Notes under the pieces: generated by a model
The model's database searches: none
What the model was told of the DNA's origin: nothing
What the model saw: the letters and a program-made list of their open reading frames with translations, nothing else
Assembly (NCBI GenBank): GCA_035493515.1
Contig: DATJID010000058.1
Coordinates: 1,201-65,200 of the forward strand
Source of the DNA: Candidatus Binataceae bacterium
Lineage (GTDB): Bacteria > Desulfobacterota > Binatia > Binatales > Binataceae
Length of the DNA: 64,000 nt
Direction: 5' to 3'
Made by a program: the position numbers and the translations under genes
Part shown: positions 1-64,000 of the stretch, piece by piece
How positions within the stretch are numbered: position 1 is the first letter of the stretch
Layout: every line of letters begins with the position of its first letter

Positions 1-698
1 GCCAGCTCGACCAGCTCGCGCGAGGCCTTGTAGCGATGGATCTCGATGCCCGCGATCAGGACGGGCTTGCGGCTTTCGTTGAACATCGCGGCAGTCTCGC
101 GCGCCGCCTCCTCGAGGCGGCGGGCGTCGGACTCGTGAAAGCGCAGCTGGCCGTCCCATTCCAGCAGTTCGTCGGGCACCTCGATCTCGCGGTCGACCAT
201 GTCGCGATGGATCTCGATGTAGCCGGGGCGCTGCTCGGCCCAAATCGCGCGCACCACGTCGTGCAGTTGCATCGCGGCCCGGCGCGGATCGGTCAACACC
301 GCCGCGGCACAGGTGACTTCCTGGTAGATGCGATGCTGGGATTCTATCTCGCGCGCCTGATGGTGAATCAGCGTGCCGAGCTTGCGCTCCTCCTCGCCAG
401 GCCCCCCGGACAAGATGAGCAGCGGCACGCGCTCGGAAAACGATCCCGCCACCGGGTTGACCATGTTATGGCCGCCGGCGCCATAAGTTACACAAATGAC
501 CCCGATTTTACCGGTGGCGCGCGCATAGCCGTCGGCCGCGAAACCGACGCCGGGCTCGTGCGAGAAGGTCATGATTTGCGGTCCCTCGCGCCGGCCCAGG
601 GCGAAAAACAGCTTCAGCGCGAGATCGCCCGGGATCCCGAAAACGTGGGTTGCGCCGATCTTGCGCAGGTAGGCGACCAGAAAATCGCCCATGGACAT
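1..698 (-). CDS. Thiamine-diphosphate-dependent alpha-keto acid decarboxylase family protein (IpdC/PDC-like), N-terminal part; the gene runs off the window start
   Basis: Absent from the ORF track because it is open at the window edge. The reverse complement from 698 reads MSMGDFLVAYLRKIGATHVFGIPGDLALKLFFAL...GVICVTYGAGGHNMVNPVAGSFSERVPLLILSGGPG. This is the N-terminal ThDP pyrimidine-binding domain pattern. The listed 36..1145 + ORF is its antisense shadow. Confidence 0.8.
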   Translation of the reverse strand, partial: MSMGDFLVAYLRKIGATHVFGIPGDLALKLFFALGRREGPQIMTFSHEPGVGFAADGYARATGKIGVICVTYGAGGHNMVNPVAGSFSERVPLLILSGGPGEEERKLGTLIHHQAREIESQHRIYQEVTCAAAVLTDPRRAAMQLHDVVRAIWAEQRPGYIEIHRDMVDREIEVPDELLEWDGQLRFHESDARRLEEAARETAAMFNESRKPVLIAGIEIHRYKASRELVEL

Positions 699-851
699 GT
701 GCCGTTTCACCCGCGAGACCTCCTCTCCGTGCTCCGTCTCACTGTAGCAGATTGGCGCTCCGTGCTCCCGCCCAATCCGTGTGGCTTGGGACGGAGGCCG
801 CGGAGGAGTATAAAAAAAGAAGAGCAACCCGTGTTTAGTAGACTCCTCAGG

Positions 852-1145
852 ATGCAATTGATGGGCCCGCTGCAGATGCGCGGGCTGCTGATGTTTCTGC
901 CGCAGTTCGTCCGCGTCTTCTGGCGCCTGATGCATGACACGCGGGTCTCCGCACTGGCCAAGGCAGTGCCGTTTCTCGGCGTGCTTGCGCTGCTTTCACC
1001 GCCGCTGCTGGAACTCGATTTCATTCCCATCGTCGGCGAACTCGACTGGATTCTCGTCGGATTCATCTGCCTCAAGATCTTCATCTGGCTATGCCCGCCC
1101 GACGTGGTGCGCGAGCACGTCAGCAAGGTCGGGCGCGGCGCGTAG
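852..1145 (+). CDS. Small membrane protein, DUF1232/YkvA-like
   Basis: In-frame ATG at 852 inside the 36..1145 ORF. The product MQLMGPLQMRGLLMFLPQF...LLSPPLLELDFIPIVGELDWILVGF resembles the DUF1232 core (sP.DliPDfiPvvG.lDD). Confidence 0.5.
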   Translation: MQLMGPLQMRGLLMFLPQFVRVFWRLMHDTRVSALAKAVPFLGVLALLSPPLLELDFIPIVGELDWILVGFICLKIFIWLCPPDVVREHVSKVGRGA

Positions 1146-1165
1146 CGCGGGGGGAGCCTATATAG

Positions 1166-3940
1166 ATGCGACCGCGGATCGTCCTGTTCAGCCTCGCCGC
1201 GATCATCGTCGTCATTCTGATTGTCCTGGGGCTCGCCGACGAGTTGCTGGTCGATCTGCTGTGGTTCGGCGTGCTCGGCTATCGTTCAGTCTTCCTGACT
1301 CAGCTCGGCGCCCAAATCACGATTTTCGCGCTCGTATGGTTCGTCACCTTCGTCGCCATATGCGCCAGCGGCTTCGTCGCCCTCCGCTTGAGCGAGGAGC
1401 GCGAGCGTCTCCGTATCGTACGTCGCTCCGAAGAGATGACCGAGGTCAACCTGCCTGAGCTGATTAGAGCGCTCGGCGACCGTATTCCATGGCGCCTGCT
1501 CGTGGCAGGGGCGGCAATTTTGCTCGGTCTGTTCGCGGCCTCGGGCGAGGCCTCGTCGTGGGACGTCTACCTCAAGGGCTTTTACGCCGCGCCGTTTGCT
1601 CGGACCGATCCGGCCTTCGGCAAGAACCTCGGTTTCTATGTCTTCGCGCTGCCGTTGCTCGAGGACTGGCGCGACCTGTTCATGCTGATTCTGTTCCTGA
1701 CCGCCGTGGTGACCGGAATTATCTACTGGGCGCGTGGGGCGCTGGATTTCCGTGAATCACCTCCGCGTATCGCTGGGGGCGCGGCCGCGCATTTCTCCGT
1801 ATTGTTAGCGGTCTTTTTCGTGCAGCGCGCGATGAACTACTGGCTGGCGCGCTTTGAACTACTGCTGCATAGCAATGGCGTGGTCTATGGCCTGCGTTAC
1901 GTCGATCACGTGCTGTGGGAGCCGGGCCTGTGGCTGCTGGTCGCATTGTCGCTGGTGGCCGCAGCGGTAAGCCTCGCGAATCTGGGACAGCGCGGACTTA
2001 GGCTGCCGGTGGTCGCGGCGATCGTGCTCTTCGGTCCGGCGATCTTCCTCAACCTGATCCAGCCAGTAATCGAAAAGCTCTATGTCAAGCCCGACGAGCT
2101 ACGAGTGGAGAAACCCTACCTGGAGCGGAATATCGCGCTGACCCGGGAGGCCTATCATCTCGACAGCGTCGATGTGCGACAATTCGACGGCAAGGGAACG
2201 CTCACGGAAGCTTCGCTCGAGCAGGACGCGCCCACGGTCGACAATATCCGGCTATGGGATCCACGCCCGCTGCTCGCGACCTACCGCCAGTTGCAGGAAA
2301 TCCGGCTCTACTATGATTTTCAGGACGTGGACATCGACCGCTACTGGATCAACAACAAATATACCGAGGTGATGCTCTCGCCGCGCGAGCTTAACATTTC
2401 ACTACTGCCCGACAACGCTCAGACCTGGGTCAACCGCCATCTCAAGTTCACCCACGGCAGCGGACTCACGATGAGCCCGGTCAACGCCAAGGACAGCGAA
2501 GGACTGCCGGTCTTCTATATGAAGAACATCCCGGTGGAGTCCGATGTCGGATTCAAGCTCCCGCAACCAGCGATCTATTTCGGCCAGGAACCCGACAGCT
2601 ATGCAGTCGTCAAGGCTGCTACTCCCGAATTTGACTACCCACTGGGCGCCGACAACGTCTACTCATACTACAAGGGCAGCGGCGGCGTGCCGGTCAGCGG
2701 CCTGATCCGCCGTCTGCTGTTCAGTTATTTCTTCCGCGACATCAATCTGCTGGTGACCAGCAATATCCTCGATGGCAGCCGCATCATGATTCGGCGCAAC
2801 ATCAGCGACCGCGTCGCGCGCCTCGCGCCGTTTCTGGGCCAGGACCGCGATCCCTACCTCGTGCTGCACGACGGCCATCTGATCTGGATTATCGATTGCT
2901 ACACCACCAGCGATCATTTTCCATACTCGCAGCGCAACTCGGAAGGGATCAACTATATCCGCAACGCGGTCAAGGTGGTGGTGGATGCGTACACGGGCGC
3001 GGTTGATTTCTATGTCGCCGACCCCGCCGATCCGATCATCCGAACCTGGCAGCGGATTTTCCCGGCGATGTTCAAGCCGATGTCGGCCATGCCCGGCGAT
3101 TTGCGCCAGCACATCCGCTATCCTGAAGACTACTTCCTGATCCAGGCTGACATCTACCGCACCTATCATATGACCGACCCCGCCGTTTTCTACAACCGCG
3201 AGGACCAGTGGGGTTTCCCGCGTGAGAACTACGCCGACGAAACCGTCCCCATGCAGCCTTACTATGTAATCATGCGGCTCCCCGGGGAGACCCATGACGA
3301 ATACATACTGATGCTGCCGATGGTGCCGGAGAGCCGCGGTACTGTGCGCGACAATATGATTTCGTGGCTCGCCGCGCGCTGCGACGGGGTCGACTACGGC
3401 CATCTGTTCGAATTCGCTTTCTCCAAGGACCGGCTGTTCTATGGCCCTTATCAGATCCAGGCGCGCATCAATCAAAACCCTGACATTTCGCAACAGTACT
3501 CGCTGTGGAACCAGATGGGTTCCAAGGTCATTCTGGGCAATCTGCTGGTCTTCCCAATCGAGAACGCGTTGCTGTACGTCGAACCGCTCTACATCCGTGC
3601 GCAAAGCGGCCAGCTTCCCGAATTGCAGCGCGTAATCGCAGCCTACAGCGATCGTATCGTGATGGGGAACGACCTCAAAAGCACGCTGAACGCGCTCTTC
3701 ACCGCGCCGGTTGAAATTCCGCCGCCCACCATCTCTTCCACCGCGGCGCAGGCGGCCACCGCGATGGCGCCCGGCGCGGCGAACCCGCCGCCAGCGGTCA
3801 AGGGCGACCTTACGGGCGCCAGCATGCATTACAACCGCGCCCTGGCCGCGCTCAGGACCGGCGACTGGGCTCAGTTCGGCAGCGAGATGCAGCAACTCGG
3901 CACGGAACTCGGCCATCCGTCCGATTCGGGACATCATTAG
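1166..3940 (+). CDS. UPF0182 family large membrane protein (COG1615)
   Basis: 924 aa with a multi-TM N-terminus (LVDLLWFGVLGYRSVFLTQLGAQITIF) and a long soluble part carrying conserved blocks (YYDFQDVDIDRY, LKFTHGSGLTMSPVNA, YIRNAVKVVVDAYTG, YPEDYF). Confidence 0.85.
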   Translation: MRPRIVLFSLAAIIVVILIVLGLADELLVDLLWFGVLGYRSVFLTQLGAQITIFALVWFVTFVAICASGFVALRLSEERERLRIVRRSEEMTEVNLPELIRALGDRIPWRLLVAGAAILLGLFAASGEASSWDVYLKGFYAAPFARTDPAFGKNLGFYVFALPLLEDWRDLFMLILFLTAVVTGIIYWARGALDFRESPPRIAGGAAAHFSVLLAVFFVQRAMNYWLARFELLLHSNGVVYGLRYVDHVLWEPGLWLLVALSLVAAAVSLANLGQRGLRLPVVAAIVLFGPAIFLNLIQPVIEKLYVKPDELRVEKPYLERNIALTREAYHLDSVDVRQFDGKGTLTEASLEQDAPTVDNIRLWDPRPLLATYRQLQEIRLYYDFQDVDIDRYWINNKYTEVMLSPRELNISLLPDNAQTWVNRHLKFTHGSGLTMSPVNAKDSEGLPVFYMKNIPVESDVGFKLPQPAIYFGQEPDSYAVVKAATPEFDYPLGADNVYSYYKGSGGVPVSGLIRRLLFSYFFRDINLLVTSNILDGSRIMIRRNISDRVARLAPFLGQDRDPYLVLHDGHLIWIIDCYTTSDHFPYSQRNSEGINYIRNAVKVVVDAYTGAVDFYVADPADPIIRTWQRIFPAMFKPMSAMPGDLRQHIRYPEDYFLIQADIYRTYHMTDPAVFYNREDQWGFPRENYADETVPMQPYYVIMRLPGETHDEYILMLPMVPESRGTVRDNMISWLAARCDGVDYGHLFEFAFSKDRLFYGPYQIQARINQNPDISQQYSLWNQMGSKVILGNLLVFPIENALLYVEPLYIRAQSGQLPELQRVIAAYSDRIVMGNDLKSTLNALFTAPVEIPPPTISSTAAQAATAMAPGAANPPPAVKGDLTGASMHYNRALAALRTGDWAQFGSEMQQLGTELGHPSDSGHH

Positions 3941-4011
3941 CCAGTCGGCGCGCGTTAGCTTTTGTATTAGTCAGTTGGCGCAATCCGCGCCGCAGGGGGG
4001 GGAGACCGAGG

Positions 4012-5667
4012 GTGACCGACCGATCCGTGCTGAGCCGCGCCGACGCTGGCGCCATGGCATATGCGGCGCCAGCCGATTCATTGGCGGGCCGAATGAGTAC
4101 TCTCGCCGCGCTCGCGGCGGCAGCGGCGACTGGCGGCGGCGCGTGCCTTATCTCATGGCAACGCGCGAACGATACCGGAGCCGCCTACGCGCCCGCCGAC
4201 CCCGGATGGGAGCCGGCCCTGTGGGCGATCCTGGGGATGCTCTCGCGCCAGGGTGCCAGCGCGGACGGCCGCGGGCGCGACGCCGCGCCCAGCTTCGCCC
4301 TAAAGATGAGCGCCGCCGAGGTGACGCTCCGATGCGGCCGGGCACTCCCGGTGCAGACTCGGCTCGAGGCCTGCGCCGTATCCTCGTCGGCCTCGCCCAC
4401 CGCTCACGCCAGCATCGTGATGCTGGTGCCGCATGGTATCCTACCGGCGCAAAGCGAGGCGCTGCTGGACCTTGTCCGGCGCCAGGCGCTGGCTGAAATC
4501 CAGCTCAGTGAAGAGGCTGCTTCGCTATGGTTCTGGCGCGATCGCGCAGCCACCGCGACGGAACGGTTGGCCGCCGAGCGCGCGTTGGCGCGGCGCGAGC
4601 GCGGTGACAGCGGACGGGTCGAGCGCGCACTGGCCGCGGCGCTCAAGTTCGCCCCGCGCGAGCGATGGGCCGGTCTCGGCAGACTTTTCGCGGCAACCGG
4701 ACCGTTTGCCGCGTGGATCGTGGCGACCGCCCAAAGCGGCGCCGCCGCGCCTCGCGTTGCCGCGGGCTCGACCCGCGCACTCAGCGCCGCGCTTAGTCTT
4801 GACGCGAAAAGCGCGCTCGCCGAGGCGATGCGCCGGCAAGCAACTGTCGTGCGCAGCGCGGGGGGCCGGCGCGCCGGAGCCTGGCACGAGGATCGCCTGT
4901 TCCACAGCTTCGCCGACTACCTCTGCGTGCCATTCGACGGCGGCGCGATCGCGCTCGCCACTGCCAGGCCGCTGGAAACGGCGGCGCGCGAGCGCGCCGA
5001 GGCGCTGGCCGCGCGGCTTGGTCCGGTCAGCTCCGGATGGGCCGCGGCGGAGGACGCGGCCCATCTGCGCGAGCTCGTGCGTGCGCTGGGCTTGCGGCTA
5101 TTCGGGGCGGTCGAAGCCGAGCGCGCGCGGATCGCGCGCGATCTGCATGACGATCAGGCCCAGCTGCTCGCCGCCGCGCGCCTCGCGCTCGAAGGCGGAC
5201 GGGATGAGGCGCGCGCCATCTTCGAGCGGCTGGAGGCCGAGCTGCGCGTGCGGCTCCGCGAATTGCGCCCGGCGGAGCTGGGCAGGCGCACGCTCGGCGC
5301 TGCGCTGCGCGCCGAACTCGACCGTCTCGCCGCAGCCGGGATGGTCACGCAGATTAAAGGCATCGCAACAGCCAATCGCCTGCCGCCCAACATACGCCAG
5401 GTTTGCTACCAGGTCGCGCGCGAAGCGCTCGCCAACGTCGTGCGTCACGCCCGCGCCACCCGCGCGCAGGTTTTGGTCGAGCGCGACGCGGGCGTCGCAC
5501 GCCTCACGGTCAGCGACAATGGCCGTGGCATCGAAGCCGGGGCGCGCACCGCGGACGGGATGGGCTTGGGCGGGCTCGTCGAGCGGCTGGAATTTCTGGG
5601 CGGCGCGATGCGGGTCGAGTCGGGACGCGGGATGACCCGGCTGGTCGCCGAGATACCGCTGGAGTAG
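4012..5667 (+). CDS. Soluble sensor histidine kinase, NarL-class (HisKA_3 + HATPase_c) with a long Ala-rich N-terminal sensor region
   Basis: GTG start preceded by GGGGGGGAG. H-box ERARIARDLHDDQAQLL. N/G boxes ALANVVRHA and DNGRGI...GMGLGGLVERLEFLGG. I see no obvious TM segment. Confidence 0.85.
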   Translation: MTDRSVLSRADAGAMAYAAPADSLAGRMSTLAALAAAAATGGGACLISWQRANDTGAAYAPADPGWEPALWAILGMLSRQGASADGRGRDAAPSFALKMSAAEVTLRCGRALPVQTRLEACAVSSSASPTAHASIVMLVPHGILPAQSEALLDLVRRQALAEIQLSEEAASLWFWRDRAATATERLAAERALARRERGDSGRVERALAAALKFAPRERWAGLGRLFAATGPFAAWIVATAQSGAAAPRVAAGSTRALSAALSLDAKSALAEAMRRQATVVRSAGGRRAGAWHEDRLFHSFADYLCVPFDGGAIALATARPLETAARERAEALAARLGPVSSGWAAAEDAAHLRELVRALGLRLFGAVEAERARIARDLHDDQAQLLAAARLALEGGRDEARAIFERLEAELRVRLRELRPAELGRRTLGAALRAELDRLAAAGMVTQIKGIATANRLPPNIRQVCYQVAREALANVVRHARATRAQVLVERDAGVARLTVSDNGRGIEAGARTADGMGLGGLVERLEFLGGAMRVESGRGMTRLVAEIPLE

Positions 5668-5678
5668 CGAGCGTCGCG

Positions 5679-6338
5679 ATGGGCAGCGAGCGCATCCGTG
5701 TCGTCCTTGCCGACGACCATCGCCTGTTTCGGGAGGCCTTGCGCACCGTGCTCGAGCGCGAGTGTGAGGTCGTCGGTGAAGCCGCGAGCGGCGAAGAAGC
5801 GGTGGCACTCGCCGCGCGCACGCGTCCCGACATCGTGCTACTGGACGTCGGGATGCCCGGAGTGGGCGGCCTCAACGCGGCGCATCGTCTGGCCAGGGAG
5901 TCGCCCAACTCCAAGGTGGTGATCCTGAGCCAGCACGACGATGAGGAGTACGTGATCGAAGCGATGGTCGACGCGGGCGCGGCCGGCTACCTGGTCAAGA
6001 CCGACGCCGCCAGCGAGTTGCTGAGCGCGTTGCGCGCGGTGGCCACGGGGCGGCGCTATCTGAGCGCCACGGTCGCGCCGGCCGTGCTCGCGCGGCTCAA
6101 AAACGCGAGCGGCGGGACGCGCGCGGGCGGCGCAACGGTGAAACTCACCCGGCGCGAGCGCGAAGTGCTGAGCCTCATCGGCGAGGGCGCGACCAGCAAA
6201 GACATCGCCGCGCGGCTGGGTATCAGCCCCAAGACCGCGCAGGTTCATCGCGACAACCTCAAGCAAAAGCTCAAGGCAAAATCGACGGCCGCAATAGTGC
6301 GTTACGCGATCAAGCATAAGTTGATCCGCGCCGAGTAG
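5679..6338 (+). CDS. NarL/LuxR-family response regulator (REC + LuxR HTH)
   Basis: In-frame ATG at 5679, 9 nt after the kinase stop. IRVVLADDHRLFREAL...DIVLLDVGMPGVGG (receiver) and LTRREREVLSLIGEGATSKDIAARLGISPKTAQVHRDNLKQKL (LuxR HTH). Confidence 0.9.
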   Translation: MGSERIRVVLADDHRLFREALRTVLERECEVVGEAASGEEAVALAARTRPDIVLLDVGMPGVGGLNAAHRLARESPNSKVVILSQHDDEEYVIEAMVDAGAAGYLVKTDAASELLSALRAVATGRRYLSATVAPAVLARLKNASGGTRAGGATVKLTRREREVLSLIGEGATSKDIAARLGISPKTAQVHRDNLKQKLKAKSTAAIVRYAIKHKLIRAE

Positions 6339-6425
6339 GAACGCCGGCGGTTCGATTTCGCGGCGCGCTCCGTGATAATTGAAATATCGGCCTCAGGCGA
6401 GGTCGAAAGGAGCTTGACTACTGCG

Positions 6426-7106
6426 ATGGCGGAAATTGGATTATTCGAGGCGATGTACTCGGCGCGCGCGCTCAGGCGCTTCAAGCCCGATCCGGTGCCC
6501 GATGAAGTGATGACCAAGATACTCGACGCTGCGATTCGCGCGCCGTCAGGCAGCAACGCGCAGAGTTGGCTCTTCGTCGTGGTCAAGGACGCGGGGAAGC
6601 GCCGCCAGCTAGGCGCGATCTATTCCAAGGCTTCGAAGATTCTGACCGCACTCTATGCCGAGCGCCCACGCGTCAGCCATTTCACGGAAGAACAGTACCA
6701 GCGCTTCATGAGTTCAGTGACCTACCTGTTCGATCACATGCACGAGGCGCCGGTGCTGCTGCTCGCCTGTCTCAAGTCGGCGCCGGCCGGCGCCGGAGCG
6801 GGCGCCCTCAGCCTCGAGGTGCAAAGCGCGATGGCGAAGGCGGCCCGCACCCAGGGCGCGAGCATCTATCCGGCCGTGCAGAATATCATCCTGGCCTGCC
6901 GCGCTTTTAATTTGACCACCGTGCTGACCACCATCCATGCCTTCTTCGAAGAGGAGGTCAAAGCGATCGTCAAGCTGCCGCCAGAGGTCTCGACCTTCGC
7001 GCTGATGCCGATCGGCTATCCGCGCGACAAAATCGGACCCGTTCGCCGCCGGCCAGTAAACGAAGTCGCCTGTCTCGACACTTACGGGAAGCCCTGGCCC
7101 GGCTAG
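6426..7106 (+). CDS. Nitroreductase family protein
   Basis: MAEIGLFEAMYSARALRRFKPDPVPDEVMTKILDAAIRAPSGSNAQSWLFVVV is a typical nitroreductase N-terminus. The start is taken at an internal ATG of the 6372 ORF. Confidence 0.8.
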   Translation: MAEIGLFEAMYSARALRRFKPDPVPDEVMTKILDAAIRAPSGSNAQSWLFVVVKDAGKRRQLGAIYSKASKILTALYAERPRVSHFTEEQYQRFMSSVTYLFDHMHEAPVLLLACLKSAPAGAGAGALSLEVQSAMAKAARTQGASIYPAVQNIILACRAFNLTTVLTTIHAFFEEEVKAIVKLPPEVSTFALMPIGYPRDKIGPVRRRPVNEVACLDTYGKPWPG

Positions 7107-7145
7107 CCGCGCGGCGGCGTACCGGGCCTTGATGCGGGCGCCGCA

Positions 7146-7844
7146 GTGATCCCGCTGCGCGACAATGTTGCGCGCCATCGGCTGAGCCCCGTCAACACGC
7201 TGCTCATCGCGGCCAACCTCGCCGCGTTCGGGTACGAGGTGTCACTCGGCCGCGGACTTGACGCGTTCGTCGCGCGCTACGCAATGGTGCCAGGGCTGCT
7301 CGTCCGCGCGCATGTGCATGGCGCCATGCTGCTGAACGGTCATGGCCGCCTATGGCCGCCGTTTACGGTCCTTACCTCGATGTTCATCCATGGCGGCGTG
7401 GGCCACGTCGCTGGCAACATGCTCTACCTGTTCATCTTCGGCCCGGCGGTCGAGGAGCGGACCGGACCGGCGCATTACCTGTCGTTCTACCTGTTGAGCG
7501 GCATCGCCTCGGCCGCAGCGACGGTCGCAATGGCGCCGCAATCGATGGTCCCGGTGATCGGCGCGAGCGGCGCGATCGCGGGAGTTCTCGGCGCTTACTT
7601 CATTCTCTATCCGCGCGGCAGCATCCTGACCTTCTTCCCGCCATTCTTTTTTCGGGTTCCCGCAGTGCTCTACCTGATCGTTTGGTTTGCCGCGCAACTT
7701 TACTCGGGCATTGCCAGCGGAGCGGCCGGCTCGTTGATGGGCGGTGTAGCCTGGTGGGCGCACGTCGGCGGCTTTTTGTTCGGCGTCGCGGCGGGACCGA
7801 TCGCGGTGCGTCCGCCGGAGCGCCGGCGCGTCGCGCGGCGTTAG
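7146..7844 (+). CDS. Rhomboid family intramembrane serine protease
   Basis: GTG start. Motifs HGGVGHVAGNMLYLFIFG, catalytic GASGAIAGVLGAY and HVGGFLFG. Confidence 0.85.
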   Translation: MIPLRDNVARHRLSPVNTLLIAANLAAFGYEVSLGRGLDAFVARYAMVPGLLVRAHVHGAMLLNGHGRLWPPFTVLTSMFIHGGVGHVAGNMLYLFIFGPAVEERTGPAHYLSFYLLSGIASAAATVAMAPQSMVPVIGASGAIAGVLGAYFILYPRGSILTFFPPFFFRVPAVLYLIVWFAAQLYSGIASGAAGSLMGGVAWWAHVGGFLFGVAAGPIAVRPPERRRVARR

Positions 7845-8001
7845 TTTTTCTTCGATCAACGCTCGTCACTGTTGATAGTGTTCAAAGTCGTTCGCGATTT
7901 TGGGAGTATCTGCGCCGCGCCTACTTGTCCGCCGCCGCCGCATTCCCGATACTTGATTTCCCGGTTACACGGCGTGGTTTCGAGCGGTAGGGGAGGCGGT
8001 T

Positions 8002-9387
8002 GTGGCGGCGGCATCCAGTGACGACATTTTAAGGCGTGTTCCTCCGCAGAATCTCGAGGCCGAGCAATCAGTGCTCGGCGCCATCCTGCTCGAGAACGAG
8101 GCTATCAACCAGGCCCTCGAAGTCCTCAACCCCGACGACTTCTATCGCGAGTCGCATCGCGAGATCTTCCGGGTGATGACCGAGCTGTCGGACCGCAGCC
8201 AGCCGGTCGACGCGATCACGATGACCGACGCGCTGCGCACGCGCGGCAAGCTCGAAGCGATCGGCGGCCCGGCCTACATCGCCGAGCTCGCCGCCTGCGT
8301 CCCGACCGCCTCCAACGTCGCGCACTATGCGCGCATCGTGCGCGAAAAGGCGGTGCTGCGCGCGCTGGCCTCGACCGCGACCGAGATCGCGTCGTCCGCC
8401 TACGACGCGCCCGCGCGGGTCGACGAATTCCTGGACGAGGCCGAGCACAAAATTTTCGAGATCTCCGAGCGCCGCATCCGCGCCTCGTTTCACACGATGC
8501 ACGAGCTGACGCGCGAGTCGCTCAAGATCATCGAGCGGCTTTACGAGCGCAAGGAGATGGTGACCGGCGTGCCGACCGGCTTCACCGACCTCGACCGCAT
8601 CACCGCCGGCCTGCAGCCGGCCGACCTGGTGGTGATTGCCGCGCGCCCCTCGATGGGCAAGACGGCGCTCGCGCTCAACATCGCGGCTTACGCGGCGACC
8701 GAGGCCGAGCCGCGCCGCGGCGTGGCCTTCTTCTCGCTGGAAATGTCCAAGGAGCAGCTCGTGTTGCGGCTGCTGTGCTCGGAGGCGCGGGTCGACAGCT
8801 CGAAGGCGCGCGCCGGGTATCTCGGCGAGCGCGATTTTCCCAAGCTCGCGGTGGCGGCGGCGCGTCTGGCCGAGGCTCCGATTTTCATCGACGACAGCTC
8901 CGACACTTCCGCAATCGTGCTGAAGGCGAAGTGCCGGCGCCTCGCGCGCGATTCCAGCGCCAACCTCGGACTCATCATCGTCGACTATCTGCAGCTGATG
9001 CGCGCGGCACGGCCGGGCGAGTCGCGCGAGAAAGAGATCGCCGAAATCTCGCGCTCGCTCAAGTCGCTGGCCAAGGAACTCCGCGTCCCGGTGATCGCGC
9101 TCTCACAGCTCAACCGCCAGGTCGAGACCCGCCCCGACCGCCGACCGCTGCTCGCCGACCTGCGTGAGTCAGGCGCAATCGAGCAGGACGCCGACGTGAT
9201 CGCGTTCATCTATCGCGACGAGATGTACCATCGCGACAGCAAGGAACCCGGCGTGGCTGAAGTGATCATCGCCAAGCAGCGCAACGGACCCACGGACACC
9301 GCCAAGCTCACCTACATCAGCCAGTTCACGCGCTTCGAGAATTACGCGCCCGAGGCCGGCTACTTCGAGGGCGCCGAAGAGGGTTAG
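8002..9387 (+). CDS. dnaB: Replicative DNA helicase DnaB
   Basis: PPQNLEAEQSVLGAILL, Walker A ARPSMGKTALALN, IIVDYLQLM, SQLNRQVE and RESGAIEQDADV. GTG start with GGGAGG upstream. Confidence 0.95.
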   Translation: MAAASSDDILRRVPPQNLEAEQSVLGAILLENEAINQALEVLNPDDFYRESHREIFRVMTELSDRSQPVDAITMTDALRTRGKLEAIGGPAYIAELAACVPTASNVAHYARIVREKAVLRALASTATEIASSAYDAPARVDEFLDEAEHKIFEISERRIRASFHTMHELTRESLKIIERLYERKEMVTGVPTGFTDLDRITAGLQPADLVVIAARPSMGKTALALNIAAYAATEAEPRRGVAFFSLEMSKEQLVLRLLCSEARVDSSKARAGYLGERDFPKLAVAAARLAEAPIFIDDSSDTSAIVLKAKCRRLARDSSANLGLIIVDYLQLMRAARPGESREKEIAEISRSLKSLAKELRVPVIALSQLNRQVETRPDRRPLLADLRESGAIEQDADVIAFIYRDEMYHRDSKEPGVAEVIIAKQRNGPTDTAKLTYISQFTRFENYAPEAGYFEGAEEG

Positions 9388-9488
9388 CGGGTCCGGCAAG
9401 AGCATTAGCGGGTCCGGCAAGAGCGTTAGCGGGTCCGGCAAGAGCGTTAGCGGGTCAGCGAAGGGCGTTAGGGTCTCGAGAAAGCGCG
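9384..9488. repeat. 21-bp tandem repeat: 3 near-perfect copies plus 2 decayed copies, starting on the dnaB stop codon
   Basis: TTAGCGGGTCCGGCAAGAGC(A/G) at 9384-9404, 9405-9425 and 9426-9446. Degenerate copies at 9447-9467 and 9468-9488. Confidence 0.85.
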
Positions 9489-9574
9489 CTGGCTTTCCCA
9501 CTGAACACTTCGATTCGATTTGCGACGCCGCGCGGCCCGGGCTAGTTTGCGCCCATAATCATTCGGAGGCGCAG

Positions 9575-10423
9575 ATGAACCGCTGGAAGATTGGCGACGT
9601 CACGATCACTCGGATCGTTGAGATGGAGACGACCTCGAAAGCCACCTTCGTGCTGAAAGAGGGTTCGCCGGAAAATATCCGCACCGTTCCATGGCTACGT
9701 CCGCACTTTGCCAATCCGGACGGCAAAGTGATCATGAGCGTGCACGCCTTCGTGATCGAATCGCCGGGCCATCGGATGGTCGTCGACACCTGCATCGGCA
9801 ACGACAAGCGCCGCGCGTTCCCCGGATGGAACATGCTGCAGCTGCCATTCCTAGCCGACCTGGAGAAGGCCGGCTTCGCGCGCAATTCGATCGACCGCGT
9901 GCTCTGCACTCATCTGCACGTCGATCATGTCGGTTGGAACACGATGCTGGTCGAGGGCAAATGGACGCCGACCTTTCCGCACGCGCGCTATCTAATCGGG
10001 CGCACGGAGTGGGAGCATTGGTCGAAGACCGAGGAACCCGACACGCGTGAACTGCTCGACGACTCGGTGCGCCCGGTGTTTGACGCGGGTCTCGCGGACC
10101 TGGTCGAAAGCGACGCGCGCATCACGGATGAAATTCGCCTCGAGCCGACGCCCGGGCATACACCCGGCCATCACAGCGTGCGCATCTCCTCGCGCGGGCA
10201 GGAGGCGGTAATTACGGGCGATCTGATGCATCATCCGGTCCAGATGGCGCATCCGGAATGGGGCAGCCATTTCGACTCCGACTTCGAAGCCGCGATCGCG
10301 ACGCGGCGCGCGTTCCTGGAGCGCTATGGCGACCGGCCGATCCTGGTGCTGGGTACGCATTTCGCCACACCGAGCGCAGGCCGAATCGTGCGCGACGGCA
10401 ACGCCTGGCGGCTCGAAATCTAG
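9575..10423 (+). CDS. MBL-fold metallo-hydrolase
   Basis: THLHVDHVGW (HxHxDH), a later TPGHTPGH, and GGAGG 7 nt upstream of the ATG. Confidence 0.85.
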   Translation: MNRWKIGDVTITRIVEMETTSKATFVLKEGSPENIRTVPWLRPHFANPDGKVIMSVHAFVIESPGHRMVVDTCIGNDKRRAFPGWNMLQLPFLADLEKAGFARNSIDRVLCTHLHVDHVGWNTMLVEGKWTPTFPHARYLIGRTEWEHWSKTEEPDTRELLDDSVRPVFDAGLADLVESDARITDEIRLEPTPGHTPGHHSVRISSRGQEAVITGDLMHHPVQMAHPEWGSHFDSDFEAAIATRRAFLERYGDRPILVLGTHFATPSAGRIVRDGNAWRLEI

Positions 10424-10436
10424 CCGCGTTTTGATT

Positions 10437-10688
10437 TCAATCGGCCTGCTGGCCGCAGCCCTGTGGCTTGAAGACGCGCACCGTCGACGCAGGATTCCTG
10501 GCCAGCGTCGACGGCGGGCGAATCGGGCGCGGCGCCATGTTGCCGCCGCAATTGGGGCAGCGGCCGCTCAATTTATCGTTCACACATTCGCTGCAGAACG
10601 TACACTCGAACGAGCAGATCATCGCGTCCGCCGCTGCTGGCGGCAAATCCTTGTTACAGCATTCACAATTGGGCCGTAGCTCGAGCAT
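10437..10688 (-). CDS. DUF1272 zinc-ribbon-like protein
   Basis: MLELRPNCECCNKDLPPAAADAMICSFECTFCSECVNDKLSGRCPNCGGN is the characteristic DUF1272 Cys pattern. Internal ATG at 10688 with GGAGAGGG upstream. Confidence 0.75.
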   Translation of the reverse strand: MLELRPNCECCNKDLPPAAADAMICSFECTFCSECVNDKLSGRCPNCGGNMAPRPIRPPSTLARNPASTVRVFKPQGCGQQAD

Positions 10689-10895
10689 TTTACCCTCTCC
10701 TTGAAAATCTGGTTTCGACGCTTCCTCAACGCTCCCGAGCTTAACAGAGGTCCTTGCGGCACTGCACAATTTTGTTTGCCTTAAGCCTGTACCGGGCGGA
10801 CTAGTGAGGATGAACATCGGGCCACAACTGAGCCAGGGAGGGAGCCGGTAGTATCAAATCAGTTTAACGATCGGTCAACTCACGGAGGACAGTGT

Positions 10896-11267
10896 ATGGC
10901 GACGGGAAAAGCGATAGGTGAATTCTCGATGAAGGCCATCACGGCAAGCTACACGCCTGGGCCTGCGGGAAACGTTCTCAGCCACGTGAACTGGGAAGGG
11001 ACCGCGACCGGATTCGGCGCGGTCTTCGGCACGGCCACTTACGCCGGCGGCCCCAAGGGCGGCAGCTATAGCTGGTGCGCGACAGCATACCTGGACGACG
11101 GAGACGTCCAAACAGGCATAGGCCCCGGCACCTACGAGACTATCGGCAAGCACCGCTGGCGCACCGCGGGCTACATACAGCTCTCCGACGGACGCAGAGT
11201 CGGCGGCGAGGGCGAGATGGACCTTGCCTCGCGTACCTGGAAGGGGAAGATCTTCGAACTCAGCTGA
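10896..11267 (+). CDS. Hypothetical 123-aa Gly-rich protein, no signal peptide
   Basis: ATG with GGAGGA upstream. It is followed by a GC hairpin terminator. I recognise no family. Confidence 0.55.
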   Translation: MATGKAIGEFSMKAITASYTPGPAGNVLSHVNWEGTATGFGAVFGTATYAGGPKGGSYSWCATAYLDDGDVQTGIGPGTYETIGKHRWRTAGYIQLSDGRRVGGEGEMDLASRTWKGKIFELS

Positions 11268-11290
11268 GCCCGGGCGCCGACTGACCCGTC

Positions 11291-11320
11291 GCGGCGGCCG
11301 GAAGCGGCCGCCGCTTTCGC
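11291..11320 (+). terminator. Rho-independent terminator candidate
   Basis: GCGGCGGCC-ggaagc-GGCCGCCGC followed by TTTCGCC. Confidence 0.5.
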
Positions 11321-11393
11321 CCGGGGTGCACGTTTCGATAGCGTGCAGCGTACGGATAGGTTGTCGAACCGCCTATTCCGGGAGGAAGGTTCC

Positions 11394-12581
11394 ATGCCTG
11401 ACGCGGATGAAAGCGCAGCCCGAATCCTCGACGCCGCACGCGAGCTTAGGCCGAAAATCCGCGCGGCGGCCAACGAAATCGAACAAGGACGGCGATTGCC
11501 GCTGCCGCTGGTGCGCGAGATGCAACGCGCGGGCATCTTCAGGATGGCCATGCCGCGCGCGTGGGGCGGGCCCGAGTTGGATTTCCTCACGCAGATGCGG
11601 GTGATCGAAGAGTTGTCGATTGCCGATGGGTCGGTGGGTTGGTGCAGCATGATCGGGGTCGACGGCGGTTACATGACCTCGTACATCGACCAGGCCGTCG
11701 CGCGCGAAATGTATCGCGACCTTGACGCGGTGACGGCAATCACCTTTGCCCCGCCCGGCAAGGCCGTGAAAACCCGGGACGGCTACGTCGCCAGCGGCAG
11801 ATGGCCGTTCGGGAGCGGCTGCCAGCACGCAACCTGGCTGATCGGTCATTTCCTGATCTTTGACGGCGATTCGCCGCGCCTCATGCTTAACGGCCTCCCC
11901 GAAACCCGTTTCGGGTTTTTGCCCGCCGAGCAATGCGAAATCCTTGATACGTGGCACACCAATGGCCTGCGCGGAAGCGGCAGCCACGACTGGACGGTCA
12001 AGGACCGTTTCATCCCCGAGGAGCGGACTTTCAACCTGGCCGCGCCCAACATCTATCGGCAGGGCCCCCTTTACGCGCTGCCTAACTTGTTGATCTACAA
12101 AGTATCAGCGGTGGCCCTTGGAATTGCGCGCGGCGCGATCGAAGAATTCATCGCGATGGCTTCGAACAAGCCCTTAACTTTCAAATCTCCGACGGCGGGC
12201 AAGGCCGCGATGCTGCGCGACGAGACTTACGTTCAGTGCACGGTCGCTCAGGCCGAAGCGTTGGTGAGCTCCGCCCGCGGCTTCGTCTTCGAGGCTTTTG
12301 GCGATATGTGGAACACGATGGCGGCCGGCGATCCTCCCTCGCTCAAGCAGCGCGCCCGCGGCCGGCTCGCGATGGCTCATACGAGCGCCGTATGCCTGCA
12401 GGCGGTTGAACTCCTCTACAAAGCCAACGGAGGATCGTCCGTATACGCCGGCCACCCGTTCGATCGCCGCTTGCGCGATATGCAGACCGCCAACCAGCAC
12501 ACTGTGGTGTCGCTCAAGACCTGGGAAGTGGCCGGGCGCGTGCTGCTGGGACTCGAGCATAACTACGGCCTGCTGTTCTGA
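11394..12581 (+). CDS. Acyl-CoA dehydrogenase-fold flavoenzyme (two-component monooxygenase/ACAD-like)
   Basis: ILDAARELRPKIRAAANEIEQGRRLPLPLVREMQRAGIFRMAMPRAWGGPE, GSGCQHATWL and GLRGSGSHDW are typical of HpaB-C2/HsaA-like ACAD-fold oxygenases. GGAGGAAGG lies upstream of the ATG at 11394. Confidence 0.8.
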   Translation: MPDADESAARILDAARELRPKIRAAANEIEQGRRLPLPLVREMQRAGIFRMAMPRAWGGPELDFLTQMRVIEELSIADGSVGWCSMIGVDGGYMTSYIDQAVAREMYRDLDAVTAITFAPPGKAVKTRDGYVASGRWPFGSGCQHATWLIGHFLIFDGDSPRLMLNGLPETRFGFLPAEQCEILDTWHTNGLRGSGSHDWTVKDRFIPEERTFNLAAPNIYRQGPLYALPNLLIYKVSAVALGIARGAIEEFIAMASNKPLTFKSPTAGKAAMLRDETYVQCTVAQAEALVSSARGFVFEAFGDMWNTMAAGDPPSLKQRARGRLAMAHTSAVCLQAVELLYKANGGSSVYAGHPFDRRLRDMQTANQHTVVSLKTWEVAGRVLLGLEHNYGLLF

Positions 12582-12677
12582 TCCGGCCTGATCCGCTCGC
12601 AGCGGGTGACTTCTGCGCGGATTTTCGCTATTGCCGTCGCTGAACGTGCGATCGCACCCTCAAGGAGCGGACCTCCG

Positions 12678-13040
12678 ATGGCCGACACTCATGGCGCTTC
12701 AGCCGACCGCAACCGGATTGCCTTTGCCAGGTGGGACCAGCGGATGCGCGAGTCGCTCCGCCCATTGCTTACCAAAAAAATAATCGCCGAGCACAAACGC
12801 GACCCGGCCGGCATTCACAGCGACGCGCTCGACCGCATACTCAACTACTTCCGCCGCCCTAATCTGCTCGACCAATACGTAATCGTCTGCACTCGGCCGT
12901 TCAAACAATGGCGAGTCGCGCGGATGACCGGCGTTCCCGGTCAGGCGCCGGTGTTCGTCGGCGAGCGCAGTTACAACACGGAAGCCAGGGCGGCACACGC
13001 CGTTTTCCTGCTGCGCGTCGAACAGATGATGCGCGACTAG
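12678..13040 (+). CDS. Small protein, candidate small (alpha) subunit of an N,N-dimethylformamidase-like amidase
   Basis: 120 aa, placed 41 nt upstream of the large-subunit homologue, as in dmfA1-dmfA2. The call rests on position and size only. Start at an internal ATG with AGGAGCGGA upstream. Confidence 0.45.
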   Translation: MADTHGASADRNRIAFARWDQRMRESLRPLLTKKIIAEHKRDPAGIHSDALDRILNYFRRPNLLDQYVIVCTRPFKQWRVARMTGVPGQAPVFVGERSYNTEARAAHAVFLLRVEQMMRD

Positions 13041-13081
13041 CAACCTCGCCTGCATCCGCGATCCGAACGGAGACCACCGGC

Positions 13082-15364
13082 ATGGCAAAAAAGTACATTA
13101 ACGGATACAGCGATCAGATTAGCGTCAGACCCGGCGACCGAATCCGCTTCATGGTGAGCGTTGAAGGCGCCAGCCGCTATCGCGCCGAGATCGTCCGCCT
13201 GATCAACGGCGACGCCAACCCTGCCGGGCCCGGCCCCAAAGAGGAAGTGATCGCGACGCCGGCCAATGGCGAATATCCGGGCCGCCTGCAGCCAACTTAC
13301 AGCGGTTCGCATATCGTCGTGGACGATCCAGGCGCGCTCCTGAATATCGGACAGTCGATTACGGTTCACGCCTTCATCATGCCGACCACTCCGGCCAAGG
13401 GCGTGCAGGGAATCATCACGCGATGCGATCCGGAGCGGCGGATGGGCTGGGCGCTGGTGATCGATGAGCAACAACGGCTCGCATTATGGCTCGGCGACGG
13501 GGCGGGGCATCTGGTGCAAACGGCCGCACCGGAGCGATTGAAGGCGGGCCTTTGGTACTCGGCCGGCGCGAGCTACGACGGCGCCACCGGGCGCACGATC
13601 GTGCACCTGGCACCGGTGCACAACGCCGTCAATTCGCTGGTCGGGCGGGTCGCGCTGCTGCCGCCGGCGTGCATGCACGCGGCGACCGCCGAGCCGGTCA
13701 ACTTCCACTCGCAAGCGTCGGCTGTGATCGCCGGATGGGCGGCCGGCACGGCTGCCTCAGGAGCCATCATCGTGGGCGGCCACTACAACGGCAAAATCGA
13801 TCGCCCGCGCGTTTACGGGCATGCGCTCGGCGGAGCGCAACTTGACGAACTAGCCGGGGGACGCGAACCGGACAGCCGCGGCCTGATCGCGCGATGGGAC
13901 TTCGCCGACGGGATCGGCCCCGATGGTATCCCGACCGACCGCGTCACCGACGCTTCGGGCAACGACCTGCACGGACGATGCGTCAACGCGCCCGCGCGCG
14001 CGATGACCGGTCACAATTGGACCAGCCGCGAGGAACATTTCATCCACGCCCCGGCCGAGTACGGCGCAATCCATTTTCACGACGACGACCTCGAGGACGC
14101 CGGGTGGGAAATGGATTTTGAACTGCTGGTTCCGGACACGATGCGCTCCGACGTTTACGCGGCGAAGGTGAGCGCCGGCGACGCGACCGACTACATCCCG
14201 TTTGTCGTGCGCGCTCCAGCGAGCGGTCCCACCGCGAAGATCGCATTCCTGGTGCCTACCGCCTCGTACCTCGCCTACTCCAACGAGCACCTGAGCTTCG
14301 GCCAGGGCACGCAGGCGATCGTCGGTCACACGACGGTGCTGGGACCCGACGACATCCACTTGTACGAGCATCCGGAATTCGGACTCTCCACTTACGATCA
14401 TCATTCCGACGGCAGCGGCGTATGCTACGTGTCGCGGCTGCGGCCGATTCCCAACATGCGGCCGCATCATCGCTTCGGTGGAACGCTGTGGGGCCTGGCG
14501 GCGGACCTTCATCTTGTCGATTGGCTAAACACCAAGGGTTTTCGTTACGACGTCATCACCGACGAGGACTTGCATCGCGAAGGGGCGGCGCTGCTTCGCG
14601 GCTATAACGTAATACTCACTGGAACGCATCCCGAATACTATTCATCCGCGATGCTGGATGGCATGGAGAGCTACCTGACCTCGGGCGGGCGGCTGATGTA
14701 TCTCGGCGGCAACGGTTTCTATTGGATTACCTCGTATCATCCGCAAAAGCCGCATCTGGTCGAAGTGCGCAAGGCCGAGGGCGGATCGGGCGCCTGGGAG
14801 GCGCAGCCCGGCGAGTATTTTCACAGCACCACCGGCGAACGCGGCGGTGTCTGGCGAAGCCGTGCACGGGCTCCCCAGAAATTGGTCGGCGTCGGCTTCG
14901 CGGCGCAGGGCTTCGACCGTTCATCGTACTTTCGCCGGATGCCCGACAGCCTGGACGAAAACGCGCGCTTCATTTTCGCCGGTGTCGGCGAAGACGAACT
15001 GCTGGGCGACTTCGGGCTGGTTGGCGGCGGCGCCGCCGGACACGAACTCGATCGCTACGACCTGACACTCGGCACACCGCCCAACGCGATGCTGGTCGCG
15101 AGTTCGGAAGGCCACAGCGACAATTATCTGCGCGTCGCCGAGGAGCTTGCGTTTAACTACCCGGGCACGGGCGGCAGGCAGGACTGGGGCGTCCGCGGCG
15201 ACATCGTCTACTTTCCCACGGCGGGCGGCGGCGCGGTTTTTTCGGCCAGCTCGATCGCGTGGTGCGGAAGCCTCTCGCACAATAACTACGACAACAACAT
15301 CTCGCGCATCACGGCCAACGTGCTGGAGCGCTTCGCCAGCGAAGAGCGTCCACCCGGCGCGTAA
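13082..15364 (+). CDS. N,N-dimethylformamidase large (beta) subunit family protein
   Basis: 760 aa from the internal ATG at 13082. MAKKYINGYSDQISVRPGDRIRFMVS..., RLINGDANPAGPG, and a later HPEYYS...GGRLMYLGGNGFYW block typical of this family. Confidence 0.7.
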   Translation: MAKKYINGYSDQISVRPGDRIRFMVSVEGASRYRAEIVRLINGDANPAGPGPKEEVIATPANGEYPGRLQPTYSGSHIVVDDPGALLNIGQSITVHAFIMPTTPAKGVQGIITRCDPERRMGWALVIDEQQRLALWLGDGAGHLVQTAAPERLKAGLWYSAGASYDGATGRTIVHLAPVHNAVNSLVGRVALLPPACMHAATAEPVNFHSQASAVIAGWAAGTAASGAIIVGGHYNGKIDRPRVYGHALGGAQLDELAGGREPDSRGLIARWDFADGIGPDGIPTDRVTDASGNDLHGRCVNAPARAMTGHNWTSREEHFIHAPAEYGAIHFHDDDLEDAGWEMDFELLVPDTMRSDVYAAKVSAGDATDYIPFVVRAPASGPTAKIAFLVPTASYLAYSNEHLSFGQGTQAIVGHTTVLGPDDIHLYEHPEFGLSTYDHHSDGSGVCYVSRLRPIPNMRPHHRFGGTLWGLAADLHLVDWLNTKGFRYDVITDEDLHREGAALLRGYNVILTGTHPEYYSSAMLDGMESYLTSGGRLMYLGGNGFYWITSYHPQKPHLVEVRKAEGGSGAWEAQPGEYFHSTTGERGGVWRSRARAPQKLVGVGFAAQGFDRSSYFRRMPDSLDENARFIFAGVGEDELLGDFGLVGGGAAGHELDRYDLTLGTPPNAMLVASSEGHSDNYLRVAEELAFNYPGTGGRQDWGVRGDIVYFPTAGGGAVFSASSIAWCGSLSHNNYDNNISRITANVLERFASEERPPGA

Positions 15365-15392
15365 CGCAACCACGAGCGAGTGCCAGCGTTCG

Positions 15393-16184
15393 ATGAGGAA
15401 GCAGGTCGCCACCGTCGCCGAACTATGGCGCTATCCGGTCAAGTCGATGCGCGGCGAGCGACTGGATGAAATGGTGCTGACCGAGCGCGGCCCCGTGGGC
15501 GACCGGCTCTATGCGATGCGCGAGCTCCAGTATGGATCGATCATGAGCGCGCGAATCTGGGCCGCGATGCTTCAGTTGCGCGCCGTATGCGAACGCCCTC
15601 CGGCTGATGGCGCCCCGGCTCGCGTGCGAATCGAGTTCCCTAACGGCGCGGAGATTTACGCCGATGATCCCGGCGTCGACGACGCCCTCACGTCGTTGTT
15701 CAGCCATCCGGTGCGCCTCGAGCGTCCGCGCGGCGACACGCCGCTCACGATGGCCGAGATCGACGAGATAACCAAGGGCCGCGCCTTCTTTCCCCCGCGC
15801 GATTTATACGACGAGGACGTTGTGCACGTGCTCGCGAGCGGCACGCTGCAACATTTGCGCCGGCTCTGCCCGTCCGATTTCGACCTGCGGCGTTTTCGTC
15901 CCAACATCTACGTCGATAGCGGCCCCGCGTCCGAGGGCTTCGTCGAGGACGGATGGCTCGGCGGCGAACTCGAGATCGGTGACGGCGGCGCGCGAATCGT
16001 CAGGATGCGTCCGGCGCTCCGCTGCGCGATGACTATCCATCCGCAGAACGAGCTTCGTGCGGACCCGGCTGTTCTACGCACGGCCGCGCAGCATCACGGC
16101 GCGTATGTCGGCCTGTTCGCCGCGGTCGGCGCACCCGGCCGCATCCGTGTCGGCGATCCGGTAATGCAGGTGAGAGAGGCTTAG
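15393..16184 (+). CDS. MOSC domain-containing protein
   Basis: VAELWRYPVKSMRGERLDE (MOSC_N beta-barrel start) and FRPNIYVD...CAMT. Confidence 0.8.
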   Translation: MRKQVATVAELWRYPVKSMRGERLDEMVLTERGPVGDRLYAMRELQYGSIMSARIWAAMLQLRAVCERPPADGAPARVRIEFPNGAEIYADDPGVDDALTSLFSHPVRLERPRGDTPLTMAEIDEITKGRAFFPPRDLYDEDVVHVLASGTLQHLRRLCPSDFDLRRFRPNIYVDSGPASEGFVEDGWLGGELEIGDGGARIVRMRPALRCAMTIHPQNELRADPAVLRTAAQHHGAYVGLFAAVGAPGRIRVGDPVMQVREA

Positions 16185-16394
16185 TGCTACCGCGAGCCAC
16201 CAGGATGGGGGCTTAGCTATTGATTGCCACCTCTTGAACGCGGCTAAGACAGCTTGATTTTTGTTGCATACCGGAAACGATCGAAATTAGGTTAAGAATC
16301 GCTGCTTGCCCCGGAGGCTGTCCATCCTTAATCGGATCAAGACCGATTGTCGCTCTGGAGACGCGAGCGTCGCATCGGCCGACAGGAGGAGGCA

Positions 16395-17693
16395 ATGAGA
16401 GCCAGGTTATTCACACCCGCGATTCTCTGTGCCGTCGCGATTACTTTGATGACAACTGCCTGGGCCCAAGCGCCAGCTCCGCTCGCCGCGCCCAAGGCGC
16501 AGAACCAGATCGGCTTTCCCGCCAAGCTCTATTCGTGGGTAATTCCGCCAGATAATCCGCAGACCCCTGCGAAGGTCGAGCTTGGCCGCAAGCTCTTCTT
16601 CGACGATCGTCTCTCGGCCGACGGCACCGTGTCGTGCGATCAATGCCATGCGCCCGCCAAGGGCTTCACCGATCAGCTTCCGGCCTCGATGGGTATTCAT
16701 CACGCGTTCGGACAGCGCAACGCCCCGACTGTTTTGAACGCCCTGTTCAACACGCTCCAGTTCTGGGACGGCCGCGCACCCACGCTGGAGAAGCAGATCG
16801 AAGGTCCGATCCTCAACCCTGTCGAGATGGGAAATAAGAGCTTTGACGACGTGGTCGCGAAAGTGAAAGCGTTTCCCGAATACCAGCAGTCATTCCAGAC
16901 GGTGTTCAACGGCGCCATCACGATGGACAATATCGAGAAAGCCATCGCGGCCTACGAGCGCACCCAGACCGCCTTCGATACGCCCTTCGACCGCTTTATG
17001 GCGGGCGACCAGAAGGCGATAAATGCCAGCGCCAAACGCGGATGGTCGCTGTTCAACGGCAAGGGCCGCTGCATGAGCTGCCACGGATGGAACCCGACGC
17101 AACCCCTGTTCACCGACAATCGCTTCCATAATATCGGCGTATCGGCGCACAAGTCGGACTTCGTTCCGTTGGCGCGCAAAGCATTGGTATTGACCTCGCA
17201 AGGAGGCGGCGGGTTGCAGCAACTCGACCAACTGGCAATCCAGTCCGATATGAGCGGGCTCGGCCGCTTCCTGGTAACCAAACAGCCACACGATATCGGC
17301 GGCTTCCGCACAATGGGTTTGCGCAACCTTCTGGTGACTGAGCCCTACTTTCATGACGGTTCGCAGCAAACCCTTTGGGACGTGCTGGACCATTACAACA
17401 AAGGCGGCGTACAGAATCCTTATCTCGATGGCGGCCTGCTTCCGCTCGGACTCAGCGAGTCCGAAGAAGATGATGTGATTGCTTTCCTCGCGACCCTGAC
17501 GAGCCCGGAATACGCAGGCGTCTCGAACGAGGAGCTCGAAAAGCAGCGCGCACGGTCCAAGACCGACCGTCCGCAGCGGGACGAGGCGGCCGCTATGGGC
17601 AGAGCCGGTCTCGGTCCCGGTTTCAAGGGACCGTTCGGCGATATGACGCCGGCACAGAACGAAGAGAATCCCGCCTCACTAGGCGGCAACTGA
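16395..17693 (+). CDS. Di-haem cytochrome c peroxidase / MauG family protein
   Basis: Signal peptide. Two CXXCH motifs (CDQCH, CMSCH). GQRNAPTVLNA, FWDGRA and PYFHDGS blocks. Confidence 0.9.
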   Translation: MRARLFTPAILCAVAITLMTTAWAQAPAPLAAPKAQNQIGFPAKLYSWVIPPDNPQTPAKVELGRKLFFDDRLSADGTVSCDQCHAPAKGFTDQLPASMGIHHAFGQRNAPTVLNALFNTLQFWDGRAPTLEKQIEGPILNPVEMGNKSFDDVVAKVKAFPEYQQSFQTVFNGAITMDNIEKAIAAYERTQTAFDTPFDRFMAGDQKAINASAKRGWSLFNGKGRCMSCHGWNPTQPLFTDNRFHNIGVSAHKSDFVPLARKALVLTSQGGGGLQQLDQLAIQSDMSGLGRFLVTKQPHDIGGFRTMGLRNLLVTEPYFHDGSQQTLWDVLDHYNKGGVQNPYLDGGLLPLGLSESEEDDVIAFLATLTSPEYAGVSNEELEKQRARSKTDRPQRDEAAAMGRAGLGPGFKGPFGDMTPAQNEENPASLGGN

Positions 17694-17715
17694 CAACATT
17701 CAAAGGAAGTAGGCC

Positions 17716-18864
17716 ATGGCGGCACGGCACAAGAGCGTCGAAACCAAGTACATGGAAGATCGCGATAAGGTGCTGCGCGGACTGCGGCGGCTCGATCGCC
17801 GCACCTTCCTGAAGGTCCTTGGCGCGAGTGCGGGCGCCGTGATGGCCAAGGGTCTGATGCCGCCGCAGACCTTTCAGCTGGTCAACGTCGCCGACGCGTC
17901 CGTGGACAAGAACGCGAGCGCGACTGGCGCGCCGGGCACGGCGCCATTTACCTTCGCCTACATCTCCGACACGCACATGTATGTGCGCACGCTCAACCAG
18001 CGCTTCGTCAAAGGCGCGGTCAAGGCGGTCGAGGACGTGAACGCGCTCGATCCGCAGCCCGATTTCGTTCTGTTCGGCGGCGACCTGGCGCAAACGGGAC
18101 GTCCCGACGAGTTGGAGCAAGGCAAGGGCGTGCTCTCGATGCTCAAAGCGCCGGTCAAGATGATGGTTGGTGAGCATGACTGGTTTTACGATATGGGCGA
18201 GAAATGGCAGGAGCTGTTCGGGCCGCCCAACTACTCATTCGATTGGAAGGGCGTTCACGTAATCGTCCTGATGAGCGTGCATGAGAAGGATTTCTGGACC
18301 GCACGCAAGCTGACGCCGGCGGAGCGAATGGATATCGTCGCGGGATTGGATAATCCGATCCAGTCGCGCTTTGAAGTGGGGGACAAACAGCGCGAATGGC
18401 TCAGAGGCGATCTCGCCAAGGTGCCGGCCACTACGCCGCTGCTCGTGTTCTCGCACTCGCCGCTCTACAAATACTACCGCAACTGGAATTTCTGGACCGA
18501 GGACGCCGACCAGGTGCAGGCGCTGCTCAAGCCTTACCGCAATGTCACCGTAATCCATGGCCATACGCATCAGATGCTCTTCAACCAGATCGACAACATC
18601 AGTTTCTACGGGATGCTATCGACCGCATGGCCGTGGCCATACGCGCCCCAAGGCCTGCCGCCGCTCACCGTGCAGATGAACCGCGCCGATCCGTACGATC
18701 AGCTCGACGGTCTCGGTGATGGCCAGGTCGACGTCAACAAGGACGGACTGGCTGACATGGTCTATAACCTGTGGGACCGCAACCCGGTTACCGTGCCCGC
18801 GCAATACCTGCGATCGCGGGGTAACGTCGATCGCCCGCCTGCGCCGCAGTTCGCGAGCTACTGA
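17716..18864 (+). CDS. TAT-exported metallophosphoesterase
   Basis: Twin-arginine leader RRLDRRTFLKVLGASAGAVMA. Calcineurin-like motifs ISDTHM, GGDLAQTG and VIHGHTH. Confidence 0.8.
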   Translation: MAARHKSVETKYMEDRDKVLRGLRRLDRRTFLKVLGASAGAVMAKGLMPPQTFQLVNVADASVDKNASATGAPGTAPFTFAYISDTHMYVRTLNQRFVKGAVKAVEDVNALDPQPDFVLFGGDLAQTGRPDELEQGKGVLSMLKAPVKMMVGEHDWFYDMGEKWQELFGPPNYSFDWKGVHVIVLMSVHEKDFWTARKLTPAERMDIVAGLDNPIQSRFEVGDKQREWLRGDLAKVPATTPLLVFSHSPLYKYYRNWNFWTEDADQVQALLKPYRNVTVIHGHTHQMLFNQIDNISFYGMLSTAWPWPYAPQGLPPLTVQMNRADPYDQLDGLGDGQVDVNKDGLADMVYNLWDRNPVTVPAQYLRSRGNVDRPPAPQFASY

Positions 18865-18909
18865 TCGCCAAACGATACTCGACAGCGGTTCTCATTCGAC
18901 GAGGCGACA

Positions 18910-19662
18910 ATGATCTCCAAGCGCATAATCATCCTGATGTTGGGAGCCACGACCACGGCCGCCGGCTTCGCAATTCGCAGTGCGCTTTCATACGCGCAGC
19001 AAACGGCTGCTCACGACGTTCCCGCGGCGCAGGCCGGCGGCACGGTCGTGATGCTCTGCGACGGCAAGACCAGTATCGAGGTCAAGCACCTACAGCCCGG
19101 ACAAAAGATGTCGCGCGCGCAGGCCCAGGCTGTGAGTGACGAGTTGATGGCCAAGTGGAAGGGCGATCATCCCGGCGACCGCTGGGAAGTCGCACAGTCG
19201 TCGCCGGCAACCGATAGTCCGATTGCGACGCCTGGTGGCGAGACTTTCCATGGGGAAAAGGCGCTTGGCAACGCACCCACGGCGGCCCCTTCGCTGGCGG
19301 TACAGCAAGGAGACACGTACGCGAGCTTTCAGCCTCGCGACTACAAGGTCTGGAAAGCCGAGACCGACAAGTTCGTCGCCGAGGGCAAACGCGTTTTTCA
19401 CGATGCCAAGGCGCTCGGCAGCACTATCGGAATAAGTTGCGACATGTGCCATCCGGACGCCGCCAATACCCATCCCGAAACTTATCCCAAGTACCAGGTC
19501 CAGCTTCAGCGGGTCGCGTTACTGCGAGATATGATCGACTGGTGCATCGAGAATCCAGTCAAGGGCAAGGCGCTGGACCCCAATGACCCGAAGCTGCGGG
19601 CGCTCGAAGCCTACATCTACGCTCAGCGCAAGGGCGCGCCGCTCGAATACGGCAAGCATTGA
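18910..19662 (+). CDS. Periplasmic mono-haem c-type cytochrome family protein
   Basis: Sec signal peptide and a single CDMCH haem motif in the C-terminal domain. Confidence 0.65.
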   Translation: MISKRIIILMLGATTTAAGFAIRSALSYAQQTAAHDVPAAQAGGTVVMLCDGKTSIEVKHLQPGQKMSRAQAQAVSDELMAKWKGDHPGDRWEVAQSSPATDSPIATPGGETFHGEKALGNAPTAAPSLAVQQGDTYASFQPRDYKVWKAETDKFVAEGKRVFHDAKALGSTIGISCDMCHPDAANTHPETYPKYQVQLQRVALLRDMIDWCIENPVKGKALDPNDPKLRALEAYIYAQRKGAPLEYGKH

Positions 19663-19816
19663 GCTGTGAACTCCGGCCGGTCGCGAGCACTTGCAGGTGT
19701 GCGAGGCTAAGACGTCCGGGCCATGATTCCAACCAGCCGCTCGCCGTCCGGTGAGCTCGGCCGGCAGGAGCGGAGCAGCGGTAGGGTTCGTACAGAGGGC
19801 CCCGCTCACAGTGAAC

Positions 19817-21154
19817 TCACGGCGCGCCGCAGAGGGTGCCGTTGACGTCGCACTGCGGCGTGATACCTCGATCGCGCTGCTTCTGGTTCAGCGCGAATAT
19901 GGTCTTGTTGGTCTTGCCATCCGGGTTGCATCCGCATAGCTGGCTCGCGCAGCAACTGCACTCGGCCGATGTTTCGGCTTTGATTATTTCCGAAATGTCG
20001 CAGTTCGACAGTCCGGAGCAGGCGGTTCCCACCAGATACCTGTCATTGCATTCGTCAGTACAAAGCGTCGCGTCGCAGGTGTAACCCGTCTGAATCGGTG
20101 CGGTGTTCTGGCAGGTGGCGTACTCATCGCAGACCTTCACGCAGTCAACCCCACTGTTGGGGGGCAAAACCGTAGTCCCGGGAACGTATAATGGGCATCC
20201 GGCCGCTCCAGGGGCATCCGGCAGACAAGTCCCCGGCGTGGGAAAAGTCGCGGTCTGCCTCGGACCCTCGACTGCGGCGGATGCGGTGAGCGCGGGTCCA
20301 GACGGCGGAGCGTACGCGGCCGACCACACCAAGTCGTCTCCTAGCGTGCAGGCCTGGCTGTTTTGACCCACCTGGTAAGGACCGTTAAAGACCGGGCATG
20401 AGCACTGGACTATTTCGGGATTGCCGGTCTTGAAGCAAGGCGCGGTCATGCATCCCGCATAGGGCGCCTGTGCGCAACCGGTCTGGCCGAGTCCATTGGT
20501 GGGGACGCAGTCGAAGCTGAAGGCGGAGAACACGTTGGTTCCGGGAATCAAGGTCCCCTTATTTATCGCTTCGCAAACCGGGGCCGAGTTCATGGTCGCG
20601 CAGAGACTGCCGTCCGTCCCGCATTTGGCGATTGTGTTTTCATACACAGGATGGTTGAGGATGCCGTTTATATCTACGAAGTACACTCCGTAGGGAATGT
20701 TGAAGCAATTGCAGTTCGCGTAGAGTCCGTCCGCAGTCAGGGTGCAGGATAAATCTTCGGCGCCGTCGCTCGGGCCCGAGTAATAGCAGAGCGCAAAGGG
20801 TCCGCCTCTGCACGGCAGGAAATTGCTCCCGGTCAGCAGGATGTTGGCATAGGCCGGGCCGAAGGTGGTGGTCCAGTTGACCGGATCGCTCCAGAACGGA
20901 TGCGAATTGGGGACGAAGTGAATGATTCCTTGCGCCGGCGTGGGCGAAGCCGTAGGTGCAGGCGTCGTGATGGAACTCGGGGCAGGGGTCGGCTGCGAGC
21001 GAGTGCTATCACCTCCGCACCCCGTCGCAGACATCATGACGAGTGCAAGAAGATAAAGCGCCGGAGCCACGAAGGCGCGGAGGTACGCCATTCTCGGCAT
21101 CGGCATCGGGCGAGCCGGTGTCTGCATGTGTCGTAAATCGTCCAAGAAACTCAC
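19817..21154 (-). CDS. Cys-rich lipoprotein of unknown function
   Basis: Lipobox LVMMSATGC, then a Pro/Thr/Ser linker, then about 380 aa containing roughly 32 Cys by my count. The true start may be the internal MAYLRAF (about 21091). Confidence 0.7.
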   Translation of the reverse strand: MSFLDDLRHMQTPARPMPMPRMAYLRAFVAPALYLLALVMMSATGCGGDSTRSQPTPAPSSITTPAPTASPTPAQGIIHFVPNSHPFWSDPVNWTTTFGPAYANILLTGSNFLPCRGGPFALCYYSGPSDGAEDLSCTLTADGLYANCNCFNIPYGVYFVDINGILNHPVYENTIAKCGTDGSLCATMNSAPVCEAINKGTLIPGTNVFSAFSFDCVPTNGLGQTGCAQAPYAGCMTAPCFKTGNPEIVQCSCPVFNGPYQVGQNSQACTLGDDLVWSAAYAPPSGPALTASAAVEGPRQTATFPTPGTCLPDAPGAAGCPLYVPGTTVLPPNSGVDCVKVCDEYATCQNTAPIQTGYTCDATLCTDECNDRYLVGTACSGLSNCDISEIIKAETSAECSCCASQLCGCNPDGKTNKTIFALNQKQRDRGITPQCDVNGTLCGAP

Positions 21155-21560
21155 CTACTTTGCGTATGGGATTCTCGCCAATCGGAAAAAGCTTCATACT
21201 GGGAGAGCATCAAACATGCCGGAGCGATCGTTGTGATGTTAGCAATGACGCTCACCCTCCTTTCTACTCACCAACGCAGGTTTCGGATGCCCTGGTAAGC
21301 CCGTTCGGCGATTGACATTCAAAGACCCATTGAGCGGCGGGGCGCCCGCCCCATGGCAGTGCGACAGAGACCCGCCCGACATCCTTCGGTACCGCTAAAT
21401 AACGGGCATTCCCGCCCATCCGCCGCCGGTTACTCCCCTGTGCGGAGTCCTGATGCCCGCCGTCCTAGCACATCTAGGGGATTGAAAAGACTGTCAAATT
21501 TCCATCTCAACCAGATGATGACCGTCGATGGTAAAAGACGATAAAACAAGATATAAGCGC

Positions 21561-21590
21561 TTGACATGGGATATTAGCATGTTAAAGATA
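21561..21590 (+). promoter_or_regulatory. Sigma70-like promoter candidate in an AT-rich spacer upstream of the TadG-like gene
   Basis: TTGACA at 21561-21566, and TAAAGA(T) 16-17 bp downstream. The -10 element is weak. Confidence 0.3.
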
Positions 21591-21657
21591 GTTAAGAGTA
21601 GTTGAAGCTGAGTTGAAGTGAATAAGATAACCATGGACGAAGGAGGTCAACCCCCCC

Positions 21658-22749
21658 ATGATTCGTCGACGTCGTCTCTCAAGCGGACAGATTGCGGTTA
21701 CTTTGATTATTGTGATGACCACGCTGCTCGGCGCTATGGGTCTGGGCGCTGATCTCAGTGTGCTCTACTACAACTGGGTCATCCTGCAGAAGGCAGCCGA
21801 CGCCTCCGCCCTCGCGGGCGCCTCTAAGCTCACGGGCGATACTGCCACCACTTCCAATTCTGCGGTCGTCAGCACCGGAACCACATACGCCCATACCAAC
21901 GGAATCGGGCGCCCCACGGATACGATCCTGGTTTCGCCCGCCGCCGACGACAAGTCGGTCAGCGTCTATCTCTCGCGCCAGGTACCCTACTTCTTCCTGC
22001 AGCTGCTCGGTGTTAAATCAGGCAAGGTTACGGCGAAAGCGACGGCCGGCGTCCTGCCGACCAGTGGAATTTGTGGCGCCGCCCCGTTCGGGCTGCCATG
22101 CAGACAGGGCTGCAACGGCAATGGCTGTTACGGACAAGGGGCGGCTGCAGGCACGGGCGACGCGACCTGCGGCGGAGCCTATACGTTCAATACGTCAGAC
22201 CTGTCCGCAGGAACGCAGATCCAACTCAAGTCCGACTGGAGTATCACCGGAGTTCCGGGCAACTGGGATCCCCTGGCGATCGATGGCAGCGGCGCTTCGA
22301 CCTATCGCTCGAACATTGGGAACGGGGAAGCTAAGGTTTTGCACGCCGGGGACTCGCTCTCGACGGAGACCGGCAATATCGTCGGCCCCACGGCGCAAGG
22401 CTTCAGCGACCGCGGCTTGTCGCTTCCTAATTCGACAGTTGCTACCGTGCCCGAATCGCCCTACACGACTCTCGATGCGACGGATCCGCATATCGTCGTC
22501 GTGCCACTGGTTGACTTCACCGCGGCCGGAAAGAACGGCAAGACCACCGTACCCATACTGGATTTCGTCACGCTCTACGTGACTGGTCTGGTGGGCGGCA
22601 ACAACACCATCGTCGCGACCGTGATTCCGCCCGTAGCGACGTGCAGCACCGGGACCACGACCTCAACGCATCCTTACGGCACCGGGCTCAAGGTGGTGCT
22701 GTGCTCCGACAGCGGATGTCCCTCGGCGGCGGCGTGGCCGTCTATGTAG
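21658..22749 (+). CDS. TadG/TadE-like (Tad_N, Flp pilus-assembly) protein, orphan copy
   Basis: SGQIAVTLIIVMTTLLGAMGLGADLSVLYYNWVILQKAADASALAGA is the TadE/G-like N-terminal module. AGGAGG lies upstream. Confidence 0.75.
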   Translation: MIRRRRLSSGQIAVTLIIVMTTLLGAMGLGADLSVLYYNWVILQKAADASALAGASKLTGDTATTSNSAVVSTGTTYAHTNGIGRPTDTILVSPAADDKSVSVYLSRQVPYFFLQLLGVKSGKVTAKATAGVLPTSGICGAAPFGLPCRQGCNGNGCYGQGAAAGTGDATCGGAYTFNTSDLSAGTQIQLKSDWSITGVPGNWDPLAIDGSGASTYRSNIGNGEAKVLHAGDSLSTETGNIVGPTAQGFSDRGLSLPNSTVATVPESPYTTLDATDPHIVVVPLVDFTAAGKNGKTTVPILDFVTLYVTGLVGGNNTIVATVIPPVATCSTGTTTSTHPYGTGLKVVLCSDSGCPSAAAWPSM

Positions 22750-22785
22750 TCATGGTCGCGACAACGACACTTAAAGCTTAATCGC

Positions 22786-22828
22786 GCGGCGCCGGAGCCT
22801 TACTGGTCCGGCGCCGCATCCCTTTTCC
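22786..22828. terminator. Bidirectional rho-independent terminator candidate
   Basis: Perfect 11-bp stem GCGGCGCCGGA / TCCGGCGCCGC with a 10-nt loop, followed by CCCTTTTCC. It lies between convergent genes. Confidence 0.6.
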
Positions 22829-22872
22829 TGCGCTGTCAGCTCTCCTTGCGGCCAACTCGCACCAGGGAACTC

Positions 22873-23298
22873 TCACGGTTCCTGCACGCAGCAGTGCTGA
22901 ATCTCGGTTTGCGCCTGGTCGGTATCGACCGGGTTAAGATGCGGATGGCCGCTCAGCACGCCCCATACGAATTCTTCGCGGATGTAGTAAACGCGGGTAT
23001 GCGCGTCGATTTCCACCTGGTCGGAGCTTTCTGAGCCTTCCACGCTGCATAGAATCTGCTGGGACCCGGATGGAACTATGAAGGCGTGATAGCCGCCGGG
23101 ACCGATGCGCGCGCTGTCCTCGCCGCAGGTTACCGCTGGGCGGAGCAGCGACGAACCGTAATGATAGGGGCGGTAAACGTAGATAACCGCGTTGTCGGGC
23201 GGCGCGGAGGCCCGTTCGAACGGATGCCCCTGCACCGCACATTCGGAAATCATCAGCATCGCGGCGCAGAGCGCGATTGCCGCAACTTGGCGATTCAT
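22873..23298 (-). CDS. DUF2846-like exported protein
   Basis: Signal peptide and the AVIYVYRPYHYGSS motif typical of DUF2846. 4-nt overlap with the upstream gene. Confidence 0.55.
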   Translation of the reverse strand: MNRQVAAIALCAAMLMISECAVQGHPFERASAPPDNAVIYVYRPYHYGSSLLRPAVTCGEDSARIGPGGYHAFIVPSGSQQILCSVEGSESSDQVEIDAHTRVYYIREEFVWGVLSGHPHLNPVDTDQAQTEIQHCCVQEP

Positions 23299-23930
23299 TG
23301 GTCGGCTGCGGGAGCTGCAGGCCGGCTCGCCACAGCCGCGGAGGCCGCTGGTTGGCCCGTGCCGCTCGCGGGAATCCCCGGCTGACTCGCGTCAGCCGTG
23401 GGCTGCCCCGCGACCGCGAAGGCCTGCGCCAGACGGTCCTCGTCGCGGTAAAGCTTTTGATCGATCTTCTCGCGTACTGCGGCGCGCGCGGCTTCCTCGA
23501 CTTCCCGATGGGTCGGTTCCCTGTAAAGCGTGTACGACTTCGAGACGTGCACCTTGGCCGTGTAGTCGCCGAGCACCCGCTCGCCGTCGGTGATCGATAG
23601 CGACGCGAACGCGGTCACGCCAAGGTCGCCTACCGGCGCGCCCGCATAGGTAACCGGATCGAACGCCGTGACGATGAGCGGTACGTGGTAATCGTCGTGG
23701 GTCAACTCTTCGCGATAGATGAACGTTACTTGCGAGTCGCTGGCCAGCGACATCGCCACCGCCGGCGGTACCGCGTTCGCGTCGCCTTCGGCGAGATGGC
23801 CCTTGAAGGGCAGTGGATGGGCGGGGGCCTGAGCGATCGCGGGCGCGGCGGTGGTGGCCTGCTGCACGCTGCATCCCGACACCATGGACGCCGCGAGAAA
23901 CAACAGCGTGGCGAAAAATCGCGCTCTCAT
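23295..23930 (-). CDS. Lipoprotein, unknown function, Ala/Pro-rich C-terminal tail
   Basis: MRARFFATLLFLAASMVSGC lipobox, from the internal ATG at 23930. Confidence 0.6.
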   Translation of the reverse strand: MRARFFATLLFLAASMVSGCSVQQATTAAPAIAQAPAHPLPFKGHLAEGDANAVPPAVAMSLASDSQVTFIYREELTHDDYHVPLIVTAFDPVTYAGAPVGDLGVTAFASLSITDGERVLGDYTAKVHVSKSYTLYREPTHREVEEAARAAVREKIDQKLYRDEDRLAQAFAVAGQPTADASQPGIPASGTGQPAASAAVASRPAAPAADQ

Positions 23931-23961
23931 CGCCGAAATTTGTGTCCGTCTTCGCGTCGCC

Positions 23962-25203
23962 TTATCTTTGCGCAAACTTCTCCGCCACGAGCCGGCGCTC
24001 CTCGAGTGCCGCGGCGCCGTCGGGCTCCGCGTACACTTCAGTACGCATCCGAGGAACCGGGGGTTGCAGCAGCCACCCCGGACCTACCCCAGTCAGAGCC
24101 GGACATCCCATCTGGGCCATCACCAGGTCGATTTCCTTGCGCAGGATATCGATTGCTTTCTGCGCGCCCGGAAGTCCGCCTGCGGCGGCGCCGTAGAGGG
24201 TTGCGCGGCCGACGAAAACGAAGCGCGCTCCAAGGCATAGCGCAACCAGGATGTCGGCGCCGCGCCGCACCCCGCCGTCCAGCATCACGGCCAGCTGGTC
24301 TCCCGCTGCCGCGCAAATCGGCGCCAGCATGTCGAGTGGCGCGGGGGCCTGATCGAGCTGGCGCCCACCGTGATTGGAAACCATGATTCCGTCAACTCCG
24401 ATCCGCGCAGCACGGACGGCGTCATCCGGATGCATGATTCCTTTGACCACCATATGACGCGGCCATAGGCGGCGGAAGTTTTCGAGGTCGCGCCAGGTTA
24501 TGCTGCATGGAATCTGCCGCCCCACAAAAGCAGCGATCGCCTTGGCGCTCGCGCCCGGTTCGGCGTAGGGCGCCCAGTTGTCGAAGCGCGGAATGCCGCG
24601 GCGCAGGTATTCCGCGATCCACAGCGGATGCATCAGTGCTTCCAGCGATTTCGACCATTTAAGCTTGAGCGGCAACTCGAATCCGTTGCGCACGTTGCGC
24701 TCGCGCTTGGAGGACACCGGTACGTCGACGGTCACGACCAGGGTTCCCAGATTGGCGTCGCGCGCGCGCCGGATCAGGTCTTCGGAAATCTTGTTGTCGC
24801 GCGCCGCGTAGAGTTGATACCAGGTATGCGCGGGCGCTACCTGCGCCGCTGCCTCAATCGAGGCGGTGGAGGCGCCCGACATGATGAACGGAACGTTGGC
24901 GGTCGCGGCGGCCCGGGCGAGGATGAGATCCGCCTCCGCCCGGAACAGCGCGGCGAGCCCAGTCGGAGCGATTCCGAATGGACTTGCATAGTTTTTGCCG
25001 AACAGCGTGGTGGATTGGTCGCGCCGCGAGACGTCCACCATGTAACGCGGCACTATCCGACGCCGCGCGAAGCTGGCCTCGTTGACTTCAAGGCAGCGCT
25101 CGTCCTCCACCCCGCCCTCAATGAAATCAAACACCATCCGCGGCAGCCGCCGTCTCGCGAGACGCCGCAGGTCGTCGATATTGACCGCGTCGTGGATTTT
25201 CAT
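23962..25203 (-). CDS. FMN-dependent alpha-hydroxy acid dehydrogenase/oxidase (LldD/glycolate-oxidase/mandelate-dehydrogenase family)
   Basis: NIDDLRRLARRRLPRMVFDFIEGG, APTGL, VTVDVPV, VKGIMHPDDA, IMVSNHGGRQLD and GRATLYG. Confidence 0.9.
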   Translation of the reverse strand: MKIHDAVNIDDLRRLARRRLPRMVFDFIEGGVEDERCLEVNEASFARRRIVPRYMVDVSRRDQSTTLFGKNYASPFGIAPTGLAALFRAEADLILARAAATANVPFIMSGASTASIEAAAQVAPAHTWYQLYAARDNKISEDLIRRARDANLGTLVVTVDVPVSSKRERNVRNGFELPLKLKWSKSLEALMHPLWIAEYLRRGIPRFDNWAPYAEPGASAKAIAAFVGRQIPCSITWRDLENFRRLWPRHMVVKGIMHPDDAVRAARIGVDGIMVSNHGGRQLDQAPAPLDMLAPICAAAGDQLAVMLDGGVRRGADILVALCLGARFVFVGRATLYGAAAGGLPGAQKAIDILRKEIDLVMAQMGCPALTGVGPGWLLQPPVPRMRTEVYAEPDGAAALEERRLVAEKFAQR

Positions 25204-25685
25204 GCCAATTCCTGACTCCAATACTACGAATATCCGACCAACAAATTCCAGACAGTCTAATTAAGGGCGAAATGTCCTTAAGGACGTTATCGCTGTCGGC
25301 TCGAGCGGCGACTATCTAGTGGTTCTTCTCGGCGCGCTGCGTGCGCCAGGGCTGTTCGCCTGACTCTAACGAGTCTATCGCTGCGCGCTTTACAGCGGTT
25401 CCAAGCAATTTTTAGTCAGGCGGAGCCGATGACGAAAGAATGTGAAGATCGGCTTCGCAGTGCTATTGCTCGCCTTGGGTGCCACCCAAGCGCTCGCTGT
25501 CACAACCAAGGTAAGCTACGCCACTATCACGGGTACGGCGAGCGCTCCGGCCACAAACCAGTGCCCGACAAGGCAGTTGCACTCGCGTGCAGGTTTCCCG
25601 TGCCGCGGTGGGCAACGTAGTCGGACATTTTAGTATCACTCACGGCCGCCTTCTTTTTTCCGCGCCGCGCGCCTATATGGATTAG

Positions 25686-26486
25686 ATGATATCGCCCAAA
25701 GACCAATCCGAAGACCTGAACGAGGCGGTGGCCGCGATGCTGGACGCGCGCGCCCGCCGGCGCGCGCTCAAGCGGCTGCCTCCGAGCGGCGCGCCGCTCG
25801 CTCTGGATGACGCGTACTCCATCCAGGAAGCGTTCGTGCGCGAGTGCAAATTACCGGTGGTCGGCTACAAAATCGGATGCGCTTCGAAAGAATCGCAGGC
25901 TCTGGTCGGAGCTGCCGGGCCGTTCGCGGCGCGCATTTTCGCGCCAACCCGCTTTGATTCGCCGGCGGAAATTTCCATGCGCGACTTCTTTACCGTCGGC
26001 GTCGAAGCCGAGTTCGGATTCACAATGCGACGCGCGCTTCCCGTGCGCCGCACTCCGTACGAGCGCGCCGAGGTCGCCTGTGCCGTCGCTTCGGTCGCGC
26101 CGGTAATCGAGCTTTGCGACACTCGACTTGAAAACTGGAAAGCCGCGCGAATCGAGGAAATCATCGCCGACAATGGCTTTCACGGCGGCCTGGTGGTCGG
26201 CACGGCAGTCGACGACTGGGAGCGGCTGGACCTCGCCGCCCACGAGGTCGCGCTTTCAATCGGCGGCACAATGCGCGCGCGGGGCGCGAGCTCCGGTGCG
26301 CTCGGCCATCCGCTCGACGGCCTGACGTGGATTGCCAACGAGCTTTCGCGCCGCGGCTACGGACTGGAAGCGGGTGATATCATTGCGACCGGCACCTGGA
26401 CGGGCCTGCATTTCGTGCGCGAGCCGGCGGCGGTAGTCGCCGATTTCGGTTCGATGGGCCTGGTCGAAGTCCAAATCCGTCCGTAG
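25686..26486 (+). CDS. 2-keto-4-pentenoate hydratase / hydratase-decarboxylase family protein
   Basis: LDDAYSIQEAFV...VGYKIGCAS...EAEFGF...DNGFHGGLVVG, the MhpD/HpcG-like pattern. Confidence 0.75.
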   Translation: MISPKDQSEDLNEAVAAMLDARARRRALKRLPPSGAPLALDDAYSIQEAFVRECKLPVVGYKIGCASKESQALVGAAGPFAARIFAPTRFDSPAEISMRDFFTVGVEAEFGFTMRRALPVRRTPYERAEVACAVASVAPVIELCDTRLENWKAARIEEIIADNGFHGGLVVGTAVDDWERLDLAAHEVALSIGGTMRARGASSGALGHPLDGLTWIANELSRRGYGLEAGDIIATGTWTGLHFVREPAAVVADFGSMGLVEVQIRP

Positions 26487-26531
26487 ATCGAGTTTAGTCC
26501 ATCCATCGACCAGAGGATCGAAAATATCGCG

Positions 26532-26897
26532 ATGGAAGCAAGCAGCGACTCAGCGAAAATCGAAAGCTACCACGCCCATGTCTACTACACCGACGCTGGC
26601 TCGCGGGCTGCCGCCGCGTTGTTGCGCGAGGCGCTGGCCGAAAGGTTCGAGGTCGTGATGGGCCGTTGGCACGACCAACCCGTCGGGCCGCATCCATTGC
26701 CGATGTACCAGGTGAGTTTCGCCGCCCGCGAGTTCGCGCGCGTGGTGCCGTGGCTGATGCTCAACCACGGCGAGCTTTCTATTCTAATCCACCCCAACAC
26801 CGACGACGGGTACCGCGACCATGCCGCGCATGCGCTGTGGCTCGGCGCGCAGCAGGAATTACGGCTCGACGTCCTGCGCAAGCTGCTCGGCCAATAG
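26532..26897 (+). CDS. DOPA 4,5-dioxygenase family protein
   Basis: YHAHVYY...VGPHPLPMYQV...SILIHPNTDD is the characteristic pattern of the small DOPA_dioxygen family. Confidence 0.75.
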   Translation: MEASSDSAKIESYHAHVYYTDAGSRAAAALLREALAERFEVVMGRWHDQPVGPHPLPMYQVSFAAREFARVVPWLMLNHGELSILIHPNTDDGYRDHAAHALWLGAQQELRLDVLRKLLGQ

Positions 26898-26922
26898 CGT
26901 CGCGCGGCCATCCACAAGTTGG

Positions 26923-28110
26923 CTACGCCGCTCGCCTCGCTGAGAGGCTCGCATAAACCGCAGTCTCAAAATCGAGGTATCCGGTGAACGATACCGGATC
27001 GCCGAAGGGTAGGATCTGCGTTGCCCAAAAACCGCCGAGGCCGTTTTGTCGATCGATCCAGTAGAAGAGATTGGCCAGTCCAGCCCATCCGATTGCGCCC
27101 GCCGGCCGCCCGGTCGGCGCCGCCGTATCATTGACCATGAACGTCAGCGCCCAGGATTTTGACAGCCCGGGGAAAAATTCGGCGTCGTTTGAGAGCGAGC
27201 GATCGACACCCGGCAACAGCTTGATCTTTTTGTCACCAAGCCCGTTCTTCACCGCCATGCGCACGGTCTCGGCTTTCAGCACGCGCCCGTTTTCGCCGGC
27301 GCCGTCGTTGAGCCACGACCGGATGAAGCGCATATAGTCGCCGACCGTCGCGTACAGTCCATGGCCGCCCATTTCGAGTTCGGGCTCCTGGGGCAGCATA
27401 AAATTCATCGGCGTCAATGAACCGTCGGCGCCGCGCGCATGTACGTCGGCGAGGCGCGAGCGCATCGAGGTGGAGAGCCTGAAGCCGGTATCTTTCATGC
27501 CGAGAGTTGCAAAAATCCGCTCCTGAAACACTTCGCTCAGCCGCTTGCCGCGCACGGCCTCGACGATCTGCCCGCACCAGTCGATGTTGCTGCCGTATTC
27601 CCAGCGCTCGCCGGGATCAAACAGCAGCGGGGTCATGATCGAAGCCTTCGAGGCGGTGATTGGGCTGGGTTGTTCATGTTCCCGAGCCAGGCGATTGTAG
27701 GTTTCGCTGAAAAAATCGTAGCCGAAGCCGGCCGTGTGCAACATCAACATGCGCGTCGTGATGTCGCGTTTGGGCGAGCGCAATTTGGGTTTGCCGGCGC
27801 TATCGAAGCCGTCGACCACCTGCAGCTTGCCGATGTCGGGTGCGTAATTTTTCGCCGGCGCGTCGAGATCGAGTTTGCCTTCCTCAACCGCCTGCAAAAC
27901 CGCCATACCGGTGATCGCCTTGGTGGTTGAAAAAATGCCGAACACGCTGTCGATCGTCATATCGTCGCCGCCCATCACCCGCTCGCCGGCCGCACCTTCG
28001 TAGAAATTGCCGTGCCTGTCGGTCGCCATCGCTACGACGCCGGGGACCCGTGGGTTGGACGTGACGACGCGATCCAGGATGGCGTCGGCTACCGGTCTGA
28101 AATTATCCAT
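26923..28110 (-). CDS. Serine hydrolase, beta-lactamase/esterase (class C-like) family
   Basis: SxxK motif in [17 protein letters not shown], plus a YSN-like WEYGSN and a GWAGLAN block. Confidence 0.85.
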
Positions 28111-28180
28111 CTTGAGTCTCTTTCCGCTTCGGTTTTACGCGAGGAAATCAAACACGGAATTCTCTTTGCTGGAGTGCGGT

Positions 28181-29407
28181 CTAGCGATTCTCACTGAAGA
28201 GGATCCCGCTCTCCTTCAGCTTCGCAATTCGGGCGTCCGAGTAGTCCAGCACTTCCTTGAGTACCTGCGCGCCATGCTCGCCCAAAAGGGGCGCCTGGAT
28301 GTCCGGCAGATCCGGGTAAGCCGAGAATTTCAGCGGAAAGCCGGGAATTGTCACTTCGCCGAGGATCGGATCGCGCACTTTGCGCACCATGTTGCGCGCC
28401 TTGAAGTACGGATGCTTCATCGTGTCCGTAACCGAGAGCACCGGCGCGCACGCCACGCGGTTCTCCTCGAGCGCGGCGACCGCGGCGTCATCGCTGGGCA
28501 TCGAAGCCAGCCACTGCTCGACGATCGGGTTTAGCAGGTCGCGGTTCTTCACCCGGTCCGCACCGGTGGCGAAACGCGGATCGTCGCGCAGCTCCGGCCG
28601 GCCCATCGCCTTGGTCATGTTCCCCCATTGACGATCCAGCACGAGGATGAAGATCCAACCCTGCGGCCCCTTATAAACGCCGGCCGGGCAGATCTGGTTG
28701 TGATATCGGCCCATCCGTTTCGGGATGAACTGGCCGTCGGTGATGGAATTGCTCTGCAGGCCGAAATCGTGCATGTGGTATAGCGCGTCGATCATCGCGA
28801 TATCTATATATTGGCCGACGCCGGTCTTCTCTCGATTATACAGTGCGTATCCGAGAGCCGCGAAAGTATGTACTCCAGTGCCTACGTCGGCGACCCCGAT
28901 TCCGACGAAAGTGGGAGCTCCCTCCGGGTCGCCCGTCATGTGCATCATGCCGGAGAAGGCCTGCGCGATCATGTCGTAGCCGGTCTTGTGCGAGAGCGGA
29001 CTTTTACGTCCGAAGGCCGAGAGCGAAGCCATTATGAGGCGCGGATTGACTAGTTTGAGTGAGTCGTAATCCAGTCCCCGCTTTTGCATCACGCCGGGCC
29101 CGAAGTTTTCCACCACGATATCCACCTTGGGCACCATCGCACGGACGATCTCGAGGGATTCCGGTTTGCTGAGATCCAGACAGATGCTTCTCTTGCCTCG
29201 ATTCTGCTGGACGAAGTAGCCGCTGCGTCCGTTCTTGACCGTCGGTAGCAGCCGCGACGGATCTCCCATCGGCGCCAGTTCCACTTTGATGATGTCGGCG
29301 CCCATCTCGGCCATCAGCCGTGTAACCGTGGGCCCGGCCAGGTATTGCGTGAAATCGAGAACCCGACATCCCGTGAGCATCGCGGAATTCGCCTTTGCGC
29401 CAGCCAT
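28181..29407 (-). CDS. CoA-transferase family III (CaiB/BaiF)
   Basis: LTGCRVLDFTQYLAGPTVTRLMAEMGADIIKVE...ENFGPGVMQKRGLDY. Confidence 0.9.
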   Translation of the reverse strand: MAGAKANSAMLTGCRVLDFTQYLAGPTVTRLMAEMGADIIKVELAPMGDPSRLLPTVKNGRSGYFVQQNRGKRSICLDLSKPESLEIVRAMVPKVDIVVENFGPGVMQKRGLDYDSLKLVNPRLIMASLSAFGRKSPLSHKTGYDMIAQAFSGMMHMTGDPEGAPTFVGIGVADVGTGVHTFAALGYALYNREKTGVGQYIDIAMIDALYHMHDFGLQSNSITDGQFIPKRMGRYHNQICPAGVYKGPQGWIFILVLDRQWGNMTKAMGRPELRDDPRFATGADRVKNRDLLNPIVEQWLASMPSDDAAVAALEENRVACAPVLSVTDTMKHPYFKARNMVRKVRDPILGEVTIPGFPLKFSAYPDLPDIQAPLLGEHGAQVLKEVLDYSDARIAKLKESGILFSENR

Positions 29408-29611
29408 GCTTGTCGTCTCCCCGAGCAATTCGCGTTTACCGCGTCAGTGCCATGTATCACAGGTCTGGCTCGCTGTGGAGTTCCAGCAAGGTCTCGTGAG
29501 TCTGGACAGCGCAGCACGGCTGGCGCTACATGACCTTGTTAACTGTGCGGCCTTACCGCGACGCGCAAGAGCGGCCCCAAAAGTGCGGCGGATGCGACAG
29601 GAGACCCGAGG

Positions 29612-31063
29612 ATGTCCACAAAACAAGGTTTCGAATCCGCCGCCCTGCGGGCTCGACTGAAACATCCTGTAATCGACTCTGATGGCCATTGGGTTGAGTT
29701 CGGGCCGGACCTGATGGATTACCTCAAGGAGGTTGGAGGATCGCGAGCCGCCGACGGCTTCAAGAACCGGCCCTACGAAGGATGGCATCTCACGGTCCCG
29801 CTGAAGGAACGGCGCGAGCGCCGACTGGACCAGCCGATATGGTGGGGTGTGCCGACCAGGAACACGCTCGACCGCGCGACCGCGATGCTGCCGAAGCTGC
29901 TTTACCAGCGCATGGACGAGTTGGGGATGGACTTCGCAGTGCTCTATCCGACCGCGGCGTTGCGCATCCCGTTCATCGCCGACGAGGAGACGCGCAAGGC
30001 GACGTGCCGCGCGTTCAACCGGTATTCGGCCGAGCAGTTTCGCGAATTCCGCGATCGCCTGACGCCGGTGGCGATGATTCCAATGCATACGCCCGCGGAG
30101 GCGATCGTCGAACTGGAATATGCGGTCAAGACGCTGGGACTCAAGGTCGCTATGATGCCGAGCTTGCTGCGCCGTCCGATTCGCGCAGCCGTCGGTCCCG
30201 GTGGCGAGCCCAATCCGTATGCACAATGGCTCGACATGCTGGCGCTCGACAGCGAACATGATTACGACCCGGTGTGGGCGAAGTGCCTCGAGCTGGGAAT
30301 AGCGCCGACTTTTCACACCGTTTCCAAGGGCGTCGGCACGCGCATCTCACCGTCGAACGCGGTATACAACCATATCGGACACTTCGGCGTAGCCGGCGAG
30401 GCGATTTGCAAGGCGCTGTTCCTGGGCGGCGTGACGCGGCGCTTTCCTAAGTTGAAGTTCGCGTTCCTGGAGGGCGGCGTGGGATGGGCATGGGGACTAT
30501 ACAGCGATCTGATCGGCCACTGGAAAAAGCGCAACCCCAAGGCGCTGGAGGATATCGACCCAGCCAATCTCAACCGCGATATGCTGACCCATTTGTTCCA
30601 GAGCTATGGCGGCAAAGCACTAGCCGACAAGCTTGAGCGCTGGAAGCCCGAGGGCGAGGCGTATTCGCCGCGGACCGCCGACCCCGACGCGTCGCTCGAC
30701 GATTTCGAGGCTTGCGCGATCGAGCGCGCGGAACAAATACGAGATCTCTTCATTCCCAATTTCTACTTCGGTTGCGAAGCGGACGACCCAGCCAACGCCT
30801 CGGCCTTCAATATCAGGGCCAACCCGTACGGCGCCCGGCTCAACGCGATCTTCGGCTCCGATATCGGCCATTTCGACGTCCCGGACATGACCAAGGTGCT
30901 GACCGAAGCCTGGGAACTGGTCGACGAAGAATTGATAAGTGAGTCGGACTTCCGCGACTTCGTATTCGCCAATCCGGTCAGGCTGTGGGCCGCCAACAAC
31001 CCGGATTTCTTCAACGGCACAGTGGTCGAGCAGCAGGCGCGCACGTTACTTGCCGCCATCTAA
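29612..31063 (+). CDS. Amidohydrolase-2 (ACMSD-like) family protein
   Basis: VIDSDGHWVE..., FAVLYPT, TFHT and the C-terminal FGSDIGHFD motif. Confidence 0.85.
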   Translation: MSTKQGFESAALRARLKHPVIDSDGHWVEFGPDLMDYLKEVGGSRAADGFKNRPYEGWHLTVPLKERRERRLDQPIWWGVPTRNTLDRATAMLPKLLYQRMDELGMDFAVLYPTAALRIPFIADEETRKATCRAFNRYSAEQFREFRDRLTPVAMIPMHTPAEAIVELEYAVKTLGLKVAMMPSLLRRPIRAAVGPGGEPNPYAQWLDMLALDSEHDYDPVWAKCLELGIAPTFHTVSKGVGTRISPSNAVYNHIGHFGVAGEAICKALFLGGVTRRFPKLKFAFLEGGVGWAWGLYSDLIGHWKKRNPKALEDIDPANLNRDMLTHLFQSYGGKALADKLERWKPEGEAYSPRTADPDASLDDFEACAIERAEQIRDLFIPNFYFGCEADDPANASAFNIRANPYGARLNAIFGSDIGHFDVPDMTKVLTEAWELVDEELISESDFRDFVFANPVRLWAANNPDFFNGTVVEQQARTLLAAI

Positions 31064-31079
31064 GCGAAGTTGCGCAGCC

Positions 31080-32114
31080 TCATCCGAGTTCGGCGCGTAC
31101 TATTCGTGCGCCTTCCACCATCGCCTTGAGCTTCCCCAGCGCGGCCTCGCGCTGGATATATTTCATTCCGCAGTCGGGCGCGATCACCAGCCGTTCGGGC
31201 GACACGAACTCGAGCGCCGCGCGAATGCGGCCGGCGACCGTGGCAGCGCTCTCGACCGCGGGATCGTTAAGATCGATCACGCCGAGGATGATCGTCTTGG
31301 AGGGCAGCCCTTTCAGCATCGATAGATCGAGTTTCGGCTGCGCGGCCTCGATCGAGACCTGCTCGGCGAGGCAGTGCTCCAACTCGGGCAAAAACGAGTA
31401 GCCAGCCGGCTTGTCCTTCATAATGTAGGCGTATCCGAAGCACAGATGCACGGCGGTCGTGCCGGTGACGCCCGCAAGCGCGCGGTTGAGCGCTTTAAGC
31501 CCATAACGCCGAGCCAATTCAGGGCGCGCCTGCATGTAGGGCTCGTCGATCTGAACCACGTCGGCGCCCGCCGCGAAGAGATCCTTGATTTCCTCGTTCA
31601 CCGCTTCCGCATAGGCCATCGCGAGCGAGTCCTCGTCGGGATAGTAGGCGTTTTGGGCCTGCTGAGTCATCGTGAAAGGCCCGGGCAGCGTGATCTTCAC
31701 CTGGCGCGCGGTGTGAGCGCGCAGGAACGTGAGATCGCGCACCTCAACCGGAGCGAGCCTGCGAATCGGGCCCGAGACCAGCGGCACGATGTCGGGCTTT
31801 CCACTGCGGCTGATCGCGCTTCCGGGACGCTCGCGGTCGATACCGCCAAGGGCGTTGGCCAGGCGGTTGGAATAGCTCTCGCGGCGCATCTCACCGTCGC
31901 TGATAATGTCGACACCGGCACTTTCCATCTCGTGAATCGCTACGATAGTCGCGTCGTCCTGGGCCTGTTCGAGCCAGGGCTCCGGAATTCGCCACACCTC
32001 GCGCGCACGCACCCGCGGCGGCGGCCGCTTGGCGAGATTTTCGCGATCGATTAGCCAGTCGGGCTGCGGGTAGCTGCCTACCACGGTGGTCGGCAGAAGC
32101 ATCCGTTCAATCAT
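31080..32114 (-). CDS. Cobalamin-independent methionine synthase C-terminal-domain-like methyltransferase (MetE-like, single domain)
   Basis: LPTTVVGSYPQPDWL, DIISDGEMRRESY, VQIDEP, HLCFGY and APDCGMKY. Confidence 0.85.
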   Translation of the reverse strand: MIERMLLPTTVVGSYPQPDWLIDRENLAKRPPPRVRAREVWRIPEPWLEQAQDDATIVAIHEMESAGVDIISDGEMRRESYSNRLANALGGIDRERPGSAISRSGKPDIVPLVSGPIRRLAPVEVRDLTFLRAHTARQVKITLPGPFTMTQQAQNAYYPDEDSLAMAYAEAVNEEIKDLFAAGADVVQIDEPYMQARPELARRYGLKALNRALAGVTGTTAVHLCFGYAYIMKDKPAGYSFLPELEHCLAEQVSIEAAQPKLDLSMLKGLPSKTIILGVIDLNDPAVESAATVAGRIRAALEFVSPERLVIAPDCGMKYIQREAALGKLKAMVEGARIVRAELG

Positions 32115-32333
32115 CGTGGATCCCTCCTAGCCCTGAAGCGGCGGGCGCGCGATCTCGTCAACGGGCGGCGCAAATCATGACGCCTTCGGCGCGCGCCGGC
32201 AACTGATTTCGCCTGTATGCGATCACCCCCGGACGGGTACCTGGGGATTTTCGCTGGTACCTAGGTAGGTTCGATCGCACCGCGAGCGGATGATGACGCT
32301 GCCGAGTTCCTCGCGCGAATTCCGAAGAACCGC

Positions 32334-32528
32334 TTGTCTATCTTACTAGCTTGCTGGGTGAGGGAAGATGGTTGCCTTTACTTGATATTCGGAGCCGCGA
32401 CTTTGCAGCTTTATGAGCGGAAGATCAAGGGAACGAAGCTTTTGATGGTGAAAGGATGCGGGCATCTTCCGCCACTGGAAAATGCGGAGAACACCGCCCG
32501 CCAGATGTCAAACTTTCTTAACTCGTAG
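32334..32528 (+). pseudogene. C-terminal relic of an alpha/beta-hydrolase
   Basis: Only about 64 codons in a low-GC patch. KGTKLLMVKGCGHLPPLENAENTARQMSNFL matches the last strand/His-loop/helix of alpha/beta hydrolases. No nucleophile-elbow region lies upstream. Confidence 0.45.
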
Positions 32529-32578
32529 TTGGCGCGGGGCCTCGGAGCTGAAGCTCCTACAGTAAACAGCCATCTCGC

Positions 32579-32974
32579 TCATCGCACGGCTTCGAGAGCC
32601 TCGCGAACCCGCGCGCACTCGGTACGTAGCTGAACGAAGATGGCGAGGGCCCCGTCGAGCGCCCCGTCGCGGGCTTTCATCTCGATCGCGCTTGCGAGAG
32701 TCTGCATCTGTGAGGCGCCAAAATTCCCGGCCGTGCCCTTCAGCGTATGCGCGGTCAGCCTGGTGGCGCCGGTATCTCCCTTTCTCAACGCCGCCTCGAG
32801 CTCAGTCAGCTGCCCCGGCACTTCTTCCACGAACATACCTACCAGGTCAGCCAACAGGTCTCCGCCCTCTTCGCGCAGCTCCTGGATGATTCTTTCATCG
32901 ACAGCGGCGACGCCGGCTGTGTCTTCAGAATGAGTATTCATTTCACTTCCATTATCTGAATGTTTCTGGCCCAT
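32579..32974 (-). CDS. Hpt (histidine phosphotransfer) domain protein
   Basis: AHTLKGTAGNFGA motif in a four-helix-like context. Confidence 0.8.
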   Translation of the reverse strand: MGQKHSDNGSEMNTHSEDTAGVAAVDERIIQELREEGGDLLADLVGMFVEEVPGQLTELEAALRKGDTGATRLTAHTLKGTAGNFGASQMQTLASAIEMKARDGALDGALAIFVQLRTECARVREALEAVR

Positions 32975-33016
32975 TCATAGATGGCCCAATTCGCTCGCGA
33001 ATGCCGCCATCGGGAG

Positions 33017-33409
33017 TTACACGGTCCACGCCGGGAAGGTTCTCTGCAGCTTTTGCCGCACCGGTTCAAAAGAGAATTGGCCAAACGGCTTGATCACGTA
33101 AGCGATCGCACCCTCATTCAAAAACATATCGCGCGTCTTCTCGAAGGGGACTGCGCTCACGACTACGATCGCAGTCTCGGGAGACTCTTTTCTCATCGTT
33201 CGAAAAGCGGCCATGCTATCGATGCCATCACGTTCGGGCATCATCACGTCCAGCGTGACGAGCTTGGGCTTGAGTTCTCTGAAGAGCCGGAGGCCTTGCG
33301 CGGCGTTTTCGGCCTCGTCTTCGATATGGAAGCCAAGCTTGATCAAGTGATGGCGGATGATTTTCCGCGCGAACGGCGAGTCATCTATTATCAAGGCTGT
33401 TGGGGTCAC
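33017..33409 (-). CDS. Single-domain CheY-like response regulator
   Basis: ALIIDDSPFARKII...LVTLDVMMPERDGID...AYVIKPF. Confidence 0.9.
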   Translation of the reverse strand: MTPTALIIDDSPFARKIIRHHLIKLGFHIEDEAENAAQGLRLFRELKPKLVTLDVMMPERDGIDSMAAFRTMRKESPETAIVVVSAVPFEKTRDMFLNEGAIAYVIKPFGQFSFEPVRQKLQRTFPAWTV

Positions 33410-33545
33410 GGCTGACTCGCCTCACGCGAATTGTCGAGCGCGGTGGCGAGCATCGAACCGGCAGCGATTGCGCTCCCATGGCTGCTTGTTGCCGCCATCT
33501 TCACGCCCCTATTCATCAAGCGCTTGTTTAGCAATATCGCACTCC

Positions 33546-34529
33546 TCACTGCGTAAGTTGGGCGTGCACCGCACCCATGTTTGAACCGCCTGTGTCCGGG
33601 GTGCCGGCCTCGACCTGGCGAATGAATACCGCGTTGATAGTGCTGCCGCCAGTGGTGCCTGAAATCCAGACTTCCGCAAAGCCGGTCACGGGAACCTGGC
33701 TCGAACATCTCCCACCGTTGCAGCCACTGACCCAGTTGACCACCGGCACCACTACCGCCCGCGCGTCATCCATGGTGTGCGAAGACCAGGTCCCGCTGGG
33801 ATCCGAAGCAAGTCCTGCCGCGACCCGATCGCTTATGCCGTTCGTGACTGCGCCATTCTTCACCCCGGGTTCTGCCGTGAGCAAATCGCCCACTCTGACG
33901 GTGCAAGAACATCCTTGTGTAAGATTTTGTTGGAATGCGGCAGCACCAGTGCTGCCACTACTAGAACTTTGCTGAGCGAGCCCTTGCCAGCAGCCCGCGC
34001 CGCAGCTGTTCATGCGTAGGTTGATCGATTGCCCATAGGTATAAGGGGTCAGCGAGTCAAGGCCGATCGGAGCGACGCCAACCGCAGAACTTATGCCCTG
34101 CAGCACTGCCACGGAAATGGCGCTCACGGTAAAGTTTTGGATGCCCACGACCCTGGCGAACATCGCGGACACCGTGCGTGAGGCGCTGACAGTAATCGAC
34201 TGAGCACCGGCATTGGCGACCACGCCAGTTAGTTCGCTCAACACTACTCCGTTGTTAAGTGCATAGGTGCAAGCGGCGTTCTGCGCATCGGTCGGGTAAA
34301 GGCACAAGGCATTCTTACCGTTAAAGGTAACGTTGCTGAAGTAAGTAGCACCCGCCAAGGCAGCAGCGTCGGTACCGCTCTGGAGCCGATTTTTGTTCCA
34401 ATATATATAGAATACGTCGATTCCAAGTGCGGCTATCCCGACTAGTCCGACCGCAGCCAAAGCAAGGATGACCATGATCTGACCCCGGCGTCCGCTCCGC
34501 GCTTGTCTATACTTTTTCGTCACACTCAT
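33546..34529 (-). CDS. TadG-like (Tad_N) pilus-assembly protein
   Basis: GQIMVILALAAVGLVGIAALGIDVFYIYWNKNRLQSGTDAAALAGA. The C-terminal block VVVPVVNW...GFAEVWISG parallels that of the 21658 paralogue. Confidence 0.75.
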   Translation of the reverse strand: MSVTKKYRQARSGRRGQIMVILALAAVGLVGIAALGIDVFYIYWNKNRLQSGTDAAALAGATYFSNVTFNGKNALCLYPTDAQNAACTYALNNGVVLSELTGVVANAGAQSITVSASRTVSAMFARVVGIQNFTVSAISVAVLQGISSAVGVAPIGLDSLTPYTYGQSINLRMNSCGAGCWQGLAQQSSSSGSTGAAAFQQNLTQGCSCTVRVGDLLTAEPGVKNGAVTNGISDRVAAGLASDPSGTWSSHTMDDARAVVVPVVNWVSGCNGGRCSSQVPVTGFAEVWISGTTGGSTINAVFIRQVEAGTPDTGGSNMGAVHAQLTQ

Positions 34530-34558
34530 TTCGCTATGTTTGCCTCATGACGTAGTCG

Positions 34559-34574
34559 TGCAAGGAGCGATCCA
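34559..34574 (-). promoter_or_regulatory. Sigma54 (-24/-12) promoter candidate for the TadG-CheY-Hpt unit
   Basis: The minus strand reads TGGATCGCTCCTTGCA (GG-N10-GC spacing correct, -12 TTGCA). The -12 element is about 30 nt upstream of the ATG at 34529. Confidence 0.35.
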
Positions 34575-34632
34575 ATATTGCCACAGAACGTCTTTTTCCG
34601 TCGGGCGAATATAGATTGCCTAATTGTCGCGC

Positions 34633-34648
34633 TGGTATGGATAATGCT
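34633..34648 (+). promoter_or_regulatory. Sigma54 (-24/-12) promoter candidate for the tadE-tadC unit
   Basis: TGGTATGGATAATGCT (GG-N10-GC spacing correct; -24 TGGTAT as I recall for nifH-type promoters). Confidence 0.35.
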
Positions 34649-34662
34649 CTCTTTTTTAGCCG

Positions 34663-35223
34663 ATGAGAGTCCTGCATACATCTCCGTTAGAAAGTTGTGG
34701 ACCACAAAGAGACGCTGTGTCGCGGACGGACGCCTGGTGTATTGCCCCCGAGACATACCACGCTAATGCCGCTCTACACGCTTGTCGTGCAATTAGCTCA
34801 CCCGCAAGCGCGAGGACAGCGGCTCGCAACCAGGCCGACGGTCAGACACTAGTCGAGTTCGCGCTTATCATTCCGGTCTTTCTACTTTTGATGCTTGGCG
34901 TGGTGCAGATGATAGTGGTCGGTGGCGCGGCGCTTGCGGTGAATCAGGCCGCGATATCCTGCGCGCGCTATGCCTCGCTCAATCCGAGCTTTGCGCAAAG
35001 CTCAGTGGGTTCCTACCTAAGCAACACCGCATCACCACTGATTAGCGATTCCGGTCTGCAACCGGTGGTCTTGTCACCCGTCACAGTGCCGCGCGTGACC
35101 GGCTCCGCAGTGACCGTGACAGTCAGTTACAAACTTGCGACCAAGCTGTTTTTGGGTACGACCTTTTTCGGCGTTACCTTTCCAAGCCAGCTTTCGGTTA
35201 CCCAAACTATGACCAGTGAATAG
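34663..35223 (+). CDS. tadE: TadE-like pseudopilin/pilus-assembly protein
   Basis: GQTLVEFALIIPVFLLLMLGVVQM is the TadE N-terminal motif. The start is uncertain. An in-frame GTG at 34717 with AAGAGA upstream would fit better behind the candidate promoter. Confidence 0.7.
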   Translation: MRVLHTSPLESCGPQRDAVSRTDAWCIAPETYHANAALHACRAISSPASARTAARNQADGQTLVEFALIIPVFLLLMLGVVQMIVVGGAALAVNQAAISCARYASLNPSFAQSSVGSYLSNTASPLISDSGLQPVVLSPVTVPRVTGSAVTVTVSYKLATKLFLGTTFFGVTFPSQLSVTQTMTSE

Positions 35224-35264
35224 GCGCGTGCGCACGGACGCCACTACAGTCAACCGGAGGGGCA

Positions 35265-36500
35265 ATGAATTCAGCGCAGGAAAACGGTAACGGCCTGAAC
35301 ACCGCTCACCACAAGCGGCGCGGCAGCCTGAACATCTCGGTCGCCGGAGGCACGCCGGAGCAGCGCTCCGCCTTGCGCGAATCACTGGCCGCGCTAACCG
35401 ACCTCCGGATGGAAATGGCCGAGATCTCAGCCCCCGGACAGGCGCCGCCGCAAGGCGACGCCGTGCGCATCCTGATGATACTCCTCGACGACGACCTCGA
35501 CCTGTGGGACGAAGAGTTGCGGCCATGGATCGAGAGCGGCAACTGGTCGCAAGTTACGGCGGTGGTCAGCCGGCGTACACCGGAAGCAGTGCGCAGCGCG
35601 TTAGGCGCTGGCGCCAATGAAGTGCTGTTCATGCCGGTCGACCCGGTCGACCTCGCGCGCTCGCTGTGGACCGTCAGCGAAATCAATCGCGAAAGTGGCC
35701 AGGTGACCAAGGCCGCTTACGCGCTGGCCAGCGTGTCGGGCGGAGTCGGCGTCAGCAGCCTTACGGTTGCACTGGGCCTCGCGCTGCGCCGCCTCACCCA
35801 AAAGCAAGTCGCGCTGGTGGACCTCGGCCTGCAATCAGCCTCGCTCGCGGCTATTCTCGATCTTAAGAGTATCCATTCCATCGGCGAACTTGCCGACCCC
35901 ACCACCAGCGTCGATTCGATCCGCCTGGAATCCGCCACCAGCAAGCATGCCTCGGGGCTGTACCTTTTGAGCGCGCCGGCGCGGATCGAGGACTGCGAGA
36001 TGGTTTCGCCGGGCACTATCGAGGCGACCATCGGAGTGATGCTGCAGTTGTTCGACTATGTGTTGATCGATTGCGGGCATCATGTGAACGAGGGCACGGT
36101 GGCGTCATGGGAGCGCGCAGGCAACGTGTTATACGTGCTCGAACAATCGATCACGGCCGTGCGCGCAGCGCAGCGCTTCCTTGATTTGTTCGAACGGCTC
36201 AAGCTGAAGCACGTCTCGCTCGACCTTTTGCTCAACCATTACCGGCCCTTGCATTCCATCTCGCTGGAGAAGATCCAGACGGCGTTGCATCGGCCGGTGG
36301 CCTTTTGCATTCCGCACGACGCCGCGGCGCAGGCCGCGGCCGAGGCGCAGGGCGATGGGCTAACGTCGCTTGCGCCAGGGTCGCCGATGCTGGTCGCCAT
36401 CGAGCAGCTGGCCAAAGCCCTGATTGGAATACCCGAGAACGCCAATGGTGCGTATCGGCCCGGCGTTTTCTCCAGGCTGATGAGCGCGATGAGCCATTAG
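35265..36500 (+). CDS. tadZ: CpaE/TadZ-like pilus localisation ATPase (degenerate receiver-like N-domain + MinD/ParA-like domain)
   Basis: The N-terminal receiver-like region (ILMILLDDDLDLW...) lacks the canonical acidic pocket. Deviant P-loop region ALASVSGGVGVSSLTVALG. GGAGGGG upstream. Confidence 0.8.
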   Translation: MNSAQENGNGLNTAHHKRRGSLNISVAGGTPEQRSALRESLAALTDLRMEMAEISAPGQAPPQGDAVRILMILLDDDLDLWDEELRPWIESGNWSQVTAVVSRRTPEAVRSALGAGANEVLFMPVDPVDLARSLWTVSEINRESGQVTKAAYALASVSGGVGVSSLTVALGLALRRLTQKQVALVDLGLQSASLAAILDLKSIHSIGELADPTTSVDSIRLESATSKHASGLYLLSAPARIEDCEMVSPGTIEATIGVMLQLFDYVLIDCGHHVNEGTVASWERAGNVLYVLEQSITAVRAAQRFLDLFERLKLKHVSLDLLLNHYRPLHSISLEKIQTALHRPVAFCIPHDAAAQAAAEAQGDGLTSLAPGSPMLVAIEQLAKALIGIPENANGAYRPGVFSRLMSAMSH

Positions 36501-36515
36501 GGAGGCACGCCGCCG

Positions 36516-37916
36516 ATGGGTTTAATCGATCGTCTGCAAAACGAAGGGTCGGGAGCGCCGTCGGCGGTCGGGCCATCGCTCTTTGCCCTCGACACGCGCC
36601 AGCTGATGGCCTCGTCCAACGAAGACGTGGGCAAGGAGCGTTTTCAGGCGCTCAAGGGCAGAATCCAGGATCTGCTGCTCAAGAAAATCGACGTCACCAA
36701 GCTTGAAGACGCGGGCTACGCACCGCTGCTGGCGCAGGTGAATGCGGTCATCGACGAACTGGTCGATGACGAGCATCTGCTGCTGGCCGAAGCCGATCGC
36801 GAACGCCTGATCGAAGCCACCACCAGCGACATGCTGGGCCTCGGCCCGCTCGAGCCGTTGCTCCAGGACAACGACATCTCCGATATCCTGGTCAACGGCT
36901 ACCGCGGGGTGTGGATCGAGCGCAATGGCAAAATCTATAAAACCACAGTACGCTTTCGCGACGATCACCATCTGATGAGCGTCATCAACCGTATCGTGTC
37001 GCGCGTCGGCCGTCGGATCGATGAGGCTTCGCCCATGGTTGATGCGCGGTTGCCCGACGGCTCACGCGTGCACGCCATCATACCGCCGCTCGCGATCGAC
37101 GGCCCCGGACTTTGCATCCGCCGTTTCGGTGGCCACAGCTACCGGATGGAGGACTTGATCAGTAATGGCACCTGCACCCAGGAAATGGCCGACTTCGTGC
37201 GCATCGCGGTACTCACCCGGCTCAACATTCTGATTAGCGGCGGAACCGGCAGTGGCAAAACCACGCTGCTGAATTGTCTCTCCACCTATATTCCCGAAAA
37301 CCAGCGCATAATTACCATCGAAGACGCCGCCGAGCTGGCCTTGCAGCAGCCCCAGGTCTTCCGTCTCGAGACTCGTCCGCCCAACGTCGAGGGCAAGGGC
37401 GAGGTCACGCAGCGCGAGCTATTTCGCAATACCTTGCGGATGCGACCCGACCGCGTGATCGTCGGCGAGGTACGCGGCGCCGAAGTGCTGGACATGTTGC
37501 AGGCGATGTCGACCGGCCACGACGGCTCGATGGCCACCATCCATGCAAACACTCCGCGGGACTCACTGGGACGGCTCGAGATGATGATGCTGCTCTCGGG
37601 CGTGGCGCTGCCCGAGAAAGCGATGCATCAGTACGTAGCCAACTCGATCAACCTGATTATTCAGCTCGCGCGACATTCCGATGGCACTCGCAAGCTCATC
37701 AAGATAACCGAAATTACCGGGATGGAAGGCGATACCGTGCTGACCCAGGACCTGTTCGAATACGTGCGCACCGGGGTCGATCCGGGCGGCAAGGTCCTGG
37801 GACATTTCAGAAGTACCAATACGCGACCCTTTTATACCGAGCGCTTCGAGGCCGCCGGCTTCGTCGTCGCGCGATCGTTGGATGCGCATCCTGCGCGAGA
37901 TGAACCACCCCGATGA
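36516..37916 (+). CDS. tadA: CpaF/TadA secretion ATPase
   Basis: ISDILVNG, Walker [39 protein letters not shown] and [12 protein letters not shown]. Confidence 0.95.
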
Positions 37917-38851
37917 CGGAGCTGATCACACTGGTCTGCTTCGCCCTGCTCATCAGCCCCGCGCTGGTCTACTACGTTATCCGGCGAAAGCATCGGCTCG
38001 CGCAGGACCGGGTTCTCGAACGGCGGCTCGGAGATTCTTCTGCAACTCCAGACACGCAACCCGCGTGGATCCCGCCCAAGGACGAGATGCCGCTCGTGCT
38101 CGCGCGGCTGCGCCTGGTGCCGTGGGTAGGCAGCTACCTCAGCCAAACCATGCAGCAGGCGACTGTGCCGCTGGTCCTCGCGATACCGGCACTTTTGGTT
38201 GCCGGCACAGTCATCTCGGGTCACTGGCTGAAGGTCCCCGGCGCGCTAATATGCGGCCTTGCCGCCGCCACGCTTCCCGTGCTTTACGCTCGGCGCAAGG
38301 GCAGCCAACGGCTCGCGCTGCTAAGCGAACAATTGCCGTATCTGATCGATCTTCTCAAGTCAGCGCTCGAATCAGGCCATACGATGCTGCGCGCCCTGCA
38401 GATGGCGGGACAGAATCTGCCCGAACCGATTTCCAGCGAGCTGCGCCTGATCGTCGAGCAGGTTCAGCTCGGGATGACCTTGCCCCTGGCGTTCGAGGCG
38501 ATGTATCAGCGGGCACCGGTCGAGGAGCTGGCCTTTCTGGTTGCCGCAGTGCGGGTCCAGACCGACGTGGGGAACAGCATGGCCGAGATCTTTCAGCATG
38601 TCGCGGAAGGAATGCGCAACCGCCAGCGCGCTGAACATCAGCTGCGCGCGCTCACCGCGCAGTCGCGAGCGGGTGCGATCATCGTAACTTTGCTCCCGTT
38701 CATCGTGCTGCTGGCCTTCAGTTTCATCAATCCGTCCTATTCACGTCCGCTGTTTCACAATGCGTATGGACAAAAGATGCTCGAAACCGCTGTCGTGCTC
38801 GACATAATTGCCTTTCTCGTGATGCGCAAGATCGCGCGAGTCGACTACTAA
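37913..38851 (+). CDS. tadB: TadB-type inner-membrane platform protein (T2SSF)
   Basis: ATGA overlap with tadA. QLPYLIDLLKSALESGHTMLRALQ...ELRLIVEQVQLGMTL (T2SSF domain). Confidence 0.85.
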   Translation: MTELITLVCFALLISPALVYYVIRRKHRLAQDRVLERRLGDSSATPDTQPAWIPPKDEMPLVLARLRLVPWVGSYLSQTMQQATVPLVLAIPALLVAGTVISGHWLKVPGALICGLAAATLPVLYARRKGSQRLALLSEQLPYLIDLLKSALESGHTMLRALQMAGQNLPEPISSELRLIVEQVQLGMTLPLAFEAMYQRAPVEELAFLVAAVRVQTDVGNSMAEIFQHVAEGMRNRQRAEHQLRALTAQSRAGAIIVTLLPFIVLLAFSFINPSYSRPLFHNAYGQKMLETAVVLDIIAFLVMRKIARVDY

Positions 38852-38852
38852 C

Positions 38853-39782
38853 ATGTCCTACATGGTAGCCATCACTGTTTTCTTCCTGGGTCTGACGACT
38901 GTTATGGCGCTGTACTACGGTTTTACAGCGGACGAGCCGGGACAGTCCTGGGCGCGAGAGCACGCCGCCACGAGGTATAGCGGCTCCGGCACCCTCGCCC
39001 GCTCATCGCTTCAATGGAGCGGCATCCCCGGACAATTGCTCGCATGGTGGGTCAGCAAGACGGACGCCGCCGACCAGAACGCGCCCCGCGTACGGCAAAC
39101 TCACATCGCGCTTACCCGGGCAGGTTTCAATCAGGTTGAGCAGTTGGCCGTGTACCGTGCGGCACGGGTCGCCTCGTTCGTACTGGTAATTGCTCTGGGC
39201 CTGGTAATCGCGCACTTTTACCCGAGGTGGCGAGTGCCAGCCGTTCTGGGCGGCGCAGTGATCGGCTATCTGCTGCCCGGCAACATCGTCAAGCGCTTGG
39301 GGCGCAAGCGCCAACTCACCATTCTGCATGAATTGCCCGCTATTCTCGATCTGCTCGTGGTCACGCTGGAAGCCGGACAAGGACTACTCGAAGCGATCAG
39401 AGTCGTTGGCCGCGAGACCGCGCGGCAGGGCCGGGTGCTGGGCAAGGAATTTTCGACTGCGGCGGCCGAGATGAGCGCAGGCATCGCGCTCGAAGACAGC
39501 ATGCGCAATCTCAGCGAACGGACCGGCGTGGACGACCTCAAGGCCATCGGCGCCGTGTTTATCCAGAGCAAAGAGATCGGCGGTCGATTGGGACCTTCAT
39601 TGCGCGCGGCGGGCGAACTGCTAAGCACCAAACGGCGCCTGATGGCAGAAGAGGCGGCGCAAAAGAGCTCGGTGAAGATGCTTTTGCCGCTGGTACTGTT
39701 TATTCTGCCCGCCATGATGATCATCATTCTCGGACCGGCGATTATCCAGATCTTTCAGATGATAATGGGAGCAGCCGCTTAG
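38853..39782 (+). CDS. tadC: TadC-type inner-membrane platform protein (T2SSF)
   Basis: Starts 1 nt after the tadB stop. ELPAILDLLVVTLEAGQGLLEAI...AAEMSAGIALEDSM. Confidence 0.85.
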   Translation: MSYMVAITVFFLGLTTVMALYYGFTADEPGQSWAREHAATRYSGSGTLARSSLQWSGIPGQLLAWWVSKTDAADQNAPRVRQTHIALTRAGFNQVEQLAVYRAARVASFVLVIALGLVIAHFYPRWRVPAVLGGAVIGYLLPGNIVKRLGRKRQLTILHELPAILDLLVVTLEAGQGLLEAIRVVGRETARQGRVLGKEFSTAAAEMSAGIALEDSMRNLSERTGVDDLKAIGAVFIQSKEIGGRLGPSLRAAGELLSTKRRLMAEEAAQKSSVKMLLPLVLFILPAMMIIILGPAIIQIFQMIMGAAA

Positions 39783-39915
39783 TCTTGCGTGTGCGCTATT
39801 CGGCGCGGGTGCTAATGACCATCGTGGCAGGCGCCGCCATGACGGAATTTGAAAATTAAGTCGTTCAAAGGCTGCGAGGAGAAGAATTTCTCGTCTACAA
39901 CTGATTAATCTCGTA

Positions 39916-42540
39916 TCACGATAGTCTGCTATTCCTGGTCCCCGCGACGCGCCATATCGCGGGGAGCACAGCGAGCGCAGCCGCGATTGCCCAGTCGCGC
40001 GGCGCGATCGGTCGGATTTGCAAAAGCGCGGCTATTGGACCGATCGCCATGAAGATAGGCAGGCTCGCGGCGACCAGGAGGGAAAGGATCCAAAAGCTGG
40101 CGCGCGCAGGCAAGGGAGTCCTCCACCACGGACGATCGCCTGCCACTTCCGCCCACATAAGGAACAGGCTTCCCATAATTACCACCACCATGGCGGCCGC
40201 ACGCGCGTAGGGCTCCCCGTGGTTTAGCCGGGCCGCATACTCGCTCAGCGCGGCGACCGCCAACAGCGCGCCCGAGCAGGTTGAGCGCAAAAGCCGGGCG
40301 CTCCCGATCAACGGAGCGTGGGGATCGCGCGGCGGCCGCCGCATCAGGTCGGGCGGGCCCGGCTCGCCCTCGAAAGCCAGCGCGGAGACCGGGTGCACCA
40401 CCATCTCGAGCCACACGAGGGTGACCGGCAGCAGCAAAATCGGCAGTCCTAGGACTGGCGCGATCAGCGCCAGTCCTACCAACGCGAATTTGAATCCGGT
40501 CAAGTATCGCAGCGACTGCTGGATATTGCCGAACACGCGGCGACCCTCACGCACTGTATGTACAAGGGCCGAAAAATCGTCGTCGAGCAGGATAAGATCG
40601 GCGGCGGCGCGAGCGACCTCCGTGCCCCGCCGCCCCATACTCACGCCTATATGGGCGCGGCGCAGCGCAGGGGCGTCGTTTATGCCGTCGCCGATCATCG
40701 CCACGATTTCACCGGCGCGCACCAGCGCGTCAATGATTTGGTATTTCTGTTCGGGTTCCACGCGCGCGAAGATGCTGGCGCTGCGCGCTATCCGGGCGAT
40801 GTCCTCCGAGCTCAAACGCGCCAGTTCGGATCCGTTTACGATCAGGCTGTCATCATGGACGATGCCGGCGGCCTCCGCCACGGCGTGAGCCGTCAAGGCG
40901 TGATCGCCCGTGATAAGCTTGAGCTTGACCCCGGCCGTCTGGCATTCGGCCACCGCGGCGGGGACTTCCGGACGCAACGGGTCACGAAAGCCCAATAAGC
41001 CGTAGAGGACGAGGTCGCTTTCATCGTCTTCGCGCACGCCGCGAAAACCGGCCGACGCACGCGCCACACTCCCGGTCATGCTGGTCGCGCCGGCGTTTGC
41101 GGGATCGCTGGCGTCGGCGAAACGACCCGCTACCGCGATCACGCGCATCCCCTGGCCGGCGAGTTCCGAGTTTATCGCAAGTGCTCGCTCGCGGTCGCCG
41201 GGTTCAGCCCTGCAGTGTTCGAGGATCCCTTCCAGCGCGCCTTTGGCCACGATGCGCGCTCCGGCAGTAACGCCCTCATTGCCAGGCGCGCGCATCCAGA
41301 CGTGAGACATGTGCTTACCCGTCATGTCGAAGGGGTAGTCGTATGCGAGTCTCCAACGATCGTGCAGCGCTTCAACCTGAACACCGTGGCGGCGGCAGTG
41401 CGCCAGTATTTCACGCTCCAGCGAGTCCATGGCGCCGGGTTCGCAAGCAAGTGCCGCCGCCTCCAGTAGCGCAGGTTCGCCGAGCCGTCCGGCGTCCAAC
41501 ACGCGATGTGCTTCGAGCGCGAATTTGCCGGCGGTGAGCGTACCGGTCTTGTCCATGCAAATAACGGTGGTGGAGCCCAGGGTCTCGACGCTCGCCAAGC
41601 GCTTCACCAGCACGCCCTGGCGACTGAGCCGCAGCGCGGCGAGGGTCAGGAATAGGCTCAGCACTACGACCATCTCTTCGCACACCGCCGACATCGCGAG
41701 GCTGATGGAGTAGAGCAAAGCCTCGCGCGGGGGCACCCCGCTAAACCATCGCAGGGCAAAAATCGCGGTCGACAAACCAAGAGCGATCCCTATGAGCCAT
41801 CGCGCGACCCGCGCGGTTTTCACCTGCAGCGGCGTTGCCTGTAACTCGCTCTCGCCAACCAGGCGCGCGATGTTACCAAAGCGCGTGAGCCTTCCGGTGG
41901 CGGTTATTTCACCCACCCCCTGCCCGGCCAGCACCATCGAGCCCGCGAAGAAGCGGCTCTGTTCTTCGGCATCGATGGCGAGAGCCTCCAGATGCGCGGC
42001 TTTTTCCCGGGGTTCGGCCTCGCCCGTCAATTGCGATTCGTCGACGGTGAGATTTGCTGCGCGCCGCACGATCCCGTCGGCATGCAGGACGTCGCCCTCG
42101 CGAAAAAGCAGCAGATCGCCGGGCACCAACTCGGCGGTCGGAACTTCGGCATGCTGCCCGTCGCGCAAGACTCGCGCCCGCGGCGCCACGGCGCGGGCGA
42201 GTTTCTTGAGAGCGCTGCGCGAACGGGCCTCCATCAGCACGTCCACGCCGAGTACCGGGACTATCACGGCCGCGAGCACCGTCGCTTCATGGGGTTTGCC
42301 AAGCAACAAATAGAGCAGCGCGGCACCCGCCAGCATCAACGCCATCGGGTCGGCAAGCATCCACAGCCATTGCACCAGGTGCGCGGCGCGCTCGCGCTCA
42401 ACCAGCAAATTGGGGCCGAACTCGGCGAGCCGCGCATGGGCCTCTTCGTGGCTAAGACCGGCCAGACCGCCGGTGACGCTATGTTCGGATGATCCGGCGG
42501 CCGCGCTTTGGCCGGCAACCGCGTCATTGTCGTCAGTCAC
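39916..42540 (-). CDS. P-type (type II-like) cation-transporting ATPase with an atypical TM4 motif
   Basis: TGEAEP, ICMDKTGTLT, TGDH and GDGINDAPALRRAHIGVSMG. Start taken at a GTG that overlaps the upstream stop (GTGA). An ATG at 42615 is the alternative. Confidence 0.9.
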   Translation of the reverse strand: MTDDNDAVAGQSAAAGSSEHSVTGGLAGLSHEEAHARLAEFGPNLLVERERAAHLVQWLWMLADPMALMLAGAALLYLLLGKPHEATVLAAVIVPVLGVDVLMEARSRSALKKLARAVAPRARVLRDGQHAEVPTAELVPGDLLLFREGDVLHADGIVRRAANLTVDESQLTGEAEPREKAAHLEALAIDAEEQSRFFAGSMVLAGQGVGEITATGRLTRFGNIARLVGESELQATPLQVKTARVARWLIGIALGLSTAIFALRWFSGVPPREALLYSISLAMSAVCEEMVVVLSLFLTLAALRLSRQGVLVKRLASVETLGSTTVICMDKTGTLTAGKFALEAHRVLDAGRLGEPALLEAAALACEPGAMDSLEREILAHCRRHGVQVEALHDRWRLAYDYPFDMTGKHMSHVWMRAPGNEGVTAGARIVAKGALEGILEHCRAEPGDRERALAINSELAGQGMRVIAVAGRFADASDPANAGATSMTGSVARASAGFRGVREDDESDLVLYGLLGFRDPLRPEVPAAVAECQTAGVKLKLITGDHALTAHAVAEAAGIVHDDSLIVNGSELARLSSEDIARIARSASIFARVEPEQKYQIIDALVRAGEIVAMIGDGINDAPALRRAHIGVSMGRRGTEVARAAADLILLDDDFSALVHTVREGRRVFGNIQQSLRYLTGFKFALVGLALIAPVLGLPILLLPVTLVWLEMVVHPVSALAFEGEPGPPDLMRRPPRDPHAPLIGSARLLRSTCSGALLAVAALSEYAARLNHGEPYARAAAMVVVIMGSLFLMWAEVAGDRPWWRTPLPARASFWILSLLVAASLPIFMAIGPIAALLQIRPIAPRDWAIAAALAVLPAIWRVAGTRNSRLS

Positions 42541-44167
42541 TCGCGCGACCGACTCCCCTAAGCCGCTCGATAATTGACGCCGACACGTCCTTGGGATTCC
42601 GCTCCGTATCCACAACGAGGTGAGAGGAATTCGGGATCTCGTTCAGCGCGACGAAGTCGTTACGCTGAGCCAGATAGGTCGCCACGTTAGCATCGGAGAC
42701 TTCGTCGGGGCGGCGCGCTCGAGCGGTAAGCCGGCGCACGATCTCGTCGTGGCTCGCAGTGCACTCGACGAAGAGCAGCGGCACGTCAAGGCGCGCGGCA
42801 AGCGCGCGCGCTTCGGCGCGATGGGTGGCCGCGGCAAAGGTGGCGTCGACGATCACGCCGGCGCCGTCGCGCAGGCGCGCCGCGGCCTCGTCGAGCAGCG
42901 CGGTATAGGTCTTCCGCGTGAACTCGTCGCTGTAGGCGCCGGCTGCATATCCGTCTGAGAGGCGCTCGGTCGGCGCGACACCAGCTACGCATTTGCGGAT
43001 CTCATCGGAGCGCAGCCATTCGAATCCGAGCCGATCCGCCAAACGTCGCGCCACAGTCGATTTGCCGCTGCCCGAGAGCCCACAGACGACGATCAATGCG
43101 GGATGGGACTCGCGCACGTAATCGAGCGCAAGGGCGACGTAGCGTCCCGCCGCCGCAGCCGCCGCATCGCGCACAGCGGGCGCAATCGCGGCGTCGCGGC
43201 TGGTCAGGCTCTCGACCTTGGCGCGCACCAATGCGCGATGAATCTTGTAGAGCGGAATCAGCAGCGGAAGATCAGCGTCGCCCGATGCCTCGCGATACGC
43301 ACCCACCAACTCTTCCGACAGGCCGCAAGCGCCGAGCCGATCGAGATCCATCGCGAGGAACCCCACGTCCGAAGCGACGTCGACGTAGCGCAGCCTCTCG
43401 CTGAACTCAACGCAGTCGATGATGGTAATCGTTTCGCCATCAAGTGAAACGTGTTCGCAACGCAAGTCGCCGTGGCCTTCGCACACGCGGCCGCCGAGTG
43501 CGCGGCGGTTGAGCAGGCTCCAACGCGCTTCGATCGTGCGATGAGCAAAGCGTTCGAGCTCCTCCAATTGTGCCGGCGTGATGGTGTCCGCGCGATCGCG
43601 CGCAAGCTCTTCCAGGTTTCCGCGCATCAGCCGCCAAATCGCCGCCGCCGACCCATACTTCCATGCCTGACCGGCGGCAGCCGCGAGATGGAAAGCGGCG
43701 AGCCGCGACGCGACGGCGCGAATCTGCGCGATGCTCACTTTGCCATCGGCCACCATTCGATCGAGCATCGCGCCCTCGCTCATCCGACGCATCCAGACCG
43801 CCCATTCGACCGCCGTTCCCTCTTCCGCCGCGCCGATGGCATCCGCGCTCAGCGTTAACTCACCGCTGCCGCTCTGTATGATCGCAACGACGTCCAGGTA
43901 AACGGCTGGCGCGAGTCGCCGATTAAGCCGTACTTCGTCCAGGCATAGTTGGTGGCGCCGGGCGAGCGAAGAGGCGTCGAGAAACGAAAACCGCACTGGC
44001 TTCTTGATCTTGTAAACGTAGTCCCCCGCCAAGAAGACGTAGGAAATATGTGTTTGGCGCGATTCAACTGAGCGCGGACGATCACGATACATCTCCGGAC
44101 GCATCATCGCGGCCACGACGCCTGGCAGATCGCGTTTGTAAGCGGTGGATTGCGATGGCGTCGTCAT
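42533..44167 (-). CDS. Bifunctional aminoglycoside-phosphotransferase-like kinase / P-loop (AAA_33-type) kinase fusion
   Basis: N-terminal YVYKIKKPVRFSFLD...GHGDLRCEHV (APH-like). C-terminal VVCGLSGSGKSTVARRLA (Walker A). Confidence 0.8.
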   Translation of the reverse strand: MTTPSQSTAYKRDLPGVVAAMMRPEMYRDRPRSVESRQTHISYVFLAGDYVYKIKKPVRFSFLDASSLARRHQLCLDEVRLNRRLAPAVYLDVVAIIQSGSGELTLSADAIGAAEEGTAVEWAVWMRRMSEGAMLDRMVADGKVSIAQIRAVASRLAAFHLAAAAGQAWKYGSAAAIWRLMRGNLEELARDRADTITPAQLEELERFAHRTIEARWSLLNRRALGGRVCEGHGDLRCEHVSLDGETITIIDCVEFSERLRYVDVASDVGFLAMDLDRLGACGLSEELVGAYREASGDADLPLLIPLYKIHRALVRAKVESLTSRDAAIAPAVRDAAAAAAGRYVALALDYVRESHPALIVVCGLSGSGKSTVARRLADRLGFEWLRSDEIRKCVAGVAPTERLSDGYAAGAYSDEFTRKTYTALLDEAAARLRDGAGVIVDATFAAATHRAEARALAARLDVPLLFVECTASHDEIVRRLTARARRPDEVSDANVATYLAQRNDFVALNEIPNSSHLVVDTERNPKDVSASIIERLRGVGRASD

Positions 44168-44206
44168 CGGTGCTCACCCGAGAGCTACACCCGCCGCGTG
44201 CGACGC

Positions 44207-45013
44207 TCAAGTCGTTTCCAGAAATGCGCGCAGCACGTCGCTGGTGGAGATGATTCCGACCAGCCGCTCGCCCTCGACCACCGGCAGCGCGCCGACCTTG
44301 AGCTCGAGCAGGCGCTTCGCTGCTTCATGAATGGGCGTGACGGCGGTAACGGTAGCAACCTCCGGGGTCATCGCGAGCCTGACCTCGGTATGGTCGAGGT
44401 AACCCTCGTGGCGGCGAAGATCGCGGTCAGTGATAACTCCGACCACCTTCCCATCGCTCAAAACCGGTATGGTCCGGAAATGGCCTGAGAGCATCCTGGC
44501 CCGCGCGGCCTCGAGTTTTTCGGCCGGCTCGGCGGTGATGGGGTGCGGCGTCATCCATTTGGCAACCAGGTGCACGTCAGACTCCTGGCGCTGAACGGTC
44601 AATACCGGACAGGTCGCTTCACGCAAGACGGCCTCCGCCACGCTGCCCAGCAGCATTCGCCGGACTCCCTTACGGCCGTGTGTCGCGAGCACGATCAAAT
44701 CGGCCGCCATCTGGCGTTCCAGCGCAAGTATCTCGTGGGCCGGATCTCCGATCCGGCTCATCAACTCGCACTTAACCTCCGCGCGCCGGCATTCGACGAT
44801 AGCCGCGAGCTTCTGTTGCGCGATTTTTTCCTGGTCCTTGTAAATGTCCACGTAATTGGGCATCCCGGTGGGCGCCACGACCATCGGAACCACATGCATC
44901 AGAAATACGGTGCCGCCCGTCTCCGTCGCGATACGCACCGCGGCATCCAGTACCGCCTGCGCGGTATCGTCGAACTCGATCGGGGCCAGAATCCGCCTAT
45001 ATGGAAAAGCCAT
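44207..45013 (-). CDS. Universal stress protein domain fused to a CBS pair
   Basis: RILAPIEFDDTAQAVLDAA...LIVLATHGRKGVRRMLLGSVAEAVLREATCPVLTV (Usp), then two CBS repeats (VGVITDRDL, VGIISTSDVL). Confidence 0.85.
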   Translation of the reverse strand: MAFPYRRILAPIEFDDTAQAVLDAAVRIATETGGTVFLMHVVPMVVAPTGMPNYVDIYKDQEKIAQQKLAAIVECRRAEVKCELMSRIGDPAHEILALERQMAADLIVLATHGRKGVRRMLLGSVAEAVLREATCPVLTVQRQESDVHLVAKWMTPHPITAEPAEKLEAARARMLSGHFRTIPVLSDGKVVGVITDRDLRRHEGYLDHTEVRLAMTPEVATVTAVTPIHEAAKRLLELKVGALPVVEGERLVGIISTSDVLRAFLETT

Positions 45014-45082
45014 CGATCTTTCCTCCTCGATCAGCCATCGACTCGGAACGCAATTTCCAGCTCAGTAGCTAACAGTTCACTA

Positions 45083-45097
45083 GCTATAGCCGTGCCA
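45083..45097 (-). promoter_or_regulatory. Sigma54 promoter candidate upstream of the Usp-CBS/kinase/ATPase unit
   Basis: The minus strand reads TTGGCACGGCTATAGCT (TGGCACG perfect, correct spacing, -12 TAGC). The -12 element is 70 nt upstream of the ATG at 45013. Confidence 0.5.
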
Positions 45098-45363
45098 ACG
45101 GAGAGCTCCGCCCGCATCGCGAAATCAGGGACTCGTTGCGGGCGGTAGCCGACAGCCCGGAAAACGACTGCGTCCGATGGATACAGAACTCTCGCTTCTT
45201 GTGACCCGCGAGCACCTGTTATTCGCCAGGGTCGGCAATTGATTGTGCGGAGCAGATGCAATGAAAGATGCAATCAAATCCACTGGGAGAGGTTTGCACT
45301 GCCTGTCTGCGGGCGTGCGCAGGAATCGGGGGTTCCCGCTGTCTGTACCGGGAAGCCGCGTCG

Positions 45364-46902
45364 TCAGTCGAGTCGATAGCGGCGCAGGCGGGCATAGAGC
45401 CGCTTGCGAGACACGCCCAACAGCTTGGCGGCGCGAAGTTTGTTGCCGCCGGTCGAGGCCAGCGCGCGCCGAATGAGATCGCGCTCGTTATCAATGAAAC
45501 TGAGGGTGGGTGAATCAGCCACCGGAACAGCTTGTGGAGCCGGGGCCATGCCTGCTGCGGCCGCGACCGCTGGGGGCAGGTCGGCAATGCGAATCGTATC
45601 TGCGGTTCCAAAAGTGAAAGCTGACTCAATCGCGTTCGAAAGCTCGCGCACGTTTCCGGGCCAGTTGTAACGATTCATCGAGTCCAGCGCCTGCGGTGCG
45701 ATTCCGACGATCGCCGCGGGCCTCATCATGCGCCGGTTGAAAAGCGCGATGAAATGGTCGGTCAGCAGCGGAATGTCGGCCAGGCGCTCGCGCAACGGTG
45801 GCACCTCGATCAGATTGACCTGAAGGCGGTAGTAGAGGTCCTCGCGCAGATGGCCCTCGCGGACCGCGACCTGCGGGTCGCGATTGCTGCAGGCGATCAC
45901 GCGGACGTCGAACGTCACTTCGCGGGTCGATCCGACCGGCCGTACCGTGCGTTCCTGAAGGGCCCGCAAAAGCTTGCTCTGGGTGGCCGCGCTCATCTCG
46001 GTGATTTCGTCGAGGAACAAAGAGCCGCCTTCGGCCGCGCGAAACAGTCCCGGGTAGTCGATGGTGGCGCCGCTGAACGCGCCGCGCTTGTAGCCAAAAA
46101 GCTCGCTCTCGATAAGTTCGCGGGGAATCGCGGCGCAATTGAGCGCGACGAACGGCATCGCCGGCGTGCGCGAGCACTCATGCACCGCCCGCGCCACCAA
46201 TTCCTTGCCAGTGCCACTTTCGCCGACGATCAGTACGGTGCCACGCACACCCGCCGCCGACTCGATCCGCGCGTACAGTCGCCGCATCACCGGCGTAGCA
46301 CCGACCAAACCATGAAAGTTGGTCCGCAGCTCTCCCGCGAGCAGGCCGGCCTCCTTCTCGAGGCTCTGAATCCGCGCCGCGGCGAGCGTTTCCTGGTTTC
46401 TGAAATAGGCCTCGGCCAGCGCGATAATCCGGCAGTGGCTGACCTTGTCGAACACTCGGTACATCGACCAATCCACGCCGTGCGGGAAATTCGCGATCGC
46501 GCTCTCCTCGAACAGATGCATTGAGGCGACGACCTCAGCGAATGGCACCCGCCGCTGCGCCAGCGTGACGCCAATCCGGCGCATCCGGATCACGAACTGC
46601 TCGAAGGTGCCCGCGCGCAAGGTCTCGGTCGTAGCGTCGAGGTCCAGGCCGCAGATCTCGAAGAACTCGCTTTGCGCGAGCGAACGCTCGTCGCCGAAAT
46701 GCAGCAGGTAGAGCTGATACCAATGCTCGAGGATTTCCCTGCGATGCCCGGCGAGCGCATCCATGACTGGTCCCAGCTCGGCCAGTTCATGGTCCCAGAG
46801 CAGATGATAGTAGCTGAGATTATTGCGATGGACCGCCGGTGCTGCAGGCGGCTTAGGTTGGGCCACGGACGATTTACTACCAGTCTTCGCCCCGCCCGGC
46901 AA
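45364..46902 (-). CDS. Sigma54-dependent transcriptional activator (bacterial enhancer-binding protein, EBP) with a non-receiver N-terminal sensor domain and a Fis-type HTH
   Basis: LIVGESGTGKELVARAVH, ESELFGYKRGAFSGA (GAFTGA variant), RVIACSNRD and a C-terminal GGNKLRAAKLLGVSRKRLYARL. Confidence 0.9.
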   Translation of the reverse strand: MPGGAKTGSKSSVAQPKPPAAPAVHRNNLSYYHLLWDHELAELGPVMDALAGHRREILEHWYQLYLLHFGDERSLAQSEFFEICGLDLDATTETLRAGTFEQFVIRMRRIGVTLAQRRVPFAEVVASMHLFEESAIANFPHGVDWSMYRVFDKVSHCRIIALAEAYFRNQETLAAARIQSLEKEAGLLAGELRTNFHGLVGATPVMRRLYARIESAAGVRGTVLIVGESGTGKELVARAVHECSRTPAMPFVALNCAAIPRELIESELFGYKRGAFSGATIDYPGLFRAAEGGSLFLDEITEMSAATQSKLLRALQERTVRPVGSTREVTFDVRVIACSNRDPQVAVREGHLREDLYYRLQVNLIEVPPLRERLADIPLLTDHFIALFNRRMMRPAAIVGIAPQALDSMNRYNWPGNVRELSNAIESAFTFGTADTIRIADLPPAVAAAAGMAPAPQAVPVADSPTLSFIDNERDLIRRALASTGGNKLRAAKLLGVSRKRLYARLRRYRLD

Positions 46903-46942
46903 ACGTCGGCAGCAGCGGGGAAAGTCGCGTAAGGCTTTCGGG

Positions 46943-47398
46943 TCATCCCGCGGCAGCGGTCTCTTTCGGCCTGACCACCAACACAGGCCGCGGCGAACAG
47001 CGGATCACTCGTTCAGCCACGCTGCCAATTAGAAAATGGCTAACTCCTTTGCGGCCATGCGTCGCCATCACGATAAGGTCGGCGTCCATATCATGGGCTT
47101 GGGAAACGATGCCGTCAGCGGCCTCGCCGCTGCGCGTCTCGATCTTGTACGCAACACCGCGACCTTCGAGGTGGGCAACTGTCAGCTTCTCCAACTCGAC
47201 CCGAGCGGTCTTTTCCCACACCGGGTAGGGGTCCATTGGGATCTGGGAAAACTCGGAGGCGTTGAGCGGTAGCGGAGTGACGTGCAATACGCAAAGCGTC
47301 GAGTTGCTTTGCTGCGCGATTTCACGGGCAAAGTGCAATACCACGGCAGAGGATTCGTCAAAATCCACGGCACATAAAATTCTGTTGAACAATTTCAT
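46943..47398 (-). CDS. Universal stress protein (UspA family)
   Basis: ILCAVDFDESS...LIVMATHGRKGVSHFLIGSVAERVIRCSPRPVLVV. Confidence 0.9.
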   Translation of the reverse strand: MKLFNRILCAVDFDESSAVVLHFAREIAQQSNSTLCVLHVTPLPLNASEFSQIPMDPYPVWEKTARVELEKLTVAHLEGRGVAYKIETRSGEAADGIVSQAHDMDADLIVMATHGRKGVSHFLIGSVAERVIRCSPRPVLVVRPKETAAAG

Positions 47399-47423
47399 GC
47401 TCCGCCTCGATCAAAAAATGCTA

Positions 47424-47439
47424 CGCAAGAGCCGGACCA
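47424..47439 (-). promoter_or_regulatory. Sigma54 promoter candidate upstream of the usp-EBP unit
   Basis: The minus strand reads TGGTCCGGCTCTTGCG (spacing correct, -12 TTGC). The -12 element is 26 nt upstream of the ATG at 47398. Confidence 0.4.
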
Positions 47440-47787
47440 TCCTTGATAGCTAGTGTGATTAGCGCGGGAGAAGCGGAAACTGAATTTGCGCGGCTCTGCG
47501 CCTAAACATCTGCTGCGACGGACCTGCGATGCGGTGACGATGCCGGGCGGTGGTGCCAATTGATACAGTCACTGGGCCCAATGGCACCACAACGCTCCGC
47601 CGGCAACGCCAGCGGAAAATACGCGTATCGGCTCGACGATTTTGCCAGGCGGTGCCAATTTGGTTCTCTGAAGCACAATTTCTCCCTTCTGGAATCATCT
47701 TTCCCTTTCTCCACCGATGCGCCGTGAACGTAGATTTGTGACGCTGGCGGACAGATCGCGCGATGCGGCCGGCGCTGGCCTTACATC

Positions 47788-47803
47788 GGGCACGCTCGTT
47801 GCT
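47788..47803 (+). promoter_or_regulatory. Sigma54 promoter candidate upstream of the porin-cytochrome-NirK-like operon
   Basis: GGGCACGCTCGTTGCT (GGCACG-N4-TTGCT). The -12 element is 43 nt upstream of the ATG at 47846. Confidence 0.55.
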
Positions 47804-47845
47804 CAACCCTGCTCTCGTTACGGTCGTATCACAGGAGGGGGAGTC

Positions 47846-49387
47846 ATGGCGTCTAGAAAATCCGGAGCTCGGATCCTGGCGATTGTCGCTTTGACGGCGG
47901 TCGTCCTCGTGATGGCTATAATGACAGCAGCGCCTAGGGCGTTGGCAGACGACGCTGAGGTGCAGGCCAAGGCGCTCAAACAAGTCGAACGCGAGTTGCG
48001 CCAATTGCGGGCGGATCGTGCTCGCGACCGCAAACTGATCGAGAAGCTCGAAGAAAAGCTCGACCAGGTGCAATCGCAGGACAGCCAGATCCGCACCACC
48101 AATCAGCAGCTTCAAACCAGTACCAAGCAACTGCAGAACAGTAATCAGCAGTTGCAGACAAAAACTGACGAGCAGCTGAAGCAAATTCAGGCCGAAGTAG
48201 CAGAAGGGCCCTCTGAGCGGCAGTTTGCGAAAGCGATCGGCGGCTACATGGGGACGCATCAATTCACGCTGACCGGCGCGGCGGCAGGAGACTTCGTTTA
48301 TGATCGGCAGAACGGTCAGAACACCTTCGCTCTCACTTTCGAACCGTTGATGCTCTATCGTCCGAAGGATTGGCTCTTGTTCGAAGGAGAATTTGAAGCT
48401 GCGTTCGATCCAGGGTCCGGCGCTTCCTTTGACGCTCCCGTCGCCACCGCTCAGATATTCCTCAACGACTACATGGAGATAGTGCTGGGCATCTTCGACC
48501 AGCCATTCGGCGACTGGTTCGAAGATCAAGGACCACTGTGGGTAAACCGCTTCATCACCGCGCCGCTTCCTTTCGGGACCGCTGCGCTGGTGCCGCCGTC
48601 GGATATCGGGATGCAGTTGCGCGGCGGCTATCAATGGGGTCAGCTCGGGCAGGATGCCGACTACACGGCTTGGGTAGCCAACGGGCCGAGCTATGATTCC
48701 TCGTTGCCGCAGCCGACCATCGGACAGGAACTCAACGGTGTCAATAACATCACTACAAACACCAACGGCAAAGCTTACGGGGCGCGGCTGCGCTTTTATC
48801 CATTCCCGCTCGACAGCAAATTGGGCCGGCTAGAACTCGGGGCGTCGACCTACAACGGGAAGTGGCAAAACGGCCTGTGGCTCAATGCCTGGGACGTGGA
48901 CTTCGCGTATCGTCGGGGGAACCTCCAAACGCGCGGAGAATACATGGAGGCCTACAGGCAGATGCCGGCTGGATCCGGTCCTGACAATCGCCAAGGGTGG
49001 TACTTCCAGGCCGGCTACTTCCTCACCGGCTTGCGGCTTCCCTTCCTCAGCAGAGACCTCAACAGCTATCTGAGCAGGCTGGAGCCGCTAGTGCGCTACT
49101 CCGGGGTCAACCAGCGCGCGGTGGTTGCCGAAGAGATCTCCACCACGCCAGGTCTCGGCTTCAATGGCTCGCCCTCGATTTTTGCTCCGCATGCGCGCGA
49201 GGTTGCACTCGGCCTCGATTACTGGATAGCGCCATCGATCGTATGGCAGACCGAGGTCGATTTCGAGCTGCCCCGTGCAGGCGGCACGCTCTACTCGTTC
49301 AACGGCGAGAGCACACCAAGCGCAAGCAGCGTGGGCGCCACGCCCAACGACCGCGCAATCCTGACTCAGTTTGCGGTCGGCTTCTAA
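47846..49387 (+). CDS. Outer-membrane porin (phosphate-selective porin O/P-like) with an N-terminal Gln-rich coiled coil
   Basis: Signal peptide MASRKSGARILAIVALTAVVLVMA. Coiled coil with QQLQ repeats. Alternating beta-strand pattern. Terminal ...LTQFAVGF (C-terminal Phe). Internal ATG with GGAGGGGGAG upstream. Confidence 0.7.
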   Translation: MASRKSGARILAIVALTAVVLVMAIMTAAPRALADDAEVQAKALKQVERELRQLRADRARDRKLIEKLEEKLDQVQSQDSQIRTTNQQLQTSTKQLQNSNQQLQTKTDEQLKQIQAEVAEGPSERQFAKAIGGYMGTHQFTLTGAAAGDFVYDRQNGQNTFALTFEPLMLYRPKDWLLFEGEFEAAFDPGSGASFDAPVATAQIFLNDYMEIVLGIFDQPFGDWFEDQGPLWVNRFITAPLPFGTAALVPPSDIGMQLRGGYQWGQLGQDADYTAWVANGPSYDSSLPQPTIGQELNGVNNITTNTNGKAYGARLRFYPFPLDSKLGRLELGASTYNGKWQNGLWLNAWDVDFAYRRGNLQTRGEYMEAYRQMPAGSGPDNRQGWYFQAGYFLTGLRLPFLSRDLNSYLSRLEPLVRYSGVNQRAVVAEEISTTPGLGFNGSPSIFAPHAREVALGLDYWIAPSIVWQTEVDFELPRAGGTLYSFNGESTPSASSVGATPNDRAILTQFAVGF

Positions 49388-49391
49388 AGGA

Positions 49392-49682
49392 ATGAAAGCG
49401 ATGACTGGAAAGCATCTTGCAAAAATCCTCGCGCTCGCAATCGCCGGGCTGACGCTCTCGGTCGCCGCCATGGCCGAAGAAAGCAAAACCGAAAAGCAAC
49501 AGATGTTTCTGGATGGTGCACGTCTGTGGCCCGTGTACTGCTCGCAATGCCATAACGCGCGCCCTGGATCGGAGTTTTCTCCCGCGCAGTGGGACATCAT
49601 CATGATGCACATGCGTACACAGTCGAATATGCCCGCGAAAGATGCGCGGGCAATCAAGGAGTATCTGAAGGGTGGCCGCTGA
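49392..49682 (+). CDS. Small periplasmic mono-haem cytochrome c
   Basis: Signal peptide plus CSQCH. Confidence 0.8.
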   Translation: MKAMTGKHLAKILALAIAGLTLSVAAMAEESKTEKQQMFLDGARLWPVYCSQCHNARPGSEFSPAQWDIIMMHMRTQSNMPAKDARAIKEYLKGGR

Positions 49683-49731
49683 AGAATGGCGACGCATGGC
49701 GAACTCATTCAAGGGAAGGCATATAAAGGGT

Positions 49732-50100
49732 ATGAAGATGATCGCTCGTCCGCTAGTCATTTCGGCTCTTGTTGTTGCACTCACCGCTATCTCATTTGGA
49801 ACAGACTACGCCCAGGATGATATCCCGGTCGCCACAACATTCCAGGTCTATTGCTCGCGCTGTCACGGAGACAAAGGGCAAGGTGACGGAGCGGATGGCG
49901 CGACCTTGTCGCCCAAACCGCGCGATTTTACCGACTGTGCGCTCATGAACAAGATACCCGACGCGACGATCGTAAAGGCGATCAAGAATGGCGGCGCCTC
50001 GGTCGACCTCAGCCGTGACATGCCAGCCTGGGGTGAAGAGCTTAAGGACAAGAAAATCAACGCGCTGGCTGCCTACGTCCGCACCTTCTGCCACAAGTAG
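49732..50100 (+). CDS. Periplasmic mono-haem cytochrome c (paralogue A)
   Basis: Signal peptide, CSRCHG, a DMPAW Met-ligand region, and an extra conserved Cys pair (DFTDC...RTFCHK). Confidence 0.8.
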   Translation: MKMIARPLVISALVVALTAISFGTDYAQDDIPVATTFQVYCSRCHGDKGQGDGADGATLSPKPRDFTDCALMNKIPDATIVKAIKNGGASVDLSRDMPAWGEELKDKKINALAAYVRTFCHK

Positions 50101-50128
50101 CGGACCTCGGATACAAGGAGACGATACT

Positions 50129-51052
50129 ATGGTTCCGCTAATTTCCGGTTTGCCGGCAAAGCCGCGATATATCTTGCACCGCGCTGCCAGGACCGCCGCG
50201 CTCGCGATGCTGGTCGTGGCTGCAACGGCCAGCCTGCCGCGTTCCGCGCATGCCTCGGAGAAAAGCTTCATGCTCACGGCGGAAAGAAAGCGGGTGAGCG
50301 TGGGCGGCGGATTGACCTACAACGCGTGGACCTACAATGGAACGGTGCCGGGACCCGTTCTGAAGGTTATGCAGGGTGATGAAGTGAAGATCGACCTGAT
50401 CAACCACACCAAGGATGCCCATGGGATAAACGTTCACGCGGCGCAGATATCGCCGCAACACTTCGACGGCGACCCGATGAAATCCGTTAGCTACAGCTTT
50501 CCAGCAGATGTCCCCGGCGTTTTCGTCTACCACTGCACCGCGGCGCCCATCCTCGATCACATCGCCAGCGGCATGTATGGGATGATGATCGTCGAACCGA
50601 AGGCCGGATGGCCCGACGGAAATGCGCAGGAGGTCACGATCGTGCAGGGCGAATTGTACGGCCTCCCAGACGCGCACGGATTCATCGTGGGATCCCATGG
50701 CAAAATGGTCGAGGCCCGGCCCGATTTCGTCGTGTTCAACGGAGCACTGCACAGATACGACGTCGAACATCCCATCGAAATCAAGGTTGGGAAGCTGGTT
50801 CGCGTGTTCTTTGCCAACGCCGGCCCCAACCTCACCTCCGCCTTTCACGTCACCGGCGCACTGTTCGACACAGTGTACAAGAGCGGCAACCCGGCCAATG
50901 CGCTGCATGGTCTGGATACTCTCGAGGTTCCTCCAAGCGACGGTGCGGTCTTCGAGTTTCGTGTTACCGAGCCCGGTGACTACCAGTTTATGGACCTGAA
51001 CCGGGCGCAACAGTATAAAGGCGCCAATGGAGTCTTTCGGGCCACGCCGTGA
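50129..51052 (+). CDS. NirK-like two-cupredoxin-domain copper protein (copper nitrite reductase family, atypical)
   Basis: AAGGAG 8 nt upstream and a Sec signal. HGINVHAA, VYHCTAAPILDHIASGMYGMMIV (type-1 Cu Cys/His/Met loop) and FVVFNG...SAFHVTGALFD. Confidence 0.8.
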   Translation: MVPLISGLPAKPRYILHRAARTAALAMLVVAATASLPRSAHASEKSFMLTAERKRVSVGGGLTYNAWTYNGTVPGPVLKVMQGDEVKIDLINHTKDAHGINVHAAQISPQHFDGDPMKSVSYSFPADVPGVFVYHCTAAPILDHIASGMYGMMIVEPKAGWPDGNAQEVTIVQGELYGLPDAHGFIVGSHGKMVEARPDFVVFNGALHRYDVEHPIEIKVGKLVRVFFANAGPNLTSAFHVTGALFDTVYKSGNPANALHGLDTLEVPPSDGAVFEFRVTEPGDYQFMDLNRAQQYKGANGVFRATP

Positions 51053-51127
51053 TTACGATCGATCGTGTGGAACTGTCGACGTGACCGAACCCGGAAGCTC
51101 AAATGACTCAAGGAATGAAGTTGCCGC

Positions 51128-51484
51128 ATGTTGAAACTCCTCGTGGCCGCGCTCATCGGTGCTGTGGCGTGCACCGCACTAGCAGCGACACCGGCTTGGA
51201 CCGACAGCGCCGAAGAAAACTACGTGACCTACTGCGCGAGATGCCATGGGGAGGACGGGAACGGCGATGGCCCTTCGGTGGCCTCGCTGAAAATCACGCC
51301 GCAAAGCTTCAGCAGCTGCGCCCAAATGTGGAAGATCTCCGACGAGACAATGTTCAAGGCAATCAAGGGCGGCGGCGCCTCGGTTGGCTCGTCCGGCGAC
51401 ATGCCGGGCTGGAGCGTGGACCTCAGCGATGACGAAATTCACGACCTGGTGAATTACGTCCGCACTTTCTGCAAGAAGAAATAG
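51128..51484 (+). CDS. Periplasmic mono-haem cytochrome c (paralogue B)
   Basis: Signal peptide, CARCHG, DMPGW, and the same extra Cys pair (SFSSC...RTFCKKK). Clearly alignable to the 49732 product. Confidence 0.8.
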   Translation: MLKLLVAALIGAVACTALAATPAWTDSAEENYVTYCARCHGEDGNGDGPSVASLKITPQSFSSCAQMWKISDETMFKAIKGGGASVGSSGDMPGWSVDLSDDEIHDLVNYVRTFCKKK

Positions 51485-51639
51485 CGACACCCGGTGCCGG
51501 CGCGGCAACCCATAATTTTAGCTGCAATCGTCCTGTGCGCGCTTGAGCACAGTCGGCGCTTCGGATAGCTTCACCCGGACGGCCGCTGCCGATTTCTGCC
51601 AAAGCCACCGGCAGGCCATTTCAAGGGAGGAAATTTCTG

Positions 51640-52158
51640 ATGAGTGTTATCAAGTATCTTGCCGCCGGCGCGGCTCTCGCGATGTTCTGCACGCTCGGCG
51701 TGGTTCATCCCGCAGCGGCGCAAACCGGCTCGGCCGCAGGCAAAACGCAGCGGCAGCTGGATATCGCGGCCGCGCGCGCAGACCGCAAAGCGATTGTCGG
51801 CGCAAATATGAATCTAAGCGAAGCGCAGGCCAAAGCGTTCTGGCCGCTCTACGACGCTTACGAGGCCCGCATGGATAAGCTCGACGATCGTCATGCCGCC
51901 GAGGTCAAAGCCTACGCCGAGCACTACCAGACGCTGACCGACAAGGATGCCTCGAACAAGCTCGACGAAGTGATAGCGATCAAGCAGGCGCGCCTCGACG
52001 TGCAGAAGGAATTTGTGCCCAAGTTCCGCGCCGCCACCGGGTCGATCAACACAACCCGGTTTTACCAGATTGATAACAAGCTGAGCGCGATGATTCAGTG
52101 CGACATCGCGCAGATCGTTCCGCTCGCCCGTCCGGGCACCAAGACCGCGAACGAGTAG
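51640..52158 (+). CDS. Periplasmic helical protein, possibly Spy/CpxP-like (LTXXQ-type)
   Basis: Signal peptide. The helical repeats include LSEAQAKAFWPLYDAY. GGGAGGAAA upstream. The functional call is weak. Confidence 0.45.
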   Translation: MSVIKYLAAGAALAMFCTLGVVHPAAAQTGSAAGKTQRQLDIAAARADRKAIVGANMNLSEAQAKAFWPLYDAYEARMDKLDDRHAAEVKAYAEHYQTLTDKDASNKLDEVIAIKQARLDVQKEFVPKFRAATGSINTTRFYQIDNKLSAMIQCDIAQIVPLARPGTKTANE

Positions 52159-52167
52159 ACCGCGAAC

Positions 52168-52206
52168 GAAAAGCGCGCCGCGGCGTAACCCGCGGCGCGC
52201 CCTTTC
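52168..52206. terminator. Bidirectional rho-independent terminator candidate
   Basis: Perfect 11-bp stem GCGCGCCGCGG / CCGCGGCGCGC with a 6-nt loop, flanked by GAAAA and CCTTT. It lies between convergent operons. Confidence 0.6.
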
Positions 52207-52379
52207 GTCCAGCGCCTCGAACACGCAGGCGGGCGGCGGCGCCACCCGCCAAGTCAGACCATGGAGGGCGAATCTGCACGTGCGTCCTCGCCTGATGTGG
52301 CGGTGTACCTGCCGCGCGATTATCAGACGCGCAAACCCCGCGCGGTCCAAAGTCCGCTCGTCGTCTGTAAGTCAGGCGC

Positions 52380-52907
52380 TCAGGTTTTAGCGCCCAGCCG
52401 AATCGCCGTAGTGCAGTGATAGGCGAAGTTCTTCGCGCCGAAGCACCAGATGATGTCGTTATCCAGCTGCGGCCGGTAGATCGGCACCTGCCCCTTATTG
52501 TTGTCGCAGAAGCAGCGGTTGCATACGTCCTTACCGCAGCAGTCACGGTACGCAATGATGTATTCCTTGCCGTCGGTCGGATGCTGGCACGTCCCCACCC
52601 ACGAAGTTGGCGACGCCACCGTGCCCGGCGGGCACGAGGTCAGCGCTCCACCGCAGCAACTGCACAGGTAGCCGTCGAAGCCGCAGTAGCGCCAGTAATC
52701 GCAACTCGTGAGATCGCCGCCCTCGCCCTCTGCCGCGGCCCCGTTCTCACCGCTCATCTGCGCGTGCGCCTGCTCGACCACGCGGTTGATCGGCAACAGC
52801 GGGATCATCATCCCACCGACCAACGCCTTGCCCAGGTAGCCGAGAAAGCCGCGCCGCGAGGTCCGCTGCGCCACCGTTCGTGAAAGACGTTCTACCAGTC
52901 GATCCAT
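52380..52907 (-). CDS. mauA: TTQ-type amine dehydrogenase small (light) subunit, MauA/AauA-like
   Basis: TAT leader TSRRGFLGYLGKALVGG. CDYWRYCGFDGYLCSCCGG..CPPGT..SWVGTC..YIIAYRDCCGKDVC..CFC...DNDIIWCFGA..YHCT is almost collinear with known methylamine dehydrogenase light chains. This includes both TTQ tryptophans as I recall them (SW, IIW). AGGAGA upstream of the ATG at 52907. Confidence 0.9.
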   Translation of the reverse strand: MDRLVERLSRTVAQRTSRRGFLGYLGKALVGGMMIPLLPINRVVEQAHAQMSGENGAAAEGEGGDLTSCDYWRYCGFDGYLCSCCGGALTSCPPGTVASPTSWVGTCQHPTDGKEYIIAYRDCCGKDVCNRCFCDNNKGQVPIYRPQLDNDIIWCFGAKNFAYHCTTAIRLGAKT

Positions 52908-53051
52908 TCGCCGTCTCCTGTTTCGCGGGTGGCGCCGGATTTCCACCAGGCCGTTTCCCGGCGCTCCCCTGTTCCTGCCAATAGCACCGCCCGTTGCGCG
53001 ACGCCAGTCGCGCCCGCGTGGGACCTCAACTGGTCGCGTGTTCAGCAGCTA

Positions 53052-54206
53052 CTACAGCCCGAACAACGTGTAAGGGTGCTGGCTGACCTCGTTGACCGTG
53101 CCCAGGTATCTGCCTTTGAGCGCAGAGAAAATTTGCAGCTTCGACTCGCTTGTCACCAGCGCGAACAGCAGCGGGTTGTCGTCCTGGCTGACCTTGATCG
53201 CATTGGACTGCAAGGGCATCGGAATCCTGGCGACGCGCTTATGATCGTTGACGTCGTACACCCAGACCTCCGGACCGGCCGACTTTTGTGTCCACTCGCC
53301 GCCCTGATGCATCAGTACGAAAATCAGGTGTCCTGGCGTATAGCCGGCGACCGGCTGCCAGCCGCCTGGCCGCCAACCTTCCTTCTTCTCCGCATCGCTC
53401 AGCATCGACCACCTCTCTGCCGGCTCCGCCGGACTCACGCCGAGGTCCATCGGATAGACCATGCCATGGTAGCTGACGAAATAGGCTTTTTTGTCGATCA
53501 TCGCCGGCAACTGAAAGACCGGGTCCTTCTCGACGTCGAAAAACGGCTTGGCCGTGCGCTTTTGCGAAGTCGTCTTGGCGCTGTCGTCGAAGTCAGTCGT
53601 CAGCATCGAGCCATCGGCGCATACAGAGGCGAATTGGCGATCGCCCAGAATCAATATTTCGGAGCAGCCCGGCGTCTGAATCTCGCCGGCCACCTTCTTG
53701 CCGTCGAGGTCGACCGCAGTGACCGAGGTCGCGGGAGTCAAATTCAGCAGCAAGACAAAGCGCCCGTCAGGCGTCACGCCCATCGAACTCGGATCGGCCA
53801 GCGCGAGCTGACGTTTGCTGGTGATTGGAATCTCGCCAATTCGCGACAGATGAGTAGCGTCGTAGATCGACAGTACGTCTGTGCGATCGCCCTGCGTGCC
53901 GCGCGAATAAAAGGTATCCGCCAGGTAGAAAAATTTGTGGTCGGGTGACGGCGCGAACATTGCGGCCAAACCGCCCGAAAGGTTGCCGAGTACTTTGTGC
54001 GTATCGCCGTCGATCAGCACGATCGGCGTCATCATTATGGAACCTGATAACGGAGTCATGGTCGCGATCCAATGCGGCGAATAGGCCGGCAGTTGCAAGA
54101 CCGTGACTTGTTCATTGGGTGGCATCTGGGCGAGCGCTCCCGGGCCGCCGCGTCCCATCACGACCATGAGGATTGCGAGGAAAAGGAATCCCAACCTTTT
54201 AGTCAT
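53052..54206 (-). CDS. mauB: Amine dehydrogenase large (heavy) subunit, MauB/AauB-like beta-propeller
   Basis: Signal peptide. DTFYSRGTQGDRTDVLSIYD, GVTPDGRFVLLLNLTPATSVTAVD, the Cys pair GCSEILI...SVCADGS, and GWRPGGWQ. Confidence 0.9.
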   Translation of the reverse strand: MTKRLGFLFLAILMVVMGRGGPGALAQMPPNEQVTVLQLPAYSPHWIATMTPLSGSIMMTPIVLIDGDTHKVLGNLSGGLAAMFAPSPDHKFFYLADTFYSRGTQGDRTDVLSIYDATHLSRIGEIPITSKRQLALADPSSMGVTPDGRFVLLLNLTPATSVTAVDLDGKKVAGEIQTPGCSEILILGDRQFASVCADGSMLTTDFDDSAKTTSQKRTAKPFFDVEKDPVFQLPAMIDKKAYFVSYHGMVYPMDLGVSPAEPAERWSMLSDAEKKEGWRPGGWQPVAGYTPGHLIFVLMHQGGEWTQKSAGPEVWVYDVNDHKRVARIPMPLQSNAIKVSQDDNPLLFALVTSESKLQIFSALKGRYLGTVNEVSQHPYTLFGL

Positions 54207-54207
54207 T

Positions 54208-54243
54208 CCAGTTCTCCTGCCAGTTCTCCCGCCAGTTCTCGTA
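54208..54243. repeat. 12-bp tandem repeat x3 abutting the mauB start codon
   Basis: CCAGTTCTCCTG, CCAGTTCTCCCG, CCAGTTCTCGTA. On the mRNA strand each unit carries a (G)GAGAACUGG Shine-Dalgarno-like core. Confidence 0.7.
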
Positions 54244-54455
54244 CATTCTTTAGGTCGCGCGCGTGCTCCTGAACATCGCGCTCAGCAAATCTAACGCGGT
54301 GCAACGTATCTTTAGACCGGACACCCGGTGGGTGCGACGTTTCGCGAAGATCGATGCCGTAGCCGCACTCGAACGCTGCATTGGCAGAAGTGAGAAGCGA
54401 CCGTCGCGTCGCCGGCTTTCGGCGAGAATTGAATATTCCCGACGTGACCAATCTT

Positions 54456-55664
54456 TTATTCGGAAACCGCGCATCTTTCCAGACCTGCGCGCTTCGCGAG
54501 AAATGGCCTCGGCCCGCGCATGCCCAGGAACCGCCGTTCGATCAAATAATAATGCAGTGCTGCCGCACCCACCGAGCCGAGAGTCAAAAGCGCAAGCATC
54601 GGGAGATAGCGGGCGGGCTCGATATACCCTGCGGAAAAGCGGAGCTTGGCCTCCAAACCCGTAAGCAACGGCGCGTGAAACAGGTACACACCGTATGAAA
54701 TGCGTCCAAGGTGGACGAGCGGACGGGTGGCCAGCACTCGCGCAATCCAGCATTGCGGCTGGAGGAAAATCGCGAGCAGCAGAGTGCTCGACGCCATCGC
54801 CATAACGGTATAGCCGAAAGTCTCGGTGCGCCATCGATACTCGGTTACCCACCCGATCGTGCCGAGCATACCCAGCAGCGCCATCGTCGGAAACCAGGCC
54901 GCGGACTCCAGCCGGCGCCATAGATCCTGCAGCCGCGACTCGCGCACCAGCAAGGCCAGCGCGCATCCCACCAGGATCGCGTCGATTCGCGTATCGGTCG
55001 CGTAGTAGATCCTGAAGAAAGAGGCCGTCGAGGGCGACGCCAAATGTCCGCGGTTCATCCACAGATACCACCCGGTTCGATACATGGCGACCGCTACAAT
55101 CGCTACCAGCGCCATGCGAAGAACGCGCCGCAGTCCCCAGCGTTTCATCACTGCGGACCACGACAGGTAGAAATGCTCCTCCACACATAGCGACCAGAAA
55201 TGGCTGACGCCCCAAGGCCAGATCGCGGTAGCCGCCATCCAGATATTGAGCGTGTATGAAAGAAACAGCGGCCACAGGTCTGCCAGCCGGTAGGATTGAT
55301 TCCCTTGGGCAATTTCAAACAGACGCGAGCCCGCGAGCACTAACACGATGGTCGAAAGATACGCCGGCAGCAGCCGCAGCGTCCGCGCGCGATAAAACCG
55401 CCCGAGACTGACCGTACCCGTGTTTTCGACCTCAACCGCCAGTATCCAGGTGATCAGGAATCCGCTCAGGATGAAAAACATGTCGACGCCGTACCAGCCG
55501 CGGCGGCGTATCGCCTCGAGCCACGGATGACCGGTCGGAGCCGGCATGTGAATGAATAGCACGGCCGCGATACAGATTGCCCGCAGACCATCGAGGCTGG
55601 GCACGTAACGATGCTCGCGTCCAATCACTGCGTCGCCTCGATTCGTTGACCTCGTCATCACCAT
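54456..55664 (-). CDS. Acyltransferase family 3 (OafA-like) integral membrane protein
   Basis: LDGLRAICIAAVLFIHM...WYGVDMFFILSGFLITW, with multiple TM segments. Internal ATG chosen. Confidence 0.85.
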   Translation of the reverse strand: MVMTRSTNRGDAVIGREHRYVPSLDGLRAICIAAVLFIHMPAPTGHPWLEAIRRRGWYGVDMFFILSGFLITWILAVEVENTGTVSLGRFYRARTLRLLPAYLSTIVLVLAGSRLFEIAQGNQSYRLADLWPLFLSYTLNIWMAATAIWPWGVSHFWSLCVEEHFYLSWSAVMKRWGLRRVLRMALVAIVAVAMYRTGWYLWMNRGHLASPSTASFFRIYYATDTRIDAILVGCALALLVRESRLQDLWRRLESAAWFPTMALLGMLGTIGWVTEYRWRTETFGYTVMAMASSTLLLAIFLQPQCWIARVLATRPLVHLGRISYGVYLFHAPLLTGLEAKLRFSAGYIEPARYLPMLALLTLGSVGAAALHYYLIERRFLGMRGPRPFLAKRAGLERCAVSE

Positions 55665-55912
55665 GGCCGCTCGTTTGCGGCGTAGCGTGGTTTCACCCGT
55701 GCATCGGCGCGATGACTCGAGCCGCGCGAAAGTGGCAACTCTGCTGGTCGCGAAATTATAAATTATCGTCGCAGGCTTCACGAACGGCTAGGCCAAATCC
55801 GGGGCGTCTAGATATTGACGCCGGAGAGCCCCGGAATCCTTTAGAACCCGCTCGAAACGCAGTTCGGGTACCTTCCCGAATCTACAGCCAGTAGGAAGTT
55901 TCTACTTTAAGT

Positions 55913-56569
55913 TCATAGTTTCCCGGCAATCCAGATCGCGTGACCGACGACGTTGACGTTATCGGCGGCGACGACTGTCGGCTCATAGGCTGGGTTATCG
56001 TTGCGGACGATCAGTTTGCCATCGGGGCGGCGCTGGATACGCTTTATCGACAGTTCACCACTCGCCCGCAGCACATATACCCCATCGTGACGAAACCGCG
56101 GATCCCGCAGGTCGACCAACACCAGATCGCCTTCGTCGATCGTAGGCGCCATCGAATCGCTCACAGCTTCGACCAGCAAAAGACTCTTCGGATCGATTCC
56201 GATACGGCGCCGAATCCATTCGGCCTTGAACGCCAGATAGTCAACTATCTGGCGGCTTTGCACGGTGCCGCGACCGACCGTGCTGCGCACTGAATTGTGC
56301 GGCAGATATACGTACTCCGTCGATTCCGGTCCTCGCGCTTCGCCTTTGGGTTCGTCCTGCCCCGTCGCCAGCCACTCGATAGAAACCCGCGCCGCGCGCG
56401 CCAAATTGACCAGACTGATCATGCTCGGCTGCCCGCGGCCGGAGACCCATTTGTAGATCGCGTTGTCCGAAACCCCAACCGCCCGCGCGAGATCAGCAAC
56501 CGATCCGAACTGCTGCATGATAAGGCGCAGGCGACGGCGGAATTCCTCCTCTCCTACTGTAGTTGACAT
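55913..56569 (-). CDS. CI/LexA-like repressor (XRE HTH + S24 peptidase)
   Basis: LARAVGVSDNAIYKWVSGRGQPS (HTH). AVSDSMAPTIDEGDLVLVD and ELSIKRIQ (Ser/Lys dyad). Confidence 0.85.
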   Translation of the reverse strand: MSTTVGEEEFRRRLRLIMQQFGSVADLARAVGVSDNAIYKWVSGRGQPSMISLVNLARAARVSIEWLATGQDEPKGEARGPESTEYVYLPHNSVRSTVGRGTVQSRQIVDYLAFKAEWIRRRIGIDPKSLLLVEAVSDSMAPTIDEGDLVLVDLRDPRFRHDGVYVLRASGELSIKRIQRRPDGKLIVRNDNPAYEPTVVAADNVNVVGHAIWIAGKL

Positions 56570-56748
56570 CTTTCTCCTACTGTGGGATAAATATCGATGG
56601 CTATATTTGCTGGATTCGTTCGCTAAGCGGTTTTTATGGGCTATTTTCGCCGCCCGCTGCCAGATTTAGCGCTTTTTGTCCCCAAACAGTCGTTAACTCC
56701 TGCCCGCCGTCGGGATCTCGCGTCCCATATCGATTCATACACGGCACC

Positions 56749-57234
56749 ATGCGCGCCATGGACTTAGCGTCGCAAGGCCCGGGCACCGAAGACGCAAATA
56801 GCGTGCCCCGAACGATTCAACAAGTGTTCGCACAACGCGCGCGTTGCGCAATCGAGCGCAAAGGGATCGTCATGATGGAAACTCGCCCCGCCTGCATCTC
56901 GATCGCGGATGTCCAGCACGCCGTGGCGCGCACGTTTTGCCTCAGCATCGGTGAGATGCTTTCGCGCCAGCGGCGCCATCGATTGGCCGGCGCGCGTCAG
57001 GTGGCGATGTACCTCAGCCGCGAGCTGGCCGGTGGCGGATGGACGGGACCGCGGCGCCAGGCGGCGTCATTTCCGCGTATCGGGATGGCTTTCGCGCGCG
57101 ATCACACCAGTGTCATCCATGCCTGCCACGTAGTTGCGCGCCGCCGTCTGGCCGACGCCGATTTTGCCCGGCTACTGGACCGAATCACGGGTGAGCTGAC
57201 TGCGGCGGCGCACAAGCCTGCGCATGCCGCCTGA
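56749..57234 (+). CDS. DnaA domain-IV-like (Bac_DnaA_C) HTH protein, phage-associated type
   Basis: IADVQHAVARTFCLSIGEMLSRQRRHRLAGARQVAMYLSREL...FARDHTSVIHACHVV. The start is uncertain. Confidence 0.6.
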   Translation: MRAMDLASQGPGTEDANSVPRTIQQVFAQRARCAIERKGIVMMETRPACISIADVQHAVARTFCLSIGEMLSRQRRHRLAGARQVAMYLSRELAGGGWTGPRRQAASFPRIGMAFARDHTSVIHACHVVARRRLADADFARLLDRITGELTAAAHKPAHAA

Positions 57235-57535
57235 GGCGAGTGATTCGAATGTCGATGGAAGTGACATTTCGACGGCGCCACGCGCCAAACCTTGGGCGTT
57301 GCGCGCGCGGCGGCGTCGCGATTGTCCGCTCGGAGTGTAACGCCGCCGTTTCAATTCGGTACATGACCGCTTCGATTCGAGAACATCGGCTGCGGTCGCG
57401 CCGCGCGCGCGACGCCGCCACGTCGAGGTTCGAAGCACGGAGCGCATCAAGGATCATTTCGCACTGCCAGGGGCGGGAGCAGGAGATGGCGCGTTGGGGC
57501 CGCAGGCGAATCGAAACCCGGGGGAGGCAGTTTCC

Positions 57536-57877
57536 ATGCTGGGGATCATCGTCGAGATAATCGGAGAAGAAGCGGCGGCCAAACTGATCGCGAGCTTCGG
57601 CGGCACGCGGCTGTATGTCCCGCACAGCCCGTGCGCCAACGACGCGCTGGCGCGCGCGGTCGGTGCGGGGGCGGCGCTGAAGCTGGCCGAGATGTTCGGC
57701 GGCGAGCGGGTGGAGTTGCCCAAGCCGCCGCCGCGGCGCACGCAGATCCTGGCGCTGCGCGCCGCGGGCCGCAGCGTCGAGGAGATCGCGCGCGCGATGA
57801 GCTGCACGCGCCGGCGCGTATTCCAGGTGCTGGCCGAGGCGCGCCGCGAGCTGTGCGGCGGCGGCACTTCGATTTGA
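57536..57877 (+). CDS. Mor-like / phage HTH transcriptional activator
   Basis: LIASFGGTRLYVPHSP and a C-terminal HTH RSVEEIARAMSCTRRRVFQVL. The family call is from pattern only. Confidence 0.5.
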   Translation: MLGIIVEIIGEEAAAKLIASFGGTRLYVPHSPCANDALARAVGAGAALKLAEMFGGERVELPKPPPRRTQILALRAAGRSVEEIARAMSCTRRRVFQVLAEARRELCGGGTSI

Positions 57878-58081
57878 TCCGATCGCCTTGATCCGATCGC
57901 CCGCGAGGCGAATGCTTCAGGCGCGGACCGGATTTCGCGCGCGCGCGCGGCTATGGCGCTTCGTCCGCCAACGGCGCCCAGCGCGTGAACCGGCGCTCGC
58001 GCTCGGCGCGGGGCGAGTCGGGATTTCCGGGGCCGCGGGTTATCGGGACCAGCGAGGTTACCCGGACGACCAGTGAGGCGT

Positions 58082-59992
58082 TCACTGGTTTTTCAGGCCC
58101 GCCTTACGGAGGTCGTTCCGATAGCGCTTATTGACGGCTGCGTCCTGGTTGGGCTCTCCCAAAACAAAATTCGGGTTGGTCCGCGTCAACTCGGCCGCCG
58201 CCGCGCGCGCGTCCGCATCACGGCCGAGCTCGATGTAGGCGATGACCAGATCGCAATAAGCCCACGGGTTGCCGGGAAGCGCCGTGAGGTGCCTTTGGAG
58301 TAACGGGATGGCTTCCTCGTAGCGGCCCATCAGGACGTAGGGGTTGGCAACGAAAAACGCGTAGAAGTCCTGATGAGCCGGATCGAGGCGGATCGCCTTT
58401 TCGGCCGCACCAACCGCCGCTTGCGGTTGGTTGGAAACCGTCAGCGCATCGGCAAGGGCCTCGTAGCAAATGGGGCTGCTGGGATTCATAGCGACACATC
58501 GCTCGCCTTCGGCCACCGCCTGAGCGAAACGCTTTTGCTGCCAATCGACGTCACATAGCTGGTCAAGGGCGCCGCTATTCGAGTCATCCAAGGCCAGCGC
58601 CTTGCGCGCCAGTTGGTAGGACCGGGCCAGGTCGGCCGGCGGATTTTCACTCCAGCGGAACAGCACGGCGACTTTGTAGGTTGCGGACAGAAAAGCGTAA
58701 GCGTCGGCATAAGTTGGATCCAGCTCGATGGCTTTCTCCAGCCATCGGCGCGCGCTCTGGTTGTCGTCTTTGTTGAAGCGATGAAAATCCTGCGCGGCAC
58801 GCAGCATATCGTCGAACGCCTCAAGGCTGGCGGTTGGCCGCCATTTCCCTTCGTGAGGAGCGTTCATCTCTTCCAGCTTTAGAACCAGGCCGAGCGTGGT
58901 CACCACCTTGCCGACGATCTCGTCCTGCATCGCGAAAATATCCGCGAGCGGACGGTCGTAGCGCTGCGTCCACATTTCCGTTCCGGTACTCGCGTCGACC
59001 AGCTCGACTCCGATTCGGACCCGGTCCGCGGTCCGGCGCACGCTCCCCTCCAACACGTACTTGACTCCCAGCTCTCTGCCGATTTCGTGTTCCGTAACCG
59101 CCTTGCCCTTGTAGGTGAAGCTCGAGTTGCGCGCGATGACGAAGAGGCCGGGAAGCCGCGAAAGGTCGCTTATCAATTGGTCGGCGAGGCCATCGCTGAA
59201 GTACTCCTGGCTGGGATCGCCGCTTAGATTGGTGAACGGCAATACCGCGATGGAGGGGATGCTCGGGAGCGGCAGCGCGGGCTTTTCCCGCGGCGCAATC
59301 GAGGCCTGAGTCCGCGCCGGCCTGAGCGACACATGATGGACCAGCGCGATTGTGCCAATCACGATTGTCCCCGCCACGATTGTCCCAAGGACGATCGCAA
59401 GCCCGGTCAACGGCAGCATCCCGCTGCGCCAGTACCTGCGCGGTATCCGGGAGGCTTCGCGAGGCGCTGCGGTCCCATCCAGCAGCACCCTCCACACGTG
59501 CACCGGATGCGCGATGTTCTTGACCGCCTGTTCGCGGAGGTCTTCGTAGCCGAGCGCGAGCTTGTTCCTAATCTGTTCGTGAACGGTCCCCGAGATGCAG
59601 ATGCCGCCGGGGTGGGCGAGACTTTCCAGCCGCGCCGCGATGTTGACTCCGTCGCCGTAGATCTGGTCGCCTTCGACCATCACGTCGCCGAGGTTGACCC
59701 CGATGCGCAAATCCATCCGCCGCGCCGGCGGCAGCCGGGCGTTCTCGACCTTGAGCGCGCGCTGAATATCCACCGCGCAATTGACCGCGTCGAGCACGCT
59801 GGCGAACTCGGCAAGCACGCTATCGCCGGCCGAGTTTACGAAGCGCCCGTGGCGCTGCTCGATCAGGCTGTCGATGATCCTGCGGTGAGCGGTCAGGGTG
59901 ACGAGGGTCGCCTCCTCATCTCCGCCCATGAGGCGGCTGTAGCCGAAGACGTCGGCACAGAGGATAGCGGTGAGCTTGCGTTCCACTCTCAC
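58082..59992 (-). CDS. Class III adenylate/guanylate cyclase - TM - TolB-like - TPR protein
   Basis: GTG start. LTAILCADVFGYSRLMGGDEEATL...NSAGDSVLAEF...RIGVNLGDV...GDGVNIAARLE, then a TM segment, IAVLPFTNLSGDP, and C-terminal TPR repeats. Confidence 0.9.
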   Translation of the reverse strand: MRVERKLTAILCADVFGYSRLMGGDEEATLVTLTAHRRIIDSLIEQRHGRFVNSAGDSVLAEFASVLDAVNCAVDIQRALKVENARLPPARRMDLRIGVNLGDVMVEGDQIYGDGVNIAARLESLAHPGGICISGTVHEQIRNKLALGYEDLREQAVKNIAHPVHVWRVLLDGTAAPREASRIPRRYWRSGMLPLTGLAIVLGTIVAGTIVIGTIALVHHVSLRPARTQASIAPREKPALPLPSIPSIAVLPFTNLSGDPSQEYFSDGLADQLISDLSRLPGLFVIARNSSFTYKGKAVTEHEIGRELGVKYVLEGSVRRTADRVRIGVELVDASTGTEMWTQRYDRPLADIFAMQDEIVGKVVTTLGLVLKLEEMNAPHEGKWRPTASLEAFDDMLRAAQDFHRFNKDDNQSARRWLEKAIELDPTYADAYAFLSATYKVAVLFRWSENPPADLARSYQLARKALALDDSNSGALDQLCDVDWQQKRFAQAVAEGERCVAMNPSSPICYEALADALTVSNQPQAAVGAAEKAIRLDPAHQDFYAFFVANPYVLMGRYEEAIPLLQRHLTALPGNPWAYCDLVIAYIELGRDADARAAAAELTRTNPNFVLGEPNQDAAVNKRYRNDLRKAGLKNQ

Positions 59993-60082
59993 CTGGTCGG
60001 GGCATAATCCTGCCGGGCCCAGAGATTATCAAATTTCAGCAAAGACTTGAGTCGCCCCTCCAATGCCGAGCGCGGAGAAAGA
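59894..60082. repeat. Copy A of a ~190-bp direct duplication (cyclase 5' coding end plus its upstream region)
   Basis: Aligns by eye with 61347-61542, with scattered mismatches and one 1-nt indel. Confidence 0.85.
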
Positions 60083-60134
60083 GCTACGCCACCGCGCGCA
60101 CGCGCTCGGTGTTCTGTCGCTTTTTGTTCTGATT

Positions 60135-60890
60135 TTAATCATCAGGCGGGAGATCGGACACTCGCTGGAGCGCCATAAACTTCTTGTCGGGCGCATACAT
60201 GGCGTACAGCCACGAGTGGTGCGTAATCTCGCTGCCACTGTCTTTGTAAGTCATTTCCCCAAGAACGATCAGTTTTTTTGTTCGATTGTCCAAGCCTCGC
60301 ATATCGTCGGAAGTCACGACATTGATTGGTATTTGGGCGTGAACAATCTCTCCGGGGAATATCGCCCCGAGTTTCTGTATCGGCTGACCCTTCAACAGGG
60401 TCAGCATGCGATCCGCGCTCGGCTCGTCTGTTTCATAAAAAGCGCCCATTCTATTTTCTGCAGCTATCGCAGGGCTTTTGCCGTAGTTTGTGAAGTACGG
60501 GATTATTACAGGGACCTTATTAACTTCGACATCGCTAATAGTCATATGGCTCGGTCCAAGCCATGGGCGGTCGCTCGCGAGAGCGTTGACGTTCGCAAGC
60601 CGATTAGCTTCCTGCATGGCAGTTACTTGCCTATGCGCGTAGCAGGCATAAATAGCAGCGGATAGGAAAGCACCGATAGCAGCCAGTGCTGTGACTTTCT
60701 GCCAGAAAGTTTGCCATTCCCAATACGCTTCTTCTTTGGCGCGATGCTGATCGTCATTGGGGGGTATATCGATTGGCACTCTTGGGAGTTGGGTCAATGG
60801 CGACGTGGGGCGGGTTTTATGTTCGGTGCTGAGATTCTCGGTACAGGCTTGATCCTTATTTGCGTTTCCTTCGGGATCTGGTAATGCCAC
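60135..60890 (-). CDS. Hypothetical single-TM protein in a low-GC patch
   Basis: 251 codons, GTG start, one hydrophobic helix (VTALAAIGAFLSAAIYACYA). I recognise no family. The composition is clearly AT-richer than the flanks. Confidence 0.5.
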   Translation of the reverse strand: MALPDPEGNANKDQACTENLSTEHKTRPTSPLTQLPRVPIDIPPNDDQHRAKEEAYWEWQTFWQKVTALAAIGAFLSAAIYACYAHRQVTAMQEANRLANVNALASDRPWLGPSHMTISDVEVNKVPVIIPYFTNYGKSPAIAAENRMGAFYETDEPSADRMLTLLKGQPIQKLGAIFPGEIVHAQIPINVVTSDDMRGLDNRTKKLIVLGEMTYKDSGSEITHHSWLYAMYAPDKKFMALQRVSDLPPDD

Positions 60891-61124
60891 GCTTGTCTCT
60901 CTTCGGTTTCCGCTGGCGGTTCTTCAATGAGCCATTTATAATCTTGTCGAATCCGCCCGCGTTGACGCTTTGTTTAAGCTCAAAAGCGGCCTTCATTCTC
61001 TTCTTTTTTCACACGTTCTAGGAACTCTTAATCGTCTTTGTGCATGACTCCTTTCTCGCAAAAGCAAACTGCAATTAAACTGGACTGCCTTGAAGCGGCT
61101 GAGCTTCCCGCCAGCAAGGCTGCC

Positions 61125-61346
61125 TCAGCATCCTGCTACGATTTCGCCGAACATATCGGGACTTTTGCGATGATTGTGGCGGAACGGGAACTCGGCCAGA
61201 TACAGCGGCAGATACTTCTTGCTGACGTTGTGGTACGTGCCGATGATTCCGCGCCTGAGCAGCGACCAGAGCGACTCGATATTGTTCGTGTGTATCTGGC
61301 CTCGCACGTACTCAAGCGCCTTATGGTCCACAGTCTTGTGCGAATA
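61125..61346 (-). mobile_element. IS1595-family (ISXO2-like) transposase, C-terminal fragment only
   Basis: YSHKTVDHKALEYVRGQIHTNNIESLWSLLRRGIIGTYHNVSKKYLPLYLAEFPFRHNHR matches the C-terminal DDE block of IS1595 transposases. The N-terminal two-thirds are missing. Confidence 0.75.
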
Positions 61347-61542
61347 CAGGGTGACAGGGGTCGCCTCCTCATCTCCCCCCATGAGGCGGCTGTAACCGAA
61401 GACGTCGGCACAGAGGATAACGGTTGAGGTTGCGTTCCACTCTCACCTGGTCGGCGCATAATCCTGCCGGGCCCGAAGATTGTCAAATTTTAGCAAAGAC
61501 TCGACGCGCCGCCCCGATGCCGAGCCGCTGGAAAGACGCACC
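61347..61542 (-). pseudogene. Copy B of the duplication: a frameshifted 5' relic of a cyclase paralogue fused to the IS1595 fragment
   Basis: Same GTGAGAGTGGAACGCAA start as the intact cyclase. One extra base (AACCTCAACCGTTATCC versus AAGCTCACCGCTATCC) shifts the frame into a stop after 25 codons. Confidence 0.8.
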
Positions 61543-61620
61543 CTGCTATAAGACGCAGAGGACCGTCTGTCGAAGGGGGCAAAGAGAAAGAAGTTGAAAC
61601 GGAGCGGAGTTCTGATGGGA

Positions 61621-61837
61621 CTAAAGGTCCGAAGGCTTAAGACCCGTCTTCTTGGCGATGCGTGCCGGCATTTTCGGCCCGATTTCCACGCTGTCATGAA
61701 ACGTGAACGCATAATCGGGATAGCTCTCGCGCTCATGGCTGCGATGCGAGCCACCTCGAAAAACGCTTCAATCGCCATCCGATCGCGAAGAGCGCCTTAA
61801 GAACCTGAGGCGCCTTCGTGCTCGGCCAGTAGCTCAA
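61621..61837 (-). pseudogene. hicA: hicA-like toxin gene interrupted by a 1-nt frameshift in a T5 run
   Basis: The N-terminal frame reads (TTG)SYWPSTKAPQVLKALFAIGWRLKRFSR. The C-terminal frame reads GGSHRSHERESYPDYAFTFHDSVEIGPKMPARIAKKTGLKPSDL. The two frames meet at the run 61759-63. Removing one T restores a HicA-like K.L...GW...R..GSH...H...I protein. Confidence 0.6.
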
Positions 61838-62052
61838 ATTTGGATGAAGGGAATTTCTTCGGGACCCAGTTCTCCGTGCTCTAATTGCTCAGCTAGAACA
61901 CGAAATGCGAGGGCTTCTGCTTTGGCGATAGCGTCATGACGGGACTCGCCATAAGCCATCGCACCGGAGACTTCGAGGACTTCCGCGATCCAACGACCGT
62001 CGGTTTCCTGCTCTGTCTCGATGTGAAGCCTCTTCATATGCCAATGCAACAT
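61834..62052 (-). CDS. hicB: HicB-family antitoxin (UPF0150-like)
   Basis: HIETEQETDGRWIAEVLEVSGAMAYGESRHDAIAKAEALAFRVLAEQLEHGE. The start is possibly the ATG at 62037. Confidence 0.75.
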   Translation of the reverse strand: MLHWHMKRLHIETEQETDGRWIAEVLEVSGAMAYGESRHDAIAKAEALAFRVLAEQLEHGELGPEEIPFIQI

Positions 62053-62189
62053 GACAGCGCGGACACGTGTAAAGCTAGCATATTCCTCCTGATTTCACTG
62101 GTATCTTTGGACCACCAATTCCAATCGAAGAAATTCGCTGGTATGGCTTCCAGTCCACTGAAGCGACCGCCAGTCGGCAGGCCACAGCT

Positions 62190-62243
62190 TCAAGCCTCCG
62201 CTATCGCCTCGCCGAACATGTCGGAATTCTTGCGGCTGTTGTG
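62190..62243 (-). mobile_element. Second, very short IS1595 transposase tail relic
   Basis: The minus strand reads HNSRKNSDMFGEAIAEA-stop. This parallels the end of the first fragment (HNHRKSPDMFGEIVAGC-stop). Confidence 0.4.
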
Positions 62244-62476
62244 ACATTTGGACCAGTCTCGTGTTGACCCACTGTCAACAGGAAACATAATCCCGTTAAG
62301 TTTCACCAACTCGACGCCGCGCCGGTGCCCGAGGCGCCGGAGAACGGGCTTTCGGCGATCTCGAACCCGCGCCCTGCAGCGCGGTAGTGCTTTTTCACTG
62401 ATTTAAATTCCTTTTCAGAATAAAAAAAGCCTTTCCGCCTGAAAACGTAGCCTTTAATGGGTTTGCGCCCGTCTAG

Positions 62477-62494
62477 GGGTGAAATATTTCACCC
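62477..62494. promoter_or_regulatory. 18-bp perfect palindrome upstream of the endolysin gene
   Basis: GGGTGAAATATTTCACCC, ending 39 bp before the ATG at 62534. Confidence 0.4.
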
Positions 62495-62533
62495 TTATGC
62501 GATTCCCATGAGGCTGCGAAGATCCCGACCGCG

Positions 62534-63079
62534 ATGGACCCTCAAGCCAGCACCCAGACGCAAAAGCAATTATCCAATTATCCTGCGGCCTTCGAGCGCG
62601 CCGTCGCCCGCGTGCTCGTCGATGAGGGCGGCTACGCCGACAACCCGTCGGACCCCGGCGGCGCAACCAAGTTCGGAATCAGCAAGCGCGAGTATCCGCA
62701 ACTCGATATCGCGGCGCTGACCCGCGCCGACGCGGTCGCGATTTATTACCGCGACTGGTGGCAGCGCTACCGCTACAGCCAACTGCCCGGGCCGGTGGCG
62801 GCCAAGGTCTTCGACCTGGCGGTGAATATCGGCCCCGCGCATGCGGTGCGATGCCTGCAGCGGGCGCTGCGCGCCTGCGGGCGGCGGCTCGCGGAAGACG
62901 GCGCCCTCGGCCGCGCGACGGCCATCGCGGCGACGGGCGCAAACCAACTCGCGCTTATCGCGGCGCTCCGCGCCGAGGCGGCCGGCTACTACCGCGCGCT
63001 GGCGGCGCTCGAGCGTGGACGGCGGGCCGACGGCGATCGGGAGTTTCTCGAGGGGTGGCTCAACCGGGCTTACGAGTGA
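62534..63079 (+). CDS. GH108-family lysozyme with a PG_binding_3-like C-terminal domain (phage endolysin type)
   Basis: VLVDEGGYADNPSDPGGATKFGIS is the GH108 signature (EGGY...D.GG.T..GI). Confidence 0.85.
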   Translation: MDPQASTQTQKQLSNYPAAFERAVARVLVDEGGYADNPSDPGGATKFGISKREYPQLDIAALTRADAVAIYYRDWWQRYRYSQLPGPVAAKVFDLAVNIGPAHAVRCLQRALRACGRRLAEDGALGRATAIAATGANQLALIAALRAEAAGYYRALAALERGRRADGDREFLEGWLNRAYE

Positions 63080-63232
63080 CTCGCGGTGACGCGCGAACAA
63101 GGCGCGCCGCGCGGCGGCCTGACCGGCGGTGACCGGGCGGTCTCGCGCCGCGAAAAAGAGAGTGCGAATTTTTTCTTTGGGGTCGGAAAAAAGATCGGCG
63201 GAGCGAGCGATGGTGAAAACAAAGGAGCAGCA

Positions 63233-63811
63233 ATGAATCTCGATCCAGCAATGACTACAGGCTACGTGATCGTCGCGGTGGGCGGCTTTGGCTTGGGCGC
63301 GCTCGCCGGGCGCTGGATGATGGCCGAGATGCGAAGCGCCCTTGGCGCCGTGCAACTGCGGCTCTCCGCGCTCGAGCAGAAGGTGATCGGCTATGGCGCG
63401 GCCCCGGCCGTGACCGCCAACGGCAACGCGGCCGCGCCGACATCACCGATCGCGCATCCCGCTGCGACCGTCGCCGCCGCGCCGCAGCCGGCGCCCGCGC
63501 CGGTTGCGCCCACGGCAGTGACGGCGGCGACGGCGCAGGCCGCCGCGCTCGAGCATCATGCAAGCGCGGTCGAGAAGCTCGCCGCCGCGATCGACAGGCA
63601 TGCGCAGGCGGTCGACGATCACGGCGCGGCGACGGTGGCGGCGGCGGTCGAGATGGGATCGTATCCGGCGGCGCCATCCGTATCGGGTGCGCCCGTGCTT
63701 TCGGGGCCCGCGGCGACCTTCTCGGCGCCGACGCATGCGGCGGCGATGGCGATGGGCGCGAGCGTGGCGCCGGTGGCGGCGGCCGCCGTGGCGGCCGCGC
63801 CCCAGGGCTGA
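63233..63811 (+). CDS. Ala-rich single-TM protein, possible holin/lysis accessory protein
   Basis: AAAGGAG upstream of the ATG at 63233. N-terminal TM segment (GYVIVAVGGFGLGALAG), then low-complexity Ala/Pro. The call is from its position after the endolysin. Confidence 0.45.
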   Translation: MNLDPAMTTGYVIVAVGGFGLGALAGRWMMAEMRSALGAVQLRLSALEQKVIGYGAAPAVTANGNAAAPTSPIAHPAATVAAAPQPAPAPVAPTAVTAATAQAAALEHHASAVEKLAAAIDRHAQAVDDHGAATVAAAVEMGSYPAAPSVSGAPVLSGPAATFSAPTHAAAMAMGASVAPVAAAAVAAAPQG

Positions 63812-63841
63812 GCCGGCGCGCGTGGCCCAGGATATACGGCG

Positions 63842-64000
63842 ATGCTCCCGATGATGGCGATGCAGCTCTGGCGGCCGGTGGCGCTCGCGCTGCTGGTCGC
63901 CGCGGCGCTGGGTTACCGGGCCCTGCTGGTGCATCAGCGCGACGCGGCGCGCGCCGCCTCGGCGCATCTGAGCGCGTCGCTGGCCGACGCCGAGGCGAGC
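63842..64000 (+). CDS. N-terminal part of a TM + coiled-coil protein, possible Rz-like i-spanin (runs off the window end)
   Basis: MLPMMAMQLWRPVALALLVAAALGYRALLVHQRDAARAASAHL... Open to the window end. Not in the ORF track. Confidence 0.35.
   Translation, partial: MLPMMAMQLWRPVALALLVAAALGYRALLVHQRDAARAASAHLSASLADAEAS

Follow-up and report, generated by a model that had tools for sequence, protein, structure and literature searches.

Introduction

The closest known systems to the locus described here are the mycobacterial DosR (DevR) system and NmpRSTU of Myxococcus xanthus. DevR is a response regulator of the NarL/LuxR type that acts at sigma-70-type promoters, and its kinases, DosS and DosT, are GAF-haem proteins. 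In Mycobacterium tuberculosis, the DevR/DosR regulon includes several USPs, the P-type ATPase gene ctpF, the Rv2005c (USP)-Rv2004c operon and hspX; a USP gene leads the regulator operon, and the binding sites occur in tandem (PMC3177182). NmpRSTU is sigma-54-dependent, autoregulated and induced by hypoxia, with tandem dyad enhancers located upstream of -24/-12 promoters (PMC11841059). Among its targets are a USP, a P-type ATPase together with respiratory genes, and a CBS protein encoded first in the regulator operon, and its input is the haem-binding sensor kinase NmpU, which was discussed with references to the globin-coupled kinase AfGcHK (PMC11841059). NmpR itself is an NtrC-like response regulator that is phosphorylated through a multi-kinase phosphorelay, and its site is GCGCA-N5-TGCGC (PMC11841059).

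Binatia are abundant in soil and sediment and, since the group has no cultured member, its regulation can be read from sequence only. The locus analyzed here belongs to Candidatus Binataceae, an uncultured soil bacterium, and is part of a 64-kb stretch of DNA (the window). A sequence-only reading of the window had proposed that one sigma-54 enhancer-binding protein (EBP) controls three transcription units through promoters that share an upstream CAATTG motif. The six sequence strings that it quoted were all found at their positions. Comparative evidence upheld the regulon of one EBP over three units, and did not support the CAATTG operator; a link to nitrite was not supported either. We consider it quite probable that the locus is a one-component sigma-54 regulon, in which an EBP with a globin-fold sensor acts through 17-bp dyads on three promoters, named here P1, P2 and P3. 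It is well supported that the regulon is real and that its layout is a variation on known oxygen-limitation regulons.

Results

The gene located at 45364..46866 on the minus strand encodes a 500-aa EBP, identified from Pfam, sequence motifs, homologue N-termini and fold, which consists of an N-terminal globin-fold sensor, an AAA+ domain and a C-terminal Fis-type HTH. The AAA+ domain matched PF00158 (Sigma54_activat, 1.3e-62) and includes the motifs GESGTGKE, LFLDE and GAFSGA (GAFTGA with one residue changed), and the HTH matched HTH_8 (5.2e-11). The AAA+ and HTH domains of the gene previously read at 45364-46902 were as described, and its start was moved: homologue N-termini and a 500-aa call in a contig encoding an identical Usp protein indicate that translation likely starts at the GTG at 46866, not at the TTG at 46902. 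Pfam gave no Response_reg match that would reveal a receiver (REC) domain, and the N-terminus is predicted to be an all-helical globin fold. At 50% identity, the family of this EBP falls into only about 220 clusters in a set of 1.84 billion proteins. A usp gene (46943..47398, minus strand; Pfam Usp, 3.9e-33) is located 76 nt upstream of the EBP gene. The order usp-EBP is kept in the orthologous loci L005, L167, L168 and L169, and both genes are probably co-transcribed.

The unit downstream of P1, also on the minus strand, starts with a Usp-CBS fusion (44207..45013; Pfam Usp 7.5e-32, CBS 2e-26), followed by a kinase with an APH-like N-terminus and a P-loop domain (42533..44167; AAA_33, 2.1e-31) and a P-type (type II-like) cation ATPase (39916..42540; E1-E2_ATPase, Cation_ATPase_N/C), the gene for which starts 8 nt before the end of the kinase gene. 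Full-length relatives of the kinase, at 50-60% identity, carry PF01636 (APH) along with AAA_33, in agreement with its earlier description as an APH-like/P-loop kinase. The contig encoding the identical Usp protein includes a call for an 874-aa ATPase, with the same gene order and product lengths. The NCBIfam matches of the ATPase were below every equivalog cut-off.

The unit downstream of P3, on the plus strand, starts with an outer-membrane protein (47846..49387) that has a signal peptide and an N-terminal coiled coil. It had no Pfam match of its own and a PDB sequence search was also empty; several relatives at 56-62% identity carry PF07396 (Porin_O_P), and the product is probably an OprO/P-type porin. 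The following genes encode a small secreted mono-haem cytochrome c (49401..49682; CSQCH motif in the translation and a weak Cytochrome_CBB3 match), a second cytochrome c of uncertain start codon (49672..50100; Cytochrome_CBB3, 5.6e-12), a 307-aa NirK-derived two-domain cupredoxin (50129..51052; solved NirK structures at 1e-52), a third cytochrome c (51128..51484; Cytochrome_CBB3, 1.4e-11) and a 172-aa secreted protein (51640..52158), the last of the unit, which has no family match and is syntenic in L167 and L169. The cupredoxin retains the His/Cys/His/Met ligands of the type-1 copper and scored 165 bits against TIGR02376, the cut-off of which is 296. At the type-2 site, where the NirK motifs are HxxDFH and VTHQF, it has HGINVH in place of the former (catalytic Asp to Asn), and the C-terminal type-2 His of the latter aligns to Leu. 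Other type-2 ligands are lost in the orthologues from L168 and L167. With the type-2 catalytic copper site lost, a functional nitrite reductase was rejected, and any nitrite/NO logic for the regulon is weakened.

P1 (45082..45097, minus strand; TGGCACGGCTATAGCT) has the -24 element TGGCAC and the -12 element TAGC, agrees with the consensus at 11/12 positions and is located 69 nt from the Usp-CBS ATG at 45013. P2 (47424..47439, minus strand; TGGTCCGGCTCTTGCG) has a weak -24 element, TGGTCC, agrees at 9/12 positions only, and is 26 nt from the usp ATG at 47398. P3 (47788..47803, plus strand; GGGCACGCTCGTTGCT), at 11/12, is 43 nt from the ATG of the porin gene at 47846. The GG-N10-GC spacing is present in all three, and P1 and P3 are the best two matches to TGGCACG-N4-TTGCW in the whole window. 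A background-rate check within the window showed that the number of -24/-12 matches alone is not significant and lends no support: two matches with at most one mismatch were observed against 0.75 expected, 18 of 100 shuffles produced at least two, and P2 is one among 33 matches at 9/12. Conservation was more informative. The orthologous loci compared have EBPs of 74-86% identity and diverged flanking intergenic sequence. P1 is kept in 5/5 loci, as TTGGCACGGnTATAGCW in L005, L165, L167 and L169. P2 is kept in five of six, with GATGGnnnGGCTyTTGC invariant in the window, L165, L167, L168 and L169 and absent in L005. P3 is kept in four of five; it is conserved in L167 and L169, represented in L168 by the variant TGGCGCACAAATTGCG, which retains GG-N10-GC despite its different sequence, and degenerate in L165, whose operon is IS-interrupted. 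Since each one is a conserved island in otherwise diverged orthologous intergenic DNA, P1, P2 and P3 are very probably real sigma-54 promoters, as had been proposed. Two additional sigma-54-like matches at 10/12, at 49406 and 49527, were rejected; both are within the 93-aa cytochrome gene, and their conservation is that of coding sequence.

The conserved site upstream of the promoters is a 17-bp dyad, TGTATCC-ATY-GGAYACA, with an invariant core, CC-ATY-GG, flanked by TG and CA. The predicted site UAS1 (45169..45185; TGTATCCATCGGACGCA as written on the minus strand) has the top matrix score of the window, 18.8, with 81 bp between its centre and the -24 GG of P1 downstream. It is kept in 5/5 orthologous loci and is a perfect palindrome in L005. 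Two more predicted sites, UAS2a (47551..47567; TGTATCAATTGGCACCA on the minus strand; score 17.7) and UAS2b (47573..47589; TGGTGCCATTGGGCCCA on the minus strand; score 16.8), form a tandem pair between the divergent usp and porin genes, with their centres 22 bp apart. UAS2a overlaps the previously noted GCCAATTGAT and aligns with TGTATCCATTGGCACCA in L169, where the pair has the identical 22-bp spacing, and UAS2b has zero mismatches to TGNNNCCATYGGNNNCA. The distances of the pair are 121/143 bp to P2 and 208/230 bp to P3. The distances of 81, 121 and 143 bp are within the range of about 80-150 bp upstream expected of EBP sites. The 208-230 bp to P3 count against the regulon, as the corresponding distance is 151-175 bp in L167/L169 and the optimum is 80-84 bp. 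When the matrix was built from the other loci only, UAS1, UAS2a and UAS2b ranked 1-3 in the 64 kb, the next score being 11.5, and the dyad pattern itself had three matches in the intergenic regions flanking the EBP gene and one elsewhere with one mismatch. The comparison was extended to 26 loci of the local EBP family and 128 loci of other EBPs. Perfect dyads numbered 12 in the former and 0 in the latter, and dyads paired with sigma-54 promoters occurred at 12.8 versus 0.23 per 100 kb, an enrichment of about 55-fold. Within the family, the dyad-promoter spacing peaks at 80-84 bp (13/49 pairs). What is directly observed, then, is the promoters and the dyads, how they are conserved and spaced, and that they are associated specifically with the local EBP family.

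The positions, orientations and company of the promoters are difficult to reconcile with -24/-12 matches that arose by chance in GC-rich DNA, the genes being served by ordinary sigma-70-type promoters. In diverged orthologues the three islands are found at equivalent positions and in unchanged orientation, the promoters occur with a phased dyad upstream throughout the EBP family, the gene for an intact sigma-54 activator lies between them, and the three intergenic regions include no sigma-70-like promoter match. Against these facts, the frequency of double matches in the shuffles, the many window matches as good as P2 and the tblastn search with E. coli RpoN, which had no match in the window or the Binataceae loci examined and found matches only in betaproteobacterial control loci, leave chance a very unlikely explanation. 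Sigma-54 is presumably present in the host lineage, for which the many intact EBPs of Binataceae are indirect support only; a literature search on sigma-54 in Binatia returned nothing relevant. If the promoters are real, the upstream element could still be the AT-rich CAATTG core, as a binding site for the EBP or IHF, and not the 17-bp dyad. The AT-rich strings are indeed found at 45235-43, 47555-64 and 47654-63, so that each promoter has one 115-140 bp upstream, and the one at 47555-64 falls within the conserved dyad. However, the window has 15 copies of CAATTG, and 19 of the 9-mer with one mismatch versus 14 expected, which is no more than chance; the copy at 45235-43 is in a stretch deleted from L005, which retains P1; the copy at 47654-63 has no matrix score and is not conserved in L167 or L169; and the invariant part of the conserved site is CC-ATY-GG between TG and CA. 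The CAATTG core as the operator is therefore scarcely credible. A third operator at 47651-47663 was also considered and rejected; only the half-site GGTGCCAATT is common with 47553-62, it is not conserved, and it has five mismatches to the dyad pattern.

Another regulator, a repressor or a different EBP encoded elsewhere, might bind the dyad while the local EBP controls other targets. Binataceae genomes have many paralogous EBPs (about 60% identity), and in related loci the 10-kb flanks examined include some dyads as far as about 9 kb from the EBP gene. Nonetheless, perfect dyads and dyad-promoter pairs adjoin the local EBP family and essentially not other EBP families, and the EBP gene is the only regulator gene that these loci have conserved. 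Dyad symmetry, 22-bp tandem spacing and a location about 80 bp upstream of the -24 element are also the geometry of NtrC-type activator sites, of which NmpR is an example. A different dyad-binding protein is thus unlikely, and the local EBP presumably fills this role.

The AF2 model of EBP residues 14-184 (counted from the GTG at 46866) has a pLDDT of 90, and its best Foldseek matches were BpeGReg, AfGcHK, DosC and cytoglobin (TM 0.55-0.63 and probability 1.0, with E only 0.03-0.2). According to the model, the N-terminus is a divergent sensor-globin fold. At E<=10 Pfam gave no Protoglobin (PF11563) match, Pfam at this threshold and the PDB sequence search returned only spurious S100-A9 matches, and the sensor profile gave no hhalign signal with the globin of E. 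coli DosC. The profile does reach P0229 (E 9e-14, hhalign 98.8%), a globin-histidine kinase of the family that scores 29.4 bits for Protoglobin against a cut-off of 25, and it is through P0229 that the sequence of the sensor domain is linked to Pfam Protoglobin. The canonical proximal (F8) His, H98 in DosC, corresponds to the His in GRSHAEAG of P0229 and to a Leu in the EBP segment RIGVTLAQRRVPF, which does not vary in the family alignment. As the proximal His is replaced by Leu, haem binding, and O2/NO sensing with it, is putative for this EBP.

Two views of the sensor follow. The domain could be a non-haem globin fold, as in Bacillus RsbR, that reads a signal other than O2/NO, for instance a metabolite, a change in thiol redox state at the conserved SHC motif, or a partner protein such as the co-transcribed Usp. 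We give this nearly even chances. Nearly all members of the family have Leu or Phe at the proximal position, Pfam Protoglobin does not match the window protein, and further invariant residues are located in SMHLFEES and FDKxSHCR. On the other hand, an invariant Tyr is roughly at the distal-Tyr position of sensor globins (the alignment is approximate), the invariant His in the next helix could ligate haem instead, and the regulon content resembles that of hypoxia regulons controlled by haem sensors. More tentatively, the sensor may represent an undescribed receptor class, in which the proximal His is replaced, new invariant His/Cys residues are found in the following helices, and the domain is fused directly to a sigma-54 AAA+ activator that would govern a dormancy-type regulon in the class Binatia, made up of USP, CBS, HSP20, a ribosome hibernation factor, the P-type ATPase and periplasmic cytochromes. 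If true, the globin fold would have a novel way to bind a cofactor or signal, and DosRST and NmpRSTU would be joined by a third independent wiring of one response to oxygen/energy limitation.

Discussion

In the mechanism that we propose for the one-component sigma-54 regulon, the EBP (45364-46866) would bind the TGTATCC-ATY-GGAYACA dyads upstream of P1 and between P2 and P3 and, through ATP hydrolysis, would remodel closed complexes of the sigma-54 holoenzyme at the three promoters. P1 would then drive the Usp-CBS, APH-like/P-loop kinase and P-type ATPase genes; P3 would drive the probable anion porin, the three c-type cytochromes, the NirK-derived type-1-copper protein and the 172-aa secreted protein; and P2 would drive usp and the EBP itself, so that the autoregulation, which had been suggested before and gains comparative support, would be positive. 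The three-promoter set is not universal, as L005 keeps P1 and has neither P2 nor the porin operon, which is a point against this reading. In family relatives, the dyad-promoter arrangement also precedes genes for HSP20, a hibernation factor, CBS, DUF2267, hemerythrin, BON and cytochrome c proteins. With these relatives included, the regulon content matches that of the hypoxia regulons of DevR and NmpR. Gene content and analogy suggest that the signal may be oxygen, redox or energy limitation, perceived through the globin-fold domain.

The locus yields a precise testable unit that consists of exact promoters, a 17-bp operator with its spacing, a defined activator family and coherent stress/dormancy targets, and the operator and promoter pairs are directly usable for regulon prediction in Binatia metagenome-assembled genomes. 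A globin-fold sensor with no canonical haem ligand is also a compact test case for signalling by that fold. The recurrence of a USP/CBS/P-type-ATPase/HSP20 package under three kinds of regulatory wiring that are unrelated suggests a shared physiological module for survival when oxygen or energy is limiting.

Among individual components, the cupredoxin aligns full-length with NirK of the Geobacillus/AniA type at E 1e-52 and keeps the type-1 copper ligands, but differs in the Asn and Leu substitutions at the type-2 site and in its score below the TIGR02376 cut-off. NorR is an NO-sensing one-component EBP of norVW, with an N-terminal GAF domain that holds non-haem iron and with dyads upstream of a divergent sigma-54 promoter. 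The EBP described here is also one-component with an N-terminal sensor, and its AAA+/HTH part scores 285 bits for NorR; however, this is below the equivalog cut-off of 476 and the sensor domain is unrelated. The predicted fold of that domain is closest to those of globin-coupled sensors (AfGcHK, BpeGReg, EcDosC, HemAT; PF11563), from which the EBP differs in having a sigma-54 AAA+ activator as output and Leu as the proximal residue. In the literature searched there was no globin-coupled sigma-54 activator, and globin-coupled sensors and sigma-54 appeared together only in one general review.

The minus-strand genes resemble part of the DosR island, as had been noted, with its USPs, ctpF, the Rv2005c-Rv2004c operon and a USP-led regulator operon (PMC3177182). 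The kinase, whose relatives carry APH and AAA_33, is a putative counterpart of Rv2004c, and family relatives add HSP20 and the hibernation factor. The likeness to DevR/DosR is in target gene content only. The wiring here is sigma-54 with an AAA+ activator, as the earlier reading had anticipated; a NarL/LuxR-type regulator with Dev boxes is absent, and the sigma-54 EBP is the sole regulator encoded in the locus. NmpRSTU is similar in wiring as well, as a sigma-54 regulon with tandem dyads, autoregulation and CBS, USP, P-type ATPase and respiratory targets. Unlike NmpR, the activator described here has a globin-fold domain fused to the AAA+ activator and no receiver domain, its site is TGTATCC-N3-GGATACA, and its sensor has no canonical proximal His.

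Gene Organization and Orthologous Loci

The candidate regulon lies in a window with a GC content of 62%, whose best protein matches are annotated as Candidatus Binataceae or "delta proteobacterium" MAGs. On the minus strand, Pfam assignments identified genes for a Usp protein (46943-47398), the sigma-54 activator (45364-46866), a Usp-CBS fusion (44207-45013), a 544-amino-acid kinase with a C-terminal AAA_33 P-loop domain (42533-44167) and a P-type ATPase (39916-42540). The plus-strand operon encodes a secreted protein of 513 amino acids (47846-49387), a 93-amino-acid cytochrome with a CSQCH motif (49401-49682), a cytochrome c (49672-50100), a two-domain cupredoxin (50129-51052), a second cytochrome c (51128-51484) and a secreted protein of 172 amino acids (51640-52158). 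Gene order and product lengths match those of a contig carrying an identical Usp protein, in which the annotated activator and ATPase have 500 and 874 amino acids, respectively. The activator probably starts at the GTG at 46866 and not at the TTG at 46902, as the N-termini of its homologues also indicate. The opposite strand immediately downstream of the ATPase gene (36516-39782, +) carries a T2SSE gene (type II secretion/type IV pilus-like ATPase) and two T2SSF-family genes; L167 has the same neighbours.

For comparison, loci coding for activator relatives were collected: L001-L004 (identical Usp protein), L005 (84%), L165 and L166 (82%), L167 (82%), L168 (74%) and L169 (86%), as well as about 20 full-length relatives of 48-62% identity. 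The synteny, with the porin-cytochrome-cupredoxin operon divergent from usp-EBP and the latter followed by Usp-CBS-kinase-ATPase, is shared by L167 and L169 and is partial in L165, where an insertion sequence cuts the operon; L168 is without the Usp-CBS unit, and the porin operon was not found within 10 kb in L005. In L165 (3537-21267) and L166 the insertion sequence, with a DDE_3 transposase, follows the small cytochrome gene, the remaining operon is missing and the usp reading frame is chimeric past about 50 codons.

Probable Sigma-54 Promoters

The sequence-only reading had proposed three sigma-54 promoters sharing an upstream CAATTG motif around one enhancer-binding protein (EBP). The six strings that it quoted were all found in place, and the GG-N10-GC spacing was seen in all three promoter matches. 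P1, upstream of the Usp-CBS operon (45082-97, -), and P3, upstream of the porin operon (47788-803, +), are the top two matches to TGGCACG-N4-TTGCW in the 64 kb, with 11 of 12 positions each, while P2, upstream of usp-EBP (47424-39, -), has 9 of 12, the same score as 32 other sites in the window. At one mismatch or fewer, two matches were observed where 0.75 were expected, a count equalled by 18% of shuffles. CAATTG is present in 15 copies, its chance frequency, and the 9-mer at one mismatch in 19 (14 expected). These counts are unremarkable, and the promoter and CAATTG finding would fail on window statistics alone.

Alignment of intergenic DNA that has otherwise diverged showed P1 to be invariant (TTGGCACGGnTATAGCW) in all five loci having the Usp-CBS unit and P2 to be invariant (GATGGnnnGGCTyTTGC) in the window, L165, L167, L168 and L169, with P3 retained in L167 and L169. 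Therefore, the -24/-12 elements of all three promoters are conserved in relatives, whose divergence at these elements the sequence-only reading had named as grounds for refutation. At the P3 position, L168 has a different sequence, TGGCGCACAAATTGCG, with GG-N10-GC still present, and P3 is degenerate in L165 (-24 GG to CG). A simple scan of the three intergenic regions produced no sigma-70 match.

Other sigma-54-like matches were seen in the window. Two of 10/12, at 49406-49421 (+) and 49527-49542 (+), lie within the 93-amino-acid cytochrome gene; the latter is also found in L167 and L169, but it was not counted as a promoter because coding explains its conservation. A third, GGGCACGCTATTTGCG (10/12; 56793-56808, -), lies 224 nt upstream of a gene for a 218-amino-acid HTH_3/Peptidase_S24 (LexA/CI-like) repressor (55913-56569), with no dyad nearby.

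A Dyad as the Putative Operator

The CAATTG motif did not survive as the shared upstream element: besides its chance frequency, the copy at 45235-43 lies within a stretch that is missing from L005, where P1 persists. The conserved sequence upstream of P1 is instead a 17-bp dyad (45169-45185), TGTATCCATCGGACGCA on the minus strand, which in L005 is a perfect palindrome, TGTATCCATCGGATACA, and reads TGTATCCATTGGACACA in L165, TGTATCCATCGGACACA in L167 and TGTGTCCATTGGATACA in L169. Two more dyads, at 47551-67 and 47573-89 with centres 22 bp apart, occupy the P2-P3 interval, and L169 has the same tandem arrangement. One of the three AT-rich strings originally proposed, GCCAATTGAT, is thus retained as the middle of the dyad at 47551-67; those at 45235-43 and 47654-63 are not, the latter being a half-site only and not conserved. 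The loose pattern TGNNNCCATYGGNNNCA occurs in the 64 kb only at the three dyads and at one site with one mismatch. When the window was scored with a matrix trained solely on dyads from other loci, the three dyads ranked 1-3 (18.8, 17.7 and 16.8) and the next match scored 11.5; single shuffled windows reached scores of this level in 3 of 30 cases.

The dyads are associated specifically with this activator family. Perfect dyads numbered 12 in 26 family loci (382 kb) and 0 in 128 control loci flanking other sigma-54 activators (1.76 Mb). A sigma-54 match in the right orientation lay 40-160 bp downstream of a dyad 49 times in the family loci and 4 times in the controls, or 12.8 and 0.23 pairs per 100 kb. 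The distance from dyad centre to the -24 GG has a sharp peak at 80-84 bp (13 of 49 pairs), with tandem partners about 22 bp further out. In the window it is 81 bp for P1, 121/143 bp for P2 and 208/230 bp for P3; the tandem distances are shorter in L169 (69/91 and 153/175). Elsewhere in the family, such pairs precede genes for DUF2267, HSP20, CBS pairs, a ribosome hibernation factor joined to a cold-shock domain, hemerythrin, a BON protein, cytochrome c, a TrkA-type channel, acyl-CoA dehydrogenase and flavin monooxygenase. The originally proposed operator is replaced by this well-defined dyad as the putative operator, and we regard it as highly probable that the regulon is real.

Further features of these intergenic regions were noted. 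The 10-mer GGTGCCAATT is directly repeated about 98 bp apart (47553-47562 and 47651-47663). The second copy is a dyad half-site only, not conserved in L167 or L169. It could be a remnant; alternatively, it could serve as an auxiliary half-site, reducing the long distance to P3. L165 and L166 have a second tandem dyad pair (9857, 9880) immediately upstream of the EBP gene, and more dyad/promoter pairs before HSP20, luciferase-like monooxygenase and CHAD-domain genes. An extra opposite-strand gene lies between EBP and Usp-CBS in L165 (11546-12049), L167 (11606-12133) and L169 (7225-7725); in L165 and L169 it encodes a CBS pair, in L167 a protein of 175 amino acids with no family assignment. A sigma-54 match of its own (TGGCnnnnAAATTGCr) accompanies the gene, and the P1 dyad is common to both divergent sides. 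The window (45186-45363) and L005 are without this gene, and the CAATTG at 45235-43 falls in the remaining gene-free stretch.

The Activator and Its Sensor Domain

The activator has Walker A (GESGTGKE) and Walker B (LFLDE) motifs, the GAFSGA loop and a Fis-type HTH, with no receiver, GAF or PAS domain. Its residues 14-184, counted from the GTG at 46866, match no Pfam family or PDB sequence and are conserved throughout the family. The confident AlphaFold model (pLDDT 90) of this region is all-helical, and its best structural matches are the globin-coupled sensors BpeGReg, AfGcHK and DosC and other globins (TM 0.55-0.63, with weak Foldseek E values of 0.03-0.2). An exhaustive profile search found the domain in only 220 clusters among 1.84 billion representatives. 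Sigma-54 activators account for 26 of the 36 long members, which also include a few histidine kinases or GAF proteins and one protein with a hemerythrin domain. The domain follows DUF2249 and hemerythrin in P0138 and precedes PAS-HisKA-HATPase-REC in P0208, HisKA-HATPase in P0229 and GAF-HisKA-HATPase in P0268. The kinase P0229 both matches the sensor profile (hhalign 98.8%) and exceeds the Pfam Protoglobin cut-off; therefore, the domain is tied to sensor globins by sequence.

In the alignment, GRSHAEAGVP of P0229 is placed against AEVHARIGIP of DosC, whose H98 is the proximal ligand. At this position Leu is invariant in the activator family (GVTLAQRRVP), which has invariant His instead in SMHLFEES and FDKxSHCR. 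P0229, alone among the four proteins, keeps the canonical proximal His and is missing the SMH His. The two His positions seem to be alternatives, which may reflect a ligand switch. The signal to which the activator responds can only be inferred.

Predicted Target Proteins

The kinase had been described as an APH-like/P-loop fusion, a description supported by relatives at 50-60% identity, which have APH (PF01636) before AAA_33. Porin_O_P was found in relatives of the 513-amino-acid protein. The cupredoxin, originally considered NirK-like, matches solved copper nitrite reductases (1e-52), yet it falls below the NirK equivalog cut-off. Its catalytic Asp is replaced by Asn, as also occurs in two of the three best-scoring Geobacillus chains, and its C-terminal type-2 copper His by Leu. 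Orthologues have lost other type-2 ligands and retain the type-1 His/Cys/His/Met ligands. The better reading of this protein is a blue-copper protein for electron transfer rather than a nitrite reductase.

Convergent on the end of this operon are genes for methylamine-dehydrogenase-type light and heavy chains (52380-54206, -; Pfam Me-amine-dh_L and Me-amine-dh_H, assigned on a contig that shares this gene order); the same genes adjoin the operon in L167. Because a type-1-copper protein and c-type cytochromes form the classic acceptor chain of TTQ dehydrogenases, the cupredoxin might serve the adjoining enzyme.

Comparison with Known Systems

The minus-strand genes had been likened to the DosR set. 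The DevR regulon includes USPs, ctpF, the Rv2005c-Rv2004c operon, hspX and a USP-led devRS operon (PMC3177182); therefore, the likeness was correct as to gene content, while the type of regulator differs. The closest mechanistic relative is the Myxococcus NmpRSTU system, in which NmpU, a haem-binding sensor kinase, signals to an NtrC-like activator. This activator binds GCGCA-N5-TGCGC dyads arranged in tandem and, under hypoxia, switches on the sigma-54 promoters of the CBS gene at the head of the activator's operon, of a USP, and of a P-type ATPase together with cbb3 oxidase (PMC11841059). Unlike NmpRSTU, the Binataceae system has its sensor and activator directly fused in one protein, a different putative operator and an atypical globin. 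The predicted mechanism is standard sigma-54/EBP activation.

Follow-up and report, generated by a model that had tools for sequence, protein, structure and literature searches.

A type-1 copper site kept on a NirK scaffold

The 64,000-nucleotide window (the whole stretch of DNA analysed here), from an uncultured soil bacterium of the Binataceae, carries a gene for a NirK-like, two-domain cupredoxin in which the type-1 copper site is kept and the catalytic site is lost. The most likely role of the protein is therefore electron transfer between cytochromes and not denitrification. We give this reading, a type-1-only electron carrier and not a nitrite reductase, a probability of roughly 0.6.

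The reading frame (307 aa) is preceded by AAGGAG 7 nt 5′ of its start (Table 1). Residues ~15–42 resemble a Sec-type signal (AHA/SE), and the product is predicted to be exported to the periplasm as a mature protein of ~265 residues. The preliminary description of this DNA had given the same size and called the protein short, but this length is usual for class II NirKs (PDB chains of 285–300 aa). Pfam matches to Cu-oxidase_3 (E 2.5e-17) and Cu-oxidase_2 (E 5e-12), together with an AF2 monomer model (pLDDT 85) whose first 50 Foldseek matches were all NirK (TM 0.75–0.87, 33–37% identity in the structural alignments), gave the two-cupredoxin-domain NirK fold; by homology the protein is probably trimeric. 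It matched solved Geobacillus NirK by phmmer with an E-value of about 1e-52. Its score against TIGR02376, the NirK equivalog (EC 1.7.2.1), was 165.3 bits for a cut-off of 296.3. This low score and the residues described below bear out the earlier suspicion that it is not a canonical nitrite reductase.

Copper-site residues

The copper-site positions lie in the motifs HGINVH (His98 to His103), YHCTAAPILDHIASGM (His135, Cys136, His144 and Met149), SAFHVTG (His240) and FMDLNRAQQ (Leu290). All four type-1 ligands were kept: His98, Cys136, His144 and Met149 align to NirK His95, Cys136, His145 and Met150, in agreement with the ligand pattern proposed previously. Asn had also been read for the catalytic Asp, and Leu for the C-terminal type-2 His. 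Both by-eye readings held in the phmmer alignment to Geobacillus NirK, where Asn101 falls on Asp98 and Leu290 on His294/306, giving Asn and Leu, not Asp and His, at the two positions. The Leu290 column is exactly the one at which the 3X1F chain (‘H294M mutant’) departs from the other chains, and the columns are validated by the 121 of ~140 distant NirK representatives that read D-H-H-H-H there.

The three-His type-2 set (His100, His135 and His306) is thus incomplete, with His103 and His135 present, Leu290 in the third place and no other His in the C-terminal strand. The catalytic pair (Asp98 and His255) is incomplete as well, Asn101 standing with a retained His240. The His of SAFHVTG, which the preliminary description counted as present, is so in this protein but is not conserved, since orthologues 79–87% identical carry Tyr or Gln there and also read Gln for Leu290. 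At the positions of Leu308 and Ile257 the protein has Arg and Thr, respectively. Asp289 was considered as a substitute carboxylate ligand and rejected: an Asp also precedes the His in 66/143 canonical NirKs, and the side chain is directed away on the strand. As a separate observation, the best Geobacillus matches were chains reading HSMNFH where others read HSMDFH.

Loss of the catalytic site across the clade

We aligned the envelope-cut cores of 120 relatives (56–90% identity to the NirK-like protein) and of an outgroup of ~140 (143) more distant NirK representatives. The clade comprises at least 120 distinct 90%-identity clusters from many soils. None of the 120 members had the canonical D-H-H-H-H set, and loss of the type-2 and catalytic site is a property of the whole clade. 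The type-1 ligands were nearly invariant across the same 120 sequences. In terms of column variability, the type-2 positions of the clade ranked between the 34th and 81st percentiles, four of the five being more variable than the median column, and the type-1 ligands between 0 and the 22nd; in the outgroup all nine copper-site positions lay between the 1st and 10th. This pattern of relaxed type-2 positions and strictly conserved type-1 ligands supports the earlier suggestion of an electron-transfer member of the family.

Replacements were diverse: Gln, Tyr, Leu, Met, Ala, Glu, Pro, Arg or Gly for His100, Thr or Asn for His135, and Tyr, Asn or Gln for His255. His135 was nevertheless retained in 111/120 and His103 in 88/120 members, and the nearest subclade shares both with the NirK-like protein. 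Arg292, two residues C-terminal to the His306 position, was found in 86/120 clade sequences vs 3/143 in the outgroup, and Met292 was kept in every clade member with His290. Asn291 was present in 77/120, and the equivalent of Ile257 had changed to Ala, Thr or Ser. Among 34 diverse clade members the type-1 ligands and 57 other columns were invariant, with no extra invariant His or Cys able to make a new metal site.

From tree and alignment, the clade appears to be centred on Binatia and to descend from a genuine NirK. In a 34-row Binatia NirK clade (support 100) the basal members are canonical and lack cytochrome neighbours, and a 26-row subclade within it (support 91) has such neighbours. One change on this tree suffices for the loss of His306. 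A cytochrome gene directly precedes the NirK-like gene in ~24 clade loci, whereas 0 of ~50 canonical NirK loci show this arrangement; because a single evolutionary event is involved, the association of cassette and site loss carries no statistical weight, and an independent-pairs test found at most 2 independent pairs and had no power. The cassette is moreover compatible with catalysis, since the site is fully canonical in one member (L040) and every His ligand is present in a small subclade (Y-H-H-H-H); complete His sets occur in cassette members L040, L031 and L035. The NirK-like gene is under purifying selection (dN/dS 0.17; operon partners 0.06–0.36). Literature searches on a type-2-less NirK clade, Binatia NirK and H294M returned nothing on point, and no paper found in them describes the clade.

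The operon and its predicted control

The gene stands fourth in an operon with the order coiled-coil porin, small monohaem cytochrome (cytS), cytochrome c (cytA), NirK-like protein, cytochrome c (cytB) and helical protein (p172).

Table 1. Features of the operon, its surroundings and the copper-site codons (positions in the window)
Feature	Position	Strand	Basis or remark
Sigma-54 enhancer-binding protein, presumed activator	45364–46902	−	Sigma54_activat E 1.3e-62; HTH_8
Universal stress protein, divergent from operon	46943–47398	−	Pfam Usp E 3.9e-33
Sigma-54 −24/−12-like element	47788–47802	+	GGGCACGCTCGTTGC; 44 nt 5′ of porin ATG
Porin-like outer-membrane protein, 513 aa	47846–49387	+	Foldseek on low-confidence AF2 model
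cytS, small exported CxxCH protein (CSQCH), ~93 aa	49401–49682	+	Sequence
cytA, class-I monohaem cytochrome c (CSRCH), extra Cys pair	49732–50100	+	Cytochrome_CBB3 E 5.6e-12
NirK-like two-domain cupredoxin (P0001)	50129–51052 (ATG 50129, stop 51050–51052)	+	Pfam, phmmer, TIGR02376 score, clade alignment, AF2/Foldseek
His98 codon (type-1 ligand)	50420–50422	+	
Asn101 codon (Asp98 equivalent)	50429–50431	+	
His103 codon (former type-2 position)	50435–50437	+	
His135 codon (former type-2 position)	50531–50533	+	
Cys136 codon (type-1 ligand)	50534–50536	+	
His144 codon (type-1 ligand)	50558–50560	+	
Met149 codon (type-1 ligand)	50573–50575	+	
His240 codon (His255 equivalent)	50846–50848	+	
Leu290 codon (His306 equivalent)	50996–50998	+	
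Arg292 codon (clade-specific)	51002–51004	+	
cytB, monohaem cytochrome c (CARCH), same extra Cys pair as cytA	51128–51484	+	Pfam
p172, exported, probably all-helical, 172 aa, last operon gene	51640–52158	+	
MauB/MauA homologues	52380–54206	−	TTQ amine-dehydrogenase-like

The porin-like protein has a signal peptide, a coiled-coil helix of ~74 residues, a barrel of ~16 strands, a C-terminal Phe and no Cys. Sequence searches of PDB, Pfam and NCBIfam gave no match for it, and its Foldseek matches were 16-stranded trimeric porins (OmpU, OprP, OmpC and OmpM1; target TM 0.5–0.64), of which we claim only the fold class because the model has a pLDDT of 62. Its orthologues in cassette loci are 45–82% identical (dN/dS 0.12). 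The start of cytS was placed at Met11 of the 49371 ORF; its profile matches (Cytochrome_CBB3, CcoP) were sub-threshold and gave no family assignment, its position next to the porin gene is conserved, and its dN/dS of 0.055 is the strongest constraint in the operon. For cytA, Met21 of the 49672 ORF is the probable start, since orthologues have 122 aa. The two cytochromes flanking the NirK-like protein are paralogues (44% identity), each with the extra Cys pair, just as the preliminary description had it. The last protein, p172, matched no Pfam or NCBIfam family.

Six genomes of the same genus (L103–L108) have the operon without cytA and the NirK-like gene, the two being absent together and co-inherited as a two-gene module. 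There cytB orthologues are 61–63% identical, and cytB belongs to the operon core that remains where the NirK-like gene is missing; p172 orthologues (84–98% identical) follow a cytochrome gene in these loci and in L021. These NirK-less operons indicate that the cytA/NirK-like pair is an add-on relay module and that the operon is independent of it.

A sigma-54 match had been reported in front of the NirK-like gene. The match exists, but 2.3 kb 5′ of that gene, where it heads the porin gene. The element (GGGCAC-N5-TTGC) lies ahead of the first operon gene, and the gene for an enhancer-binding protein adjoins. Five further loci of the same genus, all close kin, have GGGCA(C/T)-N5-TTGCT at −57 to −73, against a background of 0.035 per 700 nt; at the same stringency it was seen in none of the other genera. 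The operon is accordingly predicted to be of sigma-54 type, and the enhancer-binding protein, whose N-terminal sensor domain has no family assignment, is presumed to be its activator. Orthologues of this protein are found at the corresponding place in L103 and L104 (83–96% identical), and L048 has one, 52% identical, 5 kb from the cassette. The position of the universal stress protein gene was kept in L001, L020/L023, L103, L104 and L108.

Proposed function

In the proposed scheme the protein would keep its blue (type-1) copper centre and no longer build the catalytic type-2 copper at the subunit interface. The third type-2 ligand, His306, would have been lost once in the clade; Asp98, His100 and His255, and to a lesser degree His135, would then have drifted, and an Arg two residues past the lost His, on the same strand face, would have become common. 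By this account Arg292 probably fills the vacated pocket. We infer the route of the electrons, their direction and the inducing signal as follows. The protein would be co-produced with a class-I cytochrome c of its own, cytA, which would reduce or oxidise its type-1 copper, and it would pass single electrons to another carrier such as cytB. It would be a large cupredoxin relay within a respiratory branch of the periplasm that stress or low oxygen induces. In five genomes of the genus, neither NarG nor NapA scored above cut-off.

Against a carrier speaks the cost of a 90-kDa trimer when the genomes also encode a single-domain cupredoxin (PF00127, in 5/5 genomes checked).

Comparison with known systems

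We compared the protein with the class II NirK/AniA enzymes (EC 1.7.2.1) of Geobacillus thermodenitrificans (3WKQ, 3X1E), Neisseria gonorrhoeae (AniA, 1KBV), Nitrosomonas europaea (4KNS) and Bradyrhizobium ORS 375 (core domain, 6THE). It shares with class II NirK the two-cupredoxin-domain fold, an identical type-1 site (His, Cys, His, Met) with its Cys-His dipeptide, a similar length and periplasmic export and, like many NirK systems, has a dedicated cytochrome c gene adjoining. It differs in all the replacements described above, resembling the engineered HSMNFH chains and the H294M mutant combined, in a score far below the equivalog cut-off, and in the relaxed catalytic positions of its clade.

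The proposed role, with one type-1 copper per polypeptide, is that of amicyanin, pseudoazurin, azurin and rusticyanin, which shuttle electrons one at a time from one periplasmic redox protein to another, a c-type cytochrome in many cases. Unlike these single-domain cupredoxins, the NirK-like protein has two domains, is presumably trimeric and descends from an enzyme instead of a carrier family; its amicyanin match (TIGR02657) reached E 0.0097 and 16.3 bits vs a cut-off of 110.2. Two-domain multicopper oxidases (SLAC; Nitrosomonas blue copper oxidase, 3GDC; Nitrosopumilus Nmar_1354, 9CCK) resemble it in the two-cupredoxin architecture, in the presumed trimer and in an ancestral interface metal site (matches at E 1e-23 to 1e-29). 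They bind a trinuclear copper cluster through four HxH motifs (eight His), including HCH, whereas the NirK-like protein reads YHCT and HGINVH and has no HxH pairs in domain 2; YHC stands in the place of HCH and H-x4-H in that of HxH, so that a trinuclear site is impossible.

Coupling of a NirK-family gene to c-type cytochromes is also seen in the ncgABC-nirK operon of Nitrosomonas europaea and in haem-c-fused NirKs (Ralstonia pickettii, 3ZIY). In both, the cytochromes feed the type-1 copper of a catalytically complete NirK; here the catalytic site is missing, and the partners are two class-I cytochromes together with a coiled-coil porin and a small monohaem protein.

Alternative explanations

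Different chemistry is possible, although less likely than pure electron transfer. The remodelled pocket (His103, His135, His240, Asn101, Asn291 and Arg292) might still be enzymatic, binding copper by two His, or an anion without metal, and receiving electrons from the type-1 copper via Cys136-His135 to catalyse or sense another reaction (of nitrite, NO, O2, hydroxylamine or another small anion). The frequent retention of His135 and His103 would fit, and the three retained His would allow a two-His copper site. The clade-specific Asn291 and Arg292 and the Ala, Thr or Ser at the Ile257 position make a metal-free anion pocket conceivable, and conserved polar residues that are new in this way might point to a new function instead of simply occupying the pocket. 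The complete His sets of some cassette members speak for the same explanation. However, His100, His135 and His255 are variously replaced across the clade, and even the orthologues 79–87% identical exchange His240 and Leu290; no single ligand set is conserved, which is unexpected for a working catalytic metal site. Kataoka and co-workers (2000; reference 29 of PMC4770552) are said to have found that NirK activity requires both Asp98 and His255, and established NirK biochemistry thus also speaks against such a pocket. On balance we regard this explanation as unlikely.

A bolder and quite improbable reading would make the operon a low-oxygen-induced conduit that brings electrons from outer membrane to periplasm. 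In it cytS, with its tight constraint, and the coiled-coil porin would together make up a split porin-cytochrome unit comparable in function to Cyc2 or MtoAB, with the NirK scaffold exapted as a blue-copper relay like rusticyanin in the rus operon. If this were true, abundant soil Binatia could exchange electrons with extracellular Fe or humics, and a nitrite reductase would have turned into a dedicated electron wire.

We see little chance that mixed trimers with a second NirK paralogue rebuild the three-His type-2 site at some interfaces, His100 and His135 (domain 1) coming from the NirK-like protein and His255 and His306 (domain 2) from the partner. The genome does encode a complementary paralogue (G000 contig C35, 60% identity; D-H-Q-H-H) that lacks His135 and keeps His306, and another metagenome-assembled genome combines a degenerate cassette copy (L036) with a canonical one (L044). 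Yet this paralogue is present in 14/16 genomes of the genus, most of them without a gene of the window's type, of which it must therefore be independent; the two genes are unlinked with different neighbours; a rebuilt site would still have Asn for the catalytic Asp; and complementation would fail for the many clade members that also lack His100. PDB 9CCK was rejected as a precedent for a heterotrimeric NirK, being a two-domain multicopper oxidase whose ‘heterotrimer’ arose from proteolysis.

Equally doubtful is an amicyanin-like role as acceptor for the neighbouring TTQ amine-dehydrogenase-like enzyme, with electrons passed on to cytochrome c. The chain from MADH through amicyanin to cytochrome c551i is a precedent for electron transfer from a TTQ enzyme to a cupredoxin and a cytochrome c, no amicyanin gene lies beside the mauB-mauA pair, and at least 8 genomes of the genus have the porin-cytochrome operon next to mauA/mauB in convergent orientation. 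Six of these genomes, however, show the same neighbourhood without the NirK-like gene, none of the other genera examined has a MauA or MauB homologue closer than 9 kb to the cassette, the single-domain cupredoxin mentioned above is available, and synteny within a genus is expected from kinship alone.

That the gene is a decaying, functionless relic is scarcely credible: lost and variable catalytic residues would suit it, but the selection analysis disfavours it, as do the intact frame with its strong ribosome-binding site, the invariant columns, the number of distinct clusters in many soils and the conserved gene linkage.

Consequences for annotation

The type-1-only carrier would be a clean natural case of an enzyme turned probable electron carrier, with a suggested evolutionary sequence in which one metal ligand is lost, the other catalytic residues drift and a pocket Arg is gained while the rest stays under purifying selection. 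It also points to a lineage-specific, unstudied periplasmic redox operon (porin, three cytochromes and helical protein) in uncultured Binatia, under predicted sigma-54 control. Many clade members carry the JGI label “nitrite reductase (NO-forming)”; where such genes are counted as nirK, a lineage abundant in soil and peat would be credited with too much denitrification potential. The Binataceae genome Bin.006_Pasture, for instance, has been reported with nirK (PMC9455692). The sole NirK homologue that we recovered from it (L035) is a cassette member with Tyr for the catalytic Asp.

The NirK-like gene and its product

The NirK-like ORF is preceded by a ribosome-binding sequence (AAGGAG) 7 nt 5′ of its start codon and by the stop of the upstream cytochrome gene 28 nt 5′ of it. 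Its product carries an N-terminal Sec-type signal with an AHA/SE site, leaving a mature part of ~265 residues, the length estimated in the preliminary description, and the Pfam domains Cu-oxidase_3 and Cu-oxidase_2. The NirK equivalog TIGR02376 (NCBIfam) scored 165 bits, far under its cut-off of 296. Nearest among solved structures were class II NirKs, led by Geobacillus (E ~1e-52) and followed in order by Hyphomicrobium, Bradyrhizobium ORS 375, AniA and Nitrosomonas NirK. With an AlphaFold2 model (alignment of 34 relatives as input; mean pLDDT 85; helix at residues 15–34 of low confidence), the first 50 Foldseek matches in the PDB were all NirK, with TM 0.75–0.87.

The type-2 site of NirK consists of three His contributed by two subunits, and Kataoka and colleagues, in work cited in PMC4770552, are said to have found in 2000 that Asp98 and His255 are required for activity. 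We mapped the residues by phmmer alignment to Geobacillus NirK. HGINVH aligned with HSMDFH, placing the type-1 His at His98, Asn101 in the catalytic Asp98 column and the first type-2 His at His103; the top-scoring solved NirK chains read HSMNFH in this segment. YHC matched YHC, giving His135 as type-2 and Cys136 as type-1 ligand, with His144 and Met149 as the remaining type-1 ligands. SAFHVTG aligned with SSFHVVG, the segment with the catalytic His, and FMDLNRA with IVTHQFN, which sets Leu290 on His294, the third type-2 ligand (classical His306). Chain 3X1F, titled ‘H294M mutant’, deviates from its sibling chains at precisely this column, which fixes its placement independently. The C-terminal strand contained no further His. 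Hence the reading made from the sequence alone (type-1 ligands intact, the domain-2 His present in SAFHVTG, catalytic Asp changed to Asn and C-terminal type-2 His to Leu) was right in all residues.

Features of the NirK-like operon and related genes (positions in the window unless a contig or locus is named)
Feature	Position	Strand	Description
-24/-12-type element GGGCACGCTCGTTGC	44 nt 5′ of porin ATG		
Porin-like outer-membrane protein	47846–49387	+	513 aa; signal peptide, ~74-residue helix, barrel with terminal Phe
cytS	49401–49682	+	Second in array; 93-aa CxxCH protein
cytA	49732–50100	+	Third, upstream of NirK-like gene; cytochrome c
NirK-like ORF	50129–51052	+	ATG start; 307 aa
cytB	51128–51484	+	Fifth; cytochrome c, cytA paralogue
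p172	51640–52158	+	Last operon gene; exported, 172 aa, probably all-helical
mauA, TTQ amine-dehydrogenase light chain	52380–52946	-	TIGR02659, 218 bits, above cut-off
mauB, TTQ amine-dehydrogenase heavy chain	53052–54206	-	192 bits, below cut-off
Second NirK paralogue (L007)	Contig C35:19688–20566 of the window's genome; also locus L019, 8689–9561	-	60% identity

Type-2 positions across the clade

A word-indexed search returned 3013 relatives, the best 120 of which were aligned (56–90% identity, from soil and peat metagenomes; the named ones are Candidatus Binataceae). With the query counted in, the type-1 ligands were His in 121/121, Cys in 120/121, His in 120/121 and Met in 119/121. Among the 120, the Asp98 position was N, D, Y, E, A, S or F; the His100 position was H in 88 (otherwise Q, Y, L, M, A, E, N, P, R or G), the His135 position H in 111 (otherwise T or N), the His255 position H in 89 and Y in 24 (otherwise N or Q), and the His306 position L in 66, Q in 27 and H in 10 (otherwise S, T, E, A, M or I). 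The canonical combination, D-H-H-H-H in that order, occurred in none of the 120. An exhaustive search of 50%-identity representatives recovered the clade as a single cluster, its next relatives at 46% identity or less; D-H-H-H-H stood in the same columns in 121 of about 140 outgroup representatives. By column entropy, four of the five type-2 positions exceed 56–81% of core columns in variability within the clade, with His135 at 34% and the type-1 ligands at 0–22%, against 1–10% for all nine positions in the outgroup. Judged from these alignments, type-2 degeneracy is a property of the whole clade and not an accident of one sequence.

Gene neighbourhood and regulation

The NirK-like gene is the fourth of six same-strand genes. 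Its flanking cytochromes, previously described as paralogues with an extra Cys pair, are 44% identical and both carry that pair. All operon genes are constrained (dN/dS 0.06–0.36), cytS most strongly. No family match was found for p172, orthologues of which (84–98% identical) close the operon in same-genus genomes. Searches of Pfam, NCBIfam and PDB gave no sequence match to the outer-membrane protein, and its low-confidence model (pLDDT 62) resembled the 16-stranded trimeric porins OmpU, OprP and OmpC and the stalked OmpM1. Its N-terminal stalk of ~74 residues is a coiled coil, and among 41 class-level genomes searched the protein was confined to the window's own family (17/24 genomes). Porin, cytS, cytochrome c and NirK-like genes occur together, as a cassette, in at least 17 clade loci (porin identity 45–82%), and cytochrome c plus NirK-like gene as a minimal pair in further ones; none of these partners was found at any of about 50 canonical NirK loci.

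In six other genomes of the genus this locus is present but lacks both cytA and the NirK-like gene, the order being enhancer-binding protein and universal stress protein (USP) genes (-), then porin, cytS, a cytochrome of the cytB type and p172, convergent with mauA-mauB. The pair lies between cytS and cytB only in the window's genome, G014 and G016. The operon thus works without it, and an added relay or branch fits better than an indispensable terminal enzyme.

A GGGCACGCTCGTTGC-type motif recurs between -57 and -73 in five other loci of the genus, all close kin (expected 0.035 per 700 nt); at that stringency it was not found in other genera. The sigma-54 enhancer-binding protein and USP genes keep their divergent position upstream of the operon. 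Elsewhere, clade members neighbour USP, Hsp20, CBS, hemerythrin and hibernation-factor genes.

Evolutionary history

A tree of 86 NirK cores from genome contigs, built by maximum likelihood, contained a 34-row clade (support 100), mostly Binataceae, with one MAG each under the labels Methylomirabilota, Acidiferrales and ‘Betaproteobacteria’. At the base of this clade, L041–L046 and L052 are canonical and without cytochrome neighbours, and all cytochrome-neighboured copies fall within a 26-row subclade (support 91). There, complete His ligands were retained only in L040 (D-H-H-H-H) and L031/L035 (Y-H-H-H-H). L040 (JAJYVB010000051.1, 1289–4701), L031 and L035 are cassette members whose type-2 site is still complete, the latter two with Tyr for the catalytic Asp. 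The three look like the pre-loss state and would serve well for comparison in experiments. Parsimony on this tree requires one event of His306 loss, so the history is a single loss followed by drift elsewhere, not many parallel losses. The association of cassette and site loss is likewise one event and therefore carries no statistical weight. Position 292 (equivalent to Leu308; two past 290, on the same strand face) is usually Arg where His290 is lost (86/120 in the clade versus 3/143 in the outgroup) and Met in all clade members that keep His290; Arg292 would fill the vacated copper position. The Ile257 equivalent is replaced by Ala, Thr or Ser, and Asn291 is now common.

The presence of nirK has been reported for a published Binataceae MAG (PMC9455692); the homologue recovered from that MAG is L035. 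Many clade members bear the JGI label ‘nitrite reductase (NO-forming)’, and NCBI names clade members ‘multicopper oxidase domain-containing protein’. Our literature search for a type-2-less NirK clade or for the cassette found no paper describing either.

Possible function

One type-2 ligand and the Asp are lost, the set is unconserved clade-wide, and type-1 site, fold and cytochrome partner are conserved under purifying selection; a type-1-only carrier is thus the most economical reading. We give a probability of about 0.6 to the NirK-like protein being such an electron-transfer protein, partnered with cytA and cytB.

The main competing explanation, a pocket remodelled for a new activity or ligand, appears unlikely but draws on the retention of His103 and His135 in the window's subclade and on newly conserved Asn291 and Arg292.

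Mixed trimers with a complementary paralogue are improbable; the candidate subunit would be the second paralogue, D-H-Q-H-H in all aligned same-genus copies (L007, L011–L018). We similarly disfavour an amicyanin-like partner of the neighbouring TTQ dehydrogenase. A functionless relic is scarcely credible, the gene being under purifying selection (dN/dS 0.17 against two orthologues ~79% identical).

Other redox genes of the genus

The window's MAG measures 2.5 Mb and is 75% complete. NarG or NapA above cut-off was found neither there nor in four genomes of the genus that are more complete, absence from a MAG being no proof. The second paralogue, present in 14/16 genomes of the genus, has Gln for His135 (FLYQCS) and may be a NirK whose catalytic copper is bound by 2-His-1-Gln. 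Its neighbours include a USP gene and a luciferase-like oxidoreductase but no cytochromes. In G016 (contig C13:642729–643590) this type appears split between two neighbouring open frames of 244 and 156 aa, possibly through a frameshift or an assembly error, or because it is a pseudogene.

The window's mauA/mauB genes converge on the operon, and mauC, mauD, mauE and mauG are missing from their vicinity. At least eight genomes share the synteny of this pair with the porin operon, and MauA paralogues in the genus number 1–4 per genome. Finally, G001 (contig C3:308963–310312) and G014 (contig C1:12360–13709) encode haem-copper oxidase family members in open frames of ~800 aa, weak against COX1 (177–182 bits). 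These may be NO reductases of the quinol type, an identity that, if true, would bear on NO handling by the genus.

Follow-up and report, generated by a model that had tools for sequence, protein, structure and literature searches.

The closest described systems are MADH of Paracoccus denitrificans/P. versutus and Methylorubrum, encoded by mauFBEDACJG(L)MN (PDB 2BBK, 3C75, 3L4M), and AADH of Alcaligenes faecalis, encoded by aauBEDA-orf2 (PDB 2AGL). The Alcaligenes faecalis cluster reportedly has no mauG, and its orf-2 is said to encode a small monohaem cytochrome c. Both mauA and mauB have been described in Binatales by Murphy et al. (PMC8262859), who assumed amicyanin as the acceptor.

We analyzed a 64,000-nt stretch of DNA, hereafter the window (C58:1201-65200; the 2.53-Mb assembly has a completeness of 75%), in which mauB is directly followed by mauA. 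The close relatives of this genome are soil MAGs labelled Candidatus Binataceae or 'uncultured delta proteobacterium'. The pair has the same two-subunit architecture as MADH, but mauE and mauD do not lie between its genes and, as noted in an initial annotation, no MauE, MauD, amicyanin or MauG homologue adjoins it. In contrast to the MADH clusters, the assembly yielded no amicyanin, true MauG, MauF, MauJ or MauM; the best amicyanin match (TIGR02657) reached 31 bits against a cut-off of 110, and tblastn with the Methylorubrum proteins as queries detected no MauF, MauJ or MauM. The explanation that we regard as likely, with good confidence, is that the pair encodes a functional periplasmic TTQ-dependent primary-amine dehydrogenase, a lineage-specific paralogue duplicated from the mauB-E-D-A-cyt-cyt cluster of its genus that kept the structural genes only and is served by MauE and MauD in trans.

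The mauB and mauA genes

The pair and its flanking elements comprise the following features:
52380..52907, minus strand: mauA, light (TTQ-bearing) subunit, 175 aa from the conserved ATG; PF02975, TIGR02659
52908..53051, minus strand: mauB-mauA spacer, 144 nt, no ORF
53052..54206, minus strand: mauB, heavy (beta-propeller) subunit of a TTQ-type amine dehydrogenase, 384 aa; PF06433
54208..54243, minus strand: tandem 12-bp unit GGAGAACTGGCR, three copies as read from the sequence, bearing the mauB Shine-Dalgarno site

In profile searches, MauB matched PF06433 with 182.9 bits (cut-off 21) over 322 of the 343 profile positions, indicating a Me-amine-dh_H beta-propeller domain. Against the MADH equivalog TIGR02658 it reached 192.3 bits, far below the cut-off of 454.45, and it is only ~31% identical to the MADH heavy chain. 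Comparison with the PDB heavy chains gave ~158 bits each for MADH and AADH, placing MauB at an equal distance from the two. Its N-terminus, as read from the translation, is a Sec-type signal peptide (MTKRLGFLFLAILMVV...ALAQ) that is kept in paralogues and orthologues.

The light subunit, on the other hand, lies above its equivalog cut-off. MauA scored 167.6 bits against PF02975 and 217.7 bits against TIGR02659 (cut-off 196.85), which identifies it as Me-amine-dh_L, and it aligned over its full length with the precursor from Paracoccus versutus (3C75_L, 205 bits). The initial annotation had described a full cysteine framework and both presumed TTQ tryptophans, and alignment to PDB 3C75_L and 1MAE_L bore this out: both tryptophans (SW-V and IIW-C) and all 12 MADH cysteines are retained, as are the motifs YRDCC, IIWCFG and YHCT. 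We take the TTQ-forming tryptophans to be beta-Trp57 and beta-Trp108 in P. denitrificans numbering. The motifs are thus of the MADH kind (YRDCC, WCFG), unlike those of gammaproteobacterial aau-like proteins (YNDCC, WCLG). MauA also shares with MADH a long twin-arginine leader (...TSRRGFLGYLG..., read from the translation), which is kept in paralogues and orthologues. Periplasmic targeting signals are therefore present on both chains, Sec-type on the heavy and twin-arginine on the light, and the light subunit would be exported by Tat. Two cysteines of MauA lie beyond the 12 of MADH. The idea that they form a special seventh disulfide was rejected, since a total of 14 is the usual state in most MauA sequences and is found also in Methylobacillus and Methylophaga MADH.

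The mauA reading frame spans 52380-52946 on the minus strand (188 aa). The GTG at 52946 is an alternative upstream start unsupported by relatives, while the ATG at 52907 (MDxLVERL) is common to 10 orthologues and both paralogues. With this start the spacer measures 144 nt, in agreement with the initial annotation, and it holds no ORF of 60 aa or more. We aligned 10 orthologous spacers and folded the consensus. Their length varies between 134 and 190 nt, and they contain a variable GC-rich hairpin past the mauB stop, then a 9-bp hairpin that hardly varies and, 7 nt ahead of the mauA ATG, the Shine-Dalgarno site AGGAGA. The 9-bp stem was identical throughout, so covariation says neither for nor against it. 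Upstream of mauB, the 12-bp unit occurs in one, two or three copies across 11 orthologous loci. A scan for sigma-70 promoters and terminators around the pair returned no promoter-like site and nothing exceeding background.

Other mau genes of the same genome

A whole-genome search identified three heavy and three light chain genes, which form three mauB/mauA pairs. Apart from the pair in the window, the mau genes are located as follows:
C31:27092-28630: second adjacent mauB/mauA pair
C72:26905-29777: canonical mauB-E-D-A cluster, with mauE and mauD between mauB and mauA
C42:19643-20017: further MauE-family gene

In the canonical cluster, mauE and mauD occupy C72:27989-29087; MauE scored 103 bits, and MauD is a true MauD with 238.5 bits (cut-off 188.6). 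The four genes are followed by two paralogous monohaem cytochromes c (one CxxCH each) and then by a PLP-dependent decarboxylase. This cluster resembles that of AADH in Alcaligenes faecalis, in which B-E-D-A is followed by small monohaem cytochromes c and no MauG or amicyanin is present, whereas the copy in the window, although a derivative of the aau type, departs from it by having neither E and D nor the cytochrome. A genome-wide check for mauE, mauD, mauG and mauC had been proposed for this locus; it recovered the first two, in the C72 cluster, but no MauG or amicyanin above cut-off. As the assembly is 75% complete, additional helper genes could exist.

Origin of the pair

We fetched 34 loci around MauA and MauE/D matches in related genomes, together with outgroups, and constructed a maximum-likelihood tree of MauB. 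Eight window-type BA pairs formed one clade (100/100) that was sister (98/98) to the canonical B-E-D-A clade of the same genus. This sister position indicates that the pair in the window was duplicated from the complete cluster of its own genus and lacks E and D. A duplication of the mauB-E-D-A-cyt-cyt cluster would have left two structural genes only, as one of the three pairs in the genome. Within Binataceae, B-E-D-A clusters enclose BA-only or rearranged states at five or more separate points in the tree:
State 1: the window type
State 2: the C31 type
State 3: B-A-cyt-cyt, with E-D either convergent to it (G007, G052) or located on a different contig (G033)
State 4: B-A with a remote E-D-cyt-cyt block, 1.77 Mb off in G020 and on other contigs in G044
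State 5: B-A-cyt with E-D-cyt elsewhere (G027)

When mauE-mauD part from mauB-mauA, the cluster-terminal monohaem cytochromes c were seen to travel with mauE-mauD.

Conservation and selection

Comparison of gene order around orthologues, which the initial annotation had suggested, revealed the same mauB-mauA pair in 10 further species-level genomes with conserved synteny. On one side the pair is accompanied by an S24 repressor and a family-3 acyltransferase, and on the other by a convergent 172-aa gene, cytochromes and a porin. The pair could nevertheless be a decaying or silent duplicate; it has no adjoining helper genes, and in the MauB tree the stem leading to its clade measures 0.50 changes per site, compared with 0.31 for the shorter stem of the sister clade. 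Pseudogenization in relatives had been named as an observation that would speak against the initial description. When we checked for it, both frames were intact in 11 genomes, and the catalytic and cofactor residues were invariant. The median dN/dS of mauB was 0.126 at a median dS of 0.62 (55 orthologue pairs from 11 species-level genomes) and that of mauA was 0.049, that is, 0.05-0.13 at dS 0.4-1.0, with a mature light chain that is nearly invariant across the 11 genomes. Because of these values, and because the light chain has hardly changed, the pair is under strong purifying selection and decay is excluded. The reading as a decaying duplicate is already contradicted by the selection data, and we give it almost no credence. 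The pair is a real, conserved TTQ amine dehydrogenase paralogue and is probably active. The heavy subunit evolves faster while the light subunit is almost frozen, which suggests that this copy may have been retained for a different amine substrate.

Co-occurrence of MauA with MauD and MauE

The co-occurrence of mau genes was examined in 61 Binataceae genomes, 26 with MauA and 35 without, related genomes being non-independent samples. MauD above the curated cut-off was detected in all 26 MauA-positive genomes but in only 1 of the 35 MauA-negative ones; counted by genus, the figures were 11 of 11 with MauA and 1 of 19 without. MauE-family genes were nearly universal in the sample. The co-occurrence of MauD holds across several independent rearrangements, including genomes such as G020 in which a single BA pair lies 1.77 Mb from the E-D-cyt-cyt block, and it therefore supports the use of E and D in trans and argues against an E/D-free route. 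The initial annotation had left two options, maturation genes supplied in trans or a different route in this lineage. For mauE and mauD the first is well supported, given the mauB-E-D-A cluster elsewhere in the genome and MauD in 26/26 MauA-positive genomes; the second found no support at the E/D step, since every MauA-positive Binataceae genome sampled has MauD.

A stricter form of the second option is that the pair matures without any MauE or MauD, as a self-sufficient minimal locus. E and D are indeed missing between the genes in 11 orthologous loci. In addition, MauE has been proposed to be a widespread, generalist DsbB-like oxidase and not a dedicated factor (bioRxiv 10.64898/2026.03.05.709764), and the MauE-family gene at C42 fits that proposal. 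However, every sampled genome that has MauA also has a true MauD, the light subunit retains every cysteine of its E/D-dependent relatives, and the sister cluster of the pair retains E and D, so that we consider self-sufficiency very unlikely. Co-occurrence and paralogy suggest instead that the pair uses E and D in trans; the disulfides of the light subunit would then be formed by MauE, a membrane oxidase, and MauD, a thioredoxin-like protein, supplied from C72.

mau clusters in other lineages

A pattern search built on the MauA alignment yielded 80 further loci from many lineages, on which the mau genes were mapped. In the dominant order, B-E-D-A precedes one or two genes homologous to the C72 cytochrome. 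MauG and amicyanin were counted within a radius of 10 kb in 78 further MauA loci, excluding fragments with mauA alone; MauG was present in 7/78 and amicyanin in 3/78, and most of the others end in a small cytochrome c. Among the mapped loci, MauG, MauM and amicyanin occurred only in the methylotroph type (Methylobacillus, Methylophaga, Methylophilaceae and Hyphomicrobium). In the control Methylorubrum locus, MauG, amicyanin, MauF, MauJ and MauM were all detected. In five cultured isolates with aau-type clusters, no MauG above cut-off was found, and Ectopseudomonas composti gave no match at E 1e-10. The locus had originally been judged against the expectation that mau and aau clusters alike carry MauG and either amicyanin or azurin. 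Since MauG and amicyanin are confined to the methylotroph type, this yardstick is valid for mau clusters only and fails for the other types. That most non-methylotroph TTQ clusters are without MauG and end in a small cytochrome c is a wider pattern, not specific to this locus, and we find it more interesting than the pair itself.

Adjacent BA pairs were also observed elsewhere, in the arrangements B-A-B-E-D-A-cyt (5 loci), B-A-B-A-cyt (2 loci), B-A-cyt-cyt, and B-A-cyt-cyt convergent with E-D. The first two are gammaproteobacterial satellites (L096, L100, L104, L121 and L124, and L089 and L091, respectively). Like the pair in the window, they consist of structural genes only, and they have one E-D set and one cytochrome in common with a full paralogous cluster. 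They differ in that they adjoin the full cluster, whereas the pair in the window is on another contig in a conserved but unrelated neighborhood. The 'minimal' look of the locus probably reflects reliance on a full sister cluster and is ordinary, recurring in many bacteria. A helper-less mauB-mauA pair is thus not a new maturation route but a satellite of a complete cluster, located elsewhere, on which it would depend.

These observations also bear on claims of methylotrophy for this uncultured phylum. The Binatia genes that carry the annotation 'methylamine dehydrogenase with amicyanin' (PMC8262859) are part of multi-paralogue clusters that are free of both amicyanin and MauG; in contrast to that account, we found several paralogues and no amicyanin in this genome. 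The substrates of the Binatia dehydrogenases need not be methylamine, and one cluster adjoins an amino-acid decarboxylase.

Electron acceptor and completion of TTQ

Searches of the 61 Binataceae genomes recovered neither an amicyanin above cut-off nor a MauG exceeding the 443.85 bits required by TIGR03791, the best MauG match in the genome under study being 208 bits; such a lack is the norm for aau-type clusters. As the family is without amicyanin, electrons would most likely exit via c-type cytochromes. The initial annotation placed the sole MauG-family gene of the window far from the pair, and we likewise found a single gene of the CCP/MauG family:
16347..17693, plus strand: di-haem enzyme, CCP/MauG superfamily; the only candidate MauG surrogate in the assembly, with putative membership in the system

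This enzyme could complete TTQ for the pair in trans, a proposal that is compatible with the explanation favored above. No other full CCP/MauG-family gene is present in the assembly. The product is 37% identical over 336 residues to a bona fide Methylorubrum MauG and retains His-Tyr at the position of the MauG tyrosine haem ligand, and its full-length PDB matches include BthA-type and MauG enzymes. The identity and the retained His-Tyr mark it as a MauG/BthA-like enzyme and not a plain peroxidase. Against this, the protein scored below both cut-offs, with 222 bits for the MbnH family (cut-off 363) and 208 bits for MauG TIGR03791 (cut-off 444), and the gene belongs to a separate operon that also encodes a phosphoesterase and a SoxA-like cytochrome. 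Orthologues were detected in 17 of the 26 MauA-positive genomes and in 17 of the 35 MauA-negative ones, indicating that the gene is not tied to mauA as the partnership considered earlier would imply. A CCP/MauG homologue was absent from nine MauA-positive genomes, of which five were searched again with PF03150, among them a 97% complete assembly of 6 contigs, and the orthologue in the closest relative has an in-frame TAG. This phyletic uncoupling, the MauA-positive genomes without such a gene and the in-frame TAG led us to conclude that the di-haem gene is not a dedicated partner of the dehydrogenase, and its participation in TTQ completion appears unlikely.

A tentative alternative, for which we see a somewhat better though still minor chance, is that TTQ here and in aau-type clusters generally is completed without a MauG-family enzyme, by an undescribed oxidant, possibly the cluster-terminal monohaem cytochromes c. 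The pair in the window would then be matured by that route.

The convergent porin, cytochrome and NirK-like operon

The only multicopper protein of the window and the cytochromes c nearest to the pair are encoded in a convergent operon (47846-52158). A link of the pair to this NirK-like copper module had been put forward as a speculation, in which the cytochromes or the copper protein accept electrons and thereby connect the oxidation of amines with nitrite reduction. The porin, cyt103, cyt118 and 172-aa genes are convergent to mauA in every syntenic locus that reaches that far (~10 genomes), and the lack of amicyanin in the family makes cytochromes c likely acceptors. A sigma-54-like site (47788-47803, 1 mismatch) also lies ~43 nt ahead of position 47846, where the porin gene probably starts, and a sigma-54 activator gene is nearby. 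However, no such site precedes mauB, and the total of pattern matches in the window is that expected by chance. The NirK-like two-domain copper protein scored 164 bits against TIGR02376, below the cut-off of 296, and its gene and one extra cytochrome were present in only 2 of the 10 syntenic loci, so that the proposed link found no support. The pair and the operon are not co-transcribed, because they are convergent, and the cytochromes of the operon showed no homology to those of the cluster type at E 1e-8. Homologues of the porin (40/61 genomes) and of the 172-aa protein (37/61) are found whether or not a genome has mauA, and in other genera their contigs differ from the one that carries mauA. 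Coupling of the pair to the whole operon therefore seems improbable to us, although the neighboring cytochromes are possible electron acceptors of the dehydrogenase. In several MauA-free genomes, the porin gene adjoins a cupredoxin gene.

Repeat and hairpin elements of the mauB-mauA pair

The following elements were found in the noncoding sequence of the minus-strand pair in the window:

54208-54243, minus strand, immediately 5' of mauB: three copies of the 12-bp tandem unit GGAGAACTGGCR
52908-53051, mauB-mauA spacer: 9-bp hairpin CTGGCGTCG...CGATGCTA (columns 70-94 of alignment A1)

The mauB ribosome-binding site sits within the 12-bp unit, which occurs three times in the window as compared to once or twice at the ten orthologous loci. 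This varying copy number looks like slippage. The 9-bp hairpin was nearly invariant across all ten orthologues in the alignment and is preceded by a GC-rich hairpin that was variable, with some compensatory changes. The spacer hairpin may act in the processing or stability of the mRNA. The motif AACTGGC is common to the spacer and the repeat upstream of mauB.

Surroundings of the canonical cluster

We noted these genes next to or inside canonical mauB-E-D-A clusters, in the window's own genome (G000; locus L014) and in the same-genus genome G046 (locus L043):

G000:C72:24938-26722 (L014 6939-8723), directly upstream of mauB: 594-aa protein
G000:C72:30287-32390 (L014 12288-14390), 3' of the cluster: group II PLP-dependent decarboxylase (PF00282, 300 bits)
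G046:C9:96646-96972 (L043 9843-10382): extra, orphan window-type mauA

The presence of the decarboxylase after the cluster suggests a pathway from amino acid through amine to aldehyde, rather than the use of methylamine. The 594-aa protein had no match in Pfam or NCBIfam and was found at the equivalent position only in G026, the closest relative, and G002. The orphan mauA, 97% identical in amino acids to the window's type, lies inside the canonical cluster, after the second cytochrome and before the decarboxylase, with no adjoining mauB; the same B-E-D-A-c-c-A order was found in loci L071 and L078. Where mauE-mauD is split from mauB-mauA, the two small cytochromes c remain with mauE-mauD (L062, L065 and L066, from G020, G044 and G023, respectively). 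The E-D-cyt-cyt block was retained in the 95%-complete genome G023, in which mauA was not found.

Di-haem gene and porin-cytochrome operon

Features outside the mau genes were as follows:

G026:C1:327292-328635: di-haem MauG-like gene, orthologous to that of the window (95% identity)
Window 47788-47803: -24/-12 site of the sigma-54 type (one mismatch), ~43 nt upstream of the probable porin start
Window 49672-51052: NirK-like two-domain copper protein and 142-aa cytochrome c, an insertion in the operon

The G026 orthologue carries one in-frame TAG, which could be a sequencing error or mark a pseudogene. The porin reading frame (47717-47846 region) was probably called too long, with a likely start at 47846, because the relatives' matches begin at residue 40. 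The sigma-54-type site lies near a sigma-54 activator gene (45364-46902). Among the other syntenic loci, only L025 has a NirK-like and cytochrome insertion; in other genera, a small cupredoxin partners the porin in place of the NirK-like protein.
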